In this document: piece after piece, positions 1 to 64,000 of the stretch
Position numbering within the stretch: position 1 is the stretch's first letter
How the letters are laid out: every line of letters starts with the position of its first letter
Source: Cyanophora paradoxa CCMP329
Lineage: Eukaryota; Plantae; Glaucophyta
Assembly: GCA_004431415.1 (NCBI GenBank)
Contig: QPMI01000010.1
Coordinates: forward strand, 1 to 64,000
Direction of reading: 5' to 3'
DNA length: 64,000 nucleotides
The notes under the pieces: generated by a model
The model's database searches: none
What the model was told of the DNA's origin: nothing
The model's input: the letters and a program-made list of their open reading frames with translations, nothing else
Translations under genes and position numbers: made by a program

Positions 1-3000
1 GGCGGAGGGGGTACGCTCGTGCGATCCTTGGTACAACAACGGGAATCTTCGGCGCGGCCTGATTGCAGGCGGTGCAAAGTACTACAGGGATCGGAAGGCG
101 TACGAAAGGGACATTGCAGAGCTGCAGAAAGATAACAAAACGATCGTTTACTCAGACGAGCAGGTGAGAATACTGGCAGAGGAGCTGAAGACAAGGGAGC
201 GGCAATTTAACGAAATGAGGACAGCGGCCGAGAAAAAGATAGCGGACGATTTTGAAAGAGGCGAGCGATAGAATTGAGAAATCCCTGGAGGCCGAGGAGA
301 AAGCCGAGATCCGGAAGAGAGAGGCCGATAGGATCGTGGAAAACGCGATAAGGGAGGCAAAGGAGCAGGCAAGGACCGAGCTGGAGAAACTGGACATGGA
401 AATAGCAAACAAGGTCAACATAGCAAACGAGGTCGAAGAGGGCACAAAGATGCTGGACGATGAGCGAAAGGCAGCGGAGGAGCAAGCCAGAAAAGCAAAG
501 GAGGATTTAAGGCAGCTCGAACTGCGAGAACAGGAGAGGCAGAAGGCAGAGGGGCTCGCATCCACCATACGATTCAACCTAGAGCAGCAAGTGAAAACGC
601 TGACGGCCGAGCTGCAGAGGATAGGGACGGCTGTGCCAAGGGGCACAATGGAGACGCAGACGACGCCAAGGCCCGATCCAAGGCCGGCCGCCGAGAGGCT
701 GCCCTTCGCGCGGCTGGGTAGGAGCGACCAGGTGGAAGAGCTCATTGGCCTCACGCTCGAGGATCAGAGGGCCCTCTTCGACGCGTTAGAGCAGCGGCGC
801 AGGGCGGACGAGGAGGCAGCTGCCAAGACAGAAGAGGAACGACTGAAGGCAATGCAAACTGCATCAGACGAGGAATTTGCACGGCTGGAGGAGCCGAAGG
901 TAGCGGAGCGTAAGCGACGACTGGAGACGTTCAGGGGGGCGCAGATGGATTTTTACCGCTCGGAGCTCAAAAGACTGAAAGAAGGAAATGCATCGGGGGA
1001 CAGGCTCCGCGCCATGGAAGAGAACATGCGCGACTTTAGCTACGTTATGGATCAGCTGACGGGAAGGGGTCAGAAAGACGCCGAAGAACTGAGGAGAAAG
1101 ATGGCCGATGAGAAGTGGAAAAACTTTGAGCGTCAGGCTGTTCAGAGGCCCATCAGCGATGCCATCTGGATAGCATACGGCGACGTGGAGGAGATGCACA
1201 GAGAACTGCGGACGGAAGCGAGCCTGTGGCGGGGAGCCCTCGAATGGTCACTGTACCGGATACAAAAGGGGGAGTTTTTGGCAGAGCTGCGAGCCAATCC
1301 GAAAACGGTGAGCGCGGGCGCACAGAGCGCGTACCTCTCCATGGTCGATTACGTGGGCAAGCTGAGCAAATTTTGGGAAATGCGAAGAGCCATCATTCCA
1401 GCGGAGGGGCTCGCGCAGTACGATGCCATGGTGCGCGATCTGGAGGCCTTCAAACGTGAGCACCCACCCGCCAAATACAAGATTCACATAGATACGACGG
1501 CATTCATGGGCGATCTAAGGAAGAGAGGAGACGAGGCCAAGAGTCAGATCGAGGAGCGCTACAGAAAGGCCCAAGCGGACAAGGAGTACGCAAACAGGGT
1601 GATCGAAGAGCGGAAGCAGCAAGCCAAGGAGAACGCGGCGAGACGCAACGCCGAGATAGAAGAGCAGAGGCGGAAGATCGCAGAGCGCAAGGCGGCAGAG
1701 GAAGAGGCAAGAAAGACCAAGGTAGAGACAGAGTACCAAGCATTGAAACGGGAGGCCAATCAACTGTTAAAAAGGAGGGGAAGGGCCTACGCCGACGAGG
1801 GCGCGGGCGTGGGCTCGGCCAGCCCGGACGACATCACCCTCGCGGAAAGGGACGACGTTTCCGTAGAGGAAATGCGCCCGGGCACGGCTCGCCTGCCCTC
1901 CGAGGGCGTATTTCAGACGCTCGACAGGCGCGTGATGGGCGACTCGGACGTTATTCTGCGCAACGCCCTCATGCCCTACGGCGACTGGAACCGCGCCACC
2001 GCCGACGCCCTTGCCGATTTCGACCTCGAGCGATTCACCACCAAAGAGCAGCGCGACGCCTTCCTGGGGCGCCCGAGGGCAAGGCGGCCCGGGGTGGCCA
2101 AGGAGGCCCTCAGCGCGAGACAACGACGGCATGTCTTTCGGGGCAGCCGATTTATTTCAGGGGGCGGCATCGACTTGGTGGGCGCCGGGCTCGGGGGTAC
2201 GGGCTCGCGGCCATGCGGCGGGCGGGCGCGGCGGCGGCGGGCCTTGGCTGGCGACGGCCGGCGGCCTGCTCTCGGCTACCAGGCGCTCTCGCAGGGCAAG
2301 ATAGGGGAGGCCGAGTTCTTCGATACGTTCCGCGATCAGATGATCATGACGGTCGGCTCCTTTGGCCTTCAGACGGGCATGTCGTCCGCCCTGAGCGCCC
2401 TCACGAAAATGAGGATCGGCACGGTGGGCGACTTGGCCTGTCCATCCTCGCGGGCGCCATCGCGCAGGTGATCGTGGATATCATCAACGGCGCAGCGCGG
2501 AAGAAATCGTGAAGAATTTTTCAAGTACCCCGTCGACTGGGCGACCGACACCATACAGTTCATCGCGGAGCTCTCGCAACAGATCTACGACTGGGGCGTC
2601 GAGACGTGGGGCGACGAGGCGAGCCAGCTGCGCAACCGAATTAATCGGCTGGAGGGCGAGCTGGGCTCCGGATTTTTGGGTGTGTACGACCCTCGGAGGC
2701 GCGCGAAATGGCCTCGCTCTTGGCCCAGGAGCTGCGGTTTAAACGAAATCAAGGAGCCGAAGGAGCTGCAGGCCTTCATTCGCGCGCTCGACAACAGCAT
2801 CAACGATTACCGTACCCCAAGGACCAGAAGACCCTGCTCGAAATCGATCGCTGCGACCGTGCTCTTCCTCTCCAGCTCACCGTTAAAATGCAGGAGGGCT
2901 TCGGGTCGACTTCGCTCGCCCTGAGTCGACTTATGCGCGACCTGAAGCAGATGATAAAGGAGGAGACCAAGGGGCGGAAGCGCGTCTTAATTGCCGTCTA

Positions 3001-4126
3001 CCAGGAGGGCCTCAACAGGATCAATCACATCGAAGCCCTAAGGCGCGAATTCGCTCGGCCATCCGTCACTCGGGCGTCTCGTCGAACGGAGGGGCGCAGG
3101 TGGCCCGCCTGGCGGACGCCAACTCGCGCCTCGAGATTCCCGGGACCTTCCGCATGCAGGATTGGTGGGAGGCCGAGGCCTTCAGGAATTACGGGGCCTT
3201 CATAGACAACGGGATCAATTCGCAGAGCCCCAAGGCAAACTGGCTGGTACCAAGGCCTACGTCGATAAATTGGTTGACAGGCTGCAGCACCATACACCAA
3301 GAAGATCGCCAAAGGCATCGAGTACTGGGCGCCCGAGCCAGGCCAGCCGTGTTTGCATCGCAGAACTACGAGTGGCACATGGCGCGGGGGCGAGCCAGGC
3401 CGTGAGCACCGTGGGCGTTGCCGTGCCGCAGCTGGCGACGGTGGCACACACGGGGGCGTATGCAGATCTCAGCGGGAGGCCGACGATACCCGTGATACCA
3501 ACAACGTGGGCGTGGGATAGCATCACGGGAAGCCGAGTACGTATCCCACGCAGACCACCAGCACACCATCTCTCAGATCAGCGACTGGACGGCCCCGGAC
3601 TTGACGAACATCTCCGTGATTGGGACAACGTAACGGGCAAGCCACTTACCTTCCCCCCTCTACACACAGTCACAATGTGTACTGGGATAATGTCATCGAC
3701 CGACCCACTTCCTTCCCACCTCTACGCACAGTCACACAGAGTACTCGCTCACCAGCCACGGCACAGAAACGTGAACATGGATGCGTACATAACGCACGGC
3801 ACGTCTTCCACTCCTACGCTGCGTACACGGAGTTTAACATCAATTCAACATACACGGTGACGTTCAACATTACATTCGGACAGGCGTACGACACTGGAGG
3901 CGGACTGGGGACCCCAGCAAACCAACGCCGGTTATTAACGTACCCCCTCGTTCGACATCAATCCCGGCGGCAGCACGGATGTCGATTTCTACGGGCCAAC
4001 GTCACGGCGGTGAGTCACACTGGCTTTACAGTTAAAGTGAGATTCCAACCCAGAATGACGGTCACGCCCACCCAAATTGTCCAGCTTTTTATTCATTGGA
4101 CCGCGATCGGCAAGCTGCTTATGTAA
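1..4126 (+). CDS. Giant coiled-coil protein ending in fibre-like repeats and a lectin/gp53-like C-terminal domain (frameshifted, 5' end outside the window)
   Basis: E/K/R/A-rich helical ORF 252-2471, with coding-like sequence continuing upstream and downstream across frameshifts. The joined 3' part reads LATVAHTGAYADLSGRP / WDSITG(K)P / WDNVTGKPLTFPP-THSH / WDNVIDRPTSFPP-THSH (phage tail-fibre-type repeats), then TVTFNITFGQAY...NVTAVSHTGFTVKV...IHWTAIGK. It may be more than one gene. Confidence 0.65.
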
Positions 4127-4150
4127 TCGATTTTCTGATGCAATCCAAAA

Positions 4151-5207
4151 ATGTCGGTCGCTGTCCTCTATTTACCTATGCTGCCAGCGTGAATCACAAG
4201 GGCGATCACACGATTAAGGAGACCACCCTCGGAAACCAGGCCACCGAGGCCCCTACAACGCCACGGCCGTCCCCTTTTCCGAGGCCGACCTCGTCCGCGT
4301 CGGCGAGCTGCGCTGCGACAAGATGCGCACGCGGGAGGCGGGTCGCCGTGCCGGGGCGCGTGAGGACGCAGAGGCTCACCGTCACGAACGGGGCCTGGGA
4401 CGGGAGCGGTACACCACGAATCAGGTGACCTTTAATGGGACTGTGAACGGGGAGGGGAATGCGGCTCTGTATGTGCAAGGAGGCGGAGCAAACGTGGTGG
4501 GGGGGCTTAGGGTGAGCGGGGCTTCAACTTGGCGGGCATCGTTACATTGGACGATAAGCTGCAAATTACCGGAACGTCACCGTACATAAATGGCGGTGGT
4601 TCAGCGTAGCTATAAAGTACAACGAAAACGATAGACTCCTCTGTGGGACTCTTGGCGTTGGTGTTACAGTACTCTATTTACCTCGGCAATCGAAGGCCCT
4701 ACTAATGGCCTAAGCATAGCAAACACTTCAATCGTTGATAGCGGAAGCGTCAGCGTCAGCTCTGGTCTATCCTTGAGAAACAACGGCACCGAACGACTGC
4801 TGTGCGGAACCGTCGGCGTTGGCATCACGGGTCGGCTCATCGTCTCGACGCTCACGGGCGATGGAAACCGAGCCGTTTATTCGGATGCTCAAGGATACCT
4901 GACAAACTCGTCGAGCGATAGCCGCCTGAAAGAAAATGTCGCGAGCATGTCGGCATTCTCCCTCTTCTGCTGCAGCTGAATCCCGTGTCGTTCACCTGGA
5001 AGAACACATCCTCGGGGGTTCGAAAACGGATTACGGTCTCATCGCACAGGAAGTCCAAGGCGTCTTCCCGAGTCTCGTTTTCGAGAACGCGGATGGATTT
5101 CTCGGGGTAAACTACGACAGGCTCATTTCCTGTCGTTGAAGGCAATTCAGGAACTTTCACAAGAAGTTCAAACTCTCAAAGACCAGGTAGCGGCACTGGC
5201 GAGCTGA
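4151..5207 (+). CDS. Fibre/spike protein with C-terminal intramolecular chaperone (Peptidase S74), frameshifted
   Basis: Joined frames give NSSSDSRLKENV...LNPVSFTWK...DYGLIAQEVQGVFPSLV...LGVNYDRLI...AIQELSQEVQTLKDQVAALAS*, the S74 signature followed by a coiled coil. Confidence 0.85.
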
Positions 5208-5227
5208 TCTGGAACAACTAGGAATAA

Positions 5228-7231
5228 CTACACCGCGAGTATCACAATTCGACCGTTGCCACCGTCGCTGAAAGACGAGCCACCGTTGCCGCCCCTACCA
5301 ATGCCTGCTGCGTAGTGAGCGTCTCCGCTATTTCCTGCCACCTGGCCGGACCCAGGATACACCGTAGCATCCGTCAAGTTTCCTATGTAGCTCGAGCCAC
5401 CGCCACCTCCAAACATTCTTGCTATTGGGTTCTCTGACACTCCGCTCCTGCTGGACCCAGAGCCTCCACCGAAGTAACCACCACCACCACCACCACCGAA
5501 CTGTAGCCGCTTGAATCAGGCCCAGTCTCTCCACCTTGGCGCAAAGTTCCCGGGTTGCTGGGCCTGGCCCTGAGGCCACAACACCGGCTCCGCCAGCGGT
5601 TTGGGTGCCTCCTTGAGCCGGTATCTCTCCGGTTACTCCAACCAACCCAGCCGCACCACCGTCAACCCCCCGCCTACTCCCCGCCGCCATTCGAATCACA
5701 TGTACCCCACCTCCGCCCTGCAACAACCAAGTCGGTCCCTGCAACGCGCTGAATTGCAGAACGACCACCACCGGCGCCGTTTTTGTACTCCGGATCGACG
5801 CTATGGCTCCAGCCCCTTCCACCACCTCCGTAGACGGTAGCAGTGGCAGTCCCCGATACACCCTTTGGGCCGCCGCATCCAACAACAAGGATGAGCGTCT
5901 CCCCCGAGGACACAGCCAATGTACCAACTACGCAAGCACCCGCGCCTCCACGGACCCCGTACCTGCGCGTTCTCCGCCTCACCCCCGGCCGCCCATACGA
6001 TGACACGCACAGCCACAGTCCCCGTTGGTACTACGAAAGTCTGGTCGGCCCCGGTGTAGGAGAATGTACCGAAAAGGGGCTGCTCGTGTCGCTGGCAAGG
6101 AACACGCCACCCCTGTAGATGTTGTAGGAGACGGTGACGCCCGTCACCGGCACCGACCACTCGAGCACAACAGGCTGTGCTGCCCCCGCCGCGGGGGTTG
6201 CAGTGAGCCCAGTGGGCGCCCCCGGGTCCGTGGTGACGTACGCCGCAATACTCTTCGGCCCTCCCTCCCGTGTTCGTCGCGGAGATCTGGTACTCGTACC
6301 CTGTACCCCAGACGGTGGTCGTGTCGCTGTAGGAGTTGGTCGCGGAGTCTGTGAGGTAGGCCCCGTCTCTGTAAATCTTGTATCCCGTCGCTCCCGTGGA
6401 CGCAGTCCAGCTGAGGCTGACAGGCTGCTGCTGGTCGTTGGGTGCTGATGCCGTCACGTTCGTGGGGCGTTTGGCATAGTCCAGACCAGGAGCGGATCGG
6501 ACTTGTCGTATTCGACACCGCCCACGATGCCGGCCACCTGGTAAGAGTATTCCGTGCCCCACGTAAGAGCAGTGCTATCGTCAATGTACGAGGTAGACAG
6601 GGCACTGCTCGCAAATCCGATTGCGTACCGTTCCTGTAAATTCGAATCGAGTCCGCGCCCTCCATGGCCACCCAGTTGATTGTGACGACTATGGCGGGTT
6701 TCGGGAAGCCCGAAGACGCGGGCCGCCCCCGGCAATAAAATCGCCGTAGGTCTGGGCCGTGGCGGTCGTGAGCGTGGTGTAGGCTTCGATCTGCGGGCTG
6801 AAGCCGCCTATGCCTTGGAAGAGAATGTAATTGCTCATGGCACCCTCGTGGGTGTAGAGAAGCGACTGTGCGTAGGTTGTGGGCGGGGCTTTGCCATCAG
6901 AGCCCGTGCTGCTGCTGCCCTGTTCGCGAACCGCCGCCACGCGGTAGAGTCGCTGGGCCCCAAACTAAAGGAGAGTCCGTGTAGGTGACGGTTGGCGCAT
7001 TCACCGTGGCCACGAGATCCAGGGGCCGTTGATGCTGGTCGCCCTGTACACCTTGTACTTGACGGCGTTGGTGACCGCGACCCAGTTCAGCTGAAAGCCG
7101 TACGTACTGTTCCCGTTGTTGAGCACGGAGCCCGATCGCACCTGGGGCCTGCCCACAGTCAGCGAGATCGGCTCCACGCCATACTGCGGAGCCTGCACCA
7201 CCTGCTTTTTCACGAATACGAAGCGGGGCAT
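5228..7231 (-). CDS. Fibronectin type III repeat plus glycine-rich domain protein (putative virion surface protein), frameshifted
   Basis: FN3-like segments (LNWVAVTNAVKYKVYR; VSLSWTASTGATGYKIYRDG...YSDTT...YEYQISATN), then TFSYTGADQTFVVP...VIVWAAGG...GGAGACVVGTLAVSSGETLILVVGCGG...GGGGSSYIG...GGNGRIVI*. Confidence 0.75.
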
Positions 7232-7267
7232 TTCCTCTACGATCCGAAAAAATATCTGCCCGGGTAA

Positions 7268-7940
7268 ATGACTTCCAACTGGTACCAGACCCTCAGCGGC
7301 TCACTTGACGTTGGCAACAACACCAAGGATTTCGCACGCATACCCTCCGGCAGTTACGTCGACGTCTTTCTGCAGAATCCCGTCGTGATTCAGGTCGTTC
7401 AGAACGCCTACGCCACGCCAAGATTTATTCCTACCAGCTCTTCTTCGACCCTCTGAGCCTCAGCGCAGAGGTTATCGAGCTGCTGCACGAATCAGGACTC
7501 GTGAAAAGGTGCACCTGCCACGGCCACTGCCAACGTCTTGCGCTGTCTCGAGGTCAAGTTCAGGGAGACGGGTACGGCCCACCGTGAACGGTACCCCAGT
7601 TCTTCGAATCTTCCGGGTACGGGAACTTACCAGATGAGGGGTACGCTCAAGGGCGACGTGCTCTTCACGAAATTCAATCCAAGTCCCGCGACCCTGGGGC
7701 CCTCTACACGGGCGGCAACCCACGCGGCTCGACTCTACCCCGCTTCCCCTTCACCTTTTTCAGGTTCCAGGTCTTCCCCCTCTCCTACGCCGCCGACCAG
7801 CCCCACTTCAGCACGGGCGCCAGCCTCTGCGCGGAGCTGCGTGAGTGCTCGATTTCCTACGCGTACGGCACCGACGCTGACTCTGTGCCTGGGCCCGCGT
7901 CATGAACATCGGTGGCGACATCACCCTCTTTCACGGATAA
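7268..7940 (+). CDS. Unknown protein, paralog A of a tandem pair (candidate virion structural protein), frameshifted
   Basis: Starts MTSNWYQTLSGSLD, 36 bp from the divergent gene. Shares ordered motifs with the next gene: LQNPVVIQV, ELLHESGLVKR, LRCLEVKF, VLFTKF. Confidence 0.6.
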
Positions 7941-7963
7941 TCTTTCTCATTTGAGGTCGCAAA

Positions 7964-8793
7964 ATGCCGACCACCTCGGCCACCATCGTGAAGACCGTGT
8001 CTGCCGGCTCGATCGTCCCGATTTCTACGGCAACGCTGGGAACGTGGCCAACGCAGGGACGGACAAGGTGGAGTGGGACGGAAACTACGCCACCCCGCTC
8101 ACCGTGAGGGTCCAGAATCCCGTCATGTTGCGCGTCACCTCCAACGATTTCGAGAATCCCGCCTCCTGCTCCGTGTACGTGTACTTTGACATCGACTCGG
8201 GCGTGAGCGCGGATGAGGCGGAGGCGCTCTGGCTCTCGGGCCTCCTGAAAAAGATAGAGCCCTCTGTGCCTGATCGGCCCGCCATTCGCGTGCTCGAACT
8301 CAAGTTCACCGCTAACACCGCCCTCACTCGCAAATTCGGGAATGGTGCGAATCCGAACATCAAAACGCATTTAGATGGCGCCCTCATCGATGCCACACAC
8401 AAGACCACGCAGGCCGTTCCCTTTGAGATGTACAACCTCTGGAAGATGACCGCAAAGGAGATGATGACGAATGCCACCACGGGCGGCGCCTCGGGTACCG
8501 ATTATTCATACGGCGCCTCGAATCCCCGTACCCAGGTCTGGCCCCGGCTCCTCTTCACGAAATTCACTTTCAAATTGTACAACAACATCGCCGGAATGCC
8601 TACCTCTGGAATGGTCGTGGGCTCTACCCTCATGGCCGAACTAATTGAGGCAGAGGCGGACTACACGACTGCGACTACCAACTCGACAGCGCCAGGCGCC
8701 GGAGCCGAAGTTTACGTGGCCTGGAAACGGTCGGTCGCGAGTACGACACCAAGATTCACACCACTAGCGTCTAGACTGGCTAAGCTGCATTAG
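7964..8793 (+). CDS. Unknown beta-rich protein of ~275 aa, paralog B (candidate capsid or other structural protein)
   Basis: ATG at 7964 (MPTTSATIVKTVSAGS) joins ORF 7912-8793 via one frameshift. Motifs VQNPVMLRV, EALWLSGLLKK, IRVLELKF and LLFTKF match paralog A. The structural role is inferred from gene context only. Confidence 0.65.
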
Positions 8794-9126
8794 CACCTGT
8801 GTCGCCTCCATCATCTCCCGAATCTCCTCGCTCTTCTCCTGTAAATTGGCGTACCCCTCCTCTTCTTGCGAATCTCCGACATTGATGCCCAGCGCAGGTT
8901 CTCCCTCCTGTAGTCCAGCGGTTGCCGTTGATGTGTTCCACGTAGCGTCCACGTGGCGACTTCCCGAGGATCAGCTGGGAGAGGTAGTGCTTGCGCCCTC
9001 CAAACGTCTTGCTCACCCTGTCCCTGTCCACTCTCCAGGGAAACTCCAAGGCACTCGGGGTACGTCCGAGTTGACCAGGACGTTGTAGGCGACGTCTTGC
9101 GAGTCGGTGCACCGGAGCAGGGCCAT
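8780..9126 (-). CDS. HNH (HNH_3-type) endonuclease, frameshifted
   Basis: Joined frames give YLSQLILGKSPRGRYVEHINGN(P)LDYRRENLRW, matching the H-x-NG-x-x-x-D-x-R-x-x-NLR motif of viral HNH nucleases. Confidence 0.75.
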
Positions 9127-9150
9127 TTTGCCCTAGGTTCAGAAAAACCT

Positions 9151-9230
9151 GGGACTTGGGACTTGGGACTTGGGACTTGGGACTTGGGACTTGGGACTTG
9201 GGACTTGGGACTTGGGACTTGGGACTTGGG
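9151..9230 (+). repeat. (GGGACTT)11 telomere-like / G-quadruplex array, copy 1
   Basis: 11 perfect heptamers plus GGG, followed by AAGAGTTGAAACCCAGGTCCCGG. Confidence 0.97.
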
Positions 9231-9312
9231 AAGAGTTGAAACCCAGGTCCCGGCCCAGACTTTCTCCAGGATCAGAAATTTGTCAGACAAGTCAGGTGAG
9301 TTTTTCTACCGA

Positions 9313-9388
9313 CTTTTTTACTCCTACCACTCCTCATACTCTTTTTTACTCGTAGTCTTTTTACTCGTAGTCTTTTTTACTCGTATCC
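9313..9388 (+). repeat. 16-bp iteron-like tandem repeat CTTTTTTACTCGTAGT (three copies plus one degenerate)
   Basis: Copies at 9341, 9357 and 9373 (the third differs at its last two bases), with a variant at 9313. Confidence 0.9.
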
Positions 9389-9671
9389 CATCTCGTACCC
9401 TCCTTCTCTCGACATCTCACACGAAAACTCCTACCCCTCTTCACATCCGTTTTCGGTTGCATACTCTCGTGAGCTTTCATGTCCAGTATCATGCTACAAG
9501 TCGTACACCAGTTCAGACTCTACCTCGCTTGAAATCTCACCTGGAATGTCACCAGAAACGTCATATGCAGATTTCCGTACCCCTCTACATGTCTGCCCGG
9601 TGGTTAGGGACTTGGCGCGGCAAACTCTCAGATCCAGAGAGATTCTGGCCCAGACCCTGAGTCTAACTCTT

Positions 9672-9722
9672 CCCAAGTCCCAAGTCCCAAGTCCCAAGTC
9701 CCAAGTCCCAAGTCCAAGTCCC
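9672..9722 (-). repeat. (GGGACTT)~7 array, copy 2, inverted relative to copy 1
   Basis: AAGTCCC repeats on the + strand, one unit 1 bp short. The minus strand continues GGGAAGAGTTAGACTCAGGGTCTGG. Confidence 0.95.
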
Positions 9723-9792
9723 AGGATCGCGCCAAGTCGTAACTGAATAGTCGGCCAATTTTTACAAGTATGTACAATGGAATGACGCAATA

Positions 9793-10859
9793 CTATTTAC
9801 AGCATCTCAAAGTCAGAGTCATCGTCATCGGAAACCAACTCAATGAGGCCCTCGGGCGCCGACTTAAGGGAATGCGGGGAAGGGACTGCGCTGCCTGCAC
9901 CAAGTCCTGCCGCTCGCGCTCGCGCTGCGCCGCCAAGGCCGCTGCCGCCTCTGCCTCGCGCTGCTGCTGAGCCTCGATGCGCGCCTTGAGCTCGGCCGCC
10001 TCCTTCTGCTTGCGCTCGGCGATCCGCGCCTTGTTGATCTGGTACTGGACAAGGCGCTCGTGGCGCCGCTTGCGCTCCAACTCCTTGCGGAGCTCGTTGC
10101 AGAGGACGCGCTTCTCAATGGTCTTGACGTGCTGAGTCAGGCGCTCGCTGTAGTGTGACGTCACGCGAGAACGGGCAATGCCGGCGCCGAGCTTCAAGTC
10201 CTTCTCGTGTGCCTTGGCGGGGTCCTTGACGCGCTCGGAGTTGTCGGTGAATGACGTAGTCTCCATGAACTTCTTCTTGACGATTGACTTGGTCTTGATA
10301 ATGCGGCGCTTGCGAGTCGGGTTTTCGTTGTCGCCTTCAGAGTCAGAAGACGACTCAGAGTCGTATGGAATCGGCACGTCAAAGTCGATGAAGTCGTTGA
10401 TGTCAGACTCGACGTCAGAGGCCTCGGACTTGGCGTCATCGGCGGGCTCGGGGCGGGCTCGGCGACGGGCTGAGGGGCAGATGACGACGATGACGGAGGG
10501 GGTAATTCGTGAAGACTTGAGGGGGTAGGCCCAGGCGAGCGTCTCGGCAGCAGACTCGGCGAAAAGCTTGGGGTCGCCCAGCCGTTGGCGGTCTTGACCC
10601 AGCCGGGGACGGGGGGCACGTCGACGGGGGGCTCGGGCTTGGGTTGCTTGGACTTGGATTTCTTGGCCTTGGACGTGAAGGCGGACTTGGGGAGAAGTTG
10701 CACTTCGGGCCAGTGGCGCGTAAGATGGCATAATTGTAGATGTACCCAGAGCGTCGGCGCGCTGCTCCATCTCAGGGGTAGCCCTTGAGTGCCACCGGAG
10801 TTAGCCCACGTTGCTTGGACAAAGGCGAAGTCCTCGGCAAGCTCAGCGGGAATCGACAT
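9793..10859 (-). CDS. Unknown viral-region protein with acidic tract and coiled coil (frameshifted)
   Basis: ORF 10194-10859 (MSIPAELAEDF...) and ORF 9793-10770 (acidic DVESDINDFIDFD tract, basic patch RKRRIIK, coiled coil) appear to be one gene. Confidence 0.6.
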
Positions 10860-11174
10860 CTGCGCAAAGGGAAAGAAATCAGCAAAGGCAAAACGTGAGG
10901 TGACTGTGAGGGCGGACTTGTGAAAATTCGGAGAGGCGGGTTTCCTTGGCTGAGAGAAGGCGGCGAACCCGTTTCAAGAGTGAGCCAAAATGGCGGCGGA
11001 CCGCGGTTTTGTGGGCGATTTTTTTCGCGGTCTAGTTCGCAACGGAAAACGTTGCCAACTGGCCTGAAAAAAGCCAAATTTAGCGTTGGACCGAAGGCAG
11101 AAAAAGGGAGCCGGCCTGACGGAAATCGCCCGAGTGCGTCCGCCGAAGGTCGAGTCTCGGGCCGGGGTACACCC

Positions 11175-11663
11175 TCAGGGCCCCCCCTGGCCCTCACCCT
11201 GGTAGTGCCCTCTCAAAGGATTTTCGAAGCCGTACAATTCTTGGTAAGTCTCGTAATCCGGGCTGTACCCCCTCACAATCTGCGGGAGCCCCATTGAAAG
11301 CCTCCGTCTATCCTCTCTCAATTCCCTGCGGAAAAGTCTACGGTCTTCTCGAGCTTCGCGTGTCACGCCAGCTGGGCGTGGTCTATGATTGTTAGGGTTG
11401 TCGTAGCCTGGTCCCACCAGCCTCACGAAATTTTCGCGTATGGCCTCGGGGAGGCTCTGGAAACGGCTCGTCGCGTGGAACTCAATCCATTCATTGAATC
11501 GACGCGGATATTGACGGATGACTTCAAGCACGCCCTGTGTGTTGGGCTCTGGTGTTACGTCGGGGATGTCATGTCCCGTGAGGTGCCAACGCCAGAACTC
11601 GCGCAACCTCTCGAATGCCATATTCAACTCAAAGGGAAAATCGTAATAGAGATTGCCTGACAT
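11175..11663 (-). CDS. Unknown 162-aa protein
   Basis: Intact ORF from ATG 11663 (MSGNLYYDFPFELNMAFERLREFW...), with normal protein composition, just downstream of array 3. Confidence 0.6.
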   Translation of the reverse strand: MSGNLYYDFPFELNMAFERLREFWRWHLTGHDIPDVTPEPNTQGVLEVIRQYPRRFNEWIEFHATSRFQSLPEAIRENFVRLVGPGYDNPNNHRPRPAGVTREAREDRRLFRRELREDRRRLSMGLPQIVRGYSPDYETYQELYGFENPLRGHYQGEGQGGP

Positions 11664-11721
11664 TTTTCTCCCCGTCCGAAAATTTCCCCGCTTTTGGGTC
11701 CAGACTCTGATTCCAACTCTT

Positions 11722-11773
11722 CCCAAGTCCCAAGTCCCAAGTCCCAAGTCCCAAGTCCCAAGTCCCAAGTCCC
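11722..11773 (-). repeat. (GGGACTT)7 array, copy 3
   Basis: Seven AAGTCCC units on the + strand. The minus strand continues GGGAAGAGTTGGAATCAGAGTCTGG. Confidence 0.97.
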
Positions 11774-11907
11774 AGGTCACATTTTTCTCCCATTTTGACT
11801 CGAGATTCTGACCAAGTCCAAATCCGGGCCCGGGATTCGAACCCTCGTTTTCGGTCGATTTCACGCGTGAAAACGGCACTTTTCGGCCTTTTCCGATTTT
11901 TCCTTTC

Positions 11908-12018
11908 TCGCGATCGCAGAAATGCCCCCGATCTCGAAATCGCGATCGAAAAGGGTCGCGATCGGGAGAAAGTCGCGATCACCAGGGTCGCGATCGGGTC
12001 GCGATCGCCGCGATCGCC
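11908..12018. repeat. Cluster of TCGCGATCG-type motifs near the putative element end
   Basis: About seven (T)CGCGATC(G) copies in ~110 bp. Confidence 0.8.
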
Positions 12019-12554
12019 AGCCTCGGAGGGGGTACCCCCACAGCTGTTGCGGCGGTTATAAGAACCTCCGCAATCCAAGCGTCACTTCCGAGTCTCGAGC
12101 TCTCGGAGTTGACTTTTCGCGTTTGGCCCATTGATGGCCCTCGTATATAGTACTGCAGCTGCCGCAGTACTAGTGCACTGCGGCGGCCGCCGGCCGCGGG
12201 CAGCGCGCGCACGTGCACGCCGTGACGCGCAGACTCTGAGACTTGAGATCTAGACGCCGAGTCGTCGCCGACACTGTGACAGACTCTGAGACTTGCGCAT
12301 GCGTATGCTGTACATGAACATGTGTCGCCGAGCTCGAGTTCGGCCCGCGCCGGCGGCCGCCAGCGCCGGCGGCCGGCCCCGGCGGCCCGTCATCGAATTC
12401 GAATTAATATTCGAAGGGGTACGTACGTATACAGCGCAGCCGGCGCGGGTATACGTAATCGTAGCCCTCGGATCAAATTTGGCGAGCTGCTTCTATGCGT
12501 AGCGAAGGATGCGGCACGTAGCACTTAGCTAGCAGCTTTGGACAGCCCCCGAAG

Positions 12555-15500
12555 ATGGCGGACTTCGATCCAGAACTCGGCCCGACATACAAGCTGGTGC
12601 TTGGGCCGCTTATCTTCGTGCTCACGTGGTGCGAGGCGAGGCTGACGCTCGCTGGACTCGCCGCGCGGCGCCCGCGCCGCCTGGGCACCCGCGCGAAGAG
12701 CGACGTGGCTCGCACGCCGCACCCGCTCCCCCTGACCTCTCCGGCGCCAGGCTCCTCATCACGGCGAACAGAGTGCCGTTTCTGCCCATCGGAAGACCAG
12801 CCGGGGCCCTGCTGGGTGCGCCCTGCGGTATGCGCGGTTCACGCGCGCGGCTCGAGCTCCCCTGAGGGAAGCGCGGCGCCGTTCCGTCGGCAGGCGCGCT
12901 GCTCATGGTCGTCTGCACGATCATATCCGTCGAAGAAGCGTACGCGGCGGTCGACGGGTGCGCACACCGCCTTAGGATGCCCTCGCCGTTCTCCATCCAT
13001 CTCCGCTGCCGACGCCGGCGACGCCGCCGCGCCGCGACCGCGCCCGCAGGAACACTATCGCTCTGCTCTTCGGAATGATGGCGCGCAAAAGCAGCAGCAC
13101 CAGAAGCCCCCCGCTTTCTCCCCGCCTTCGCCCCATCGAATTCGAATTCGAATCCGAATTCGATCGCAGGTGATCACGGCGCGGCTGGAGAAGGAGGGTC
13201 TCTTCGACTACTTAGCACACCACATGCTCCGCGGCTGTTCGAACGGGTGGACGCTCCTGTGGCGCATCTCCCTCGCCGCCGCCTTCCTTGGTACCCCCCC
13301 GCAGCCGCCCATGTACCCCTTCCCTCACGGCCCCCTCAGCCGCCTTCCTCACCAACGACACCGTAAGCGCGTCTGCGTGTACCCCCCTCCCCTCGCGCCC
13401 CGCCGACCGGTACCCGGAACCAGACTTGTGTCTTCATGACCGCTATGGTGGTTGCGGGTACCCCCCTCCCACTCCCCCTCCGCTGCCCGGCCCGCTCCGC
13501 CTGACCTACCTCCCTCGGTTTGCTCGCACCCCCCGCAGCCTGCAAAATGGCCAAGGTTCTTCCTAGTAGGACGATGCCGTACCCCGGCTCCTGCCTGAGG
13601 GTACCCCCGCAGGTCCCCATGGGCCCTTTCCTCATCTGCCTCGCTACCTCCGCCAACATCGGATCCGCCTGCACGGTCCGCGCGCTGCGTACCCCCCGCG
13701 CCCTTCTCCCCCTGACCCCCCCGTCCGCAGCCCACCGGCAATCCCCAGAACATGTCCGCCCGCCCGCCCGCCTCGCCCCCCGACCCGAATCCGCGTACCC
13801 CCGATCGATTCAATCCCCCCGTTTCCCCGCCCAGGATCATCCATTCCTTCTCTAAACTTCCCTTTCTCGGATTCGTATCCCGGATCGGCCTCGCTACCCT
13901 CCTCGGCCTCTCCGTCCGCGTGCCCCTGACCGCGGATTTGATGAACCCCGCGCCGATTCGCCCCCTCCCCCCCCAGGTCAACCTCGGTGTCCTTTTCCTC
14001 ACCTACCGGTACCCCCCCTCCCCTCCCCCCCCTTCCTCTCTTCTCCTGAGCTTCGAGGCCGGCAGGGAGGTGCTTTTGAGGCCCTTCGCCGCCGGGGTAC
14101 GTGAGCTTTTTTCGGGGGGGGAGGGGGGGGGGTTACACCCACGGCCGCTCTCGGGTCCGCCTCGATTATCGGTCGCGCAGCCGGGGGGCGGCCACGGGGA
14201 GCCCCGGCGCGGGCGCGGCGGCAAGCTGCTCGACGAGGCGCGTACCCCCTCCCTGTTCGTAGAACCGTACCCCCTAAACGACAGCGCAGAACGGAATGTT
14301 TGAGTATCGGACGCACGGAACGGAGTCTGGAGCCGGGGCGGCGGCGGCGGCGGCGGGCGGGGTAGAGGGTACCCCCCGCATCGACGTCGAGGCCCCGGAG
14401 GGGGTCGCGGGGCCGGCAGGGCCCCCGGGGGGTAGGGGCGCCGAGCTGGAGGAGAGGTGGGGCGGGGGCCTCGCCCCGCCGGCCTTGCCCGCCCCCTCAG
14501 CCTCGCCGGCGGGCACGCCTGTACCCCCCGCGCTCTCGACCCTCGAGCTGCTGCGCGCCACGCCGCGGCCCGTCCTCCTGCGCCGCTTCGCCATCGTCCT
14601 CGTGCGCCGTACCCCTCTCTTTCTCATTCCCCCCGTTCAAGCTCCGGGGGGACGCCAGATCATCCTGGGGGTAGTGATTGCGTTCCTGGCTGGCGCGCAC
14701 CTCTCGTGGACCGCCATCGCGGGGGGTACGCGCGCCCTTCCCGGCCTGTACCCCCCCTTTGGCCTGAGCTCCCGTACCCCCAGCTTGGGCCCTCATCGTC
14801 CTGGATTTTCGGGACCCCGCCCCCCTCTTCGAGCTCGTGGACTGGCCCGTACCCCCCTCCTCATCCGCCCTCCCCCGAACATCTCTTACCCGCCCACAGG
14901 TCCCTTCTCATGTTCTTCTGCGGACTCTTTATCGTCGTGCGCACCCATACCCCCTCCCCCGCTCCCCCCCTCCCCCCGCCAACTTAGCTCTGGGTACAGG
15001 TTCGCGGCTTCAGCGCGACGGGTATCCCCGTAGCCCTCTGGGACGACCTCCTACCCCTCGTCTCCCTCAGGTCCGCTTCGTACCCCCTTCTAGTGCCTCC
15101 GATAATTCTGTACACCCGCAGCACCGCGCGGGGCCTTTTCGTCTATACCCTCATCCTCCTCGTGGTCCGAAGAGTCTACCTTCGCCTCGTTCCTTCGCAC
15201 CGTACCCCCCAGCCTCACCTCCGCTTTCACTTTCGACGCAGGCGTCGAATGTCGTATCGAACGTCCCGACGGTCCTCATCGTAGCACCCCTCATGTCCTC
15301 CTTCCAGGCGCCTCCGTACCCCCCTACCCCTCGATTCTTCCCCTGTACCCCCCTCGTGCTCACTTCGCTTCCCTCCCCGCAGGCGTACGCCACGCGCGGG
15401 TGGTACCAGATGGCGTTCATCACGGTACCCGGCGGCGCCCCGGCTTGGCTCGGCCGGCTCTAGACTCACCTGTACCCCGCCGTAGACGGTCGCCGGGAAC

Positions 15501-15837
15501 TTTACTCTAATCGGTGCGGCGAGGCGCCTCCCCGGGGGGAGAGGGGGGGGGGGGGGGGAGTGCCTCCGCCGCAAGCCGTCCTCGCGCCCGCCCGCACCCG
15601 TACCCCCGTCTCACTTGCACTTACCCCCCTGCAGGCTCCGTGGCGAACATCATCGTCGCCCAGCGCGCCAAGGACCACTACGTCCTGGGCTTCTGGTGCC
15701 CCCGTACCCCCTTCTCCCTTCCCCTACCCCCCCCCCTAACTCCCCCCCCTCCCCGAAGGGAGTACCTGCGTGTGGGGCTCCCCTCGACGGCCCTCGCGCT
15801 GCTCCTCGGCGTCCTGGCCATCTCCCTCGTCACGTAG
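12555..15837 (+). CDS. ArsB/NhaD (CitMHS) family permease, Lsi2 silicon-efflux-transporter-like; multi-exon
   Basis: Exons encode VPFLPIGRPAGALLG, EEAYAAVD, LLFGMM, AFLTNDT, PFLICLATSANIGSACT, LLMFFCGLFIVV, RGFSATGIPVALWD, SNVVSNVPTVL, TVAGNFTLIG-SVANIIV and YLRVGLPST, colinear with plant Lsi2. Confidence 0.9.
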
Positions 15838-16529
15838 TACCCCCTTCTCCATCTCCCCTTGGGGTTGTACCCACACGCGCGCACGTTAATCGATGTAAAC
15901 GATACGAAATTATCGATTAATGGAATACCCCGGCCGGCGCCGCGGGCGCCGGGGCCCTCTGGACCGCCGCGGAGCTCGCGGCGCGGGGCGTCCTTGCAAT
16001 CGCATTCTCCCTGGTTGCGTAGGGCCCGGCGCGGCGTCGACCGAGAGCATGTTCTCGTCCTCTTTGGTTGCATGCGGCGCGCACCGCGCCTCACTGAGTC
16101 ACGCGCGCGACGGCTGCGACCGGTGCCAAGCGCTAGCGCAGGAGCACCGGTGCCGTCACTTCGCCCCCTCCACTTCTAGCCTACGTATACCTCTTATATA
16201 GCTAGCTCTTCTATTCTGGCCTCTTCTTCTATCCTACCTAGCTCGAGAACAGCTCGCGCGCCTGGCCAGCCCCGGAGACGGCTCGACGTCGACCAAAAGC
16301 ATGTTCTCGTCCTCACATCTCAAGGGCGCGGGGCGCGGCGCCGTATACGTAAACTTGAAATGCACATGGGCGCCGGGTTAAGCTTTATTCTTAAAGATTC
16401 AGTCGTATATATAATAAACCCAGGATCAGCTTTGATCAGCTCTCGAATCAACGAGCCCTGCTGCAGCGCTAGCTTTGGTCAGCCGCTGAGCCTGCAGCTT
16501 TCGCCGAGTCGACGTCGAATTCCGAGTAC

Positions 16530-16895
16530 AATGATCATGATCGCCAACGCCAACGATCATGATCATGATCATGATCATGGGGTGGATCATCGCCAACGAT
16601 CATGATCATGGGGGGCGGCAGAACAGTAGGACTCCGGGAGAGGCGAAACGTAGGAGACCACTAGAAGGGGGAGTCGACAATGATCATGACCATGATCGCC
16701 AACGATAATATTAATGATCATGATCATGATCATGGGGTGGCAGGTGCGGAGGGCCGCGATCGACATCGAGCACATAGGAGTCTGGCAGGTCGTGGATCTA
16801 GATCTAGATCTAGATCTAGGCGGGCGCCCTGCTGCAGTTTTGATCATGATCAGCTCAATATATAGCCAGCCTGGCAGGCTACACGATCTAGATCT
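16530..16895. repeat. Degenerate (GATCAT)n / (GATCTA)n palindromic microsatellite region
   Basis: Runs such as gatcatgatcatgatcatgatcatg and gatctagatctagatctagatctag, plus a duplicated atgatcgccaacg...catggggtgg block. Confidence 0.85.
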
Positions 16896-17006
16896 AGACG
16901 GGTGCCGGGTCGGGCGGGCCGCCCGGGCTCGCCGGCCACGTCAATGCTTCCAGGACCTCCGGATCCGGATCCAAGTGGAGGTCGGTACCCGTGTCCAGAT
17001 CGATAT

Positions 17007-20000
17007 CTAGAGGGGGGCTTGGAGGCACCGGCACCTCCGCGCCGGCGGAGGGCTCGGAGGGAAAGCTGAAGGGACGGGGGGCGACCGCGGGGGGCGCCGG
17101 CGCGGCGGCTCCGGATCCAGATCCGCGCGGGCGGGGCGCGAGGGCCGGCAGCGGCCGGCCGTGGCTGCCGGGCGGCGGCCTCGGGGCGGCGGGGTCGGGG
17201 CGCCTTTTTCTTCCGCACGATGCGGGGGGTAGCTGGACGTTGAGGGACGGAAGGGGGGTACGCTGGACGCAGGCGGAGAGGGCGAGGGCGCGATGGAGCG
17301 CAGCTGCAGCGGCGCGGGCGCGGGGGCCGGGGCGAGCTCGAGCTCGAGGGGCCGGCGCCGGATCCGGAGACGAGCGGTGCCCGATGCGGCGGCGCCGACG
17401 CCGACGCCGGCGCCGGCGCCGGCGCCGGCGGCGGGGGGGCAGAGCTGGCGGCGCCCGACGCGCGCAGCGGGCGCCGCCCCAGCGGCGGGGGGGCGGACTC
17501 GTCTGGATCTTCCTCCCCCGGGGTAAGGGTACCCGTCCGCGGCCGCGCGCGGGGTTTCGGCTCGAGAGGCGGGAACAGAGCCTGCCAGGCCATGCACGCG
17601 GCCATAAGCCAAGGTCAACGCGGTGGAAAGCAAGTACGGAGTTCGCGGGTTCGAATCCGGACCTCGGGGGAGGCGTCGATGATCGGGTCGTCGCCGTTGC
17701 CGAGCGAGAGGCTCTCGAACCGAATCCCGACCTCCAGAGTCGCTCGCATCACCTCCTCCGCCTGGGGCCGGGCCGGGCCGGGGGTGCGCCTTTATGATCA
17801 GCCGAAAGAACGGGAAAGAACGGGCCGGGGACAAATCGAATTCGAAGGGGGTGGCAGGGCGGGCGGCGCGGGCCTGGCGAAGGGCAGCAGCGTTGGGCCG
17901 CTTGAGGGCTCTGATCACCTGGCCCCTGCCCAACAGATACACCCTCTCCGGCTGTAGGCCCCGCGACAGCTCTTCATTCGGTTTCCCCACCTGGACCCCT
18001 CTGAGCGGGGCGGGGCGGGGCGGGGTTGGGAAGAGATGGGAGAAACTTGTATCCGTACCCCAAGGGTGCGGAAGTAGACGTCGTGGGGGGAGGAGCCGCG
18101 GCCGGGTGCAGGCGTCGGGGAGGGGGGGGGAGGGGGGAAGGCGATGAGAGCCGCATACGGGGGTACATCCACACGGGCGCCATCGTCGAGCCAGTCCGGG
18201 TCGGGCTGGCGCGCCCCGTCCCCGTCCCCTTCGCCGTACCCCCCATCTTCCTCAGGTGAGCCGACGCGCTCGCAGTCCTCAAGGGCTGCCGAGCTCCAGC
18301 GGAGGGGCGCCGCGGCCGATCCGGAGGCGAAGCGCGGCGCGAAGCTTAAGCTCCCGGGGGCCTTCCGAAGCGGCAGCGCCGCCGCCTCCGCTCCCATCTG
18401 CCGGCCCCGCGCGCGCGCGCGTGCCGCATGCAATGAGCCTGCGAACAGGCACCGCGCCGAAGGGAAGCTGGGCGGGGGGGGGGTACGTCAACTCACGGCC
18501 GCGTAGGTGCTGATGGCGAGACGCTTCGCCCGAAGCACCGTTTTCACAAACACGCGGCCCACAATCTGGGTGGTCACTAGCGGCGGTGCGGGGACGTTCA
18601 CGGTATTGATCAGAGCGCAGATCTAGAAAGCATATGGTACGGGGAATACAGCGCACGCCAGTCCGGCATCCAGTTACTATAGCGGCGCTCGTAGAATTGA
18701 AGCGTCAGCCTGCACGCTCAGGAGTTTTACGTTCAGGTAGTCTTGGAGAGCAGTGGCGCATTTCGAATTAAATTCAAATTCAAGTCTGCACCGGCACTGG
18801 CCGTGGTGGCCCGGAATCGACCCGAGCTCCGGCCGCGCCACGTGCACGCGCCACATGATTAGCGCGTGCATTTTGTCCCTGTACCCCCGGGAAGTCCTGT
18901 GGGGACCATCACGTTTCATCTCGGGTGGGGGTAGGGGGGAGGGAAAGGGGCGCTTAAAGGCGGTTGGGGCCGGGGGCCGGGGGCCGGGGGGCCGGGGGGG
19001 GGGGGGGGGGGTGGGGGGGCGGAAGGGAGGAGGGGGGAAGACGGCCCGAGAGAGACGGCCGAGAGAGACGGGGGAGGGGGGGGGCCGGGGGGAGAGGGGG
19101 GGTGGGGGTGGGTTGGGCTCACCAGGCGTTGTTTTCGTCCAGGTCGCCCGCAACGAGAACGGAGAGGGCCGACCCGTCGGCGAGCCTGCGGGGGTGCGAT
19201 CGCGAGTCGCGATCGCGAGGGGGGGTACGGCAGAGGCGCGGCAGGGGACGCGGCGTGACGCGCCTTCGGCACGCGAAGATTCGCATAGTTTCAACCCGAG
19301 CACCTGCGCATGCCGGAAGCAGATCAAGCGTCGGGACGGCCGCGGGCGGCGCGCGCCCCTCGAGCACGAGCTCGGCCCGGCGCGCGCAGGCTGAGATGGC
19401 TCGAGCTGGGCCTGGCCTGGCCTGGCGCCGGCCATCAATTCGCAGGCGGGGAATCGAACCCGCACCGAAGACGTGGGAGACGTGACGGAGGCCCACGGTG
19501 CAGCCAAGGCCGTCTTCGTCCCGTGGATCCCTCGGCTCCAGCAGCGCCACCGGGTCCTCGCTCACGCAAGCGTCGCTGACATGCTGCCGCGCCAGCGCAT
19601 GAGAAATCACACGTACGAAACAATAAACATCGCAGGCGCGCGCGCGCGCGCGCGCCTTTGACGTGTGGCGGGCGATGAGCATCCGTGCCGCCGGCCCGGG
19701 CGGGATCGAATCCAGATCCAGTTCGACGCGGTAAAGGTAGTGCAGCTTGTCCAGCCGCCTGCAGATCCGGGAGAGCGATCAGCGTCGTCGTTAGAGCAGC
19801 GCGCGCGCGCTGCGGGACGTGCAAGCGAGAGAGGCGGGCGGGGAGGGCGGTAGGATATAGGCGAGGGAATCAGGTCCCTCGCGGGTGTGGCGGACCGGAG
19901 GCGCTAGGCGTGCTTCCGTTCAAGAAGCGGCGGCGTCCCCCGTTCGCGGGACGTGCAAGCGAGAGAGGCGTTCGCGGGCGGGGAGGGCGGCGCATGCGCA

Positions 20001-20504
20001 TGCGCACTTGCACTCTACGCGCGTGTCCGCGTGCCTGCGTTTGCATGCGGATGCACATGGTGTCAGGATCAAGATCAAGATCATCGATTTCTATAGAACG
20101 ACGTCGACTTCGACCGGCGCGGCCGGCGGGACGGAAACTTGCAATTGGGCGCTCCGCGGCGCCGGCGCGCGCGCGCTGCAGCTGCGCACCGCAGGAGCAG
20201 CCTCAAGTCCTCCGATTTGACGGCGAGCAGCTGCAAGGCGTCATCAATCGTCTGCGTATGTGTGCGCGGGGCAGGTGTCAGTGAGCATATGCATGACGCG
20301 TACGGGCGCGCTTGCATATGCGGCTCGGGCGGGGCCGGGGCGCGGCAGGCGCGGGCCCCGCGGCCGGGGCGCGCGTCGCGGGGGCGGGCGGGCGGCCGCG
20401 GGACGGGCCTCGAGCAGGTCGGTCTTGTTGAGAGGGGCCAGCGGGACTCCCTCGAAGGAAGGCAGCGGACCGAACACGGTTGCGGACGCCTCCTTCGCTG
20501 GCAT
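17007..20504 (-). CDS. Putative multi-exon gene of unknown function
   Basis: Protein-like segments on the minus strand bounded by plausible splice sites (MPAKEASATVFGPLPSFEG..., TIDDALQLLAVKSEDL, VLVAGDLDENNAW, ALQDYLNVKLL). No recognisable domain. Confidence 0.35.
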
Positions 20505-21289
20505 CGAGCCGCGGCCGCCCGAAACGCCCCGCCGCCGCCGCCGCTTCTAACTAGTAAGTCTCAACGGACTCGGTCCGACGTCGACGCGCGCGAAAGGTCC
20601 CAAGCTAAAGGCCTCATGATCTCGGTCCGAAGGCTGCCGCAGTTCTGCAAAGTGCAACTAGTAACTAGTAGCTAGGCCATATAGGCGGATACTATAGCTA
20701 GTATGTCGCCGATCGGCGATGTCGTCGGCGCCGACTCCGCCGAGTCGACGGGCCACGGGCCACGGCGGCCGCGGGGGTATACGTACGATTATGATCATGA
20801 CGTGACGCGGGCCGGGCCCGGCCGGCCGCGGTCGCGGATCCGGAAATTCGACCGGAATCGGCGCGGATTGCAAATCTGCAATTAACGTTCCGAGTAAGTT
20901 CAACAATTAAGTACGCCTCATGATCAGCCTCCATGCACGTCGTCTTGTTGTTCCTCTTCCTCTCCGCTTGTTAGTGATGTCGGTCCCTCCGATAACAGTA
21001 GTACAATGAACTATAGTACCTTTTCACCACAGTACCAGGCCAGGCTGGGAAATTGCAACTCTGCGGCCGACGCTTACCTTTTGCTGCCAAATTTGACATT
21101 TGCGACCTGCGAACTACGGCTGGTCTGAGCTTGGAGAAGCAAAAAAATGCCACTGGAAACCTTGCCCAATGTTGTAATTGTCTCTTTCATTTGTTGAGTA
21201 GTAAAAAAACAAGCGGTTCCAGCCCGCGTAGTACTGTGGTTTCGTGTACCCATGGGACCCTTTCGCTGGCGGAAACCGCCAATCGTTTA

Positions 21290-21455
21290 CTACAGCGAGT
21301 CGAGTCAAAAAGCTTCAGTCTGAAACTCGGGCGATTTGGTGATTGGACAATTAAACTTAAACCGGCCGGGTACGTTAAAATTGCTCACTACGGCGAGTCG
21401 AGTCAAAAAGCCCCAGTCGGAAACTCGAGCGATTTCGTGATTGGACAATTTAAAT
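21290..21455 (+). repeat. ~66-bp imperfect direct repeat in an AT-richer island
   Basis: ctac(a/g)gcgagtcgagtcaaaaagc...aaactcg(g/a)gcgattt(g/c)gtgattggacaatt at ~21290 and ~21388. Confidence 0.85.
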
Positions 21456-22543
21456 CCATGGAGTTATATATATATATAGCTCACAGCTCGTTTTTTTTAC
21501 CGGTCGACCCAAGTTCACCCACTGGGCCAACACGGCTGAAAACCGGTTAAAATGAAATCGCTCTTCGGCTATTGGGTTGGCTGGGACCGGTCTACCACTA
21601 ATCTACCCGATAGCTTGCCGGCTACACGCTGACGTAGGCGCATGCGCGCACAGCGCTAGCCGGCTCGAAGCGGGTGAAAAGTTATCGCGATCGCCGGCTG
21701 CCCTTGCCCATACAACGGGCATGTCGAGTCGATTGGGAAAAATACGAGCTGTGCTGTACGGTCTGTACCCAGCTATCAAGCGGGGGGGGTGCGGGGGGGG
21801 CGGAGCCCCCCCTGCTTGTTTTAATGGTATTTCTAGCTCTAGCTCTTCTTCGTGTCTGTCATCTTCTGTCTCTAGCTTTAGATCTGCTCGGTCTGGTTTA
21901 CTTCTCGTCTAGATCTCTTCTCGATCTGTCTCGAACTCTGTGTCTTTCCTTGTTTATTTTCGATTTTGGCTCTTTGTCTTGTCTTTCTTCGTACTTTTGT
22001 CTTAGTTCCTTTGCTTTTTGTCCCTGTGCCCCCTGGGCAGCCCCCGCAGTGCTGGTGTCTAGAGACTGTGGCCGGTAATTCACCAAAAAAAAAAGTACGT
22101 ATCGGCCCGGTTCGGCCGGCGCGCGGCCCGGCGGCCGCGGGCCGCGGCCCGCGGGCCGGCGCCGGCCCGGCCGGCGGGCCGGCGGGCCGGCGGCCGGGCG
22201 GCCCGGCGGCCGGGCGGCCCGGCGTCGCCGGCGCCAGCCCGGCCCGGCGGCGGCGATCATGATCATATCATTCTGCAGCTGCAATGCCCGTACGTGCTGG
22301 CACGGTGCTGCGAGATCAAGACACTCCTGCCGATCCGCACCACTCCGGCCCCCGCGGCCGCGTCTTCGGCCACCCCCCGGCCCCGCGGCCGGCTTCGGCC
22401 TCCCCCCCGGTCTCGGCCACCCCCTCTGCCCCACGCCAGCCCCCCAACCCGCTCGACCCCTCGCCGCCGCGGCCGCCCGCCTCGCCCTCGCTCTCCCCGC
22501 CTCCGAATCCTGCGCGAGCCGCCCCCCCCCCCCCCCCCCCACC

Positions 22544-22635
22544 CCAACTTAGCTCTGGGTACAGGTGCGCGGCTTCAGCGCGACAGGTATCCCCGTAGCC
22601 CTCTGGGACGACCTCCTACCCCTCGTCTCCCTTAG
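22544..22635 (+). repeat. Copy of an acceptor-plus-exon fragment of the Lsi2-like gene (source 14979-15070)
   Basis: 92 bp with three mismatches. Confidence 0.9.
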
Positions 22636-23280
22636 CCCTCGCTCTCCCCGCCTCCTGCTCGAGCTCTGCGCATGCCATCCACTCCGTCATTCCCGCGCCT
22701 CTCCCCGCTCCGCCCCGGATCCGGATCCGCTGTTCCCCCTCTAGATCTGTTGCCGCCTCCGATCCGCTTACTCCCTCTCCTTCTTCCTCTCCGCCCGGCC
22801 CCCCTACCGCCTCCTCGCCTCCTCGCCTCGAGCTCAGGGCCTGCACCCCAGGACACGGACCCCGAGGCTCCTCCACCGCGAGCAGCAGCGGCGCCGGAAT
22901 CTCCCTGCCTCAGGGCCTGCAGGACTCTCCTGGTGCGCTGGGTTAGATGCACTCGATGTAGCTTCTTATGCCATGATGAAAGCTAACAAGCCAACAAACT
23001 TGAAATAGTCACAAAAGCTAACAGAAGCCGACAGTATATAATAAAGCTAACAATTGCAAAAGCTAATTATTACCAGCTTCTCGTGAACAGGTAACAACAG
23101 CGTGTAACCGCCGCTAAAGCTGGCGAATATTAATATGAATATTTGCTTCTAATTAGCGCTAACGAAGATGCCATGAATCGAACGTTGACCTGAGCTCCCT
23201 ACTAACTATAATAATATAGGCTCTCAGCAACGAACTCTTTAGATCTATAGCTAGATCTAATTTCTAGAAACTGGAGATCT

Positions 23281-26148
23281 CTATGCCCCGTTGAAGTCGA
23301 GCGCGAGGTCTTCGACGCTGCTGCGGACCGCCCGCACGAAGAGCCGCCGCCGCCGCCCCTCCTCCTCCTCCTCGTCGGGTCCCGCTGCGGTGGCCATGGC
23401 CGCCGACGCCGACGATGGCCGCGGCACCCCGGGGATCTGCACCTGCGCAAGGCACCCCGGGCGATCGTGAGCACTCATCTGAGGTGCATCTATATATATC
23501 TGATGATGAGCCGCGGATCAGACCTCGTCGAAGCAGGTGCGGAAGGCGAGGCCCCACTCCCTGTCGGACCAGGGCACCAGGACCGTCTCCCCGCGCCTGC
23601 GCTTGCGCCCGCCGCCGCCGCCACTGCCGCCGCCGAGGTCGAAGTCCGCGGCGGAGGCGACGGCGTACGTCTTGGGCGCGATGGTGAGCTTCCTGCGGGG
23701 AGGTCGAATTCGAATCAATGGACATTCGAATTCGAAGACAGGGCAGGGCAGTGCATGCGCAGACCTCTCGAGCCTCCCGCTTGCGGGGGCGGAGGCCCGG
23801 CCTGCATCGACATCGATATCGCAAAAAGTGCACTTCTGAATTCACGTTTGCGTTTTACGTTTGCGCACCGATGCAGCGGGCGAACAGCGAGGGGTCCACC
23901 TCGCCCGCCCGGAGCGCCCCGAAGAGCCACCGCTCGACCAGGGCCTGGTCCTGCGCAGATGTCGACGGGCGAGCCGCTCAATTTCGCACGCGAAATTAAA
24001 CCGTTGAAAGCTTAAGCTTAAGTACTTCCGCTGGGTTCGAGTATCGCTCTAAGCGCACGCGGGAGAGTCGCAGATCTATAAATAGCTAAAGGATCAAGGT
24101 AGCTTCCATACGAAGCGCAGCGCGCTCCTCGGTTCGAGCGCCGCTCACCTCTTCGAACTGGTGCCAGTCCGGGTGGAATTGCAGCTGTAAACACAAGGTG
24201 TTAGAAAATGGAAACTTCAAAAGGCGGCGAATGGAAATTGGGGGCGGCCCCTCACGTTGGCGATCAGAGTCTCGGCCGTCCACGCCTGGCCTGCGATCAT
24301 AAGAAAATTAAATATGAGCGCGGGAGGCTTCGCCTCGAATTCAGCCGTTCGGCCGCGCCGCGCGGCGCACGCACCGCCGACGAGGGCGGCCCAGTCGTCG
24401 GCGCCGAGCAGCCCGACGGCCTCCAGCGCCTCCGCCGCGCCCGCCGCCGCCTCGGGCCTAGGGCCCTTCCTGCTCGCCTCCGGCCGCGTGAATACGCCCC
24501 GGAACCCCTCCTGAGCCGAGCTGAGCGAACGAAGGCGCTGTAAATAGCACCGGGCCGGGAGCACCCGCATCGCCTCGAGAAACGGTCGCCGCCGGTCCGC
24601 GCACTGCCACTGCGCCGCGAGCCGAACCAGGTCCTGCTTGTTCGCCTCCGTGAGCTGCATCAACTCCCATTAGCGATCAAATTAAAGAAGTGCGGGCGCC
24701 GGAGCGAATTATAAGCGCAAACGTAAGCCTAAGCGTAAGCAAAGGCCTAATTATAAGCGTAAGCTTAAGCGTAGGCGGCCGCGGGTGCGCCTCCTCGCCG
24801 CACCTCGCGGGCGCCTAGCTAGAGCCTATAGCTTATTTAGAAACTTTATTGGAGCGGGGCGGGCGCGCCTCCTCGCCGTCGAAGTCGGGGCAGCCTTGAA
24901 GGAACGGGTCCATAGGCACCGGCGCCTCCGGCGAGACCTGCGAGCGCGTCAGCTCAACATGTCCAGAGCCAGATCGATATCGATTTTAGCTGTCTAAATC
25001 TAGCCGTTTAGCTGGCTAAACCCAATCTTCGAATCCAGCACTCGAGCCATAGCTCAAAACCTAATTTCTAGATCTAGAGAGCCGGGGGCTGCAGAAACGT
25101 GCACTGACCGGCTCGCTCAAGATCCTGGACATCGAGCCGTGGACTTGCTGCGCGGCGGGCAGCGTCAGCTATTCGTGGCGGCCTCAATGTTAGCTTATAT
25201 TTAGCAATATATTGTTCGCTCACGGGGTGGAGGAACGGTTCCCAGAGCGCCAGCGCCTCTTCGGCGGTGGTGCACGCGCCCGGCTGGCGACCATTCGTTC
25301 GTCCTCAGAGAAAAGTTCGAATTCGAATATGTATTCGAACTCGAGCGGACCTCTTTCCCCGCCAGCAGCGGGATCAAGGGGACGAACGCGGCGGGAACGG
25401 CCTCCGTCCCCCCGAGGTCCAGAAGCCGCTCGAGCAGCGCTGCGAGCGGTAAAATTTAAACCGTCAGCGCGAACATGCTTACTAGTTACTTTAAGATTAA
25501 CTTTCTAGTTTAACTTAGTCTGCCATTTCGCCGTCAGCGCGAGCATGCATATGCTCAACTTAGTTTCATTTCGCTCACTTAACTTCCTAGACGTGAGCTC
25601 GAGCGCGCACCTCTGCCGATGACGGAGCCGACGAACCGGTACTTGGCCAGCGCCTCCGCGTCCACGGCCGCGGCCGCGAGCTGCGCGTGCGCGCGCAGCC
25701 GGCCGCTTCGCCGCGTTGACCCGCCCTCTCCTCGATCGCCCCGGCCGTCGACGCCGGCCGCGGGGCCCGCGTCCTCGTACACGTCCTCGAACTCCCGATC
25801 GTGGAGACGGGCGCGCTTCGCGCTCGGCCGGTCGCAGCCGTGGCCATCGCTCTCGCTCTGGCCCCCGTCCTCGTCCTCGACCCCGCCCCGGCCCCCGTCC
25901 TCGTCCTCATCCGAGTCGATGACGATGACGCGCTTGCAGGGCCGCCGCAGCGGCGCCGGCGCCGGCTCCGCGGGCGCCGCCGCGGGCGGGAGGACGTCGA
26001 AGCCTTTCGCGCTGTGCATGAGTCCTGGAGGACGCCTTTCGCGCCGCTGCGGCGCCGGCGCCGGCGCGGCGGGCGCGGCGGGCGCGGCGGGCGGGAGGAC
26101 GCCTTTCGCGCCGTGCATGGGCTCTTCCATCAAGCCCGTCGCCACCAA
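23281..26148 (-). CDS. Multi-exon gene of unknown function
   Basis: Exon-like blocks: KRVIVIDSDEDEDG...ALAKYRFVG, EEALALWEPFL, PFLQGCPDFDGEE, LMQLTEANKQDLVRLAAQW, ALVERWLFGALR, LVPWSDREWGLAFRTCFDE, LFVRAVRSSVEDLALDFNGA*. It may be fused with the upstream gene. Confidence 0.5.
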
Positions 26149-26693
26149 GTCCTCAAAGAACTACAAGGTTCAGTTAATTTACGATGCCATGAAAGCTAAG
26201 ATGCATTACTACAAGGAATCGAACGCACCAGCGTGTAGAACTCGCGGGAGGGCCCCTTCCTGTCTTTCGCGCACTCCATGGCGATTCTTATGGGGAGGTG
26301 CGGCTGCGCCACGCGCTCCAGGGCGCGCTGCTCCCGGCAGGAGCGGAACGCCGACTCGACGACCGACCCGCGGTCCACCTGCCCGATCGCATCTCAGCCC
26401 GACCGCGAGGCTTATATTAGGCCTAGAGCTAGGGCGTAGCTAGTTTAGAGCTTGGAAGCTTAGAAGCTTAGAATTGGAAGCTAGCTTGGAAGCTTAGTTT
26501 AGAGCTTTTTTTATGCTTTGAATTGGAAGCTTAGAGCTTGCGCGCGCGCGTGCGCATCGCATCTCAGCGCGATCGCGAGGCCGAGTGCGCAGCTAGTTAA
26601 TTCTTTGAATTGGAAGCTTGGAGCTTGCCTCAATCTCGATGGGCTTGGCGGATTTGTAGCTTGGCGGCCGGAGCTGCGATGTGGGAATCATGA

Positions 26694-29600
26694 TCAGCTA
26701 CAAGCAAGTCGAGGAGCCGCCGCGCCATGATGGCTGCCAAAATTGCCCATACCGACCGCCGTACCTGCTTCACAATCGTTTGGATAAGGCGGCACGTGGT
26801 CTCGCGAAGCGCGCGAATCTTGGCGCTGATCTCGTACTTGTCGGCCGCGGGCGCCGGCATCGTCGGAGGCGGCGATGAGGCGGCCATTTGCACGGCCAGC
26901 GGCGCGGGCGGCGCGGGCCCCTCGGGCGCCTGCCAGCCCCTCTCCTCCGCCTGCGTCAGGCAGTTGAGCTTGGCCCAGCGGCGCAGTGCAGGCCGGGCCC
27001 AGGGAATAGGCCCGGAGGGAGGGCGGCCGCGCGCGCACCGCCGCCGCGAGCGAAGCCTCGAGGGATTTGATCCGATCCCTCAGCACGGTCTTCTCGGGGT
27101 CCGACACATCGGTCTCGGGTGGTGCCCGCCGGCCCCTTTCCACCTGCAGCTGCGTAAGCCGACCGTTATCTTCAGCTTCCATCCTGACAGAGGGTTTGAG
27201 GCAATCTATCTCTTTGATCTCAAGGGAGACGACGCACCGCCACCGCAAGTGAAGCCTCCAGCGATCGGATCCGCTCCCTCAGCGCGGTCTTCTCGGGGTC
27301 CGGTTCTGATGGGTCTACAATCGGCCGCCATGTGCACCCGGCGTTCGCTTCGCTGCTTCCATTGATCTGCAATGAGGTAATTATAAGATCACTGCAGATC
27401 GCGCGGCAGCGAACACGTTTCAGATTCATAGGATTGCACTGAATCATATTTTAGGAGCGCATAACAGATTCTCATTTAGAGGAGCGTAATATTCGAGCAC
27501 GAATGCGATGAAGAGCGCCTGCGGAGGGACCAGACGGGCGCGCCTCACTGATGTCGCTTCTCTGCTCTGCCCGCGCGATGCGACTCCCGCTCGCGAGCTC
27601 CAGATCCAGAGAAGATCCAGAAGTAGCGGGGGCAACATGCGGCGGCTCCGGTTGCCTGTGCTCCTCGTGCCGCTGCCGTGCCGGCGCGTGGGGTGGGCCT
27701 CCCCATGCAGCTGCTGCGACAGACGAGCTGCTTGCCGATGCGCAAGCGGCGGAGGATCCGGAGCTGCGTTCTGCCGCGCTGGACGAGCTCGCGATCGGCG
27801 TCGCGCCAGGCCTAGGCGATGCAAGAACAGCGCTTGCAGTCGATGGCTGGGCGGAGACCATGGTAGGAGTAGCAGCGGCAGCTTGCTGGCTTTGTTGTTC
27901 TTGCTGTGATCGGTGTTCTTGTCTGCAAGGCGATGCAAGAACAGCGCTTGCAGGCGATGGCTGGGCGGAGACCATGGTAGGAGTAGCAGCGGCAGCTTGC
28001 TGGCTTTGTTGTTCTTGCTGTGATCGGTGTTCTTGTCTGCAAGGCGATGCAAGAACAGCGCTTGCAGTCGATGGCTGGGCGGAGACCATGGTAGGAGTAG
28101 CAGCGGCAGCTTGCAATTGCTGGCTTTGTTGTTCTTGCTGTTGTTGCTGCGCCTGCTGCGCCTGCCGTACATGTGCTTCCTGGTGCTGCTGCTGCTGCTG
28201 CAGCTGCCGCGCCTGCAGCTGCTTAAGCTTGCGTTGCTGCTTTTGCAAGGCAATAGCTGACTTCACGAGCCGGCGACAGACCTGCGGGAATTCGAACTTC
28301 AGCAGAAATTTTACGGATCAGATCTAGAATAGATATATAAAACTGACTGACGAGCAAGTGCAAGTTATTCAAGACACGCAAAGCAGGGACACGAGTTGGA
28401 GAGTACGGAGTTTCGATGACCAGAATCTGAGAACGAAACTCTTAGACGCAATATACAAAGACAAATCTGAGAACGATCGCGACTAAGAAAAACAGCACGT
28501 ACAAATTGTTGCAGCTGCTGAAGAACCTTTTTCGTCTTATGCAAACTACGTGTTTGTGGCCGTTCTGCGGCATCTGCCGTCTGTTGCATGAGTTGTTCTT
28601 GCATCCAGCGCAATTTCGGAACTTCGAGCTTCATCTCCTGGAGCTGAGACTGTGTTGGAGCAGTCTGCATGCTGGCAATGAAAATGCATGCATATGCGCA
28701 CTTTGGCGAGGCTTGCTTGGATCTCTTCCTCTGTAGTGGCTACTTGCGCACCGGGCTCGGCTTGCTTGGCGCCGGCTTGTTCGCGAGGTTGTGATTGCTG
28801 AGGAGACGCGAAGTTCAGCGATAAGTTGGAGTCAGCGATCGAGACATGTACACATGATCTCGGCCGGGGGCCTAGGCGTGCAAACTCGCCCCTGCGGTAC
28901 CGGTTGAGGGTGCGGTTGAGGGTCCCGCGGCCGGTTGAGGCATGCTCAAGCTTGTGCTCGCTTCTGCCGGGCGCGTTTCGACGCCCAAAAGTCAAGTCAA
29001 CTCAACGAAGCCAGGCGATATCAAGTCGACGTCAAGCGAACAAGAAATCGCGAGCGGGATCGCAAACCATGGCCAGGCTTGCTCTTGGCTTGCTCTCGTC
29101 GCTCCTGCTCTCGCTCTCGTCGCTCCTGCGGCTAGCGATCGGCAAAGATCAGCCCAGACGGTTCAGCGGAAGGTTGCAATTGAATGCTACGCATGCGCAC
29201 CTCGAGACGTGGCCCTGTCGCCGTCGTTTCGGCTTTCGCTTCCACTTTAGATGCATATGCGGGTGCGCTCGAGCTTGACCCTGACCCTGCGTCGACATGG
29301 ACGGCCGCGGGAGCTGCGACGAGTTCGACCGCCGAGTCAGCAGAAGCGTCATGAAGGCACAGGCCATAGCCAGGCGACCGCGAACCCCTTGTGAGCTGCT
29401 GGAACATCCGCCGTAGTTCCGGGTTGATCTTCAGGAGCTTGATGCAGAAGCCCTGACGCTGCTCCGGGTTTAGGGCCAAGAACTTGGTCTTGTACTCCGG
29501 GCTGAGTTTCTTGAAGACGAGCTGGTCCAGCGACGAGAACTGAATTCCTGAGCCTACTGGTTGCACGCCGAGTCAGCACATTGTTAAATTAAAGCGATCG

Positions 29601-31855
29601 CGGCATTATTGTAAATGTGGCCGCAAACCAGATATCGGTGGGAGCTGCTCATGCATATGCATCTGCCGCAGCTTCGCGAAGCTCGCCAGGAGCCCGCTGC
29701 AGTAGTCTAGTCGCTGTTCTGGCGACAGAGCGACGAAGGCCGTCCGCTGCTGCGGATTCAAAGACGCGGAGACAAGCTTCTCCAGCGGCGAGAGCTGAGC
29801 ATGATCATGAACTCCTTCGAATTCGGTCTGCTGAGGCTGCGTCGGTGTCGACGTCGCTCCAGACGGGGGCGGGGCCAGGGCCGCGGGCGCAGCTGCCGCG
29901 GCCGCGGCCGTCGCCGAGACCGCCGCCCTTTCGGCCGCGGTTTTTGATTGGGATGCCTGACTCGCGCCTTTCCCGATGCTGACGGGAGCTGCGGTGCGCC
30001 GGGCACCGAGTCATGATCAGCAGCTGTAGGAGCAATTGCGGAATTAATTTTAATTCAAGTCCATACGAACGCGAACCAGGTGGGATCTTCTGGCAGATTT
30101 GGGACAGCTCCGCGAAGCTCCCCAGGAGCTTGCTGCAGTACTCTATCCGTTGCTCCGGCGGCAGAGCCACGAAGGCCGCCCGCCGCTCGGGGTCCACGGA
30201 CGCTGAGACGAGCTGCTCCAGAGGCGAGAGCTGAAGCTGAAGCTCGGGCGGCTGAACTCCTCCGGATCCCCCCGGCTCAGGACGAGTCGCCCCAGACAGG
30301 GGCGGGGCTAGCGCTTCTGCAGCTGGCGCTGCAGCAGTCTCCATCGCCGAGCTCGAGGGAGCTGCTGACACGGGCAGCGCCGCCGGCGCCGGCGCCGCCG
30401 ATGCAGATGCTGCTGGCATGGGCAGCGCCGTCGCCGGGGCAGCTGCTGGCACGCGTACTGGCAGCGTCGCCGGCGCCGCCGAGGCCGCTGCTGATGCGGC
30501 CGTCGCTGAGGCCGCTGCTGGCACGGGCAGCGACGCCACAGCAGCTGCAGGCAATGGCGCGGAGAACGGCCTCGATACGGCCACTTTAGGCGATTTCTGC
30601 GCGGAAGATTAAACGGAAGTTTGGCCGAAAAGCTTACGGGGCAAATCAAAAGCGCGGACCGCGTCCAGCAAGGGGGGCGCCGGTTTCTGAGAAGCACTGC
30701 CGGCAGCTGCAGCCGCAGCCGAGCACGTGGCTGCGGGCATCGCTTTCTGCGATTCCAGCTGCGCGACGCTCTTCTGAAGCACTTCAGCACCCAGCATACC
30801 CTGCAGCTCCCTTGTCGCTTCGTAAACCCCAACTTCATTCCGCTGCGCGCGCGTGAGCACGCAAAGAAATGAAGGCACGCCGAGTCATGATCCCGGCGTG
30901 GAGGATCGATCGCGGTCGCGAGCAAAGTAAAAGGCAGACGTACCCGGGAGCGGCCGAGAAGCTCGTGGAGCATCGGGTGCTTGACCCGCGGGCAGTGCAG
31001 CTTCGCAGCCTCGACGAGCTCCGAGAAATCGATTTGGACTCCCCGAACGTTAACGGCGTGCTGCGTCCAGGTTACCCGCGATTCGGAAGGGTGATGAGGA
31101 GGGGAGGGGGGGGGAAGGGGGAGGGGCGATGGGGTGGCGTGGGAGGGGGGAAGGGGGGGAGGAAGGGGGGGGGGTGCATGAGATGTGAGGGGGGGAAGAG
31201 GGGCAGGCAAGGGAAGAGTTAGGGGGAGGAGAGACGGGTAGAAGCGGCGGTGGTGAGGGAAGCGGAAGAAGCTGCCAGGGAGGAGGGGGGGAGGAGGAGG
31301 GGCAGGGGGGGGGGGGGGGGGGGGGCAGGGAGACGGAGGCATCGGCAATATCGATTGCGCACCGCAGTGGATCGAGCCGCGCCTGCGGCTGCAGCGGAGC
31401 CGCCCTGCTCTCGGTTTACATCAGGGACTGATCATGACATGGAAAGCGAATTCGAAGGCCGACATGCATCAAATTAAACAAGATCAGAACTCACCGCTGA
31501 GATCTTCGCGTCGACTGCGCTCGCGCCTGGATGGGGCGCTGATGACGTCGAGAAGGTGCTGGCCGCGGAGGAGTTCGAGCTTGCAATTCCCGCGGCCGGC
31601 GCTGCGCGCGCAAGCGGGTAATGTCAGTGCGATCTCGCTTAGCGTTCTTGATCGCAATCGAGACGAACCCGCCGCGGGCGCAGCAGCTACAGTCTCGGCA
31701 GATGCGCCTGCTGCGGATGTCGCCGCTGCAGCTGCATGCGCAGCTGTGGCATGTACATGTGCGGCCGGCGCCGCAGGCCATTCTGGAAAGGAACTCGGCG
31801 GGCGCCGAGCTGCGGAGACGACGGGCGCGGTCTTGACTGCGGTCTTCTTCATCAT
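26694..31855 (-). CDS. Multi-exon Gln/Ala/Pro-rich protein with duplicated helical modules
   Basis: Poly-Q ORF 27472-28266. Two related modules (LDQLVFKKLSPEYKTKFLALNPEQRQGFCIKLL and LEQLVSASVDPERRAAFVALPPEQRIEYCSKLL). Duplicated DPEKT(V/A)LR(D/E)RI(K/R)SLEASLA segments. Gene ends uncertain. Confidence 0.45.
27814..28140. repeat. 114-bp coding tandem repeat, about three copies
   Basis: Near-identical units starting at 27814, 27928 and 28042 (38 aa each on the minus strand). Confidence 0.95.
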
Positions 31856-32286
31856 GTATCTTCAACACGCGCGCGCGCAAGGAGTGACGACCGGAATGCC
31901 GCCCATTCGAGTTGCAGTGTTCGGACAGCGCGCGGATCGCGATCCCGCGCTCGGCTGTGCTTCCTCTGCACGCTAATAGGCTACAATGTGCCGAACTACT
32001 CTCCTGCTGGTCCGACACGCGCGCACGGTTGATCGCCCGAGCCGATATCGATGGGCGATTCTAGATCTACCCAAGCAGTGAAAGATCGACTGCTCTCCTT
32101 AGCGTCGGAGCAATGCTGGCTCGACGCGCTACGCTTGCACGTACGCGCGCGCGCGTTTGGTCCCGAACTGCGCTTACGATAGCTGCAACTTGCTAATGTA
32201 CCCCCCCCTCCCCCAGAGCTTCTCTGAAATGTGCTGCACGGCCGAAAAGTACAGTCCGACAGCTTGTACAGTCACTAAATATGCAC

Positions 32287-35200
32287 CTACGCGACGGGAG
32301 CCACGGGGCCCCCGCGCCTCGAGCACGCGTCGACCAGCCTCTGCCGCGTGATGACCCCACGGAGCCGCCCTGCGCGCGGCGGGCCGGGGGCGGGGGGCAA
32401 GGATCGATGCCGCTCAGCGGCGCGGGGGGTACGTGAACGGTATGATGGAATCGGTGCGCGCGTACCCCGGTGGAGGACCAGGAGCTCGCTGCAGGAGAGG
32501 AGGGAGAAGAGCGCATGGACCTGCGGGGTACGACGGCGTCGGAATGGGATACGGAGTAGGGGAATGGGGGTGGGGGTACGTTCACCTGCCCCATCGCCGC
32601 GTCCGCCCCCACCTGCGATCCGGGCGGGCGTCAGAGGGTCCATTCTTTGGCGTACCCCTCCCCGGGGGCCCGAAGCGTACGCAGAGGGGCGGCGGTTCGA
32701 GGGCGAGCCGCGGCCAATCGATCAGGGCCCCCGCCGCCGGCTGCAGCTCCCTGCGGAGGTACCGGGTTTCAGAGCGGGTGGGGGGTACGGGTGCGGAGGG
32801 GCGGGCTCGCCCGTCGCTGGGGGCGTCCCCCTCCTCGCTGCCGGCGGGGGATCCGAGCTCCAAGGAGGGTCGCTCCATTTCCGTACCCCGCCCAGGGGCC
32901 GGGGCCGGTGCCGGGGCCGGGGCCGTACCCGGCGCGGGCGTGGCGGCGGCGGCCCGGGGGGCCAGGGGGCCGGCCGCGCCGTCCCCCTCCTCTTCTTCCC
33001 CCCCCGAAGGCGACCCCAGGTCCCTGAGGCGAACGAAGTCAGGGGGTACAGCTGCGTTCCTTTTCCCTGCGTACCCGTCGTCTCCGCCGAGGAGGGTGAA
33101 GCGGGGTGCGGGGGTACTCGGCGCGTCTCCGGCCCCCGCCCCTACCCCGATGGCCTCCATCTCGCCCCCCTCCTCCCCCCCCTCCTCGACCTGCGAGACG
33201 GCTTCGGGTCTGCGAGGAGGGGGGGGGGGGGGGGGCGGATCGAGGGGGGTACGCACCAGCGGGAGTCTGTGGTGCCTGCTGCCGCCGCCGGGAGGGGCCT
33301 TGCCCGCCACCGCGGGGCTCGGCGCGAGGGCCGCCCGGAGTCGCTCCCCAAAAGAAGGGCCTACCCCCAGGCCCAGCGGCGCCTCGCCTCTACCCCCCAA
33401 CCCCAGCATCCGCAGCGCGGGGCTGGCGCCCGCCCACCGGCCCGCGCCCTGCACCAAGCGAGGGGGGGGGGTGAGAGGCCGAGGAGGGGGGGGTACACGG
33501 CGCAGGGAGCGCACGGGGACCGGGGAGGGACCCGCGCGGCGGGCGACCGGCACTCGAATACCCCCCGCTGCGACAAACCTGACGGGGGGCTCAGAACGAA
33601 AGGGGGATACAAGGTGGGGGGGGGGGGGGGTTACGGCCTGACCGCTCCAGGGTCTCCCTCCGAACGAGGGCGAGGAGGCGCATGCCCTCTGCGCAGCGGG
33701 TGAGGAGGCCGCACGGATGGGGGTACGTGATCAACGCGCACCCTGCGAGTCGACGAGGGGGAAGGCGTGCGCGGAGGGGTTGCGCCCCAGCACCCCGGCC
33801 GCCTGCGCCGGCGTGCTGCCCGCCGCTTAGGAAGAGACAGGGAAACAGCGCAGGAAACAACGCCAGAGAGCGGGAAGAAGAGAGCGGGCATCGCATTAGG
33901 AGATTAGGAAATTAAAAGAGGGCCGCTTAGGTAGAGAGGGCATCACGCCGGCGGGCATCGCTTCGGGAGATTAAGAGATGAAGAGAGGGCCGCTTAGAAA
34001 GAGACGGAAAGGGCGCACGAGGAGGCAGGGAGGCCCGGAGGCAGGCGGGCATCACATTAGGAGATTAAGAGAGGCCCGATTAGATCTATGGACAAGAAAA
34101 TCAAAGGGCGCACGAGGCCTACTTAGAGGAAATTAAAAGAGGGCCGCTTAGACATAGAGGGGGAAATCAAACGGCGCACGAGGAGGCGGGGAGGCAGGCG
34201 GAGGTGACGGGCCGCATGGCGTGCCAGGCGCGCAGGCGGCCGGCCCGCGACGCCAGCTCCGGGAGGTACGGCAGGCCCTGCGGGGGGGGCGGGGGAAGGG
34301 GGGAAGGGGGTGGGAGGCCGGCCGGTCAGCGCGCGACGGGGAGAGCAGGCGCGGAGAGGAGAGAGAGGCGCTAGATTCCGCAAGCTCCCCTTGAGGCGCA
34401 TGAGCTAGAAGCCAGAATCTAAAGCTCGCCGGCCGGCGCGCCTGGGGGCGCATCAGCTAGAAGCTAGAATCTAGATCTAAGCATCTCAAACTGATCCGAG
34501 GCTCGCCTGGAGGCGCATGAGCTCGTCGTAGAAGGAGAGGCGCCCGAGCGAGTCCGCCGTCGCGTACGCCACCAGCACTGCCGTCTAAGGGGGGGGGGGG
34601 GGGTCGGGGTACAGGGGCGGGGGGGGGGGGGGGGGGGGGCGTACCAGGACGACGAGGCCGTAGTGCAGCTGCCCCGCTGCGCGCGGGCGGGGGCCTCATC
34701 GCCGCGGAACGAAGCGGGCAAAGCGAACGAATGGACTAGAAGACCAACAGACTGGAAGTAACAGACGAAAAGGCCGGGGCCGGAGCGGCCGCGCACCGAT
34801 CTTAAGGACCGGGCTTAAGGACCGGGAGGAGCAAGGCTGACTAGATAGGCTAGACCCACAGGCTAATGTAATTATTATGAACTAATTAGTCAGTTGATCC
34901 GCCGGGGACTACTGACTACTGATAGACTACGGATAGGGGGGGCCGGGGCTGGGGCGGCCGCGCACTGGATGGACTAATCGGATAGGCTAATGTAATTATT
35001 ATGAACTAATTAGTCAGTTAGTCCGGGGCGGGCGGGGGGGCACTGATCGAGTACCACTACAGGGCGGGGCGGAGGCTGACTAGATCTAGACTAATAGGCT
35101 AATAGGCTAATCTAGACTAGAATAGAGTTTGTTTGAGGACGGAGCCGGGCGGGGGCGCACTGATCTTGAGATAGGCTAGACTAATAAGCTAAAGGAGTTT

Positions 35201-37975
35201 ATCTGAAATAGTAAGACCACTTAGGTGGACTGGTTCATATAGCGCGCACTGATCTCGAGGACGACGACGGCGACGGCGACCGAGTGCGTCACCCCCGCGC
35301 ACAGCGCCGCCGCCCCTGCCGCCCCCCGCGCAGGTCAGCACGAGGCGCGGGAGAGGCGGTGCGGGGCGGTGGGGGGGGCGGTGGGAGGGGCGGTGGGAGG
35401 GGGCCGCCTTCGCGCTCGACTGCGTTTCGACTGCGTTCTCGGCCTCCTAGCAGGCAAGCAGATGCCACCCAGTCCCCGCTAGCCTTCCCCTCGCCTAGCC
35501 GCTAGCGGGGATCCCGGCCTCCTAGCTATCCGCTAGCTATCCTATCCAGCGGATCCCACCGCGCCCCCCACAGATGAGGGGGGTACTGGCGCACCGGCGA
35601 CGGCGTAGACGCCCGGGACGGCGGTGACGACGTCCGGGAACATCACCGCCGCCACCTCCCCGAACAGCCGCCCCAGCGCTGCGGGGGGGGGGGGGGGGGG
35701 GGGGGGGTGTAGAGGAGGAGGAGGAGGGGGGGAGGGGGAGGGGGGGTACCGGCGCCGGCGGTGAAGACGGGCACGAAGACGCCGCACGGGATCGGCAGCG
35801 CCGTCGCCAGCGCCGTCAGGAAGAACTGCCGGGGGGGGGGGTAAGGTGATTTAGGAGGGGGGATGAAGCCTTGAAGCTGGCAGAGCTGGCCCCGCACCCG
35901 AATGGAAACGAAGACGAGGAGTACGAAGAGCGGGTTCGCGGAAGTCTGGGGTACACGATTGTTAGAGGGGTACGTGGGCAGGGGGTAGGCGTGGGGGTGG
36001 GCGGGGGTACGGGCGGGCCTCGACGCCTTCGAGGGGGCTGTGCGCCCATTCGGGCAGCTTCTCGCCCTGGAACAGCTGGTTCATCGAGCTCTGGGGGTAC
36101 GGGAATCGGCGGGAAGCAGGGTACGATGAGCTTTGGGAGATGGGAGAAAGGATATCGCACGTGGTACTCGTTGCGAGCGAAGGAGCCGAAGGGAAAGCCT
36201 GGCGGGGGGACGAATCGCACGGGGGTACGGGATCACGAAAGGGAAGGGCTCGGGGGGTACCGAGGAGGGACGTCAGGAAGGCTGCGGCGACGGCGTCGCG
36301 CACGGCGCGGCCGGCGGGGGTACGGGGCGGCCGCCAGAGCAGCGCCCAGAACTCGCGGGCGTATCGGACGAGGGGGGAGGAGGAGGGCGCGGGGCCCGGG
36401 GCCTCCGGGGCCGGGGGCGCGGGCGCCCGCGAGCGGAGCTGGATAAGGGCGGAGGAGAGGGCCACGAACAGGGCGCCGGCTGCCCCGCAGATGACTCCGC
36501 ACAGGGCGAAGAGCAGGAGCTCGGCGGAGGGCTTCAGGTTCTGCGGGGGTACACAGCGTTTTATTTTGGGGGGCTACCGAATTGTGATTTGGGGGGTACG
36601 GACCTCGGCGGAGAACTCGGTCCACTCGAAGAGGGATACGAGGCCCGTCGTGCGGAACGTCGCGAACAGGACCGTCGCGACCTGTTGTTTTGGGGTACGG
36701 GATTCCTCAGAAGGGGGTACAGAGAATGTGGCGGGGGGTACGGGGCGCACCGCGGAGGCGAGGAAGCCCCACCAGAGGTCACGGACCTGCGCGGGGAGGG
36801 GGCGAGAAGGAGGGGGGTACCGTGTCAGCGCCGCGATCGGAAGGGGCGGGGGGTACGGCGCGCGCACGAAGAAGTGCGTGGACGTCACTTCGATGCTGAA
36901 CAGGACGCCGCCAACGGGCGTGCCTGGCGGGGGGTACGTCGTGAGCGGCGCTAGGGGAGGCTTCGGGGGGTACGCGGGCGGACCGAAGGCGGCCGTGATG
37001 CCGACGGCGCAGCCTGCCGCGAGCAACTGGGCGTAATTCATGGGGTTCTGCGAAAGAGTTGGGGGGAAAGAACACGTCAGATGTACAGAAAAGGCAAAGG
37101 GGGTACGGGCACGGTTGCGGGGGTACGGACCCGGAGGAAGCGGCCGCGGAAGGCGGGGAGGGAGCAGAGCCAGTGGGCCACGCAGGCGGCGGAGCTGACG
37201 AAGGGGCCCTCCTTCCCCACAAAGAGGCCTGCGGCGCGCGCGGATCAAATCGCGAAAGACTCCGCTCGCGCGCGGTCGGCCGGATCAAATCGCTCGTACC
37301 GGCCGCGAAGGAGCAGACGGTGCCCAGCAGCTTTGCGGCGGCGGTGCGCAGAGAGAGGAATCCCTCCAGGGGCACGCCCGTGAGCACGCTCTTCATCTTA
37401 GGGATGCCGGAGCCTGCGCGGGGCGGGCGGCTCGGCGCGGGGCCGCCGCGGGGCGCTTAGACACTCGTGGGGCGGACCGCGGCCGTGCGGGCTGATAAGG
37501 ATGGGGCACAGCGCCGCCAGCGCTGCGAACGTGCACGAGAAGAGCGTCCAGAGGAAGAATGACAGGAAGAAGTAGTCAGGGTAGACGATGAGCGCCTGGA
37601 CTGCGGGCGCGGCGCTCAGAACCAGACAGGGGAGAGCGCTGCGCCGCGCCCGAGCGCACGCCGGCGGAGCTGGTCGATGGAGAGGTCAACAAGGAAGGCG
37701 AGGCAGGCCATAACGGAGCCGAGGAGGATAAGCAGGACGAGCGTCAAGTACGTGCTCCGGCTCGACAGGTATCGCCCTGCCCGCTTGAGCCCGGGCGGCG
37801 GGTCCTCCTCCAGCGGCGGCGCCGTGCGCTCCAGCGTGTTCCATATGCACTGCCGCACGCGCGTCCCAAGGTCCTCCAAATCGCCGTCCGCCGTCGCCGG
37901 TGCTGGTTTTCGGTCTAAAGAAGCGTTGCGCGGCGCACTCGGTGCGCTCTGCAGCGCCTCGGCGCCGAGGTCCAT
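32287..37975 (-). CDS. CLC chloride channel with two CBS domains; multi-exon
   Basis: GSGIPKMK, GKEGPF, PVGGVLFSIEVT, PIPCGVFVPVF, GVYAVAG, GVTHSVAVAVVVLE, GQLHY, AVLVAYATADSLGRLSFYDELM, CBS1 (AMRPV; EGMRLLALVRR) and CBS2 (IDPCP; VHALFSLL...GRLRGVITR). Confidence 0.92.
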
Positions 37976-38129
37976 TGCGCTGTCCCGTGACCAGTGTACC
38001 CCAGCGGAGAAAAAGTCGCGTCCAAGTACGCAGCCGCTTAAGCTTCGATCGGGAGCCGGTGCGCTGCGAAACTCGCGCCGGCGCGAGCCGTGGCGCAGCT
38101 CGCCGACGCGCCGGGCGCAGGTCGCCGCG

Positions 38130-40286
38130 ATGTCGGGCCACTGGGACCCGCAGCAGCGAATTTTCGACGAGCTCAAGGCCCGCGAGAACCGCGGGAAGGG
38201 CGGCCTCGGCTTTGGCAGCCAAGAGAGCCGGCCGCCAGCGCCGTGCGCCCGCCCTCGCGTACGCGCGCGCGCGAGTGCCGATGTGCGGCTCACTCGAGCG
38301 CGCAATCAGGCCTCCTCGGGACGATCGCAGGCGCGAAGACGACAGGCGGCGGAGCAGGAGCAGGAGTCGGGAGCGGGACCACCGGCGCTCGGACCGGGAC
38401 CGGGAGCGCGACAGGAGACGAAGCAGGAGCCGCGAGCGCGACAGGAGGCGCAGCAGAAGCCGCGAGCGGGACAGGAGGCGAAGCAGGAGCCGGAGCCGAG
38501 ACCGCGAGCGGAGCGGCTCGCGCCGGGACCGCAGCCGCAGCCGCGAGCGTCGGGGGGACGGCCCGAGCAAGAAGGACGCGGGCGGCTCGAAGGGAGATGA
38601 TGCCAAGAAGAAGGAGGGCAAACCGGCAAAGGTCGGCGACGCCCCTAGCCGGCCTCGTCCCCTTTTCTGGCGGTCTGGATCTGATTCCGCGCCCCGGATC
38701 AGATCAATTGGAGCCAAGTGATCCCGGGGTACGACCAGATGCCCGAGCCGCAGAAGATGAAGGCCCGGACACGCTACCAGCTCGAGAACGTGCGCATGTC
38801 ATCCCGATTTGATCTCGAATTCGATCCGGTCCAAGATCGAATGGGGCGCAGGCGAGCAAGAGGGACACCGGCTCGTCGGACGGCGACTGGACGCGCTTCG
38901 GCGAGAGCGGCAACAGCGGCGACCTGCAGGCGCGCAGATTACCGTACCCCCCCTTTTCCCGCCACGAGTCGCGACCGACAGACGAGGCGCCGCCCACGCC
39001 CCGCAGGCGATGCAGGATCGGGCTCGGAGGCAGGAGGCCGCGCCCTTCTCCCGCGCCGCGGCCCCCGGCGCCGCAGACGCGCTCAAATTCGAAGCCATGT
39101 ACAAGAGGCGAGCGTTCCCCGGCCCCGCCCTGCCCCCGATTCGCGTACCCCGGCTGAGTTCGCCCCCCGTCCCGCAGCGCGGCGCGGGGGGGGAACGAGG
39201 CGGCCGTCCTCCGCATGAGCACCCTGGACGCCTACAAGAAGCAGGGTACGCCAATCCTTCGCAAACTTGAAGCTTCTCGGTCCCGGGTTCGAATCCGGGC
39301 AGAGGAGGACGGGCTCACGGACGCCGACCGCGAGCACGCGGCCGCGATCTTCGGGGGTACGTATACGCTTTTGCTGTTCTTCTCGAAGCGTTCTTTCGGA
39401 GCTGAGGAGCTGACCCGCGGGCAGGGCGGGCGGCGCCGCCGCCGAAGAGGCTGGCGGCGCCGGCGGGAGAGGAGGCGGGGGCGCGGAGCCCGGACCGGGG
39501 CGGCGGCGGAGGCGGCGGGAGCCCGCCGGCCGCCGCGGCCGCGGCGCCGCGCGTCGCCGTGGCCCCAGTGGCGGCGGCCGCCGCCGCCGCCGCCGCCGGC
39601 CTCTCCTGGAAGGACCGCCTGAAGCAAATGAAGGGCGGCGGCGCGGGCGCCGGCGAGGGCGCCGGCCCCGTACCCCCCGGACCCGGAGCCCAGCCGGTAC
39701 CCCCCGTCGAATACGACGCGGCCGGCTTCGCGAAGGGGGTGGACTACGCGAAGGTATGCGGGGGCTAGGGGGGAACATGGACCAAGCCTCAGACTCGGAT
39801 CGGATCTGACTCGGGCGGCTCGGCTCAGATCGCGGAGGAGGCGAAGCGGCGGCGGCGGTCGGACAGCGACAGCGACAGCGACAGGCGCGTTCGCTCGCTC
39901 GCTCGCCTTTGGCTCTCCTTTGGCTCTTAATTTAATTAGTCTTATCTGAAAATCGTAATCTGATCCAACTCGGTTCTCTCTCTCGCTGACGCGGGCGCGG
40001 GGAAGCAGTGAGGACGAGCGGCGGAGGCGGAGGCGGAGGGAGTCACCTCCGCGCTCGGGCGGCGAGGAGGAGGGGGAGGGGGGTGCTCCAAGGGGCGGGC
40101 TCGGGTCGGGGGAGGTGCGAGCCTTCTTCGTTTCACCTGATCCGAACCTGATCTCTGATCGAACGGGTCGGGTTTCGTGGCGCACCTCAGGCGGGGCCCG
40201 GGGCATCGGCGGCGGCGGCGGCGTCAGCGGCGGGCCTGCCCGACGCGCGGCCCGCCGTGAGCTTCAGCTTTGGCGGCAGACGGTGA
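38130..40286 (+). CDS. Arg/Ser(Asp)-rich nuclear protein, probably splicing-associated; multi-exon
   Basis: ATG 155 bp from the divergent CLC start. GKGGLGF, long RSRSRERDRRR tract, PGYDQMPEPQKMKARTRYQL, HAAAIFG, LSWKDRL, ending VSFSFGGRR*. Confidence 0.7.
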
Positions 40287-40616
40287 CCGCAGCAGAAAGC
40301 TTCTCTTTCGGAGCGCCGGCGCCAGCTGTAGCGGCCAAGTAGCTAGGCCTAGTCCTAGGCTGGCGCCCGGCCGCTAGGGTTGCGCTCGTGCACTTGAATC
40401 TGAAACGTTAACACTCTAGATCTGGAACGCACGATCCTATGAGGAACGCTAGTTATAACAGAGCACTATACAAAGAAAGAAATCACTGCATATCGACGAA
40501 AGCGAAATCAAGAGCTTAAGAAAACTGGACTGAGCTCTACATGGGCTGTCCTAGAACGCTGGGAAGCGGCGCCAAGAGACGCCAACTAGAACCGAGGGGA
40601 CATTATAAAATTAGAT

Positions 40617-41198
40617 CTAGAAGAGCTCGCCTGAGAAGGGGTCCGAGCCTTCGTCGCCGCCCTCGGCCAGGAGGGCGTACCGGAGCGCCGCGTCCCGCCG
40701 CGCCCGCTCCTCCGCCTCGTCCCGGCTCGGCTCGTAAAGCGACTCGTTCGCGGCCTCCCACGCCGCGGCGCGGTGGGCGAGCGCCGGCGAGGCGCGGCAG
40801 GAGGCGCAGGGGACGAGGCCGGCGGCCTCGGCCTCGCGCCAGCTCGGGAGGCGGAGGAGATCCGAGCGGAAGGGCGAGGCGATGATTTGGAGGGCGGAGG
40901 CGCCGGAGGGCGCCGCGTGGACGCGGACGCAGTCGGCGCGGTGGTAGCTGGGCGAGTCGGGCGCGGCGTAGCGCCCGGCCTCGTCCCCGATGCGCGGGCC
41001 GGAGGGATCTGGGGGCGGCGAGGGCGCCGGAGACCGCTTCTGCGCGGGGAATCTGTGGGCGCGAGCGGCGCGGGGCGCCGGGGCGGCGGGGCGCACGGGC
41101 GAGAGGCCCGGGTGCGCATCGTCGAGCTCCAGCGGGCGCTTGTCGCGCGCCGCTCGGCCCGGCGACGCGCGCAGCGGGCTCAGCATCTCGACCTGCAT
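40617..41198 (-). CDS. Small protein with an Ada-type metal-binding motif
   Basis: YHRADC...WREAEAAGLVPCASC resembles the Ada Zn-binding domain (YH-x-x-x-C...EAEAAG-x-x-PC-x-x-C). Probably has one in-frame intron. Confidence 0.6.
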   Translation of the reverse strand: MQVEMLSPLRASPGRAARDKRPLELDDAHPGLSPVRPAAPAPRAARAHRFPAQKRSPAPSPPPDPSGPRIGDEAGRYAAPDSPSYHRADCVRVHAAPSGASALQIIASPFRSDLLRLPSWREAEAAGLVPCASCRASPALAHRAAAWEAANESLYEPSRDEAEERARRDAALRYALLAEGGDEGSDPFSGELF

Positions 41199-41885
41199 CG
41201 CTCGACGCCGGCCGCCTGCGGAGCTCCCTTCGATCAGAAGCTCGCGCGGTGACGAGCGTGCGGCGCCGCGCGCGGGCACGGCATGCGCATCGGCCGGGCC
41301 AAATTCGAGACCTCGCTAGCTACGAGCTCCCCCCGGCTTGCTAGTGGCGGGATTGAGGTCTAGGGGTCTCTTACGCGTGCGGGGGACCGGGCTGATACGA
41401 GTTCCCGCGCACCGTAAGTTCGCAACGCTCGGCCGGCCGAACCTGGTAGGGGCCGTGCGGCGAATACGTTGCGACTCTGAACTTGCGAGCCACTCGAGCT
41501 CAAGTGTCCCAATGAGAAGATGCTTAGCGCTGCTGGCGCGCGGGTCTGATCGCGCGCGGCGCTGCACGTGAGTTCCCGCGGGAGGGTTACGGCCGCTAGC
41601 TGTGTCACAACATGCGCACCAGATCTCGCTTCGTGCTCGCCGGGCTACTGGAGGACTGCTTTGCGAGCTGAGGCAAGCCACCGGTTTCACGTACCCCATC
41701 CGCGCGGGAGTAACCGGGGAGTTTCGGTCGTCGAACGAAGCCCTTACAGACGCGCCAGGCACATCTTTGAGGACGCGAGGCGACTAGTAAGCAGCGTAGC
41801 GTAATACCAGGCGTCAGCGAGGCATCGGATGAGCGCGTGAGCCCCGATCTGATTCCCAGGCGAGCGGCGAACGCGGCGGCTCAAA

Positions 41886-44197
41886 ATGGACTTCAGTGCG
41901 CCGCCTGCCTCCTGAATATCGCACCGGCTCGCCCCCGATACTCAGCGCCGCTCAGGCGAGGCGTACAAGGGCGCGTTGCAGGCGTGGTCGCGGGACGGGC
42001 GCTACCTCGCGGTCGCCGTAGAGTACCGCCTGGTGCGCAGCGACCGCGGTCGCACAGCGCTCCCGCGCTTCCGGCGGCGAGCGGCGGGCCGCAGGTGGTG
42101 CGCGACGTGGAGACGCTGCAGATCGTGCAGGCGTTCACGTGCCAGGACGCCATCAGCGAAGTCGAGTGGTCCGCCGACTCGAAGTACATCCTGTGCGCCC
42201 TCTACAAGCGCTCCCTCGTACAGGCCCGCCGCCTCCGCTCGCCCTCCTGCCCGCCTTCTTGGCGCGCGGCGAGCTTCCTCGCGTGATCATGACGCGGCGT
42301 GCAGATATGGTCGGTGGAGCAGCCGGACTGGTACTGCAAGATCGACGAGGGCCCGGCGCGCATCGTCTACGCGCGCTGGAGCCCCGACGGCAGGCACGTT
42401 CTCACCGTCGCCGACTTCCAGGTACCCCTGCCGTCCGCCTGGTCAGCGGCGGCCCGTCCTGTACCCCTCAGCCCCGCGCAGGTTCGGCTCGCGGTCTGGT
42501 CGCTCGTGAACAAGTCATGCACGCATATCAAGTACCCTAAGTTCGGCTCCGCGGCCGGTGCGCGTACCCCGGACCGAACCGGCGACCAGCCGGCCCCTCC
42601 CGACGCCGCGCCTCGCCGCAGGCATAGATTTCAGCAAGGACGGGCGGTGGATGGCCCTCGCGGTGAGGCGAGACTGCAAGGACTACGTGCAGATCTACGC
42701 CTGCGACACTTGGGAGCTAGTCAAGGTGCCCGAGCCTCGTACCCCCCTGCTTTCGCCGCAGGCGAGCGGGGGTACGTCGCCGCAGCAATTCCAGGTGGAC
42801 ACGACGGACCTGGCGGGGCTCTCGTGGTCCCCCGACGGGTACCACATCTGCGTCTGGGATACGCCGACCGAGGTCCGCCGCCCCCCGAACCCGTGACCTT
42901 AGCTCGGCCCTGATGGTTCGTCGTACCCCCGTAGTACAAGGTGTTGGTCTACGTTCCGGACGGCACCCTCGCGAGCAAGTACCAGGCGCGCCGCCCGTAC
43001 CCCTGCCGCGATCCGTACCCGGGGCCGATGGTCCTGTGCCCGGCAGGCGTACGAGAACGCGCTGGGGGTACGCTGCGTGTCTTGGTCTCCAAAAAGCGAA
43101 ATGCTGGCGGTCGGCAGCTACGACTCGAAGGCGTGCCGCCCCCTCCCGCGCCCCGCGTACCCCCCGCTCAGCGCGGGGTACAGGCGCGCCTCCTCAACAG
43201 CATGACGTGGCGGCCTATCAGCGACCTTCCGCACGGGACCCGCATCACGGCCGCCGGCACAGTGCGCTCCCGCTCGCCCCCTCGCGCCCCTGTACCCCTT
43301 ATCGACGAGGGGGGTACGCGGCAGATCGTGTACCGGGAGGTGCCCTCGGCTGCACCCAACGCCGCCGCCGCAGACGCCGCTGCGCTGCGCACGAAGTGTA
43401 CGTGCCTCTACCCCCGTGACCTCGGTACCCCCGCCCTTGACCATGGTACCCCCCAGACGTCGTTGCGGACCCGCCTGTGCCGGTATCGGAGGTCAAGCCG
43501 GAGACGGGTAAGCCGAACCCGAAGCTGGGGGTACAGCAGTGCTCGTGGGACCCCACCGGCCGCTTCCTCCTTTGCCGCAACGGTGCGCGGGGGTACCGCG
43601 TAGCGCGGGGGCGCCGGCCGACGGGCACGCGCGCAGAGAGCACGCCAAGCGCGGCGTGGGTGTGGGACGTGGGCCGCCTGAGCCCCGCGGCGGTCCTCAT
43701 TCAGCTTCAGGTGAGCCGCGCGGGCCGCCGGCCCCCCTGCCGGGCCCGATGAGACTCTGATCCCGGGGCCCCGCAGGCGATCAAGGCGGCCGCGTGGGAC
43801 CCTGTGCGGCCCCGCTTAGCCCTCGCGACGGGTACGCGAAAGCGTGTTCTTCCGCCTCCCTCCTCCCCCATTTTCGGCGCAGGGAACGGCAAGGTGTTCC
43901 TGTGGACCCCGGAGGGCGCCTCCTGCGTCGACGTACCCCTCGGTGCGCGGGCAGCTCGGGGGCAGTGTACCCACCGCAGGGACTGACGTACCCCCTGCAG
44001 CCAAGTTCGCAGTACAGTCGCTGCAGTGGAGCCCCGACGGCGGCTGCCTGCTCCTCCGCGACCGGTTCGCCACCCGCTCTGTACCCCGCCCGAAGCGGCG
44101 TACCCCCGACGCCCCCCGGTTCCGCAGGGAGCGCTTCAGCGTCGCCTTCATGGTACCCGAGCGGGTCGTGAACGGCGAGGAGGCGCTCGGAGCCTGA
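41886..44197 (+). CDS. WRAP73: WD repeat protein WRAP73/WDR8 (centriole/cilium); multi-exon
   Basis: MDFS...[110 protein letters not shown]. Confidence 0.93.
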
Positions 44198-44547
44198 GGC
44201 GGCTCCTGGCGCGGGGCCGCCGAGCATAGCACTAGTACTGGAGTTGATTTGATTCAAAACCTTCTGGAACTCGCCCCGCGGCACTGCGGCAGCTGCAGTG
44301 TTCGGGGGAGCCGCCGGTCCTCGAGCTCAGGGCCTACGGAACGCGCCTGCATATCGGCGGTCTGTAGACCTAGAAGAGGGAGGCGTTTTAGGGGGGCTTC
44401 ACATATGGGTTAACTCATTGCTCACATTCTAGACACACGACACAGCGTACTTCTTAAATGAAAGGCGACAGACATTATGACATTAGTATTACAGCTGCAG
44501 CATTATATGAAGGGGGTCCGGGCCGGAAGCTAAGGCATCCAGAGCAC

Positions 44548-45000
44548 CTAAAGCTCCTTGTCGGACGTGTACACGACCTGCGGCGGCGGCGGCCCGGGCG
44601 GCCGCGGGCGGTCAGATCTAGAAGACGACGTCGACTCGGAGGCCGCGGCCGATATCGGGCCGGGGGCCGGGCCGGCACGCGCTGGATCGCGCTCGGATTC
44701 GCGCACCTCAGCCTGGAGGAGTTCGTCGGCGTCGGCCTCGAGGAGCTCACCCTCGCCCATGGCGAAGAGCCCGTCGGGGAGGGCGGCAACGGCCGCGCCT
44801 TCGGACGTGCAGGCGGCGTCCGCCAGCGCCTGCTCGATCATCTCCGTCTCATTCTCGACCTGCCGCGCCGCGACGTACGCGAACGCGTCGCGTCAGACCG
44901 CGCCGACAGCCACAATCATGCTGCCACGCTGGCACCGAGTCTCCTCGTCGGTCTGCCTGCAGATGTACCGCCCCTTCGACCAGCGGCAACGCGACGACAT
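44548..45000 (-). CDS. Possible 3' exons of a small unknown gene
   Basis: Acidic protein-like segment (VENETEMIEQALADAAC...ELLEADADELLQAE) with plausible splice sites. Confidence 0.3.
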
Positions 45001-45385
45001 CGTACGAGCCGCTGACTCAGCTGCAGTGAGCACGATCCGGATGGATCGAGGTGGGGCCCGGCGCGCGCTCGACGCCAACTGTACCCCCACATGTACAGCA
45101 CTTGTCCCCCGGCCAACTTGCAGCTGCAGCAAGTTCTTGAATCGAAGTCCTGAAGGCCAACGCTCGCGTTCTCTTCCAGCGGGCTAGCGCTGCTGCGGGC
45201 TGCGGGCGTCGTCACAGCGCTGCACAACCGCGACAGCAGCAAATGCAGCAGCGAGCTTAGCTTGCAGCCGCGGAGCTGTCGGGTTGCCCGGCGCGCGCTG
45301 ACTTTCGCCGGCTTCGCGTTTCGAATTCCCCGCGACACGCGCGCAAGAGCGCGCCCGCTCTCAGCTGCAGGACGTGCCCATATGT

Positions 45386-48300
45386 ATGGAAGCTCGTCAG
45401 GGTGGGCCGCATCAGCAGCCGCTCGTGCACGGCGTCCCGGTACAGGATGGGCCCCACCAGCTGCCGATCGTGCACGGCGTGTCGGTAGCTGTAGATCTAG
45501 AACCTGTAGATCTACCATGTTCAGCCACGCATGCTGGAGCTCCCCGGGCGGTCCCGGCCCCCTCGGCCGCGCGCAGGGACGGTCTAGATCTGCTGGCCCA
45601 GAAGCGCGTCGTGCGCATCTTCGTCTCCTCGACCTTCCGTGCGCGCGCGCGGGGCCGCGGCTGGCGCCGGCGCGGGCCGCCGAGCGACCTTCCTGATCAT
45701 GACGTGAACCGCGACCCCGGCCCGGCCCGGGCTTGCCGTTCGCAGAGGACATGCAGGCGGAGCGGGACGCCATCCGGAGCTTCGTGAACCCGACGCTGAA
45801 GGCGGTATGCGCGGAGCGCGGGCTCTTCTTCCACTGCGTCGATCTCAGGCCCGCCCTGTGCTTTGATTTGATCTTGGCCCCTGGACCGGATTCCCCGAAC
45901 TGACGCCGTGCGCCGCAGGTGGGGCATCAACGAGGAGGCGTGCCAGGCGGGCGAGGTGACTCTCCTGTGCCTGCGGGAGGTCTTCCGCAGCACGCACTTC
46001 GTCGGCCTACTCAAGGTGCCGCCCTTCGCTTCGCGCCGAGAGCCAGACTGCACGTGCTCCTGCCGACGCGACGCAAGACAGGCTCGATACGGGTGGCACC
46101 TGCGGCCCGACGCCCCTGCTGGCGACAAGGACAACGCATCCTTCTGTCGGTGCTTCCCCGCTGCTCCCCGCGCCGGCAACCGCCGCCACTGGTGACGTGG
46201 GCGGCGCTCATGATCATATGAGCAGGAACCTCGAGCGAGCCTCGGAGGAGTTCCCCTGGGTGCGGGGCTGGGAGGACCGCAGCGTCACCGAGATCGGTGC
46301 GCTCGCTTATCAAAAGTGGGCTCGCTCCAAGGCCGCCGCCGTCTTCTGAGCACGCCGCTGGACCGCGCGCGCGCGCGCAGAGATTCGATCGTGTGTGCTT
46401 GGCGGCGCGGAGCAGCCCGGAGGGACGGGCCCCCCAGCCTCGAGACTAGAGGTGCGGCTCAGTTCGTCCCGGCCCGCTCCTGCCCGCCTCCTGTCTTTCC
46501 CGCCGCCGTCTCAGCCGCCGCGATGGCCAGGCGATGCGCGGCAAGAGCTTGTTCTACGTGGCCGGGCCGGAGCTGATGCGTGACGCGGTCTCCACGGGCG
46601 GCGGATTTGTGGAGGGGTCCTACGCCGAGCAGCGCCTGGAGGCGTTGAATGGCGCGATACGGGCCGCGGGCCTGCCCGTCGCAGAGTACGACGATCCCCA
46701 GCGGCTCGCCCTCGCCATGCGCGACGCCCTCAAGTCGGTGCGCACGTACCCAGGCGTGAACCAGCGGCCGCGCAGCCGCGCTCTGACTGCGGTCGCAGAT
46801 GCTGGAGCGGGAGTACCCCCTACAGGGCGCACGACCCTGGCTCGAGGCCGAGCGGGCGCAGCACGAGGCGTTCGCGGCGTCGCGGCAGCGCGTCTTCGTG
46901 CGCAGCGCAGAGGACATGGACGCGCTGAGCGCCTACGCGGCGGCCTCGGGTCCTGAAATCTTCCTCCTCCACGGCGAGGGCGGCTGCGGCAAGAGCGGTT
47001 CGCTCCGTGCACGCGCGCGGCTCTGTCCCTCGACCGCCGACGCCAGGGCCGCGCAGCGCTTCTCGCGAACTGGTCCCGAGAGTGGGCGGCATCGTACCCC
47101 GACGACCTGGTGATCGTGCACTTCATCGGCGGATCCCAGAGCAGTTCTCTGCTCGCGTCGATCGCCCGGTCTGCGCCGCGTATCCCCCTCGGCGCCCACG
47201 TCCCGCCGACTAATACGAGGCTGCCCGTAGGCGCGTCAGCAGGGAAGTCCGGGCTCGGTGGCCGGCGGCGAAGGCCCTCGGACTGCGCGGCACGGATGCG
47301 AAGGTGGCGGCGCGCCTGAGCGCCTTCCTCGAAGCCAGCGCCGCCGGCTGGCCCTTTCGCGTCCTCCTCGTCCTGGACGGCCTGGATCAGCTGCGGGGCG
47401 ACCCGGCCGTGCACAGCCTTGCGTGGCTCCCGCCCGCCGCCGGCCCCCGCCTCCGCATCCTCGTCTCGAGCCTGCGCGGTGCGGCTTCCGTTGCAGCTGA
47501 GCCTCGGCGCCTCGCCAACGCGGCCCGGCAGGCCCGACCCTGGACGCCGCGATGGCGAGGGCGCACATTGCCCGCGAGATCGCGCCCCTCACGGAGCCCC
47601 GGCGTCGGAGGCTGGTCGAGGGCGCGCTCTGCGAGCAGGGGCGCGCCCTCTCCACGCATCGCCTCGAGCGCATCGTGCGGGCGGAGGCGTGCCGCAACCC
47701 ACTCTTCCTCACCGTCCTCCTCGACGAGCTCTCGAACGTCTCCGTCCACGCGAAACTCGACGCCGACATCGGCGCGCTCCTCGGCTGCGGGGGCGGGCCG
47801 CGGGACCTCTTCCGCCTCGTCCTGCGCCGCCTCGCCGCGCGCCACGGCGTCTCCCTCGTGGGGGACGTCGCCTCGGCCATCGTGTGCGCCCGGCACGGGA
47901 TGGCGGAGGGCGAGCTCATGGCCTTCGTCGGCTTGGACGCCGCCGGCCGGCCGCTCGAGCTCGCGATCGATCGCGAGGTGTCTTGGAGCCTGTTCTGGCA
48001 CGACTTCCTGGGGCTCGTCGTCTGCCTCGACGGCCTGTACGCCTTCTTCCACCGCTGCACGGCAGAGGCGGCCGAGCTCGAGTTCGGCCTCGCGGGCGAG
48101 CTCGAGGGGTCCGCCGAGCGGCGGGCGGCCGTCCACGCGCGGCTGGGCGAGTTCTTCGCCGCGCAGCCCGCCTCGCAGCGGCGCGCGGAGGAGGGCCCGT
48201 GGGCGCTGGCGCGGGGCGGGCCCGACTCGGCCGAGCGCCTGGCGGACGTCCTGTGCGACGCCGACGTCCTCAAGTGGTCGGACGGCTACGAGCTGGTGGA

Positions 48301-50438
48301 GCTCTGGCTCGCGAGCGGGCGGTCCGACGAGGCCGCGGGGCGCTACGCCAAGGCACTCCGGCTGGGGAGCGAGGACGCGAACCCGGCGCACCTCGGCAGC
48401 GCCGGCCATCTGCTCGACAGGATGGGGCGGGCGAGAGAGGGCATCCCGTTCCTCCAGGCACGCGCGGCCTGCGCAGCTGCGGCTGATCTGCTTCTATATC
48501 CTCTACGGCCAGCTCACCCGTGTCTCGGATCCTGTTCCTCGCAGGATGCGCTGCGTCTGAAAAAGAAGGCGCTGGGGGCGGAGCACCCCAAGGTCGCGTT
48601 GGCGATGCAGAACCTGGCGGTCCTGCTGAAGTCCCAGGGCGACTATGCGGCGGCGCGGGCCATGTACGAGGTGCGGCGCGTGCCTCTACGACCTAGACAT
48701 CCTTCTAGATCTGCCAAAGGCCGAAGATGTAGCTAACTCCGCCGCCGCAGGAAGCGCTGCAACTGCTGAAGAAGGCGCTGGGCACGGAGCACCGCGACGT
48801 CGCGATGACGATGCAGAACCTGGCGGGCGTGCTGGCGGAGCAGGGCGACTACGCGGCGGCGCGGCCGATGTACGAGGTGCGGGGCGCGCGCGCACACCGG
48901 TCTATCGCGTCTTCCTCCAATTTTGCGAGCCATACTCCTTAAGCTTCTCCAAGACGTGACCCTGTCCCGTCCCCGGCCTCACAGGAAGCGCTGCACGCGT
49001 ATAAAAAGGCGCTGGGGCCGGAGCACCCGGACGTGGCAATGGCCATGCAGAACCTGGCGCTCCTGCTGAAGGACCAGGGCGACCTCGCGGCGGCGAGGCC
49101 GATGTACGAGGTGCGGCGCGTGCGCGCTGCTCCTTTCTAAGCTTCTAAGGCCTGACCAGGCCCCGCCCCTCGCAGGCGGCGCTGCAGCTCTTTACGAAGG
49201 CGCTGGGGCCGGACCACCCGGAAGTGGCGACGGCCGTGCACAACCTGGCCGCCTTGCTGGCGGAGCAGGGCGACTACGCGGCGGCGCAGCCGATGTACGA
49301 GGTGCGGCCCGCTTCCCTCTACGATATGTAGAGTAGTCGTCATCTACAGTTTTCCTCCCTGTAGCTAGGCGCTGACTCCGGCCCGGCCCCTCCAGGAAGC
49401 CCTGCGGGTCTACAAGAAGGCGCTGGGCCCGGAGCACCGCGACGTCGCGATGACGATGCAGAACCTGGCCACGCTGCTGAAGAACAAGGGCGAAAGCACG
49501 GCCGCTCGCTCCATGTACGAGGTGCGGCGCACGCTTCTCATACAGCTTCCTCGCTATGCAGGCGCGGCCCTATATATAACTAACTCCGCCCTGCGTTGCG
49601 CCGCGGCAGGATGCGCTTCGGCTGCAGAAGAAGGCGCTGGGGCCGGAGCACGCGGACGTCGCGAGGACGATGCAGAATTTGGCGGTCCTGCTGAAGGCCC
49701 AGGGCGACCTTGCGGCGGCCAAGGCCATGTTTGAGGTCCGCGCGGCGCGGCGCGCGCCCCTCTAAATCTAATCTTCTGATCCGCGCTCCTTCGATTCGGG
49801 GCTCTGATCATGACCCCGGATCGGGCCGGCCCTCTCAGGAGGCGCTGCGGATACGCAAGAGGGCGCTGGGGCCGGATAACCCCCGGGTCGTGACGACGAT
49901 GCAGAACCTGGGCGCCCTGCTGGAAGAGCAGGGCGAATACGCGGCGGCGCGGCCCCTGTACGAGGTTCGGCGCGCGCTTTCTTCTCTCGATCTTGATCTT
50001 AAGCTTCTGCCCTGACCCGCCCGCCCGACCGCCCGCCCGCCCGGTCCTTGCAGGAGGCGCTTCGGCTGCAGAGGAAGGCGCTGGGGCCGGGGCACTCGGA
50101 GGTGAAACAGGGGCACTTCCAATATAACCTATGTAACCTTATATAACCTACATAATTATAACCACTAAATAAAGGTGGCGACGGCCGAGTTCTTCCTGGG
50201 GGACCTCCTCGCGAAGCTGGGGACGAGGGAGGCCCTCTCGGAGGCCGCGGCGCTCCTCGAGGCGCGTTCTATTCACGCGTTTCATTCGGATTCGATCGGA
50301 GATTTGATCTAGATTTGATCGCGATCGCAGGGGGCGCTGCCGGTGCTCGAGCGGTCCCTGGGGCCTCGGCACAGGACGACGGCGGCCGCCAAGCGGGCGC
50401 TGGAAGGCGTCGAACGGCGCTCGAAGAAGCGGAGATAG
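45386..50438 (+). CDS. DUF4062 + P-loop NTPase (NPHP3/TEP1/NACHT-like) + TPR-repeat protein; multi-exon
   Basis: VRIFVSSTF-EDMQAERD...CVDLR-WG (DUF4062), Walker A LHGEGGCGKS, Walker B VLLVLDGLDQL, NPLFL, FFH, then 42-aa kinesin-light-chain-type TPRs (LGxEHPxVAxxMQNLAxLL). Confidence 0.9.
48545..49964 (+). repeat. Seven 126-bp phase-0 TPR exons
   Basis: Exons at 48545-48670, 48751-48876, 48985-49110, 49176-49301, 49396-49521, 49610-49735 and 49839-49964. Confidence 0.92.
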
Positions 50439-52650
50439 GGGTTGAGGCCCTACCGGGGGTGGCGGTCACTGGGGACGCGTAGCGCGAGGCGGGCTCCTGG
50501 GCGGAGCGCGCGGCGGCCTTCTATATCTTAGGACGTCGGGCTCCGCTGAGCGCGAGCACCTCGAGCACCGCTCGAAGAAGCGGAGGAGGTTATAGAGCTC
50601 GCGGAGGAGGAGGGGGGAGGAGCGGAGCACGTGAACGTGCACGCGTGCGCGAGTGTGCATCCTGCCCGCCCTGCCCTCCGCAGCTTGACATGTACAAATG
50701 CAATCGATATCATCATGATCAAACGCTAGCGCTGCAGGCCCGGCCTGCCGGCCTGCTGCAGGGCCGGGGCAGAGAGGGGGGCGTGCCGCCGGCGCTGGAC
50801 GCTCGAATACGAGCGCTAGCTATATATATTTAGCGCGAAGTACAGGCCGCACCGAGTGGAGGGCGGAGGGCCGGTGCCGGCCGCGGAGAGTGGAGGGCGG
50901 AGGGGCGAGCCGCTGAGCCCGGGGTGCACGTGCGCCACGGGCGGCGCGGCGCGGGGCCCTGCAGGCCGGCCGCGTGCGGGGGGCGAGGGAGGCGTGCCCC
51001 GCGGGTGCCATGCGGCTGCCTTGCACGCCTGCAAAGGCAGCTGGCCGACATCGCTGACGACGCCGGCTGCGGGAGGGCTGGACCCTCTCCGTGGGTGGGG
51101 GGGGGGGGGGAGTTCGGGGGGGAGGGGGGAAGGGAGCGCTCCGAGGCGGCCGCGCCGGAGGGAAGTGCGCGAGCAGGGCGCCCTGCGGCGGGGCGGGGCG
51201 CAGCGAATCGCCTCAGGTGACGACGGGCCTCGCAGGGCCTCGCGGGGCGGCCGGGGCCGGGGCGCGGCCGCGGCCGAGAGGAGGCCCGGGCCGGGAGGGG
51301 GCGGCGGCGGCGGCGGAAGGAGAGGCGAGCCGCGGCTGCCCGGCGCCGTGGGGCGCGCGGGGCGGCGCCGCCCCCTCCGCGGTCCGAGGCGGGCGTCCGC
51401 GGCGAGGGAGGGGCGCCCCGGCCAGCCCCAGCGCCGCCCGGGTACCCCATCAGAGGGCCGGACCCGGTCCTAGTGCCTCGGGCTCGCAGGTAGGACCGGC
51501 GCGGTGCGCACCATCGGATCCGCCGTGCTCGAGATGTGCGGGCAAAAGTCCAACGGGGTCCTGGGGCGAAGGTCGGGTCCGGAGGGGCAGGGGGGGTACG
51601 GGTACTTCGGTCGCACCCCCACGGTGTGCCGCACACCGTTGGATCGGGAATGACAAGGAGACTCCAGCGGTGCGCTTGTCAGGGCTCGGCGGCGACGCGG
51701 TGGAGGGGTGCATCGAAAAAACTGTTTGGCCGGGGCATGAGAGGGGCGGGGGGCGGCCGGGCGAGGCCGGCGCGGGCCTGAAGCGCAGCCATACACGGCG
51801 AGAGTGAGAAAAGAGTCCGCTTCGATCGTACGGGTTCGGATGGGGCGGCCCGCGCAGCCGCAGCGCCCGCCCGAGTCGACGGACCGTCCGCCCGCCGGCG
51901 TGCCGCGGCGCCTTCCGCGCGTCCTGCCGCCCCTCGAACCGCATCAGAGCGCTCCGAACGCAATCCGCGGCGGCCGTGAGACGCGCACCGGCGGGGGCTC
52001 GGCAGAGAGCGAGACTTGGCGGCACCGCCCGAGACGCGACCGGGGCCAGCCCGACCGCGCGAGGTGCACCGGCAAGCCAGATCGTGTGCATTCGGCGCTG
52101 CTCCTGATCGAGGATCGGATCGCACGCGGCGCGAGGGCTTCGGGAACCACGCGAGGGCGCGGAGCTTGAGTCACGTGTCCAGGCACGCGACCGCGGCACT
52201 GCGAGGAGCGTTGTGAGGCTCCGAAAATGCGCGATATGCACTGCATGCGCCGATTGCAATTGGTCATGGTAGCAGCCTGGAGGGTCGGCGGTTCGGGCCC
52301 GGGGTCAAATGCAACGGGGCCTACGGAGAGCAAGCAGCAAAGCGAACCTGCTGTCGGCAGCCATGCACGATTCAACGAATCGGCCGACTCGCCTTGACTC
52401 GGCTTCGTCTCGAATCGGGGAGCTTTGGGCACGCGGCCGCCGTATTGGTAGACTCAGTTTATTGGCGACTGGAAGTCGCGGCAGTGCAGGCGTGTCCGAA
52501 GTCAGAAGGTCGCAAGGCCGGGGTACCGGAGGTTAATACCACGGATCTCAGCAGCGGCGCGGGGCAGGCCTTGCCCGAGGCTAGGCTAGATTCATCTGCC
52601 TGCAGCTGCGGCGCCCTACTCCGCCCTACGCTGGACCTAGGCCTGGCAAA

Positions 52651-54880
52651 ATGGACCTAGGCTTGGAACGAGCGCAGAAGCGGGCGCGTGCGGAGGAGCC
52701 CTTCGTATGCGCGGCAGCTGCAGCAGAGGCGGACTGGGACGGTGGCATCAACCATTTCGCGCGGCTGCCGGACGAGATAGTGCATAGGATCTTCAGCGAG
52801 CTCGAGGCGTTGGATGCTTACGAGACTTGTCGTCTGTGGTCATTAGATCGTCGGTTCAGGCGGCTCGTGGGGGGCGTGGACTGGAAGCACCTGAGAATCA
52901 CACCGCGCTGTCATGAGCCGCGCAAGCAGTGCTGCAGGAACCAGTACAGAAAGCTCCTCGATCGAGTCACAGCGCGCGCACGGAACGGGACGCTGGCGGG
53001 CTGCGAGTGGCTCGTCATCGACTTTGCGTCGCCCGATATCTATGGTTGCGAGCACATTTCCAACCCATGTACACACAACAGCTGCAGCTGTCGCGACAGC
53101 CACGAGAAGCTCTTGGAGGCGAGCGCCAAGGCCGCATTTGCCTTGACAGGTGCACTGCGAGTCAAATATCATGATATCGATTGTAATTACATAGAAACGG
53201 CTGACACGCGAACGGGCAGAGATGCTGGCCGCCCTGTCGGCCGCGGCCTTCCCGCCGGAGCACGTCTATTTCTCAGACATCGGCCGGGGCTGGCCCGATA
53301 GCGTCTCGCGCGACATTGCGCGCGCTTTCCAAAACGCTCTCCTTCCGGCACCCATCCGAACGCTGCAGCTGTTCGGCTCATATGCAGATCGACCAATGTT
53401 TCTAGATCACTTTGTCCCTGGTGTGCTCCCTCACCTTCGGAATCTGGAATGGGAGTCTGGTACGATTAATTATGAAATTGCGGTTCGCCTTTATTTTTAA
53501 TTTGCGCATTCGTTGACCAATGCATATGCGCATGCATAGCTATATAGCTATGTATACGTAGCTTGATAGCCGCTGAGCGCTGGGTGATCGATATCAGACC
53601 GAAACGACTTGAATTAACGACATCTTCGCAGTCGAAGCTGGTGGAGACATGGCCAAGATTGAAGAAGATTCACAGTAAATTCACTTGTGCAGCACTTCGG
53701 AAACTATCTGAGCTCCCTCTAGAGGACCTGGAGGCCACTGTGGAAATATGCTGCGGCCTCGATGACTACTGGGAATCGATGCAGGAACTGGAAGAAGGGC
53801 TTGATTCGCTCGATCCCGACTGCGTTCGGAAGCTGGGTCTGCGGATTCGCGATGAAGATGGGGATGTGAAGACAATTACACCCGATGCCCTCCGCACTAT
53901 CCTTCACTTCCGCTACATTGAACACCTTGAGATCGATGTCTGCCTATTTCTAGATTAGTTTTTAATTCATCAGGTTTATTAGTTATTAGTTGGATTAGAT
54001 TGGTATTTTTTATAGGCCCCACTAGATTCACGTATACATTTTCAGTTCTGACGGTCCTTCTGGCCGCACAGGTCGATCATAGATCGGGCGATCTCCTCCT
54101 GGACCTTGGGACACTGAAGAGGCTTCGGACGCTCAAGCTTATCCTCGAGGTTCGCATGCCTTGAATTCGAATTACAATTATATATGCATTGTTGTGTGAT
54201 TAGCCCATGATCATGGGATGACTCGCCACGCGCGCAGTTCGTTTACGCCCCCGATGGAGGTGCAGAGTTGCTGCGGGCTGCGGCAGAGGGCATCGGAGCA
54301 GCCCCTTTCCTCGAGTCGCTTGCTCTGGTCATCGATGGTGACCTGCCCGAAAGGTATCGTAGGGCTGCAGCGGCGTCTCAGTACCCAGGGGTCCCGATTG
54401 ACCCCGACATCCTGGTGTCCCTGATCCGAGCCGCCCGCCGACGACCCACCATCACAAAACTGTACATCTCCCCTGCACCGGCTACAGCAGAGGTCCTTCA
54501 GGTCAGTCGGCCGTGGTGCCGCCCCTAATTTGATAGATGTTATCATCCGATCGCCTCAGAATCCTTGCTCGTTCTCGCAGGAGGTCGCGCTCGCCGGGCC
54601 ACAACTCGAGTCTGTTTACATCCGCTGCACCATTACAGGCGCCAAGAATGTCGACAAGCTGGGTCCCTTCCGTGAACTGCTCAGATTGTCTGATCATGCT
54701 GCACGTCTGCCCGAACTCGAAGTGTCCCTCTACATCGAACTCCACGACGCGCTGCTCGCCGAGGCATGCGACGTCCTCCGTGGCTGGTTCAAGAACGCAA
54801 CTCTTCCCATCTCCATCAGCGTCAACATGAAATGTATCGTTGGCCCGTTTGCATGCGAGTCTTCACTCACGATCGGGTAG
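52651..54880 (+). CDS. F-box protein with degenerate LRR-like C-terminus; multi-exon
   Basis: HFARLPDEIVHRIFSEL...CRLWSLDRRFRRLV F-box motif, with later exons WPRLKKI, LPLEDL, LKRLRTLKL and PFLESLAL. Confidence 0.8.
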
Positions 54881-57800
54881 TCTAGCTTTAGCTATAGCTG
54901 TAGCGTGCGTATCTCAGTCTTGTGCTGCTTCGTGTTATGATTATTTTTAAACAAAAGTAGGCGCGGCCAACCACGGTGGAGGCGACGCGGAAGGTCAGGT
55001 GGGCAGAGGCCTAGGGCCTGGGCCTGGTGATCATGATCCCCTCCACATCTCTCGCGATCGCTCGTTTTCGAATTCGTGGCCTCCAGATCTCTTCTCTGGA
55101 TCGTGGACAGTGCACGTGCACAAACTTTATTTTTCATTTGTGTTCCAGTTCTAGTTCTAGCATTGAATTCAACATCGTTAGGCCAAATCTGACAGTATAT
55201 ATACTTACGATTTATATAGCAAGCTCGTTATTTGTAATTAATTTAAGCTTGTTTATGCACATGTACAGCTGCAGGAACGCATTGCACGCTTGTTTTGGTG
55301 AATTGCACGCAGCAGCACGTTGACCGCAGTTATAATTATAACACATATATATTATATATAAGCATCGGAGCGCTGCTGGAGGAGTGCGCCGCAGCGGTTC
55401 GCGCCAATTGCAACGCCTTAGCCACGTCCCGGCCTCCCCCCCTCCCCCCTCCCCCTCCCTCCCCCCCCCCCCCCCCGCCCCCTTAAGCTTCCCCTCCCCC
55501 TAGGCCTTCCCATCCCATCCCTCCCCCTCCCCCTCCTCCCTCCCCCTCCCCTCCCCTCCCCCTCCCCCCCTCCCCCTCCCTCTCCCCCTCTCCCCCACGC
55601 CCCCCCCCTTCCCCCCCCAATTGCAAAGAAGCTCAGGGCCCGTTGCCGCGTCCGGCGCAGAGCCGGGCCGCCTCTCAGCTGCGCGAGGAGAGCCCCGCCG
55701 GCGCTTCGCGATCGGTGAGCCGCGCCTCTCCGCTCGCGCACTCTGAATTCTCGGCGCCGCGGCCCCCGCGCTGGCCCCAGCCGTCGACGTCGACGTCGCG
55801 GAGTGGAGGGCCGCAGGGCGAGCTCGAGCTCAAGGTGAACAAGAGGAGGCTCGAGCTCGAATGGGGCCCCGGCTGGGACGGCAACCCCGATGTCCAGGGC
55901 TCCTGATGCGCCTTCTCCCCCCTCCTTCCCCCCCCGCCCCCCCCCCCTCCCCCTCCCCCCCCCCCCCCCCCCCCGCTTCCTTTGAGGTGGACGGGCCGGC
56001 GAGCGGGTCTGGATCTGGGTCCCCGGGCCGAGGAGCCGGGCCCGCCGCTCCTCCTGCCGCGGCCGCTGCCGGCCGCGGCCCGCCCACCGCCGCCGGCGCC
56101 GCCTCCTCGTCCGCCGCGGCGCCGCCGCAGCACGCGCCCGCCTGGTCCCTCTGCGTCTTCCTCTTCGATCGGAGACTCGTGTCGCGCTGGTACGTATACC
56201 CCTCGCAGCCTCACTTGCCCTCGCAGCCCTATCGATCGCGTACCCAGGTGTCCGACCCGCTCGTCCGCAAGGCCTCGGGCCTCGAGCGGGGCGAGGCAGC
56301 CGCGCGTGGGCCGCCGCGTGTACCCCGGCCCGGGTCGGCCTGTACCCCTTCGAATTCCTCGCCGCCGCCCCTGGGTCGACCCTCGCCGGCAGACTGCTCG
56401 GCGGACTCGGGAGGCGGCGGGGGCGCGCGGGGCCCGGCGTGGTCCTCGCAGCCGACCCGCAGGCGCGCCCCTTTAATTTAATTTCCCGCCTCGCCTCGTG
56501 CGCCCGGCGGCGGCGCTGAGGGCCGGGGGGCGCAGGGCGGCCCGGGCGGGCGGGTGGAGGTGGCCATGGACTGGGCGGGCGGGCGGCGCTCGTGGGAGGA
56601 CTACAGCGGGCCCTCGGGCCGCTGCGGCGTCGCGGTTGTACATGTGGTGCGCCGCCTGCTCCCGGAGTCCGCGATCGCCGCGCCGCGGCCCTCACGCTGG
56701 CCCCAGCCGACCGAGAAGGAGGCGCTGCATGGCGGGGCGCCTCGGGTACATGTGTCAGTCTGTGTGACACGAACGTATACCTGGTACTGTATACGTACTT
56801 AGTACTTAGGGCTCGGGGCCTCGAGCTCGGGGCCTCGGGCCGGGTCCGCTACCGGCCGAAAAAAGGTTCAAAGACACAAACAAAAAAAGACGTTGCAAAA
56901 CGTATTTTTTTCAGTCGAAGAGAAAAAGGCTTGTTCGTCGGGAATCGTCGCTGAACGCTACTGGCCCCGCTTTGTCCGGCGGATCGAAAGGCAGATCGCC
57001 ATTGGTTTGAACTCCGCCGGATGAGCTTGGGTCTCCAAACGGTCCGTCGGGAAGAAAATGCAATTCACTTAAGCATATCATTTGAAACTTGAAACTTCAA
57101 AATTTAACATCTTGATTGAGATCCGCCCGGCGCCGGCGCCGGCACTTGCACAACTGAGGTTACTGAGCTCGATTGGCTTCTTAAACCCGCCGGATATCAA
57201 GGCTAGCAGCCATTGGCTTATGCGTATTGCCTGTAAATAATTCAGGTAGAAAACTTCAGTCAGGGGAAAAAATAATATTGCCTTACGCGTATAATTCAGT
57301 CAGGGTCCACCCCTGACCGTCGGACCCAGTCGCTCAGCCCCCCTGACTGTGAGTGAATCAGTCAACCCGAGGTTCAGTCAGGCTACCAGTACCGTGCAAA
57401 AACTGAGAAAAATATGACCTGGAAATGACCGATTGCAAGATGCGATCCACTTAGGTTGCCAAGCACAGTGCCGCAGTGCGCGGGCGGTAGAGGGTGGTTA
57501 GGCGAGCAAAGAACACTGGAGAAAGAAATTCGGCCCCCGCCAGGTGCACGTGTCAGACGCCATTAGCCTTGCTAGCGCGGGCGGTTTCGTTCAGATTTCG
57601 TTGTTTTTCTGGAGGTAAGACGACGGAAGATCCTTTTTAGGTCGATCGTGACCCACGTCAAGCTTCAGATGGGAAAAGCCCACAGGGGGGCACGCTCAGC
57701 GGCTCCCACAGCCTCCCAGCAGGGTGTTATATGGGACTTAGAGAACCTCAGTCGGCCAATTTGGTGACTCAGTCGGGTCACGGGTCAGTCAGACCCTTAA

Positions 57801-58513
57801 TAGATTACGCTGCAAAGCGTGATCAGTTTCTCTCCGCCGGAGCGCGCTGCCGGGGCCGCGCCCTTACCTCCGGGGTACAGCCTGCGCACGGCCGCCCACA
57901 GTACCCCCACTTTCTTTTCGGCTTCGCGTTAGTTGCAGCTTCGCGGAGCTGCAGCCATCGCCAGCATCACAGACGTAGCTAGTGGAGTTGGGTGAACGAA
58001 TGGCGTTCCACTGGCCTGTCGACGGTGCGTGATCGCAAGAGCGTGCGGTTGGGGGCGCGCGGGGCCGCCTTTGGCAATCCAGCTCCCGCGCCTCGCCTGC
58101 GCTCAGCGCCGCGCACTGCTGACTGGCGCAGCTAGTTAGCGCCAGCCAGCTGCAGCCTTTCCGAACAAGCTTTCCATAGGCGCCTAGTTAGGCAACCATC
58201 CCTTCCTTTAAACCTTCCGAATAGCTTCATAGGCACTTCCCTTAACACATTAGCGTCACAGCGCCTGAGATTACTCGGCGCTCGCCGCGCGGCTGGTGCC
58301 CGGCGTAGTTAGCTTAGACAGGTAGCTCTCCGTAGTTGTTCTTGTCTGAATCTCGTAGTACCTTCAAGGTTTATCGTGTGTCGCGTCGCATCCCACACTC
58401 GCACGCCTGAGCTCGCTCGGCGCTCCGCCGCGTGGCTTGGCCCGGCGTCGCACTTCCGTAGAGTAGCTCGCGGCGGGCTAGACGGGCTGCACGCACATAA
58501 GAGCGTCACGCAT

Positions 58514-61500
58514 ATGACAGGATCCTTACGGCTCTGGCCCGTCGCAGAGAGCGACGTCGTCGCGTGGTTCGTCGAGAACCGTACGGACGAGCTCGGCACT
58601 GTAACAGCTGAGAACCCCGAGCTGCCAGTATCGGCCAAGCTCCTGCACCAGGTTCTTCTATTCGTTTTACAACCTTTTTCCAGAACGAACGCGACGGCCC
58701 GCCCTCGCCAGATCGCGACCGGCCTGCGCGCCGATGAAGAGCCCAACGCACTGAGCAAGCTGCCCGAGGGCGTTGACTGCGTGCTCGTCGGCTGCAGCGA
58801 AGACGGCGCCGTCCACACGTACACATGGAAGACCGGCGCGCGCGCCGGCACGCTCCGGCACGGCGCGGAGCAGATTACGTTCGAGTTCGAGTTCGGCGAG
58901 CTGCGCCCCTGCGGCACGGATTACCGTGTGCTGGTCGGCCCGGCGCCGGCGGCCGGCGCCCCGGGCCAGCAGCAGACCGTGCACCGGCTCGCCCAGCTGG
59001 CAGACGCCGCCGGGGCCGATCCAGCGGCAGCCGCGAACGTCCTGCGGGGCGTCGCGCAGTGGTTCGGTCTGGCGCTCCTGCCGGCAGAGTCCCGACCAGC
59101 CGGGGTCCGGCCCCTCTTCGACCTGTGGCGGATTCTGCCCCAGCACTACCGGACGGTGGAGAGCGCGTTTCTCGAGCTCCTCATCGGAGCCGTGCTGAAC
59201 GCCGCCGGCGTTGGCGCCCAGCAGCTCATCCCGGGCAGCGAGCGCCTGAGCGATGACATCGTCCAGCGCGCCCTGGAGGGCCTCTACGCTTTCGTTCTGA
59301 CCCCCCTCGGCAACGCGGCGCGAGAGACACTCGCCCGCGGTCGCGTGGTGACGCCGGCAGATATGCTGGCTTTCTCTCCGCCGGCCCTGATGGCAGCCAA
59401 CGGCAGCTATTCAGACGTTAGCGGAGGGGTGCGGGGCGACATGACCGTGCTTCTCTCTGCCTCGACCGTGTCGCGTGCGGCCGCACTCCTGGGAGAGGAG
59501 CTGTACGAGGCGGCGCCAGCGTTTTTTCCCCGGGCGACTAGCTCGGGCACTGGCTCCGGCCAGGGCGCCGAGGGCCCGCAGGAGCAGTTGCAGCTGCAGC
59601 AGCATATGCCGCAGCAGCAAGTGCCGCCGATTGCGATGCGGATGACCCCGCGCATCCGACCCTCGATTTCGGGAGCCGCTTCGGCGCGGCTGGCCCCGGG
59701 CTCAGGTCAGCCAGGGGGCCTCGCGGCCCTCGGCATCAGTCGCTCTAGCTTCGCCGCTCGGGCCACGGGTGCCAGCACCGGCTCCAGGCTGGTTCGCGGG
59801 GTAGGTTTTCCCCGCAGTGCCCCCCACCGTGGGCAGACAGCTGAGGCCCCATTGCCGCTTCCGCAGCCGGATCCGGAACCTCGCCTCGGTGCAACCGAGA
59901 GTGGCCTTGGCAACGCGATGCGGGAAGCTAGCTATAGGGCCTCGGCGACCGCGATGCGCACCCGCATGCAGGTAGGCCAGTTGGCTCATATACATGTCGA
60001 GCGACCGCAGCCGGCCGCGGCAGCGTCAATGACTTTTTCTCAGACAGATTCCGCGGGGCAGGCCTCCCTGCAGTTCCGGCGGGATCCCCCCCTCTTCCCC
60101 AGCCAGGGCCCCGGGGTACGTTTGCCACAGCCGCCCGGCGTACCGCGGCTAGCCCGCACCTCGGCCGACCGCCCGCCCTCGCCCCTACAGGCTCCGCCTC
60201 CCTCGGAGGGGGACATGTACGAGGTCGACGAGTACGAGGGTGCTGGTGGCGCCGGCGGCCCCGCTGCAGCGGCAGCCCCCGCGGCCGGACATGCCCAGGC
60301 GCAGCAGCACGAGCTCTACGCTGCGGCGAAGACAGACCCCGCTTTCGCCAAGCTCATCGGCGCGGCACATGGTGGTGTTCATGAGAACATCAAGCGCCAG
60401 CCATGGCGCATGGGCGGCCCGCGTCACTTCCTCGCTGGCTCCGGTTTCGGCCTTCAGGGCAGCGGCACCGTGCCGCAGCTCAAGGCGGGGTCGATCTATC
60501 TCGATCGGGCCGCCTGCAACGGCCTCCTCGGCGATTTCAGCCAGCTGAGCGACGCTTCGGTGGAGGAGCGGATCGATCTGGCCCGCCAGGCCCAGATCTA
60601 CGGCTCGTTCATCGGCCACTCGGTCGCGTTCGACTTGTCCAACGGGGCTTTGGCCAGCGCTGAGCTGCTGCTGGCCAAGGGGCTGGACGTGCTGGCGGCT
60701 GCCGATGTCGCCCTGCGTGAGTGCGAGGCCCGCCACGAGCCCGGCATTCAGCTCCTGCGGCACGATCAGCAGGAGCGGCCTGCCCATCCGGCGCTGCCGG
60801 AGTTCTTTACGCGGGCGCTCCTCGACGACTTCCGGACGCAGCTTGTCCAGAACGTCACCTTGAGCCAGGCGCAGCAGTGCTATCATCTCTCGGCCACGCA
60901 CTCGCGGGCCGCTGAGCTGCAGCGCCGCCCCATTGAGGTCGATGCCACGTCCGGCATGAAGGCCCTGGTGACCGACACCACGGCGGCGAACACCAAGAAG
61001 GGGACCTGCTTCCCCGCCTCGAACACCGCCGGCATGATCGGCGCGGCGGCGAGCTTCAGCCGTGCCCTCACGGCCGTGATGCGCCCCTCGCCGGCAACGT
61101 ATGATTTTGTGTACCTCACGAAGGACGGCGCCGCCAATGGCCCCCTGGCCCCCGCATCCATGGATTTCCTTGCGAGCAAGGACGCGGTGCGGGTTGAGGG
61201 CGCCATGGCGGCTGCTGGCACGACTACGCTGAACCTCGAGTTCAAGCCGCATGCCCCGGGAGCGGCGCCTGAGGAGTGGGGTAGGCAACTCCGCCCTGCG
61301 GGCGAGCGCGCTATAGCTAGCGGTCGCGCGCCCCCCCCCCTCTTGCCGCGCGCGGCCCCATACCAGGGCTCTGAACCGACCCCGGCCCCCGAATGGCAGG
61401 CACCCTGGGTGGCGAGTACAAGCGGGTGCTGGCAGCGGCCGGCGGCTCCACCGGCGTGGCCTCCGCCACAGCCCCCGAGTCGGCCCCCCCTGCCATGCAC

Positions 61501-62874
61501 CCCCGCCCCCCGGCCGCAGCCCCAAGGCCGGTGCCGGGGCAGGAGGACCAGTTCCCGTTCCCCGCCAAGCGCCAGCGCCAGCGGACCGTTGGTGCCGCCG
61601 CCAACGCTGCCATTGAGCGGGCGGTCTCCCAGGCGCTCATCAGCCAGGGCCAGCTACGGCAGCAGTTCGGTCCCCTCGGCGGCCCCCAGCAGTTTGCCCC
61701 CATGTTCGTCCCGCCGCCGCAGCCGTTCGCGTTCGCCCAGCCCTTCGCACCGCCCCCCCCGGCCCCGTACTTCATCCCCCAGCAGGGCACCTTATACAAA
61801 TGAATTCGCACACACCGAGACAAATGGCTAGGGATATGACTGCAGTGTCCATCTGTGTCAAGTCGAGAGATGAGCCTACGGGAACAAGCCTTTCGGACAT
61901 CGGACCGGGTGGAGCTATTGTACTGGAGAAAGGGGCCTATACCTGCCTAGAAACACTGCCTACACCTGCCTAGAGAGCCGAAGCAGAGCAGAGCTACTAT
62001 AACCCCCCTCAGGACAAGGGCGCCTACAGAGAGGACCGATGTATAAGCGAGGATGAGGTCGAAGCGGCTGAGCCTGAACTATAGCCCTCAATTTGGCAGG
62101 AAGAAGCGCACTAAGAGAGCAAGGCCGACTAACCCCAGGGAGGGCCGGAAACCGGAGCCCGTGAGAGCCCGGGTGAAAACCGGCGGGCGCACAGCATCGC
62201 CGGCCGCAGCCGGCGACCTGTGCTCCTCGGCCGAGAGATACCTCCTCCAGCTGGCGCGCGCGCGCGCGGAGTCCGCTGCGGCGGGGTTGGGAGGCCCGGG
62301 CCGCCCGAGTGCTCAGAAGCACGTCGCCTCGCCAGGAATCCAAGCATCTGTGCGGCCGCGACGCCCACGGCCGCGACGCGGGCGTGCACTCACACGACCG
62401 ACGATCATCTGCGCGGGCGCAGCGCAGGTCGCCGGCCCCATAGCCGCGGGCGGCCGATCGCTGCCGCAGAGAAGTGCTTGGGCTGAACGAGAGAGCAGCT
62501 GCTGAAGCCGCCGCTGGTGTCCGCTGGAGTAGCTCGCCGAACCGACCCACGGAGCGGATTCCTAACGGACGCGCGGCTAACCAGCTAGAGGAGGGCTAAA
62601 GGCACCGCCGAGGCGATTCGCGGCAGCCGGAGAGGCGCCCAGCGGGCAGGAGCCCGCTACCTACTTTCTCTCCAGGTCGGGGTACGCGAATCCCCCCCAG
62701 CAGGGCACCGCCCCGGGGCAGTACGGAGGCCGCGGTGGGGGTGGGGGTGGCCGCGGGGGGCGAGGCCGTGGAGGTGGCCAGGGCGGCCACGGGGGCCATG
62801 CCCCGCGGGGCGGCCACGGGCACGGGTACGGCGGCAGCCAGCAGGATTACGGAGGACAGGGCTTCTACGAGTAG
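58514..62874 (+). CDS. ORF1 (gag-like), apparently spliced and interrupted
   Basis: Open frame 58376-61280 (first ATG 58514). A predicted GT-AG intron at 61281-61399 joins it to the frame of ORF 61393-61803. The tail QQGTAPGQYGGRGGGGGGRGGRGRG...GFYE* ends at 62874 after an insert. Confidence 0.6.
61792..62693. other. ~900-bp segment interrupting ORF1, flanked by a 16-bp direct repeat
   Basis: CCCCCAGCAGGGCACC at 61776-61791 and 62694-62709. Confidence 0.6.
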
Positions 62875-64000
62875 TACTAGCAGTTGCCCTGCCTCGGACC
62901 CGCGGTCCCGACGGCCGGGCTTGTCGCTGCCCCCAGCGACACGCCCCCGCCTCGCGCCGCCGGCTTTCCTGCTGTCTCGCTTAGACGCAGGCAGGGCCGT
63001 CGAGCTGCAGTTTTGTTTCCCCCTTGTAGACCTCATCAGCATCTCCCCTTATGCAGCCCTCCGGCGCTGCCCACGCGCTCCAACAGACGGGGGCCCGGAG
63101 CTAGACCGCCTGCGGGCACTTGTAAAGGCACATGGGCCGCAGCCCCCATACGACTTTGCACGTCACAAAGCCGCTTTCAGGGCGGGCCAGCTGCAAGAGG
63201 CAGCGGCCGAGTGGCGCCGTCGCTTCCGGGCAGCAGGCATTGAGGTACCGGCACGCGTGATGCTGTGGCTGGAGCAAGGCTTCAAAATTCCGCTGCTCCG
63301 CCCCGGCACCCCGGCAACCGCCCGCTGGGACCCGGCCAATGCGGCCACACCGGAGGACATACCGCCTTTCTGCGAGCGCAACCGCCCCTCGTGTTTCATT
63401 GAGGTCGACGGCGCGAGCGCGCGCGAGTTCATCGACCGCGACGTCCTCGAGGACGAGTCCATCGGGGTGATTGACGAAATACACCCCCCCATGTGGCCGC
63501 CGCCCGCGCATTACTCGGCGCTGCACGCGGTTCCCAAGAAGGGGGCGGATCGCTTCCGTCGGTGCCTAGATGCCCGGCGCATAAACGAGTTCATTCACCT
63601 CCGCCGTTTTCGGTATCAAACGCTTGATGACGTCCTCGCGATCATTCGGAGCCTTCGAGGCCTCGATCTGTACCTCCTCGCGTACGATCTGCGCAAGGGA
63701 TATTACCACATTGCCCTGGCGCGCATCACGGCCATCGTGCTGGTCTTTGCTTGGACCTTCCTGAATGGCATCACGCGCGTTTTCCGTTACAACGCCTTGC
63801 CCTTCGGCGTCGCGCTCGCGTGTTACGTGTTCACGAAAGTGATGCGGGCTTTCGCCAAGTATTGGGCTGCCTTGAAGGTCCTCCTGGGCACGTACCTCGA
63901 CGACGGCCTCTTCATCTGCCGCTCGTTAGAGGAGGCGCTTCTGGTGTCCGAACACCTTCGGTGGCTCGCCCCACTCCTGCGCCTCACCTTTTCGGATAAA
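62600..64000 (+). CDS. DIRS-type reverse transcriptase (partial; missing from the ORF track because it has no stop in the window)
   Basis: Frame open from 62600 (first ATG 62798): WLEQGFKIP, SALHAVPKKG, RRCLDARRINE, FRYQTL, YDLRKGYYHI, YNALPFG, YVFTKVMR, TYLDDGL. Confidence 0.93.

What the first reader, a model, noticed from the sequence alone, without database searches (positions are those of the whole stretch)
1..12130. Unclassified endogenous DNA virus with phage-like fibre genes integrated in a protist genome
Seen: a compact intronless block with a >1300-codon coiled-coil/fibre gene, an S74-chaperone fibre, an FN3/Gly-rich protein, a paralogous beta-rich pair, an HNH nuclease and orphan genes, directly abutting intron-rich host genes. 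Known: S74 fibres, Gly-rich domains and HNH nucleases occur in Polinton-like viruses, virophages and phages. Inference: this is an integrated virus. I recognise no double-jelly-roll capsid, pPolB or A32 ATPase in the visible part, and the combination of tape-measure-like coil, paralog pair and telomere-like arrays does not fit a family I know, so it may be a new lineage.
Basis: partly seen in the sequence, partly recalled or inferred. Interest (0 to 1): 0.85.

Follow-up and report, generated by a model that had tools for sequence, protein, structure and literature searches.

The report
Multi-copy orphan provirus in glaucophyte alga
This is one end of a gene-dense element present in dozens of near-identical copies in the genome of the alga Cyanophora paradoxa, likely an integrated Polinton-like virus whose predicted attachment fibres and likely capsid-vertex proteins have almost no relatives elsewhere, though its main capsid gene, if it has one, would lie outside the window.

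Summary
1-12.15 kb is the right end of a compact element (58% GC against 66%) joined to host DNA. Its genes recur, in the same order, on at least 56 contigs labelled Cyanophora paradoxa. In 4 of 4 runs a single-copy-depth contig starts at 12120, and terminal contigs are 35-79 times deeper. So it is integrated and multi-copy, not a contaminant; the end lies at 12143-12149. The frameshifts are indel-only against intact copies, likely assembly errors. S74, FN3 and Gly-rich domains are supported; HNH and H-lectin weakly. The 226/270-aa paralogues remain unassigned: language-model features point to jelly-roll virion proteins, while low-confidence AlphaFold models point to T7-type SSBs. Capsid, ATPase and integrase could not be tested: they would lie left of the window. 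PLVs are already published for this species (366 MCP genes; S74, HNH and PTR-H-lectin fibres), so the likeliest reading is an undescribed orphan-rich PLV subfamily (about 0.6). An unknown capsid type is not excluded.

The parts
1..4126 (+). 3' ~80% of a ~1680-aa gene: charged coiled coil, a hydrophobic helix region, three W..TGKP-type tail-repeat-like units and a C-terminal H-type-lectin-like domain; predicted fibre or DNA-delivery protein
   Evidence: intact copy P0056: 1343 residues match in exact 6-mers with ~31 frame switches; H_lectin E 0.045-0.067; repeats and hydropathy; Pfam PTR not detected
4138..5207 (+). fibre protein with a C-terminal S74 chaperone domain (frameshifted; start uncertain)
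   Evidence: PF13884 E 3.9e-4; PHROG tail fibres E 4e-10 to 1e-3
5228..7231 (-). FN3-repeat plus ALK/LTK glycine-rich protein (frameshifted); predicted virion-surface protein
   Evidence: fn3 E 0.0045, PF12810 E 4.5e-6; PHROG hits
7268..7940 (+). 226-aa beta-rich paralogue 1; likely single jelly-roll virion protein (fold not established)
   Evidence: intact copies P0063, P0065-P0068; 4 frame switches; paralogy
7964..8774 (+). 270-aa beta-rich paralogue 2; likely single jelly-roll virion protein (fold not established)
   Evidence: P0019 matches 270 of 270 residues with 2 frame switches; Atlas features of homologue P0008; rival SSB fold
8783..9126 (-). likely HNH_3 homing endonuclease (frameshifted)
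   Evidence: HNH_3 E 0.055; phage HNH hits E 0.08-2
9150..9231 (+). 7-bp tandem array, 11.7 copies, followed by a ~25-nt motif shared with the other two arrays
9671..9723 (-). same 7-bp array, 7.7 copies, inverted; faces the first array across a 391-nt pyrimidine-rich spacer
   Evidence: also read through in gene model P0024 of another copy
9797..10859 (-). 356-aa orphan: variable N-terminus, Pro/Ser-rich and acidic middle, basic coiled-coil C-terminus
   Evidence: P0078 matches 356 of 356 residues with 8 frame switches; 29 clusters, all EukProt; no Pfam family for P0078 at E 0.1
11175..11663 (-). 162-aa orphan ORF
   Evidence: open frame; no Pfam, PHROG or NCBIfam family; homologues not searched
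11721..11778 (-). third 7-bp array, 8.3 copies, upstream of the 162-aa ORF
11790..12149 (.). multi-copy right terminus of the element, with repeated CGCGATCG motifs; last element base between 12143 and 12149, in a TA-rich run
   Evidence: multi-copy contigs reach 12142 and the single-copy contig begins at 12120 in 4 of 4 runs; depth ratios 35-79
12556..15900 (+). flanking host gene in many short exons, likely an ArsB/CitMHS-type transporter (end approximate; not part of the element)
   Evidence: CitMHS E 6e-4 on one exon; single-copy depth over the laid part to 14200

Best explanation
The stretch is the right-hand 12.1 kb of an element integrated in dozens of copies in the Cyanophora paradoxa genome, likely a Polinton-like virus whose double-jelly-roll capsid, packaging ATPase and integrase genes would lie left of the window. 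Shown: multi-copy status, conserved gene order, a sharp end fused to unique host DNA, intact copies of four genes elsewhere, and S74/FN3/Gly-rich domains. Inferred mechanism: the provirus is held silent (viral genes are methylated in this species, PMC12344493) and on induction builds an icosahedral particle. The 226- and 270-aa paralogues would serve as vertex or minor capsid jelly-rolls. The S74 domain would trimerise its fibre and cleave itself off. The 1680-aa protein would act as a long fibre or DNA-delivery protein with a glycan-binding tip, so that the particle enters cells on its own and re-integrates at TA-rich sites. The HNH gene is likely a passenger. The 7-bp arrays are likely binding sites for a replication or transcription protein.
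For: Genes recur on 56 distinct EukProt contig names. The pair shares a contig with the giant gene on 10 of them and with the 356-aa gene on 17, at gene numbers 1-5 apart. Junction and depth. GC drop. Indel-only differences from intact copies. The pair has a virion-like composition (charged residues 16-17% against 34% in 18 T7-type SSBs and 14% in 54 Bbp16 homologues) and no acidic tail. Atlas features of homologue P0008: best score 0.94 with 204 of 256 features shared; 24 of 30 named hits are clusters in which 21-37% of members (the two shown) carry Bbp16, a jelly-roll capsid cement (PMC3863775 passages). Same host in print: 366 MCP genes in clusters of 272 and 94. Of 156 glaucophyte PLVs, A32 ATPase is in 139, HNH_3 in 40 and S74 in 37 (columns mapped by me). 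One has a PTR-PTR-H_lectin fibre.
Against: No capsid, ATPase, polymerase or integrase is seen in the visible part, and none could be linked to it. None of the 6 contigs given for example MCPs in PMC10120064 Table S2 is among my 56 contig names. My list is incomplete, but this is modest evidence against membership of the two published clusters. The published table gives counts, not co-occurrence, and only 1 PLV had the PTR-H_lectin fibre although this family has dozens of copies. Both AlphaFold models (pLDDT 36 and 32) rank T7 gp2.5-type SSBs first, not jelly-rolls (DUF2815 Z 6.7, rmsd 4.8, 128 aligned; gp2.5 Z 5.8; Enc34 Z 5.8; ASFV CP312R Z 5.0; Z 4.2). HHalign against Bbp16 gave probability under 1.
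Confidence: 0.6

Rival explanations
1. An endogenous virus of an undescribed kind with no recognisable double-jelly-roll capsid. In the boldest form the two adjacent paralogues are themselves the major capsid proteins, two vertical single jelly-rolls as in Halopanivirales (SH1 VP7/VP4, P23-77 VP16/VP17).
For: Adjacent small-then-large paralogues of 226 and 270 aa, like SH1 (185, 232 aa) and P23-77 (173, 291 aa). Jelly-roll-type Atlas features. No overlap with the 6 published MCP example contigs. Only 8 hits among 1.84 billion representatives, all Cyanophora.
Against: HHalign against four Halopanivirales MCPs gave probability 0.35 or less (a shallow profile). The host already has hundreds of DJR-MCP elements with the same accessory domains. 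The left part is simply unseen.
Confidence: 0.2
2. A PLV-like element as in the best explanation, but the pair are T7 gp2.5-type single-stranded-DNA-binding proteins of the replication module.
For: The top four VIA rows for the 270-aa model are all T7-type SSBs, including ASFV CP312R. The Foldseek best hit is a phage SSB at E 5.9e-4. The 226-aa model has the same top family.
Against: The models are of very low confidence and share their alignment rows, so they are not independent; Z under 8 is within the tool's background. Acidic residues in the last 25: 3-4 against 13-15 in T7 and Enc34; half the charge content. HHalign probability under 1. Atlas features point elsewhere.
Confidence: 0.1
3. 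A capsid-less transposon, or a fragment of a giant-virus insertion, that carries fibre genes as cargo.
For: No capsid gene seen; giant-virus insertions are reported in this species (PMC12344493 passages).
Against: Three predicted fibre or surface genes are kept in order across many copies (giant gene intact elsewhere; the other two not searched). The end is sharp and shared by dozens of copies. No giant-virus marker in the block.
Confidence: 0.08
4. A contaminant phage or a chimeric contig.
For: Phage-type fibre domains; no record bridges the junction by the tool's 31-letter rule.
Against: In 4 of 4 runs from 4 studies at most (one may be the source sample) the contig that carries the element's last bases runs 1079-1562 nt into host DNA with 0 differences. 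Copies sit on 56 host contigs. No relative in GTDB genomes, IMG/VR or phage records.
Confidence: 0.02

Closest known systems
Cyanophora paradoxa PLVs counted in PMC10120064 (Tables S2, S4) and PMC12220804 (Table S6, Fig. S6)
   Same: same host; tens to hundreds of copies; S74, HNH_3 and PTR-H_lectin fibre domains; the 94-MCP cluster (26% of 366) and the S74/HNH/D5 counts (24-26% of 156) are of the size of this family
   Different: no MCP, ATPase or integrase linked here; 0 of 6 example MCP contigs among my 56; the gene pair, the 1680-aa coil-fibre fusion and the 7-bp arrays are not described in the passages and tables I saw
Gezel-14T/PgVV and cryptophyte PLVs with phage-like fibres (PMC12220804 section 13)
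   Same: S74-chaperoned fibres and long multi-domain attachment proteins, read there as independent cell entry
   Different: no detectable sequence similarity was tested or found; no laminin, collagen, BppL or SLATT domains here
Bbp16 cement protein of phage BPP-1 (PF21190; PMC3863775)
   Same: language-model features of the 270-aa family score 0.90-0.94 against phage clusters, some carrying Bbp16; similar Ser/Thr/Ala/Gly-rich composition
   Different: no Pfam or HHalign match; ours are 226-270 aa against 140; no HK97 capsid gene seen
Halopanivirales two-MCP capsids (SH1, P23-77)
   Same: two adjacent paralogous beta proteins, small then large
   Different: prokaryotic hosts; no profile similarity; fold of our pair not established

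Membership tests
Polinton-like virus | [quoted passage not shown] | not testable with these tools
   none recognised in 1-12149; the element continues left of base 1 and no genome is held
Polinton-like virus | A32/FtsK packaging ATPase | not testable with these tools
   not in the visible part; left part unavailable
Polinton-like virus | [quoted passage not shown] | tested here: inconclusive
   Atlas features favour jelly-roll virion proteins; AlphaFold models too poor and point to an OB fold; no PLV penton sequences were obtainable for a profile test
Polinton-like virus | integrase (rve or tyrosine recombinase) and target-site duplication | not testable with these tools
   only one end is in the window
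Polinton-like virus | terminal inverted repeats | not testable with these tools
   no second copy of the end in the window; the left end is missing
Polinton-like virus | GC shift against the host and discrete integration | tested here: met
   0.585 against 0.661; sharp multi-copy to single-copy step at 12143-12149
Polinton-like virus | length 14-40 kb | tested here: inconclusive
   at least ~13.1 kb (12.15 kb plus ~1 kb of the giant gene); total unknown
Halopanivirales-like two-SJR capsid | two adjacent paralogous capsid genes | tested here: inconclusive
   adjacency and paralogy shown; capsid role and fold not shown; HHalign probability 0.35 or less against 4 sequences
T7 gp2.5-type SSB (for the pair) | acidic C-terminal tail (feature recalled; measured on T7 and Enc34 here) | tested here: not met
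   3-4 acidic residues in the last 25 against 13-15
T7 gp2.5-type SSB (for the pair) | OB fold | tested here: inconclusive
   Z 6.7, rmsd 4.8, 128 aligned, on a pLDDT-36 model
contaminant tailed phage | separate replicon, not joined to eukaryotic DNA | tested here: not met

The most novel reading that the evidence does not exclude
The element is a eukaryotic endogenous virus outside the double-jelly-roll PLVs, and its capsid is built from the two paralogous single jelly-rolls seen here, as in Halopanivirales: the first such virus in a eukaryote, intact and spreading in a glaucophyte genome.
Probability: 0.1. Interest if true: 0.9.

Novelty: new variant of a known kind. Interest (0 to 1): 0.5.

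Why it matters
Glaucophyte PLVs have been counted in surveys, but my seven literature searches found no gene-level description of them. This family has dozens of near-identical copies with intact genes in a culturable, axenically grown alga, so induction and virion purification are directly testable. Its three searched genes have essentially no relatives outside the host, which makes the twin beta proteins a clean test of how far capsid-vertex proteins diverge. If they are the major capsid, the range of two-jelly-roll capsids would extend to eukaryotes. The copies are also annotated as host genes (at least 56 contigs), often with likely false introns, which inflates the orphan-gene count of this alga.

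Tried and rejected
No whole genome is held, so the left part, empty sites and TIRs were not seen. Relatives with context: none in IMG/VR, JGI metagenomes, GTDB (133) or phage records. No PDB sequence match. AlphaFold2 failed twice (pLDDT 36, 32), and Foldseek on the second model gave nothing under E 0.05; no jelly-roll row appeared in the VIA lists, which excludes nothing. HHalign against gp2.5, Enc34-type SSB, Bbp16 and Halopanivirales profiles: all probability under 1. Complex prediction of the pair: no answer, score 0.00, alignments not used; it counts neither way. Five PLV and virophage accessions were not in the collections. A Bbp16 family search in one record was uninformative. Reads were laid only on 11790-14200, so the frameshifts were not checked against reads. 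The published MCP sequences seen in a supplement (38) were not used as queries, so the MCP-to-element link stays open. Four look-ups of earlier findings returned nothing. The arrays as telomeres: rejected, because they are internal, flanked by a conserved motif and present in another copy. The 9.15-11.78 kb part as a separate nested transposon: considered unlikely, because its 356-aa gene is syntenic with the pair on 17 contigs. PMC10120064 supplement 2 was cut when stored, its Dataset S1 gene maps are pictures, and per-element annotations of PMC12220804 were not in the held files; these may already place this family.
Full report
Observation. Bases 1-12.15 kb form a compact block (GC 0.585 against 0.661) of eight gene spans, with 8-36 nt between the first six. 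Six-frame translation shows most genes broken by frameshifts. Domain scans support an S74 chaperone fibre and an FN3 plus ALK/LTK glycine-rich protein, and weakly an H-type lectin tip on the giant gene (E 0.045-0.067) and an HNH_3 nuclease (E 0.055). Three arrays of one 7-bp unit lie at 9150-9231, 9671-9723 and 11721-11778, each followed by a related ~25-nt motif; 22 units fall in the block against 5 in the other 52 kb.

Host and copy number. The 270-aa gene has 14 homologue clusters: 12 EukProt, 1 ENA, 1 Logan. The named members are labelled Cyanophora paradoxa. The giant gene gave 10 long homologues and the 356-aa gene 29 clusters, all EukProt. Together the names cover 56 contigs: the pair and the giant gene share 10, the pair and the 356-aa gene 17, all three 4 (names tallied by hand). 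Gene numbers keep the window's order, for example tig00021108 g18353/18350/18349/18347. Against intact copies the window differs almost only by indels: 270 of 270 residues of P0019 with 2 frame switches, 356 of 356 of P0078 with 8, and 1343 residues of P0056 with about 31. I infer consensus errors in a collapsed repeat rather than decay; this was not checked on reads.

Junction. On 11790-14200, 4 of 4 runs give a contig at single-copy depth that begins at 12120 and follows the window for 1079-1562 nt without a difference; multi-copy contigs reach 12142. With 31-letter words the first unique base is 12150, so the element ends at 12143-12149, in a TA-rich run (inference). No record meets the tool's 31-letter bridging rule, and one run may be the source sample. 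Terminal contigs are 35-79 times deeper than the flank. The tool warns that depth is no copy number, but the figure agrees with the contig count.

Distribution. A profile of the 270-aa family found 8 proteins among 1.84 billion representatives, all Cyanophora. Nothing was found in IMG/VR, JGI, GTDB or phage records. Two unnamed relatives at 63-64% identity on 1.0 and 1.8 kb contigs (P0008, P0012) show some wider diversity, of unknown origin.

The paralogous pair. The 226- and 270-aa proteins align over their length (HHalign 97.9%). Their fold is unresolved. For jelly-roll virion proteins: Atlas features of P0008 score 0.94 (204 of 256 shared) to small viral hypothetical proteins, and 24 of 30 named hits are clusters partly annotated Bbp16 (21% and 37% of members in the two shown, one source). 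Bbp16 is a jelly-roll cement protein (PMC3863775, passages). The composition is Ser/Thr/Ala/Gly-rich with 16-17% charged residues, and the genes sit beside the fibre genes. A likeness to PLV penton motifs is my recollection and was not tested. For T7-type SSBs: both AlphaFold models (pLDDT 36 and 32) rank that family first (best Z 6.7, rmsd 4.8, 128 aligned). The models share alignment rows, sit within the tool's background, and the acidic tail is missing. All profile comparisons were negative.

Literature. PMC10120064 (parts 2-3 of the text, supplement rows) lists 366 MCP genes for this species in two clusters, with six example proteins; 'Cyanophora' does not occur in its main text. PMC12220804 (sections 9, 10, 13, 34, 42, Table S6 row) counts 156 glaucophyte PLVs. 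By my column mapping, A32 ATPase is in 139, minor capsid in 97, rve in 85, pPolB in 49, HNH_3 in 40, D5_N in 40, S74 in 37 and tyrosine recombinase in 0. It reports one PTR-PTR-H_lectin fibre. A subfamily of about a quarter with S74 and HNH would fit this element, but co-occurrence is not given. Against it, 0 of the 6 example MCP contigs are among my 56. PMC8502044 (passages) notes adintovirus-like proteins in this species. PMC12344493 (passages) reports methylated viral genes and giant-virus insertions. PMC6704402 (passages) has no occurrence of 'virus' or 'viral'. PMC11071308 (passages) gave nothing on SSBs.

Mechanism. Shown: integration, many copies, conserved order, intact genes elsewhere, fibre-type domains. 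Inferred: a methylation-silenced provirus that on induction builds a particle with S74-matured and lectin-tipped fibres on jelly-roll vertices, enters cells unaided, and re-integrates at TA-rich sites. The giant protein's charged coil (residues ~350-900) and hydrophobic helix (1126-1154) could serve as a shaft or in DNA delivery. The arrays, in inverted orientation around a pyrimidine-rich spacer, are likely protein-binding sites of an origin or promoter.

Verdict. A real, multi-copy endogenous virus-like element. It is most likely an undescribed, orphan-rich PLV subfamily in a host already known to carry PLVs (0.6). A new capsid lineage is open (0.2, of which about half is the two-single-jelly-roll case). 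Membership features that lie left of the window could not be tested. Interest 0.5.

Noticed in passing
P0042, P0045, P0050, P0060 (copies of the gene at window 1-4126): Copies are mosaics: two alternative coiled-coil segments, two versions of the hydrophobic region, and in P0042 a different C-terminal tip, which suggests recombination and receptor-tip swapping among copies.
   Followed up: partly
window 10860-10917 (-): A 58-nt GT..AG stretch with a pyrimidine tract ends directly at the ATG of the 356-aa gene; possibly a 5'-UTR intron in a viral gene.
   Followed up: no
window 9797-10859 family: The first 60-100 residues vary strongly between copies while the acidic and basic coil part is conserved.
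   Followed up: no
window 58313-64000 (+): A 1172-codon open frame with no Pfam hit, followed by a reverse-transcriptase frame (RVT_1 E 2.6e-9) that runs off the window; likely a retrotransposon.
   Followed up: no
window 35965-37284 (-), 47501-49731 (+), 52585-53298 (+): Host exons with Voltage_CLC, TPR and weak F-box-like hits.
   Followed up: no
window ~14978-15068 and ~22545-22630: A ~90-nt stretch occurs twice in the host part (seen by eye).
   Followed up: no
window 27814-28141: 114-bp tandem repeat, 2.8 copies, 96% matches.
   Followed up: no
EukProt models P0001, P0018, P0024, P0027: Gene models fuse the two paralogues or splice into an array, likely through false introns across frameshifts; such viral copies are filed as host genes.
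   Followed up: partly

What the first reader, a model, noticed from the sequence alone, without database searches (positions are those of the whole stretch)
9148..11776. Three telomere-like, G-quadruplex-capable (GGGACTT)n modules inside the viral element
Seen: three arrays (11, ~7 and 7 units), each in the same cassette CCT-(GGGACTT)n-GGGAAGAGTT followed by a similar ~15-bp tail. The conserved flanks argue for a functional module rather than a slippage microsatellite. The motif occurs nowhere in the host part of the window. Known: GGG tracts with short loops form G4s, and HHV-6 and Marek's disease virus use telomeric repeats to integrate. Inference: these could be protein-binding, replication, packaging or telomere-mimic sites of a protist virus.
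Basis: partly seen in the sequence, partly recalled or inferred. Interest (0 to 1): 0.8.

Follow-up and report, generated by a model that had tools for sequence, protein, structure and literature searches.

The report
G-rich repeat cassettes in algal virus
Three copies of a conserved 7-base-repeat cassette sit near one end of a multi-copy virus-like element in the alga Cyanophora paradoxa; the repeat differs from the telomere repeat reported for this alga, and the cassettes likely act as protein-binding control sites for the neighbouring viral genes.

Summary
Three (GGGACTT)n arrays (11, 7, 7 units) share an invariant core, CCT-(unit)n-GGGAAGAGTT, plus a one-sided tail only 58-69% alike; no tandem copy lies in 52 kb of host DNA. 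The host is Cyanophora paradoxa. The element has neighbouring-gene models on at least 56 contigs, a sharp right end at 12149 and end contigs about 48-79x deeper than the host flank. A gene model from another copy translates array 2 with 7 intact units and both flanks. The telomere-mimic idea fails: the reported host telomere is TTAGGG and the insertion is interstitial. G4 potential is borderline (G4Hunter about 1.2) and the host has more G4 motifs per kb. Best reading (0.4): a directional multimer of a protein-binding site acting as promoter/enhancer of the non-structural end genes; arrays 1 and 2 face each other across 427 bp. A replication origin is the main rival (0.25): arrays 1+2 form an inverted repeat beside two weakly predicted T7-SSB-like OB-fold genes. 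The virus family (Polinton-like or mriyavirus-like) is undecided, since no capsid gene lies in the window. New variant of a known kind; function untested.

The parts
9148..9297 (+). Cassette M1: CCT, 11 x GGGACTT, GGGAAGAGTT, then ~60-nt tail ending in CAG|GTGAGT (donor-like)
   Evidence: AGGTGAGT occurs once in the element, at 9294
9300..9600 (.). Non-coding spacer between the facing cassettes; G-poor on the + strand (12% G, 7% in 9301-9450), with a second repeat family TTTTTACTC(GTA) x4
9607..9725 (-). Cassette M2: 7 units (one lacking a G in this assembly), core and ~58-nt tail; inverted against M1, direct against M3; bracketed by an 11-bp inverted repeat (9609/9728)
   Evidence: present with 7 whole units in another copy (P0077)
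11690..11776 (-). Cassette M3: 7 units, core, 25-nt tail; 59 bp from the last GGG to the ATG of ORF-A; flanked on both sides by GGGAGAAAAATGT; 373 bp inside the element end
8811..9126 (-). Frameshifted HNH-endonuclease-like gene; ATG 21 nt outside M1
   Evidence: three frames; the HINGN..D.R..NL motif was recognised from memory; Pfam, PHROG and PDB scans of the pieces gave no hit
9797..10859 (-). ORF-B, ~355 aa in intact copies, frameshifted here; basic/coiled-coil, variable N-terminus, ends in a SUMO-interacting-like motif; stop 72 bp from M2
10860..11170 (-). Candidate host-type intron: GTACCCC just after the ORF-A stop, pyrimidine tract plus GCAG directly before the ORF-B ATG
   Evidence: 1 of 252 ATGs in the element has such an acceptor directly before it; not shown by RNA
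11175..11663 (-). ORF-A, 162 aa, unknown; first ORF downstream of M3
   Evidence: no family hit above noise; exact sequence not in the protein collection
7268..8771 (+). Two tandem paralogous genes (7268-7937, 7964-8771), predicted OB fold, closest to T7 gp2.5/Enc34 single-strand binding proteins (weak)
11908..12015 (.). Subterminal cluster of palindromic TCGCGATC-type repeats (6-7 copies)
12140..12149 (+). Right end of the element (...CTCGTATATA); contigs of other copies leave the window sequence after 12149
   Evidence: tables 2, 7, 8
3387..5207 (+). Broken phage-like fibre genes: one with a weak H-type lectin end, one with an S74 chaperone end
   Evidence: Pfam H_lectin E 0.045, Peptidase_S74 E 4e-4; PHROG tail-fibre families to E 4e-10

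Best explanation
The three arrays are copies of one directional, non-coding cassette of a multi-copy virus-like element, and they likely work as multimerised binding sites for a DNA-binding protein that drive or gate transcription of the element's non-structural end genes. Shown: the cassette anatomy, its place at the end module, its presence in another copy, and an invariant core among diverged tails. Inferred: the array binds a host or viral factor as double-stranded DNA (3 units = 21 bp, about two helical turns), the one-sided tail is the core promoter and start region, M3 drives ORF-A and (through a host-type intron) ORF-B, M2 points the same way towards the HNH-like gene, and M1 faces M2 so that it would give an antisense transcript and set up a face-to-face on/off control. 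G4 folding would be a side property, not the code.
For: Unit and both boundaries are identical in all three cassettes while the tails differ at 31-42% of columns, which points to selection or conversion. Conservation is one-sided, as in an upstream-array/core-promoter design. M3 ends 59 bp before the ATG of the first end-module ORF; M2 starts 72 bp after the ORF-B stop and is co-oriented with all three end-module genes; M1's outer edge is 21 nt from the HNH-like ATG. The structural-side genes have short intergenic gaps with no array. The ORF-B ATG is 1 of 252 ATGs in the element with an acceptor-like sequence directly before it, with a host-type GTACCCC donor 311 nt upstream, which fits nuclear Pol II transcription. 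M2 with both flanks is in another copy and a diverged copy keeps the M3 boundary (table 7).
Against: No transcript, start site or binding protein was shown. M1 points away from the HNH-like gene and its + strand transcript would code for nothing long. M2 lies about 545 bp from the HNH-like ATG with M1 in between. ORF-A has no homolog or family evidence. The splice-site observations are post hoc, GTACCCC occurs 16 times in the element, and the M1 donor-like site is rare in the host (1 in 52 kb). The inverted M1/M2 pair with a skewed spacer fits an origin at least as naturally.
Confidence: 0.4

Rival explanations
1. Replication origin or genome-processing site. M1 and M2 form an inverted pair of iteron-like arrays around an A/T-skewed spacer with its own short repeats; M3 is the subterminal partner. 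A helicase or the element's OB-fold proteins would load there; the HNH-like nuclease next door might nick for replication or packaging.
For: M1-M2 folds into a long hairpin (-121 kcal/mol, z = -14). Spacer repeats and skew. Two predicted T7-SSB-like genes and an HNH-like gene lie directly beside it. M3 is 373 bp from the end. Of 156 complete Glaucocystophyceae PLVs, 40 have HNH_3, 37 S74 and 40 a D5-type helicase domain (PMC12220804 Table S6 row, columns read by eye), so this family may use a primase-helicase that needs a cis origin; PMC11296320 proposes PLV inverted repeats as origins (passages).
Against: The z-score is driven by the arrays themselves. No replication gene is in the window. 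The OB-fold call is weak (Z 4.2, rmsd 4.0, 114 aligned; Foldseek E 1.6e-3) and such proteins are usually not sequence-specific (own knowledge). That this element is the 40-member family is a match of counts only.
Confidence: 0.25
2. Recombination sites: M2 and M3 are direct repeats bracketing a swappable end module (ORF-A + ORF-B), and M1 allows inversion of the spacer or of the 2.6-kb block.
For: ORF-B N-termini fall into several types among 49 stored models while the C-terminal part is conserved. A >300-bp direct repeat in the TIR and behind the end module is described for Gezel-14T (PMC11296320 passages).
Against: ORF-B stays within 1-3 gene numbers of the OB genes on the contigs compared. 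M1 and M2 tails have diverged by a third, which frequent exchange would erase. No recombinase is in the window.
Confidence: 0.12
3. Neutral relic: a slippage array captured once and duplicated with its flanks, kept uniform by slippage and gene conversion among many copies.
For: Unit numbers vary (11, 7, 7). GGGACTT runs arise by themselves elsewhere: 2 unrelated IMG/VR contigs carry short runs without the GGGAAGAGTT core (L001, a bacteriophage; L002).
Against: 13 non-repeated core bases and the unit are invariant while the tails are 58-69% alike; small viral genomes rarely keep three such blocks (own knowledge).
Confidence: 0.1
4. G-quadruplex switch: the arrays act through four-stranded folding, bound by the viral OB-fold pair, pausing replication or transcription.
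For: 12, 7 and 8 GGG tracts with 4-nt loops; alone, M1 folds as three G4s (-25.9 kcal/mol) in ViennaRNA. POT1, Cdc13 and Teb1 chains are among the OB-fold matches (Z 2.7-3.7).
Against: G4Hunter 1.18-1.25, weaker than TTAGGG (1.5); host DNA has more G4 motifs per kb. With G4 allowed, the M1-M2 duplex still dominates (one G4 on the top strand, none on the bottom). Those OB matches are tied with generic OB folds.
Confidence: 0.08
5. Telomere mimic used for integration into or protection by host telomeres, as in HHV-6 and Marek's disease virus.
For: G-rich short tandem unit; M3 is subterminal.
Against: Telomere unit listed for C. paradoxa is TTAGGG, and Glaucocystis telomerase makes TTAGGG. This copy is followed by 52 kb of host genes, and the shown flanks of other copies are not telomeric.
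Confidence: 0.04

Closest known systems
Endogenous Polinton-like viruses of Cyanophora paradoxa (366 MCP loci in PMC10120064 Table S1/S4; 156 complete Glaucocystophyceae PLVs in PMC12220804 Table S6)
   Same: Host, many copies, lower GC than the host (58.5% vs 66.1%), sharp end, S74 fibre, HNH-like gene, and a fibre with a weak H-lectin end like the PTR-PTR-H_lectin protein noted for a C. paradoxa PLV.
   Different: Capsid, packaging ATPase, integrase and the second end are outside the window. No passage seen describes such arrays or a pair of OB-fold genes.
Mriyaviruses (Gamadviridae; Pleurochrysis endemic viruses, Phaglo-G)
   Same: Gamadviruses conserve an SSB resembling T7 gp2.5 (PDB 1je5; PMC11253617), the same top match as here. 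[quoted passage not shown]
   Different: None of the 12 mriyavirus core genes was seen in the window; two paralogs here; the fold match is weak.
Repeat-array cis elements of DNA viruses: SV40 21-bp GC-box repeats, EBV family of repeats, herpesvirus a-sequence DR2, baculovirus hr (all recalled, no call)
   Same: Tandem short G-rich or iterated sites serving as enhancer, origin helper or processing site, often in several or inverted copies.
   Different: No sequence relation; here a 7-bp unit with a fixed one-sided tail, in a small algal integrating virus.
HHV-6 and Marek's disease virus telomeric repeats (recalled)
   Same: G-rich tandem arrays near a viral genome end.
   Different: Those copy the host telomere unit and lead to telomeric integration; neither holds here.
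Gezel-14T (PgVV) end module with a direct repeat in the TIR and behind the module (PMC11296320)
   Same: Direct repeats bracketing an end module, with a homing-type nuclease nearby.
   Different: That repeat is >300 bp and the module holds a recombinase and primase-helicase; here the bracketed ORFs are unknown proteins.

Membership tests
Polinton-like virus | Double jelly-roll major capsid protein, penton and A32-like packaging ATPase | not testable with these tools
   The left part of the element is outside the window and no genome is held; short motif scans of the visible part found none.
Polinton-like virus | Terminal inverted repeats and target-site duplication | not testable with these tools
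   Only the right end (12149) is visible.
Polinton-like virus | Integrated, multi-copy, sharp boundary, GC below host | tested here: met
Polinton-like virus | Accessory phage-like fibres (S74, PTR/H-lectin) and HNH nuclease as listed for glaucophyte PLVs | tested here: inconclusive
   S74 E 4e-4 (below Pfam cut-off) and PHROG E 4e-10; H_lectin E 0.045; HNH by eye only. These genes are not exclusive to PLVs.
Mriyavirus (Gamadviridae) | T7 gp2.5-like OB-fold SSB | tested here: inconclusive
   Model pLDDT 64.6, pTM 0.69; best matches 1je5 Z 4.2, 5odk Z 4.0; BFVD prob 0.99 but E 1.6e-3; no sequence-level PDB hit.
Mriyavirus (Gamadviridae) | Core genes MCP, ATPase, VLTF2, VLTF3, RuvC, HUH | not testable with these tools
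   Would lie left of the window; none recognised in 1-12149.
Herpesvirus-type telomeric repeat array | Unit equals the host telomere repeat | tested here: not met
   GGGACTT against TTAGGG listed for C. paradoxa (in silico entry).
Herpesvirus-type telomeric repeat array | Integration into host telomeres | tested here: not met
   Interstitial copy; non-telomeric flanks in the loose ends shown (86 further loose ends were not displayed).
G-quadruplex-forming sequence | Four or more GGG tracts with loops of 1-7 nt | tested here: met
   All three arrays match; 3 of the 6 such motifs in the element.
G-quadruplex-forming sequence | Folds in vitro or in vivo | not testable with these tools
   G4Hunter 1.18-1.25; competing duplex favoured in prediction.
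Foldback/TIR transposon bounded by the arrays (M1-M2 or M1-M3) | Target-site duplication outside the arms and a transposase | tested here: not met
   Outer flanks differ; enclosed ORFs have no transposase hit and travel with the element's other genes.
Host dispersed microsatellite | Arrays common in host DNA without fixed flanks | tested here: not met
   0 tandem matches in 52 kb of host; fixed flanks. Tested only on this window.
Pol II promoter/enhancer cassette | Transcription start in or beside the cassette; activity depends on the array | not testable with these tools
   Only contig-level runs are served, which cannot show starts or strand.

The most novel reading that the evidence does not exclude
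The element carries its own private telomere-like control system: G-rich heptamer arrays that open into single strands or G4s and are bound by the element's two OB-fold paralogs, with the face-to-face M1/M2 pair acting as the switch between latency and excision/replication. It would be the first such array-plus-OB-pair system in a small integrating virus of algae.
Probability: 0.1. Interest if true: 0.8.

Novelty: new variant of a known kind. Interest (0 to 1): 0.42.

Why it matters
How integrated Polinton-like and mriyavirus-like elements are silenced, woken and replicated is largely unknown, and almost no cis-acting sequences are mapped for them beyond short giant-virus promoter motifs. This cassette is a concrete, conserved, easily mutated candidate in a cultured alga that holds dozens of copies, so promoter, origin and G4 models can be told apart directly. 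Repeat arrays as viral control sites are themselves well known, and the telomere link that made the finding look striking does not hold.

Tried and rejected
No whole genome is held, so no genome-wide map of arrays was possible. Collection scans: the cassette pattern gave 0 hits in viral contigs and 0 in metagenome contigs; array-only patterns gave 1 contig each, both without the core; relatives of the OB genes were not found in viral contigs or metagenome contigs. A search for longer homologs of the OB gene found none. The single-sequence fold was useless (pLDDT 29.5). The Atlas gave no answer. No Rfam family fits (1 chance-level hit); sigma-70 and terminator scans were at chance level. Expression: no RNA holder is on record; run X15 (RNA by guess) held 0.27 of the words of 7200-13400 and, laid on 11790-13400, gave only a 34-bp end match and a paralogous host contig; this is not counted for or against. 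Depth over the arrays themselves was not measured, so their number of copies rests on one protein model (1 of 110 stored proteins) and one loose end. A mirusvirus reading (two triplex paralogs) was dropped after the model gave an OB-like fold; that is not a formal exclusion. A coding role for the arrays was rejected: a 7-nt period, no long ORF through them, and the one model that translates M2 does so in a grafted last exon. Mimiviral-type WWWWWTGW motifs occur 6 times in the element, 3 of them beside M1 and M3, against 32 in the host; not pursued. Earlier scan notes: none found. Literature: the two-unit motif occurs in 1 unrelated paper; G-quadruplex with virophage and polinton, 1 unrelated paper; searches listed nothing on such arrays; subscription journals are mostly not held and one mirusvirus paper could not be opened.
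Full report
1. Observation. All 22 matches to a two-unit pattern with up to 2 mismatches fall in them, against 0.44 expected; the 52 kb of host DNA hold 2 single heptamers. The core CCT-(GGGACTT)n-GGGAAGAGTT is identical in all three. The next 25 nt are 15-18 of 26 columns alike between pairs (3, 3 and 0 of 2000 shuffles of the first 23 nt score as high), and M1/M2 stay alike for about 60 nt (40 of 60 columns; 0 of 2000 shuffles). The outer flanks are less alike. So the cassette is directional, old enough for its tails to have diverged by a third or more, and yet its core is unchanged.

2. Host and element. The two genes at 7268-8771 have close homologs named as Cyanophora paradoxa proteins in EukProt; ORF-B (10859-9797) has 27 clusters with 54 member sequences, all 27 rows from EukProt. 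Among the contig names seen, 40 carry the paired genes, 49 carry ORF-B and 33 carry both; one search names ORF-B models on 4 of the other 7. The block with the arrays is therefore part of the element, not an insertion in this copy. 14 of 24 listed runs hold at least half of the words of 7200-13400. Laying contigs of 4 runs on 11790-13400 shows depth falling after about 12150 and contigs of all 4 runs leaving the window sequence after 12149 with other flanks. Single end contigs have depths of 4005, 5461 and 1202 against 50.6, 91.1 and 25.1 for the host flank in the same runs, a ratio of about 79, 60 and 48; the tool warns that depth is no copy number, so this is rough. M3 lies 373 bp inside that end. 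The element part has 58.5% GC against 66.1% and carries broken phage-like fibre genes (S74, weak H-lectin, fibronectin III). Most ORFs are frameshifted where other copies are not, so many breaks are probably read errors.

3. Are the arrays in other copies? One of 110 stored protein models, P0077 from another contig, ends in a grafted exon that reads [30 protein letters not shown]. This is the translation of M2 with both flanks and 7 whole units; the window gives the first half in one frame and the second half in the next, switching at its missing base. P0077 also reads through a break that the window has in the first paired gene, so it is a different copy. In run X4 a diverged contig keeps the CCCAGG boundary of M3 with other letters behind it. 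M1 was not seen in another copy, and depth over the arrays was not measured.

4. Telomere and G4 ideas. PMC3622300 (passages and one supplement hit) lists TTAGGG for C. paradoxa in silico and shows TTAGGG synthesis by Glaucocystis telomerase. The unit here differs, the copy is interstitial and the flanks shown for other copies are not telomeric. The arrays meet the G4 pattern and fold as G4s when taken alone, but score 1.18-1.25 on G4Hunter, and the host has 62 such motifs (1.2 per kb) against 6 (0.49 per kb) in the element. Because M1 is inverted against M2, a single strand is predicted to pair them instead: -121 kcal/mol, and with G4 allowed one G4 remains on the top strand and none on the bottom.

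5. Neighbours. All three end-module genes are on the minus strand. M3 ends 59 bp before the ATG of ORF-A; M2 begins 72 bp after the ORF-B stop and points to an HNH-like gene whose ATG (9126) is 21 nt outside M1 (the HNH label is recalled, the pieces gave no family hit). ORF-B is preceded by an acceptor-like sequence (1 of 252 ATGs in the element) with a GTACCCC donor-like site just after the ORF-A stop; M1's tail ends in CAG|GTGAGT. Between M1 and M2 lies a G-poor spacer with four TTTACTC repeats. The paired genes, folded on a 13-sequence alignment (pLDDT 64.6, pTM 0.69), match OB folds: T7 gp2.5 Z 4.2, Enc34 SSB Z 4.0, none at Z 5 or more; BFVD best E 1.6e-3 with phage SSB-type rows; PDB Foldseek best E 0.06. 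This is consistent but weak.

6. Mechanism. Shown: a directional cassette with an invariant core, three copies at the non-structural end of a multi-copy element. Inferred: it is bound by a protein as a multimer of sites. I put transcription control first (0.4) because of the one-sided tail, the positions relative to ATGs and stops, and the host-type splice signals, with M1/M2 as a possible face-to-face control. A replication origin or processing site comes second (0.25) because of the inverted pair, the skewed spacer and the SSB-like and HNH-like neighbours; the two roles can coexist, as in SV40 or EBV (recalled). Recombination sites (0.12), a neutral relic (0.1), a G4 switch (0.08) and telomere mimicry (0.04) follow.

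7. What is known. PMC10120064 (no main-text hit; supplement rows) counts 366 major capsid loci in C. paradoxa in two groups (272 and 94). PMC12220804 (passages and supplement rows) has 156 complete Glaucocystophyceae PLVs, 40 with HNH_3 and 37 with S74, and one PTR-PTR-H_lectin fibre. PMC11253617 (passages) gives a T7-like SSB as a gamadvirus gene, and bioRxiv 2025.04.19.649669 (passages) reports mriyavirus-related regions in a Glaucocystophyceae assembly. The element is thus very likely among catalogued endogenous viruses, but its family cannot be fixed from this window. PMC11296320, PMC8547959 and bioRxiv 2022.07.28.501842, all seen as passages, describe TIRs, end modules and short AT-rich promoter motifs, not G-rich heptamer arrays. 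PMC12344493 (passages) reports methylation of repeats and viral genes in this alga; PMC6704402 (passages) gives short, frequent introns; bioRxiv 2026.06.19.733378 had no hit for my terms. Searches listed no paper on such arrays.

8. Verdict. A real, conserved, element-specific cis cassette; not a host telomere mimic; G4 role unproven; function untested. New variant of a known kind, interest 0.42.

Noticed in passing
window 7268-8771: Tandem pair of paralogous genes (23-30% identical) with a weakly predicted T7-gp2.5-like OB fold; outside C. paradoxa only three environmental homologs (P0008, P0034, P0035) were found.
   Followed up: partly
window 9797-9850 (-): ORF-B ends in I[ED]LVSD[DG]D in 46 of 49 stored models, which looks like a SUMO-interacting motif (recalled), and carries a basic RKRRIIK stretch; its N-terminus comes in several types.
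   Followed up: partly
window 10860-11170 (-): Candidate host-type spliceosomal intron between ORF-A and ORF-B in a virus-like element.
   Followed up: partly
window 12140-12149 and 9349-9397: The hexamer CTCGTA at the element end also occurs four times within 50 bp in the M1-M2 spacer (7 + strand copies in the element); may be chance.
   Followed up: no
window 12116-12149: Run X15 (RNA by guess) has a 2658-nt contig at depth 490 that starts with the last 34 bases of the element end and continues in other DNA.
   Followed up: no
window 12120-13400: In X1 and X4 one contig runs from the junction through the host flank, and no empty-site joint was listed; contigs drop rare variants, so this proves nothing about heterozygosity.
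   Followed up: no
window 12555-16500: Host gene with a weak citrate-transporter hit (Pfam CitMHS E 7e-4) and many short introns starting GTACCCC, about 400 bp from the insertion.
   Followed up: no
window 21000-22000, 27800-29000, 53000-55000, 57000-58000: Further low-GC islands (49-56%) in the host part, one with a 114-bp tandem repeat at 27814-28141; possibly other mobile elements.
   Followed up: no
L001:5900-6070: An unrelated bacteriophage contig carries an 8-unit GGGACTT run and several inverted fragments between terminase- and portal-like genes (labels by eye).
   Followed up: no
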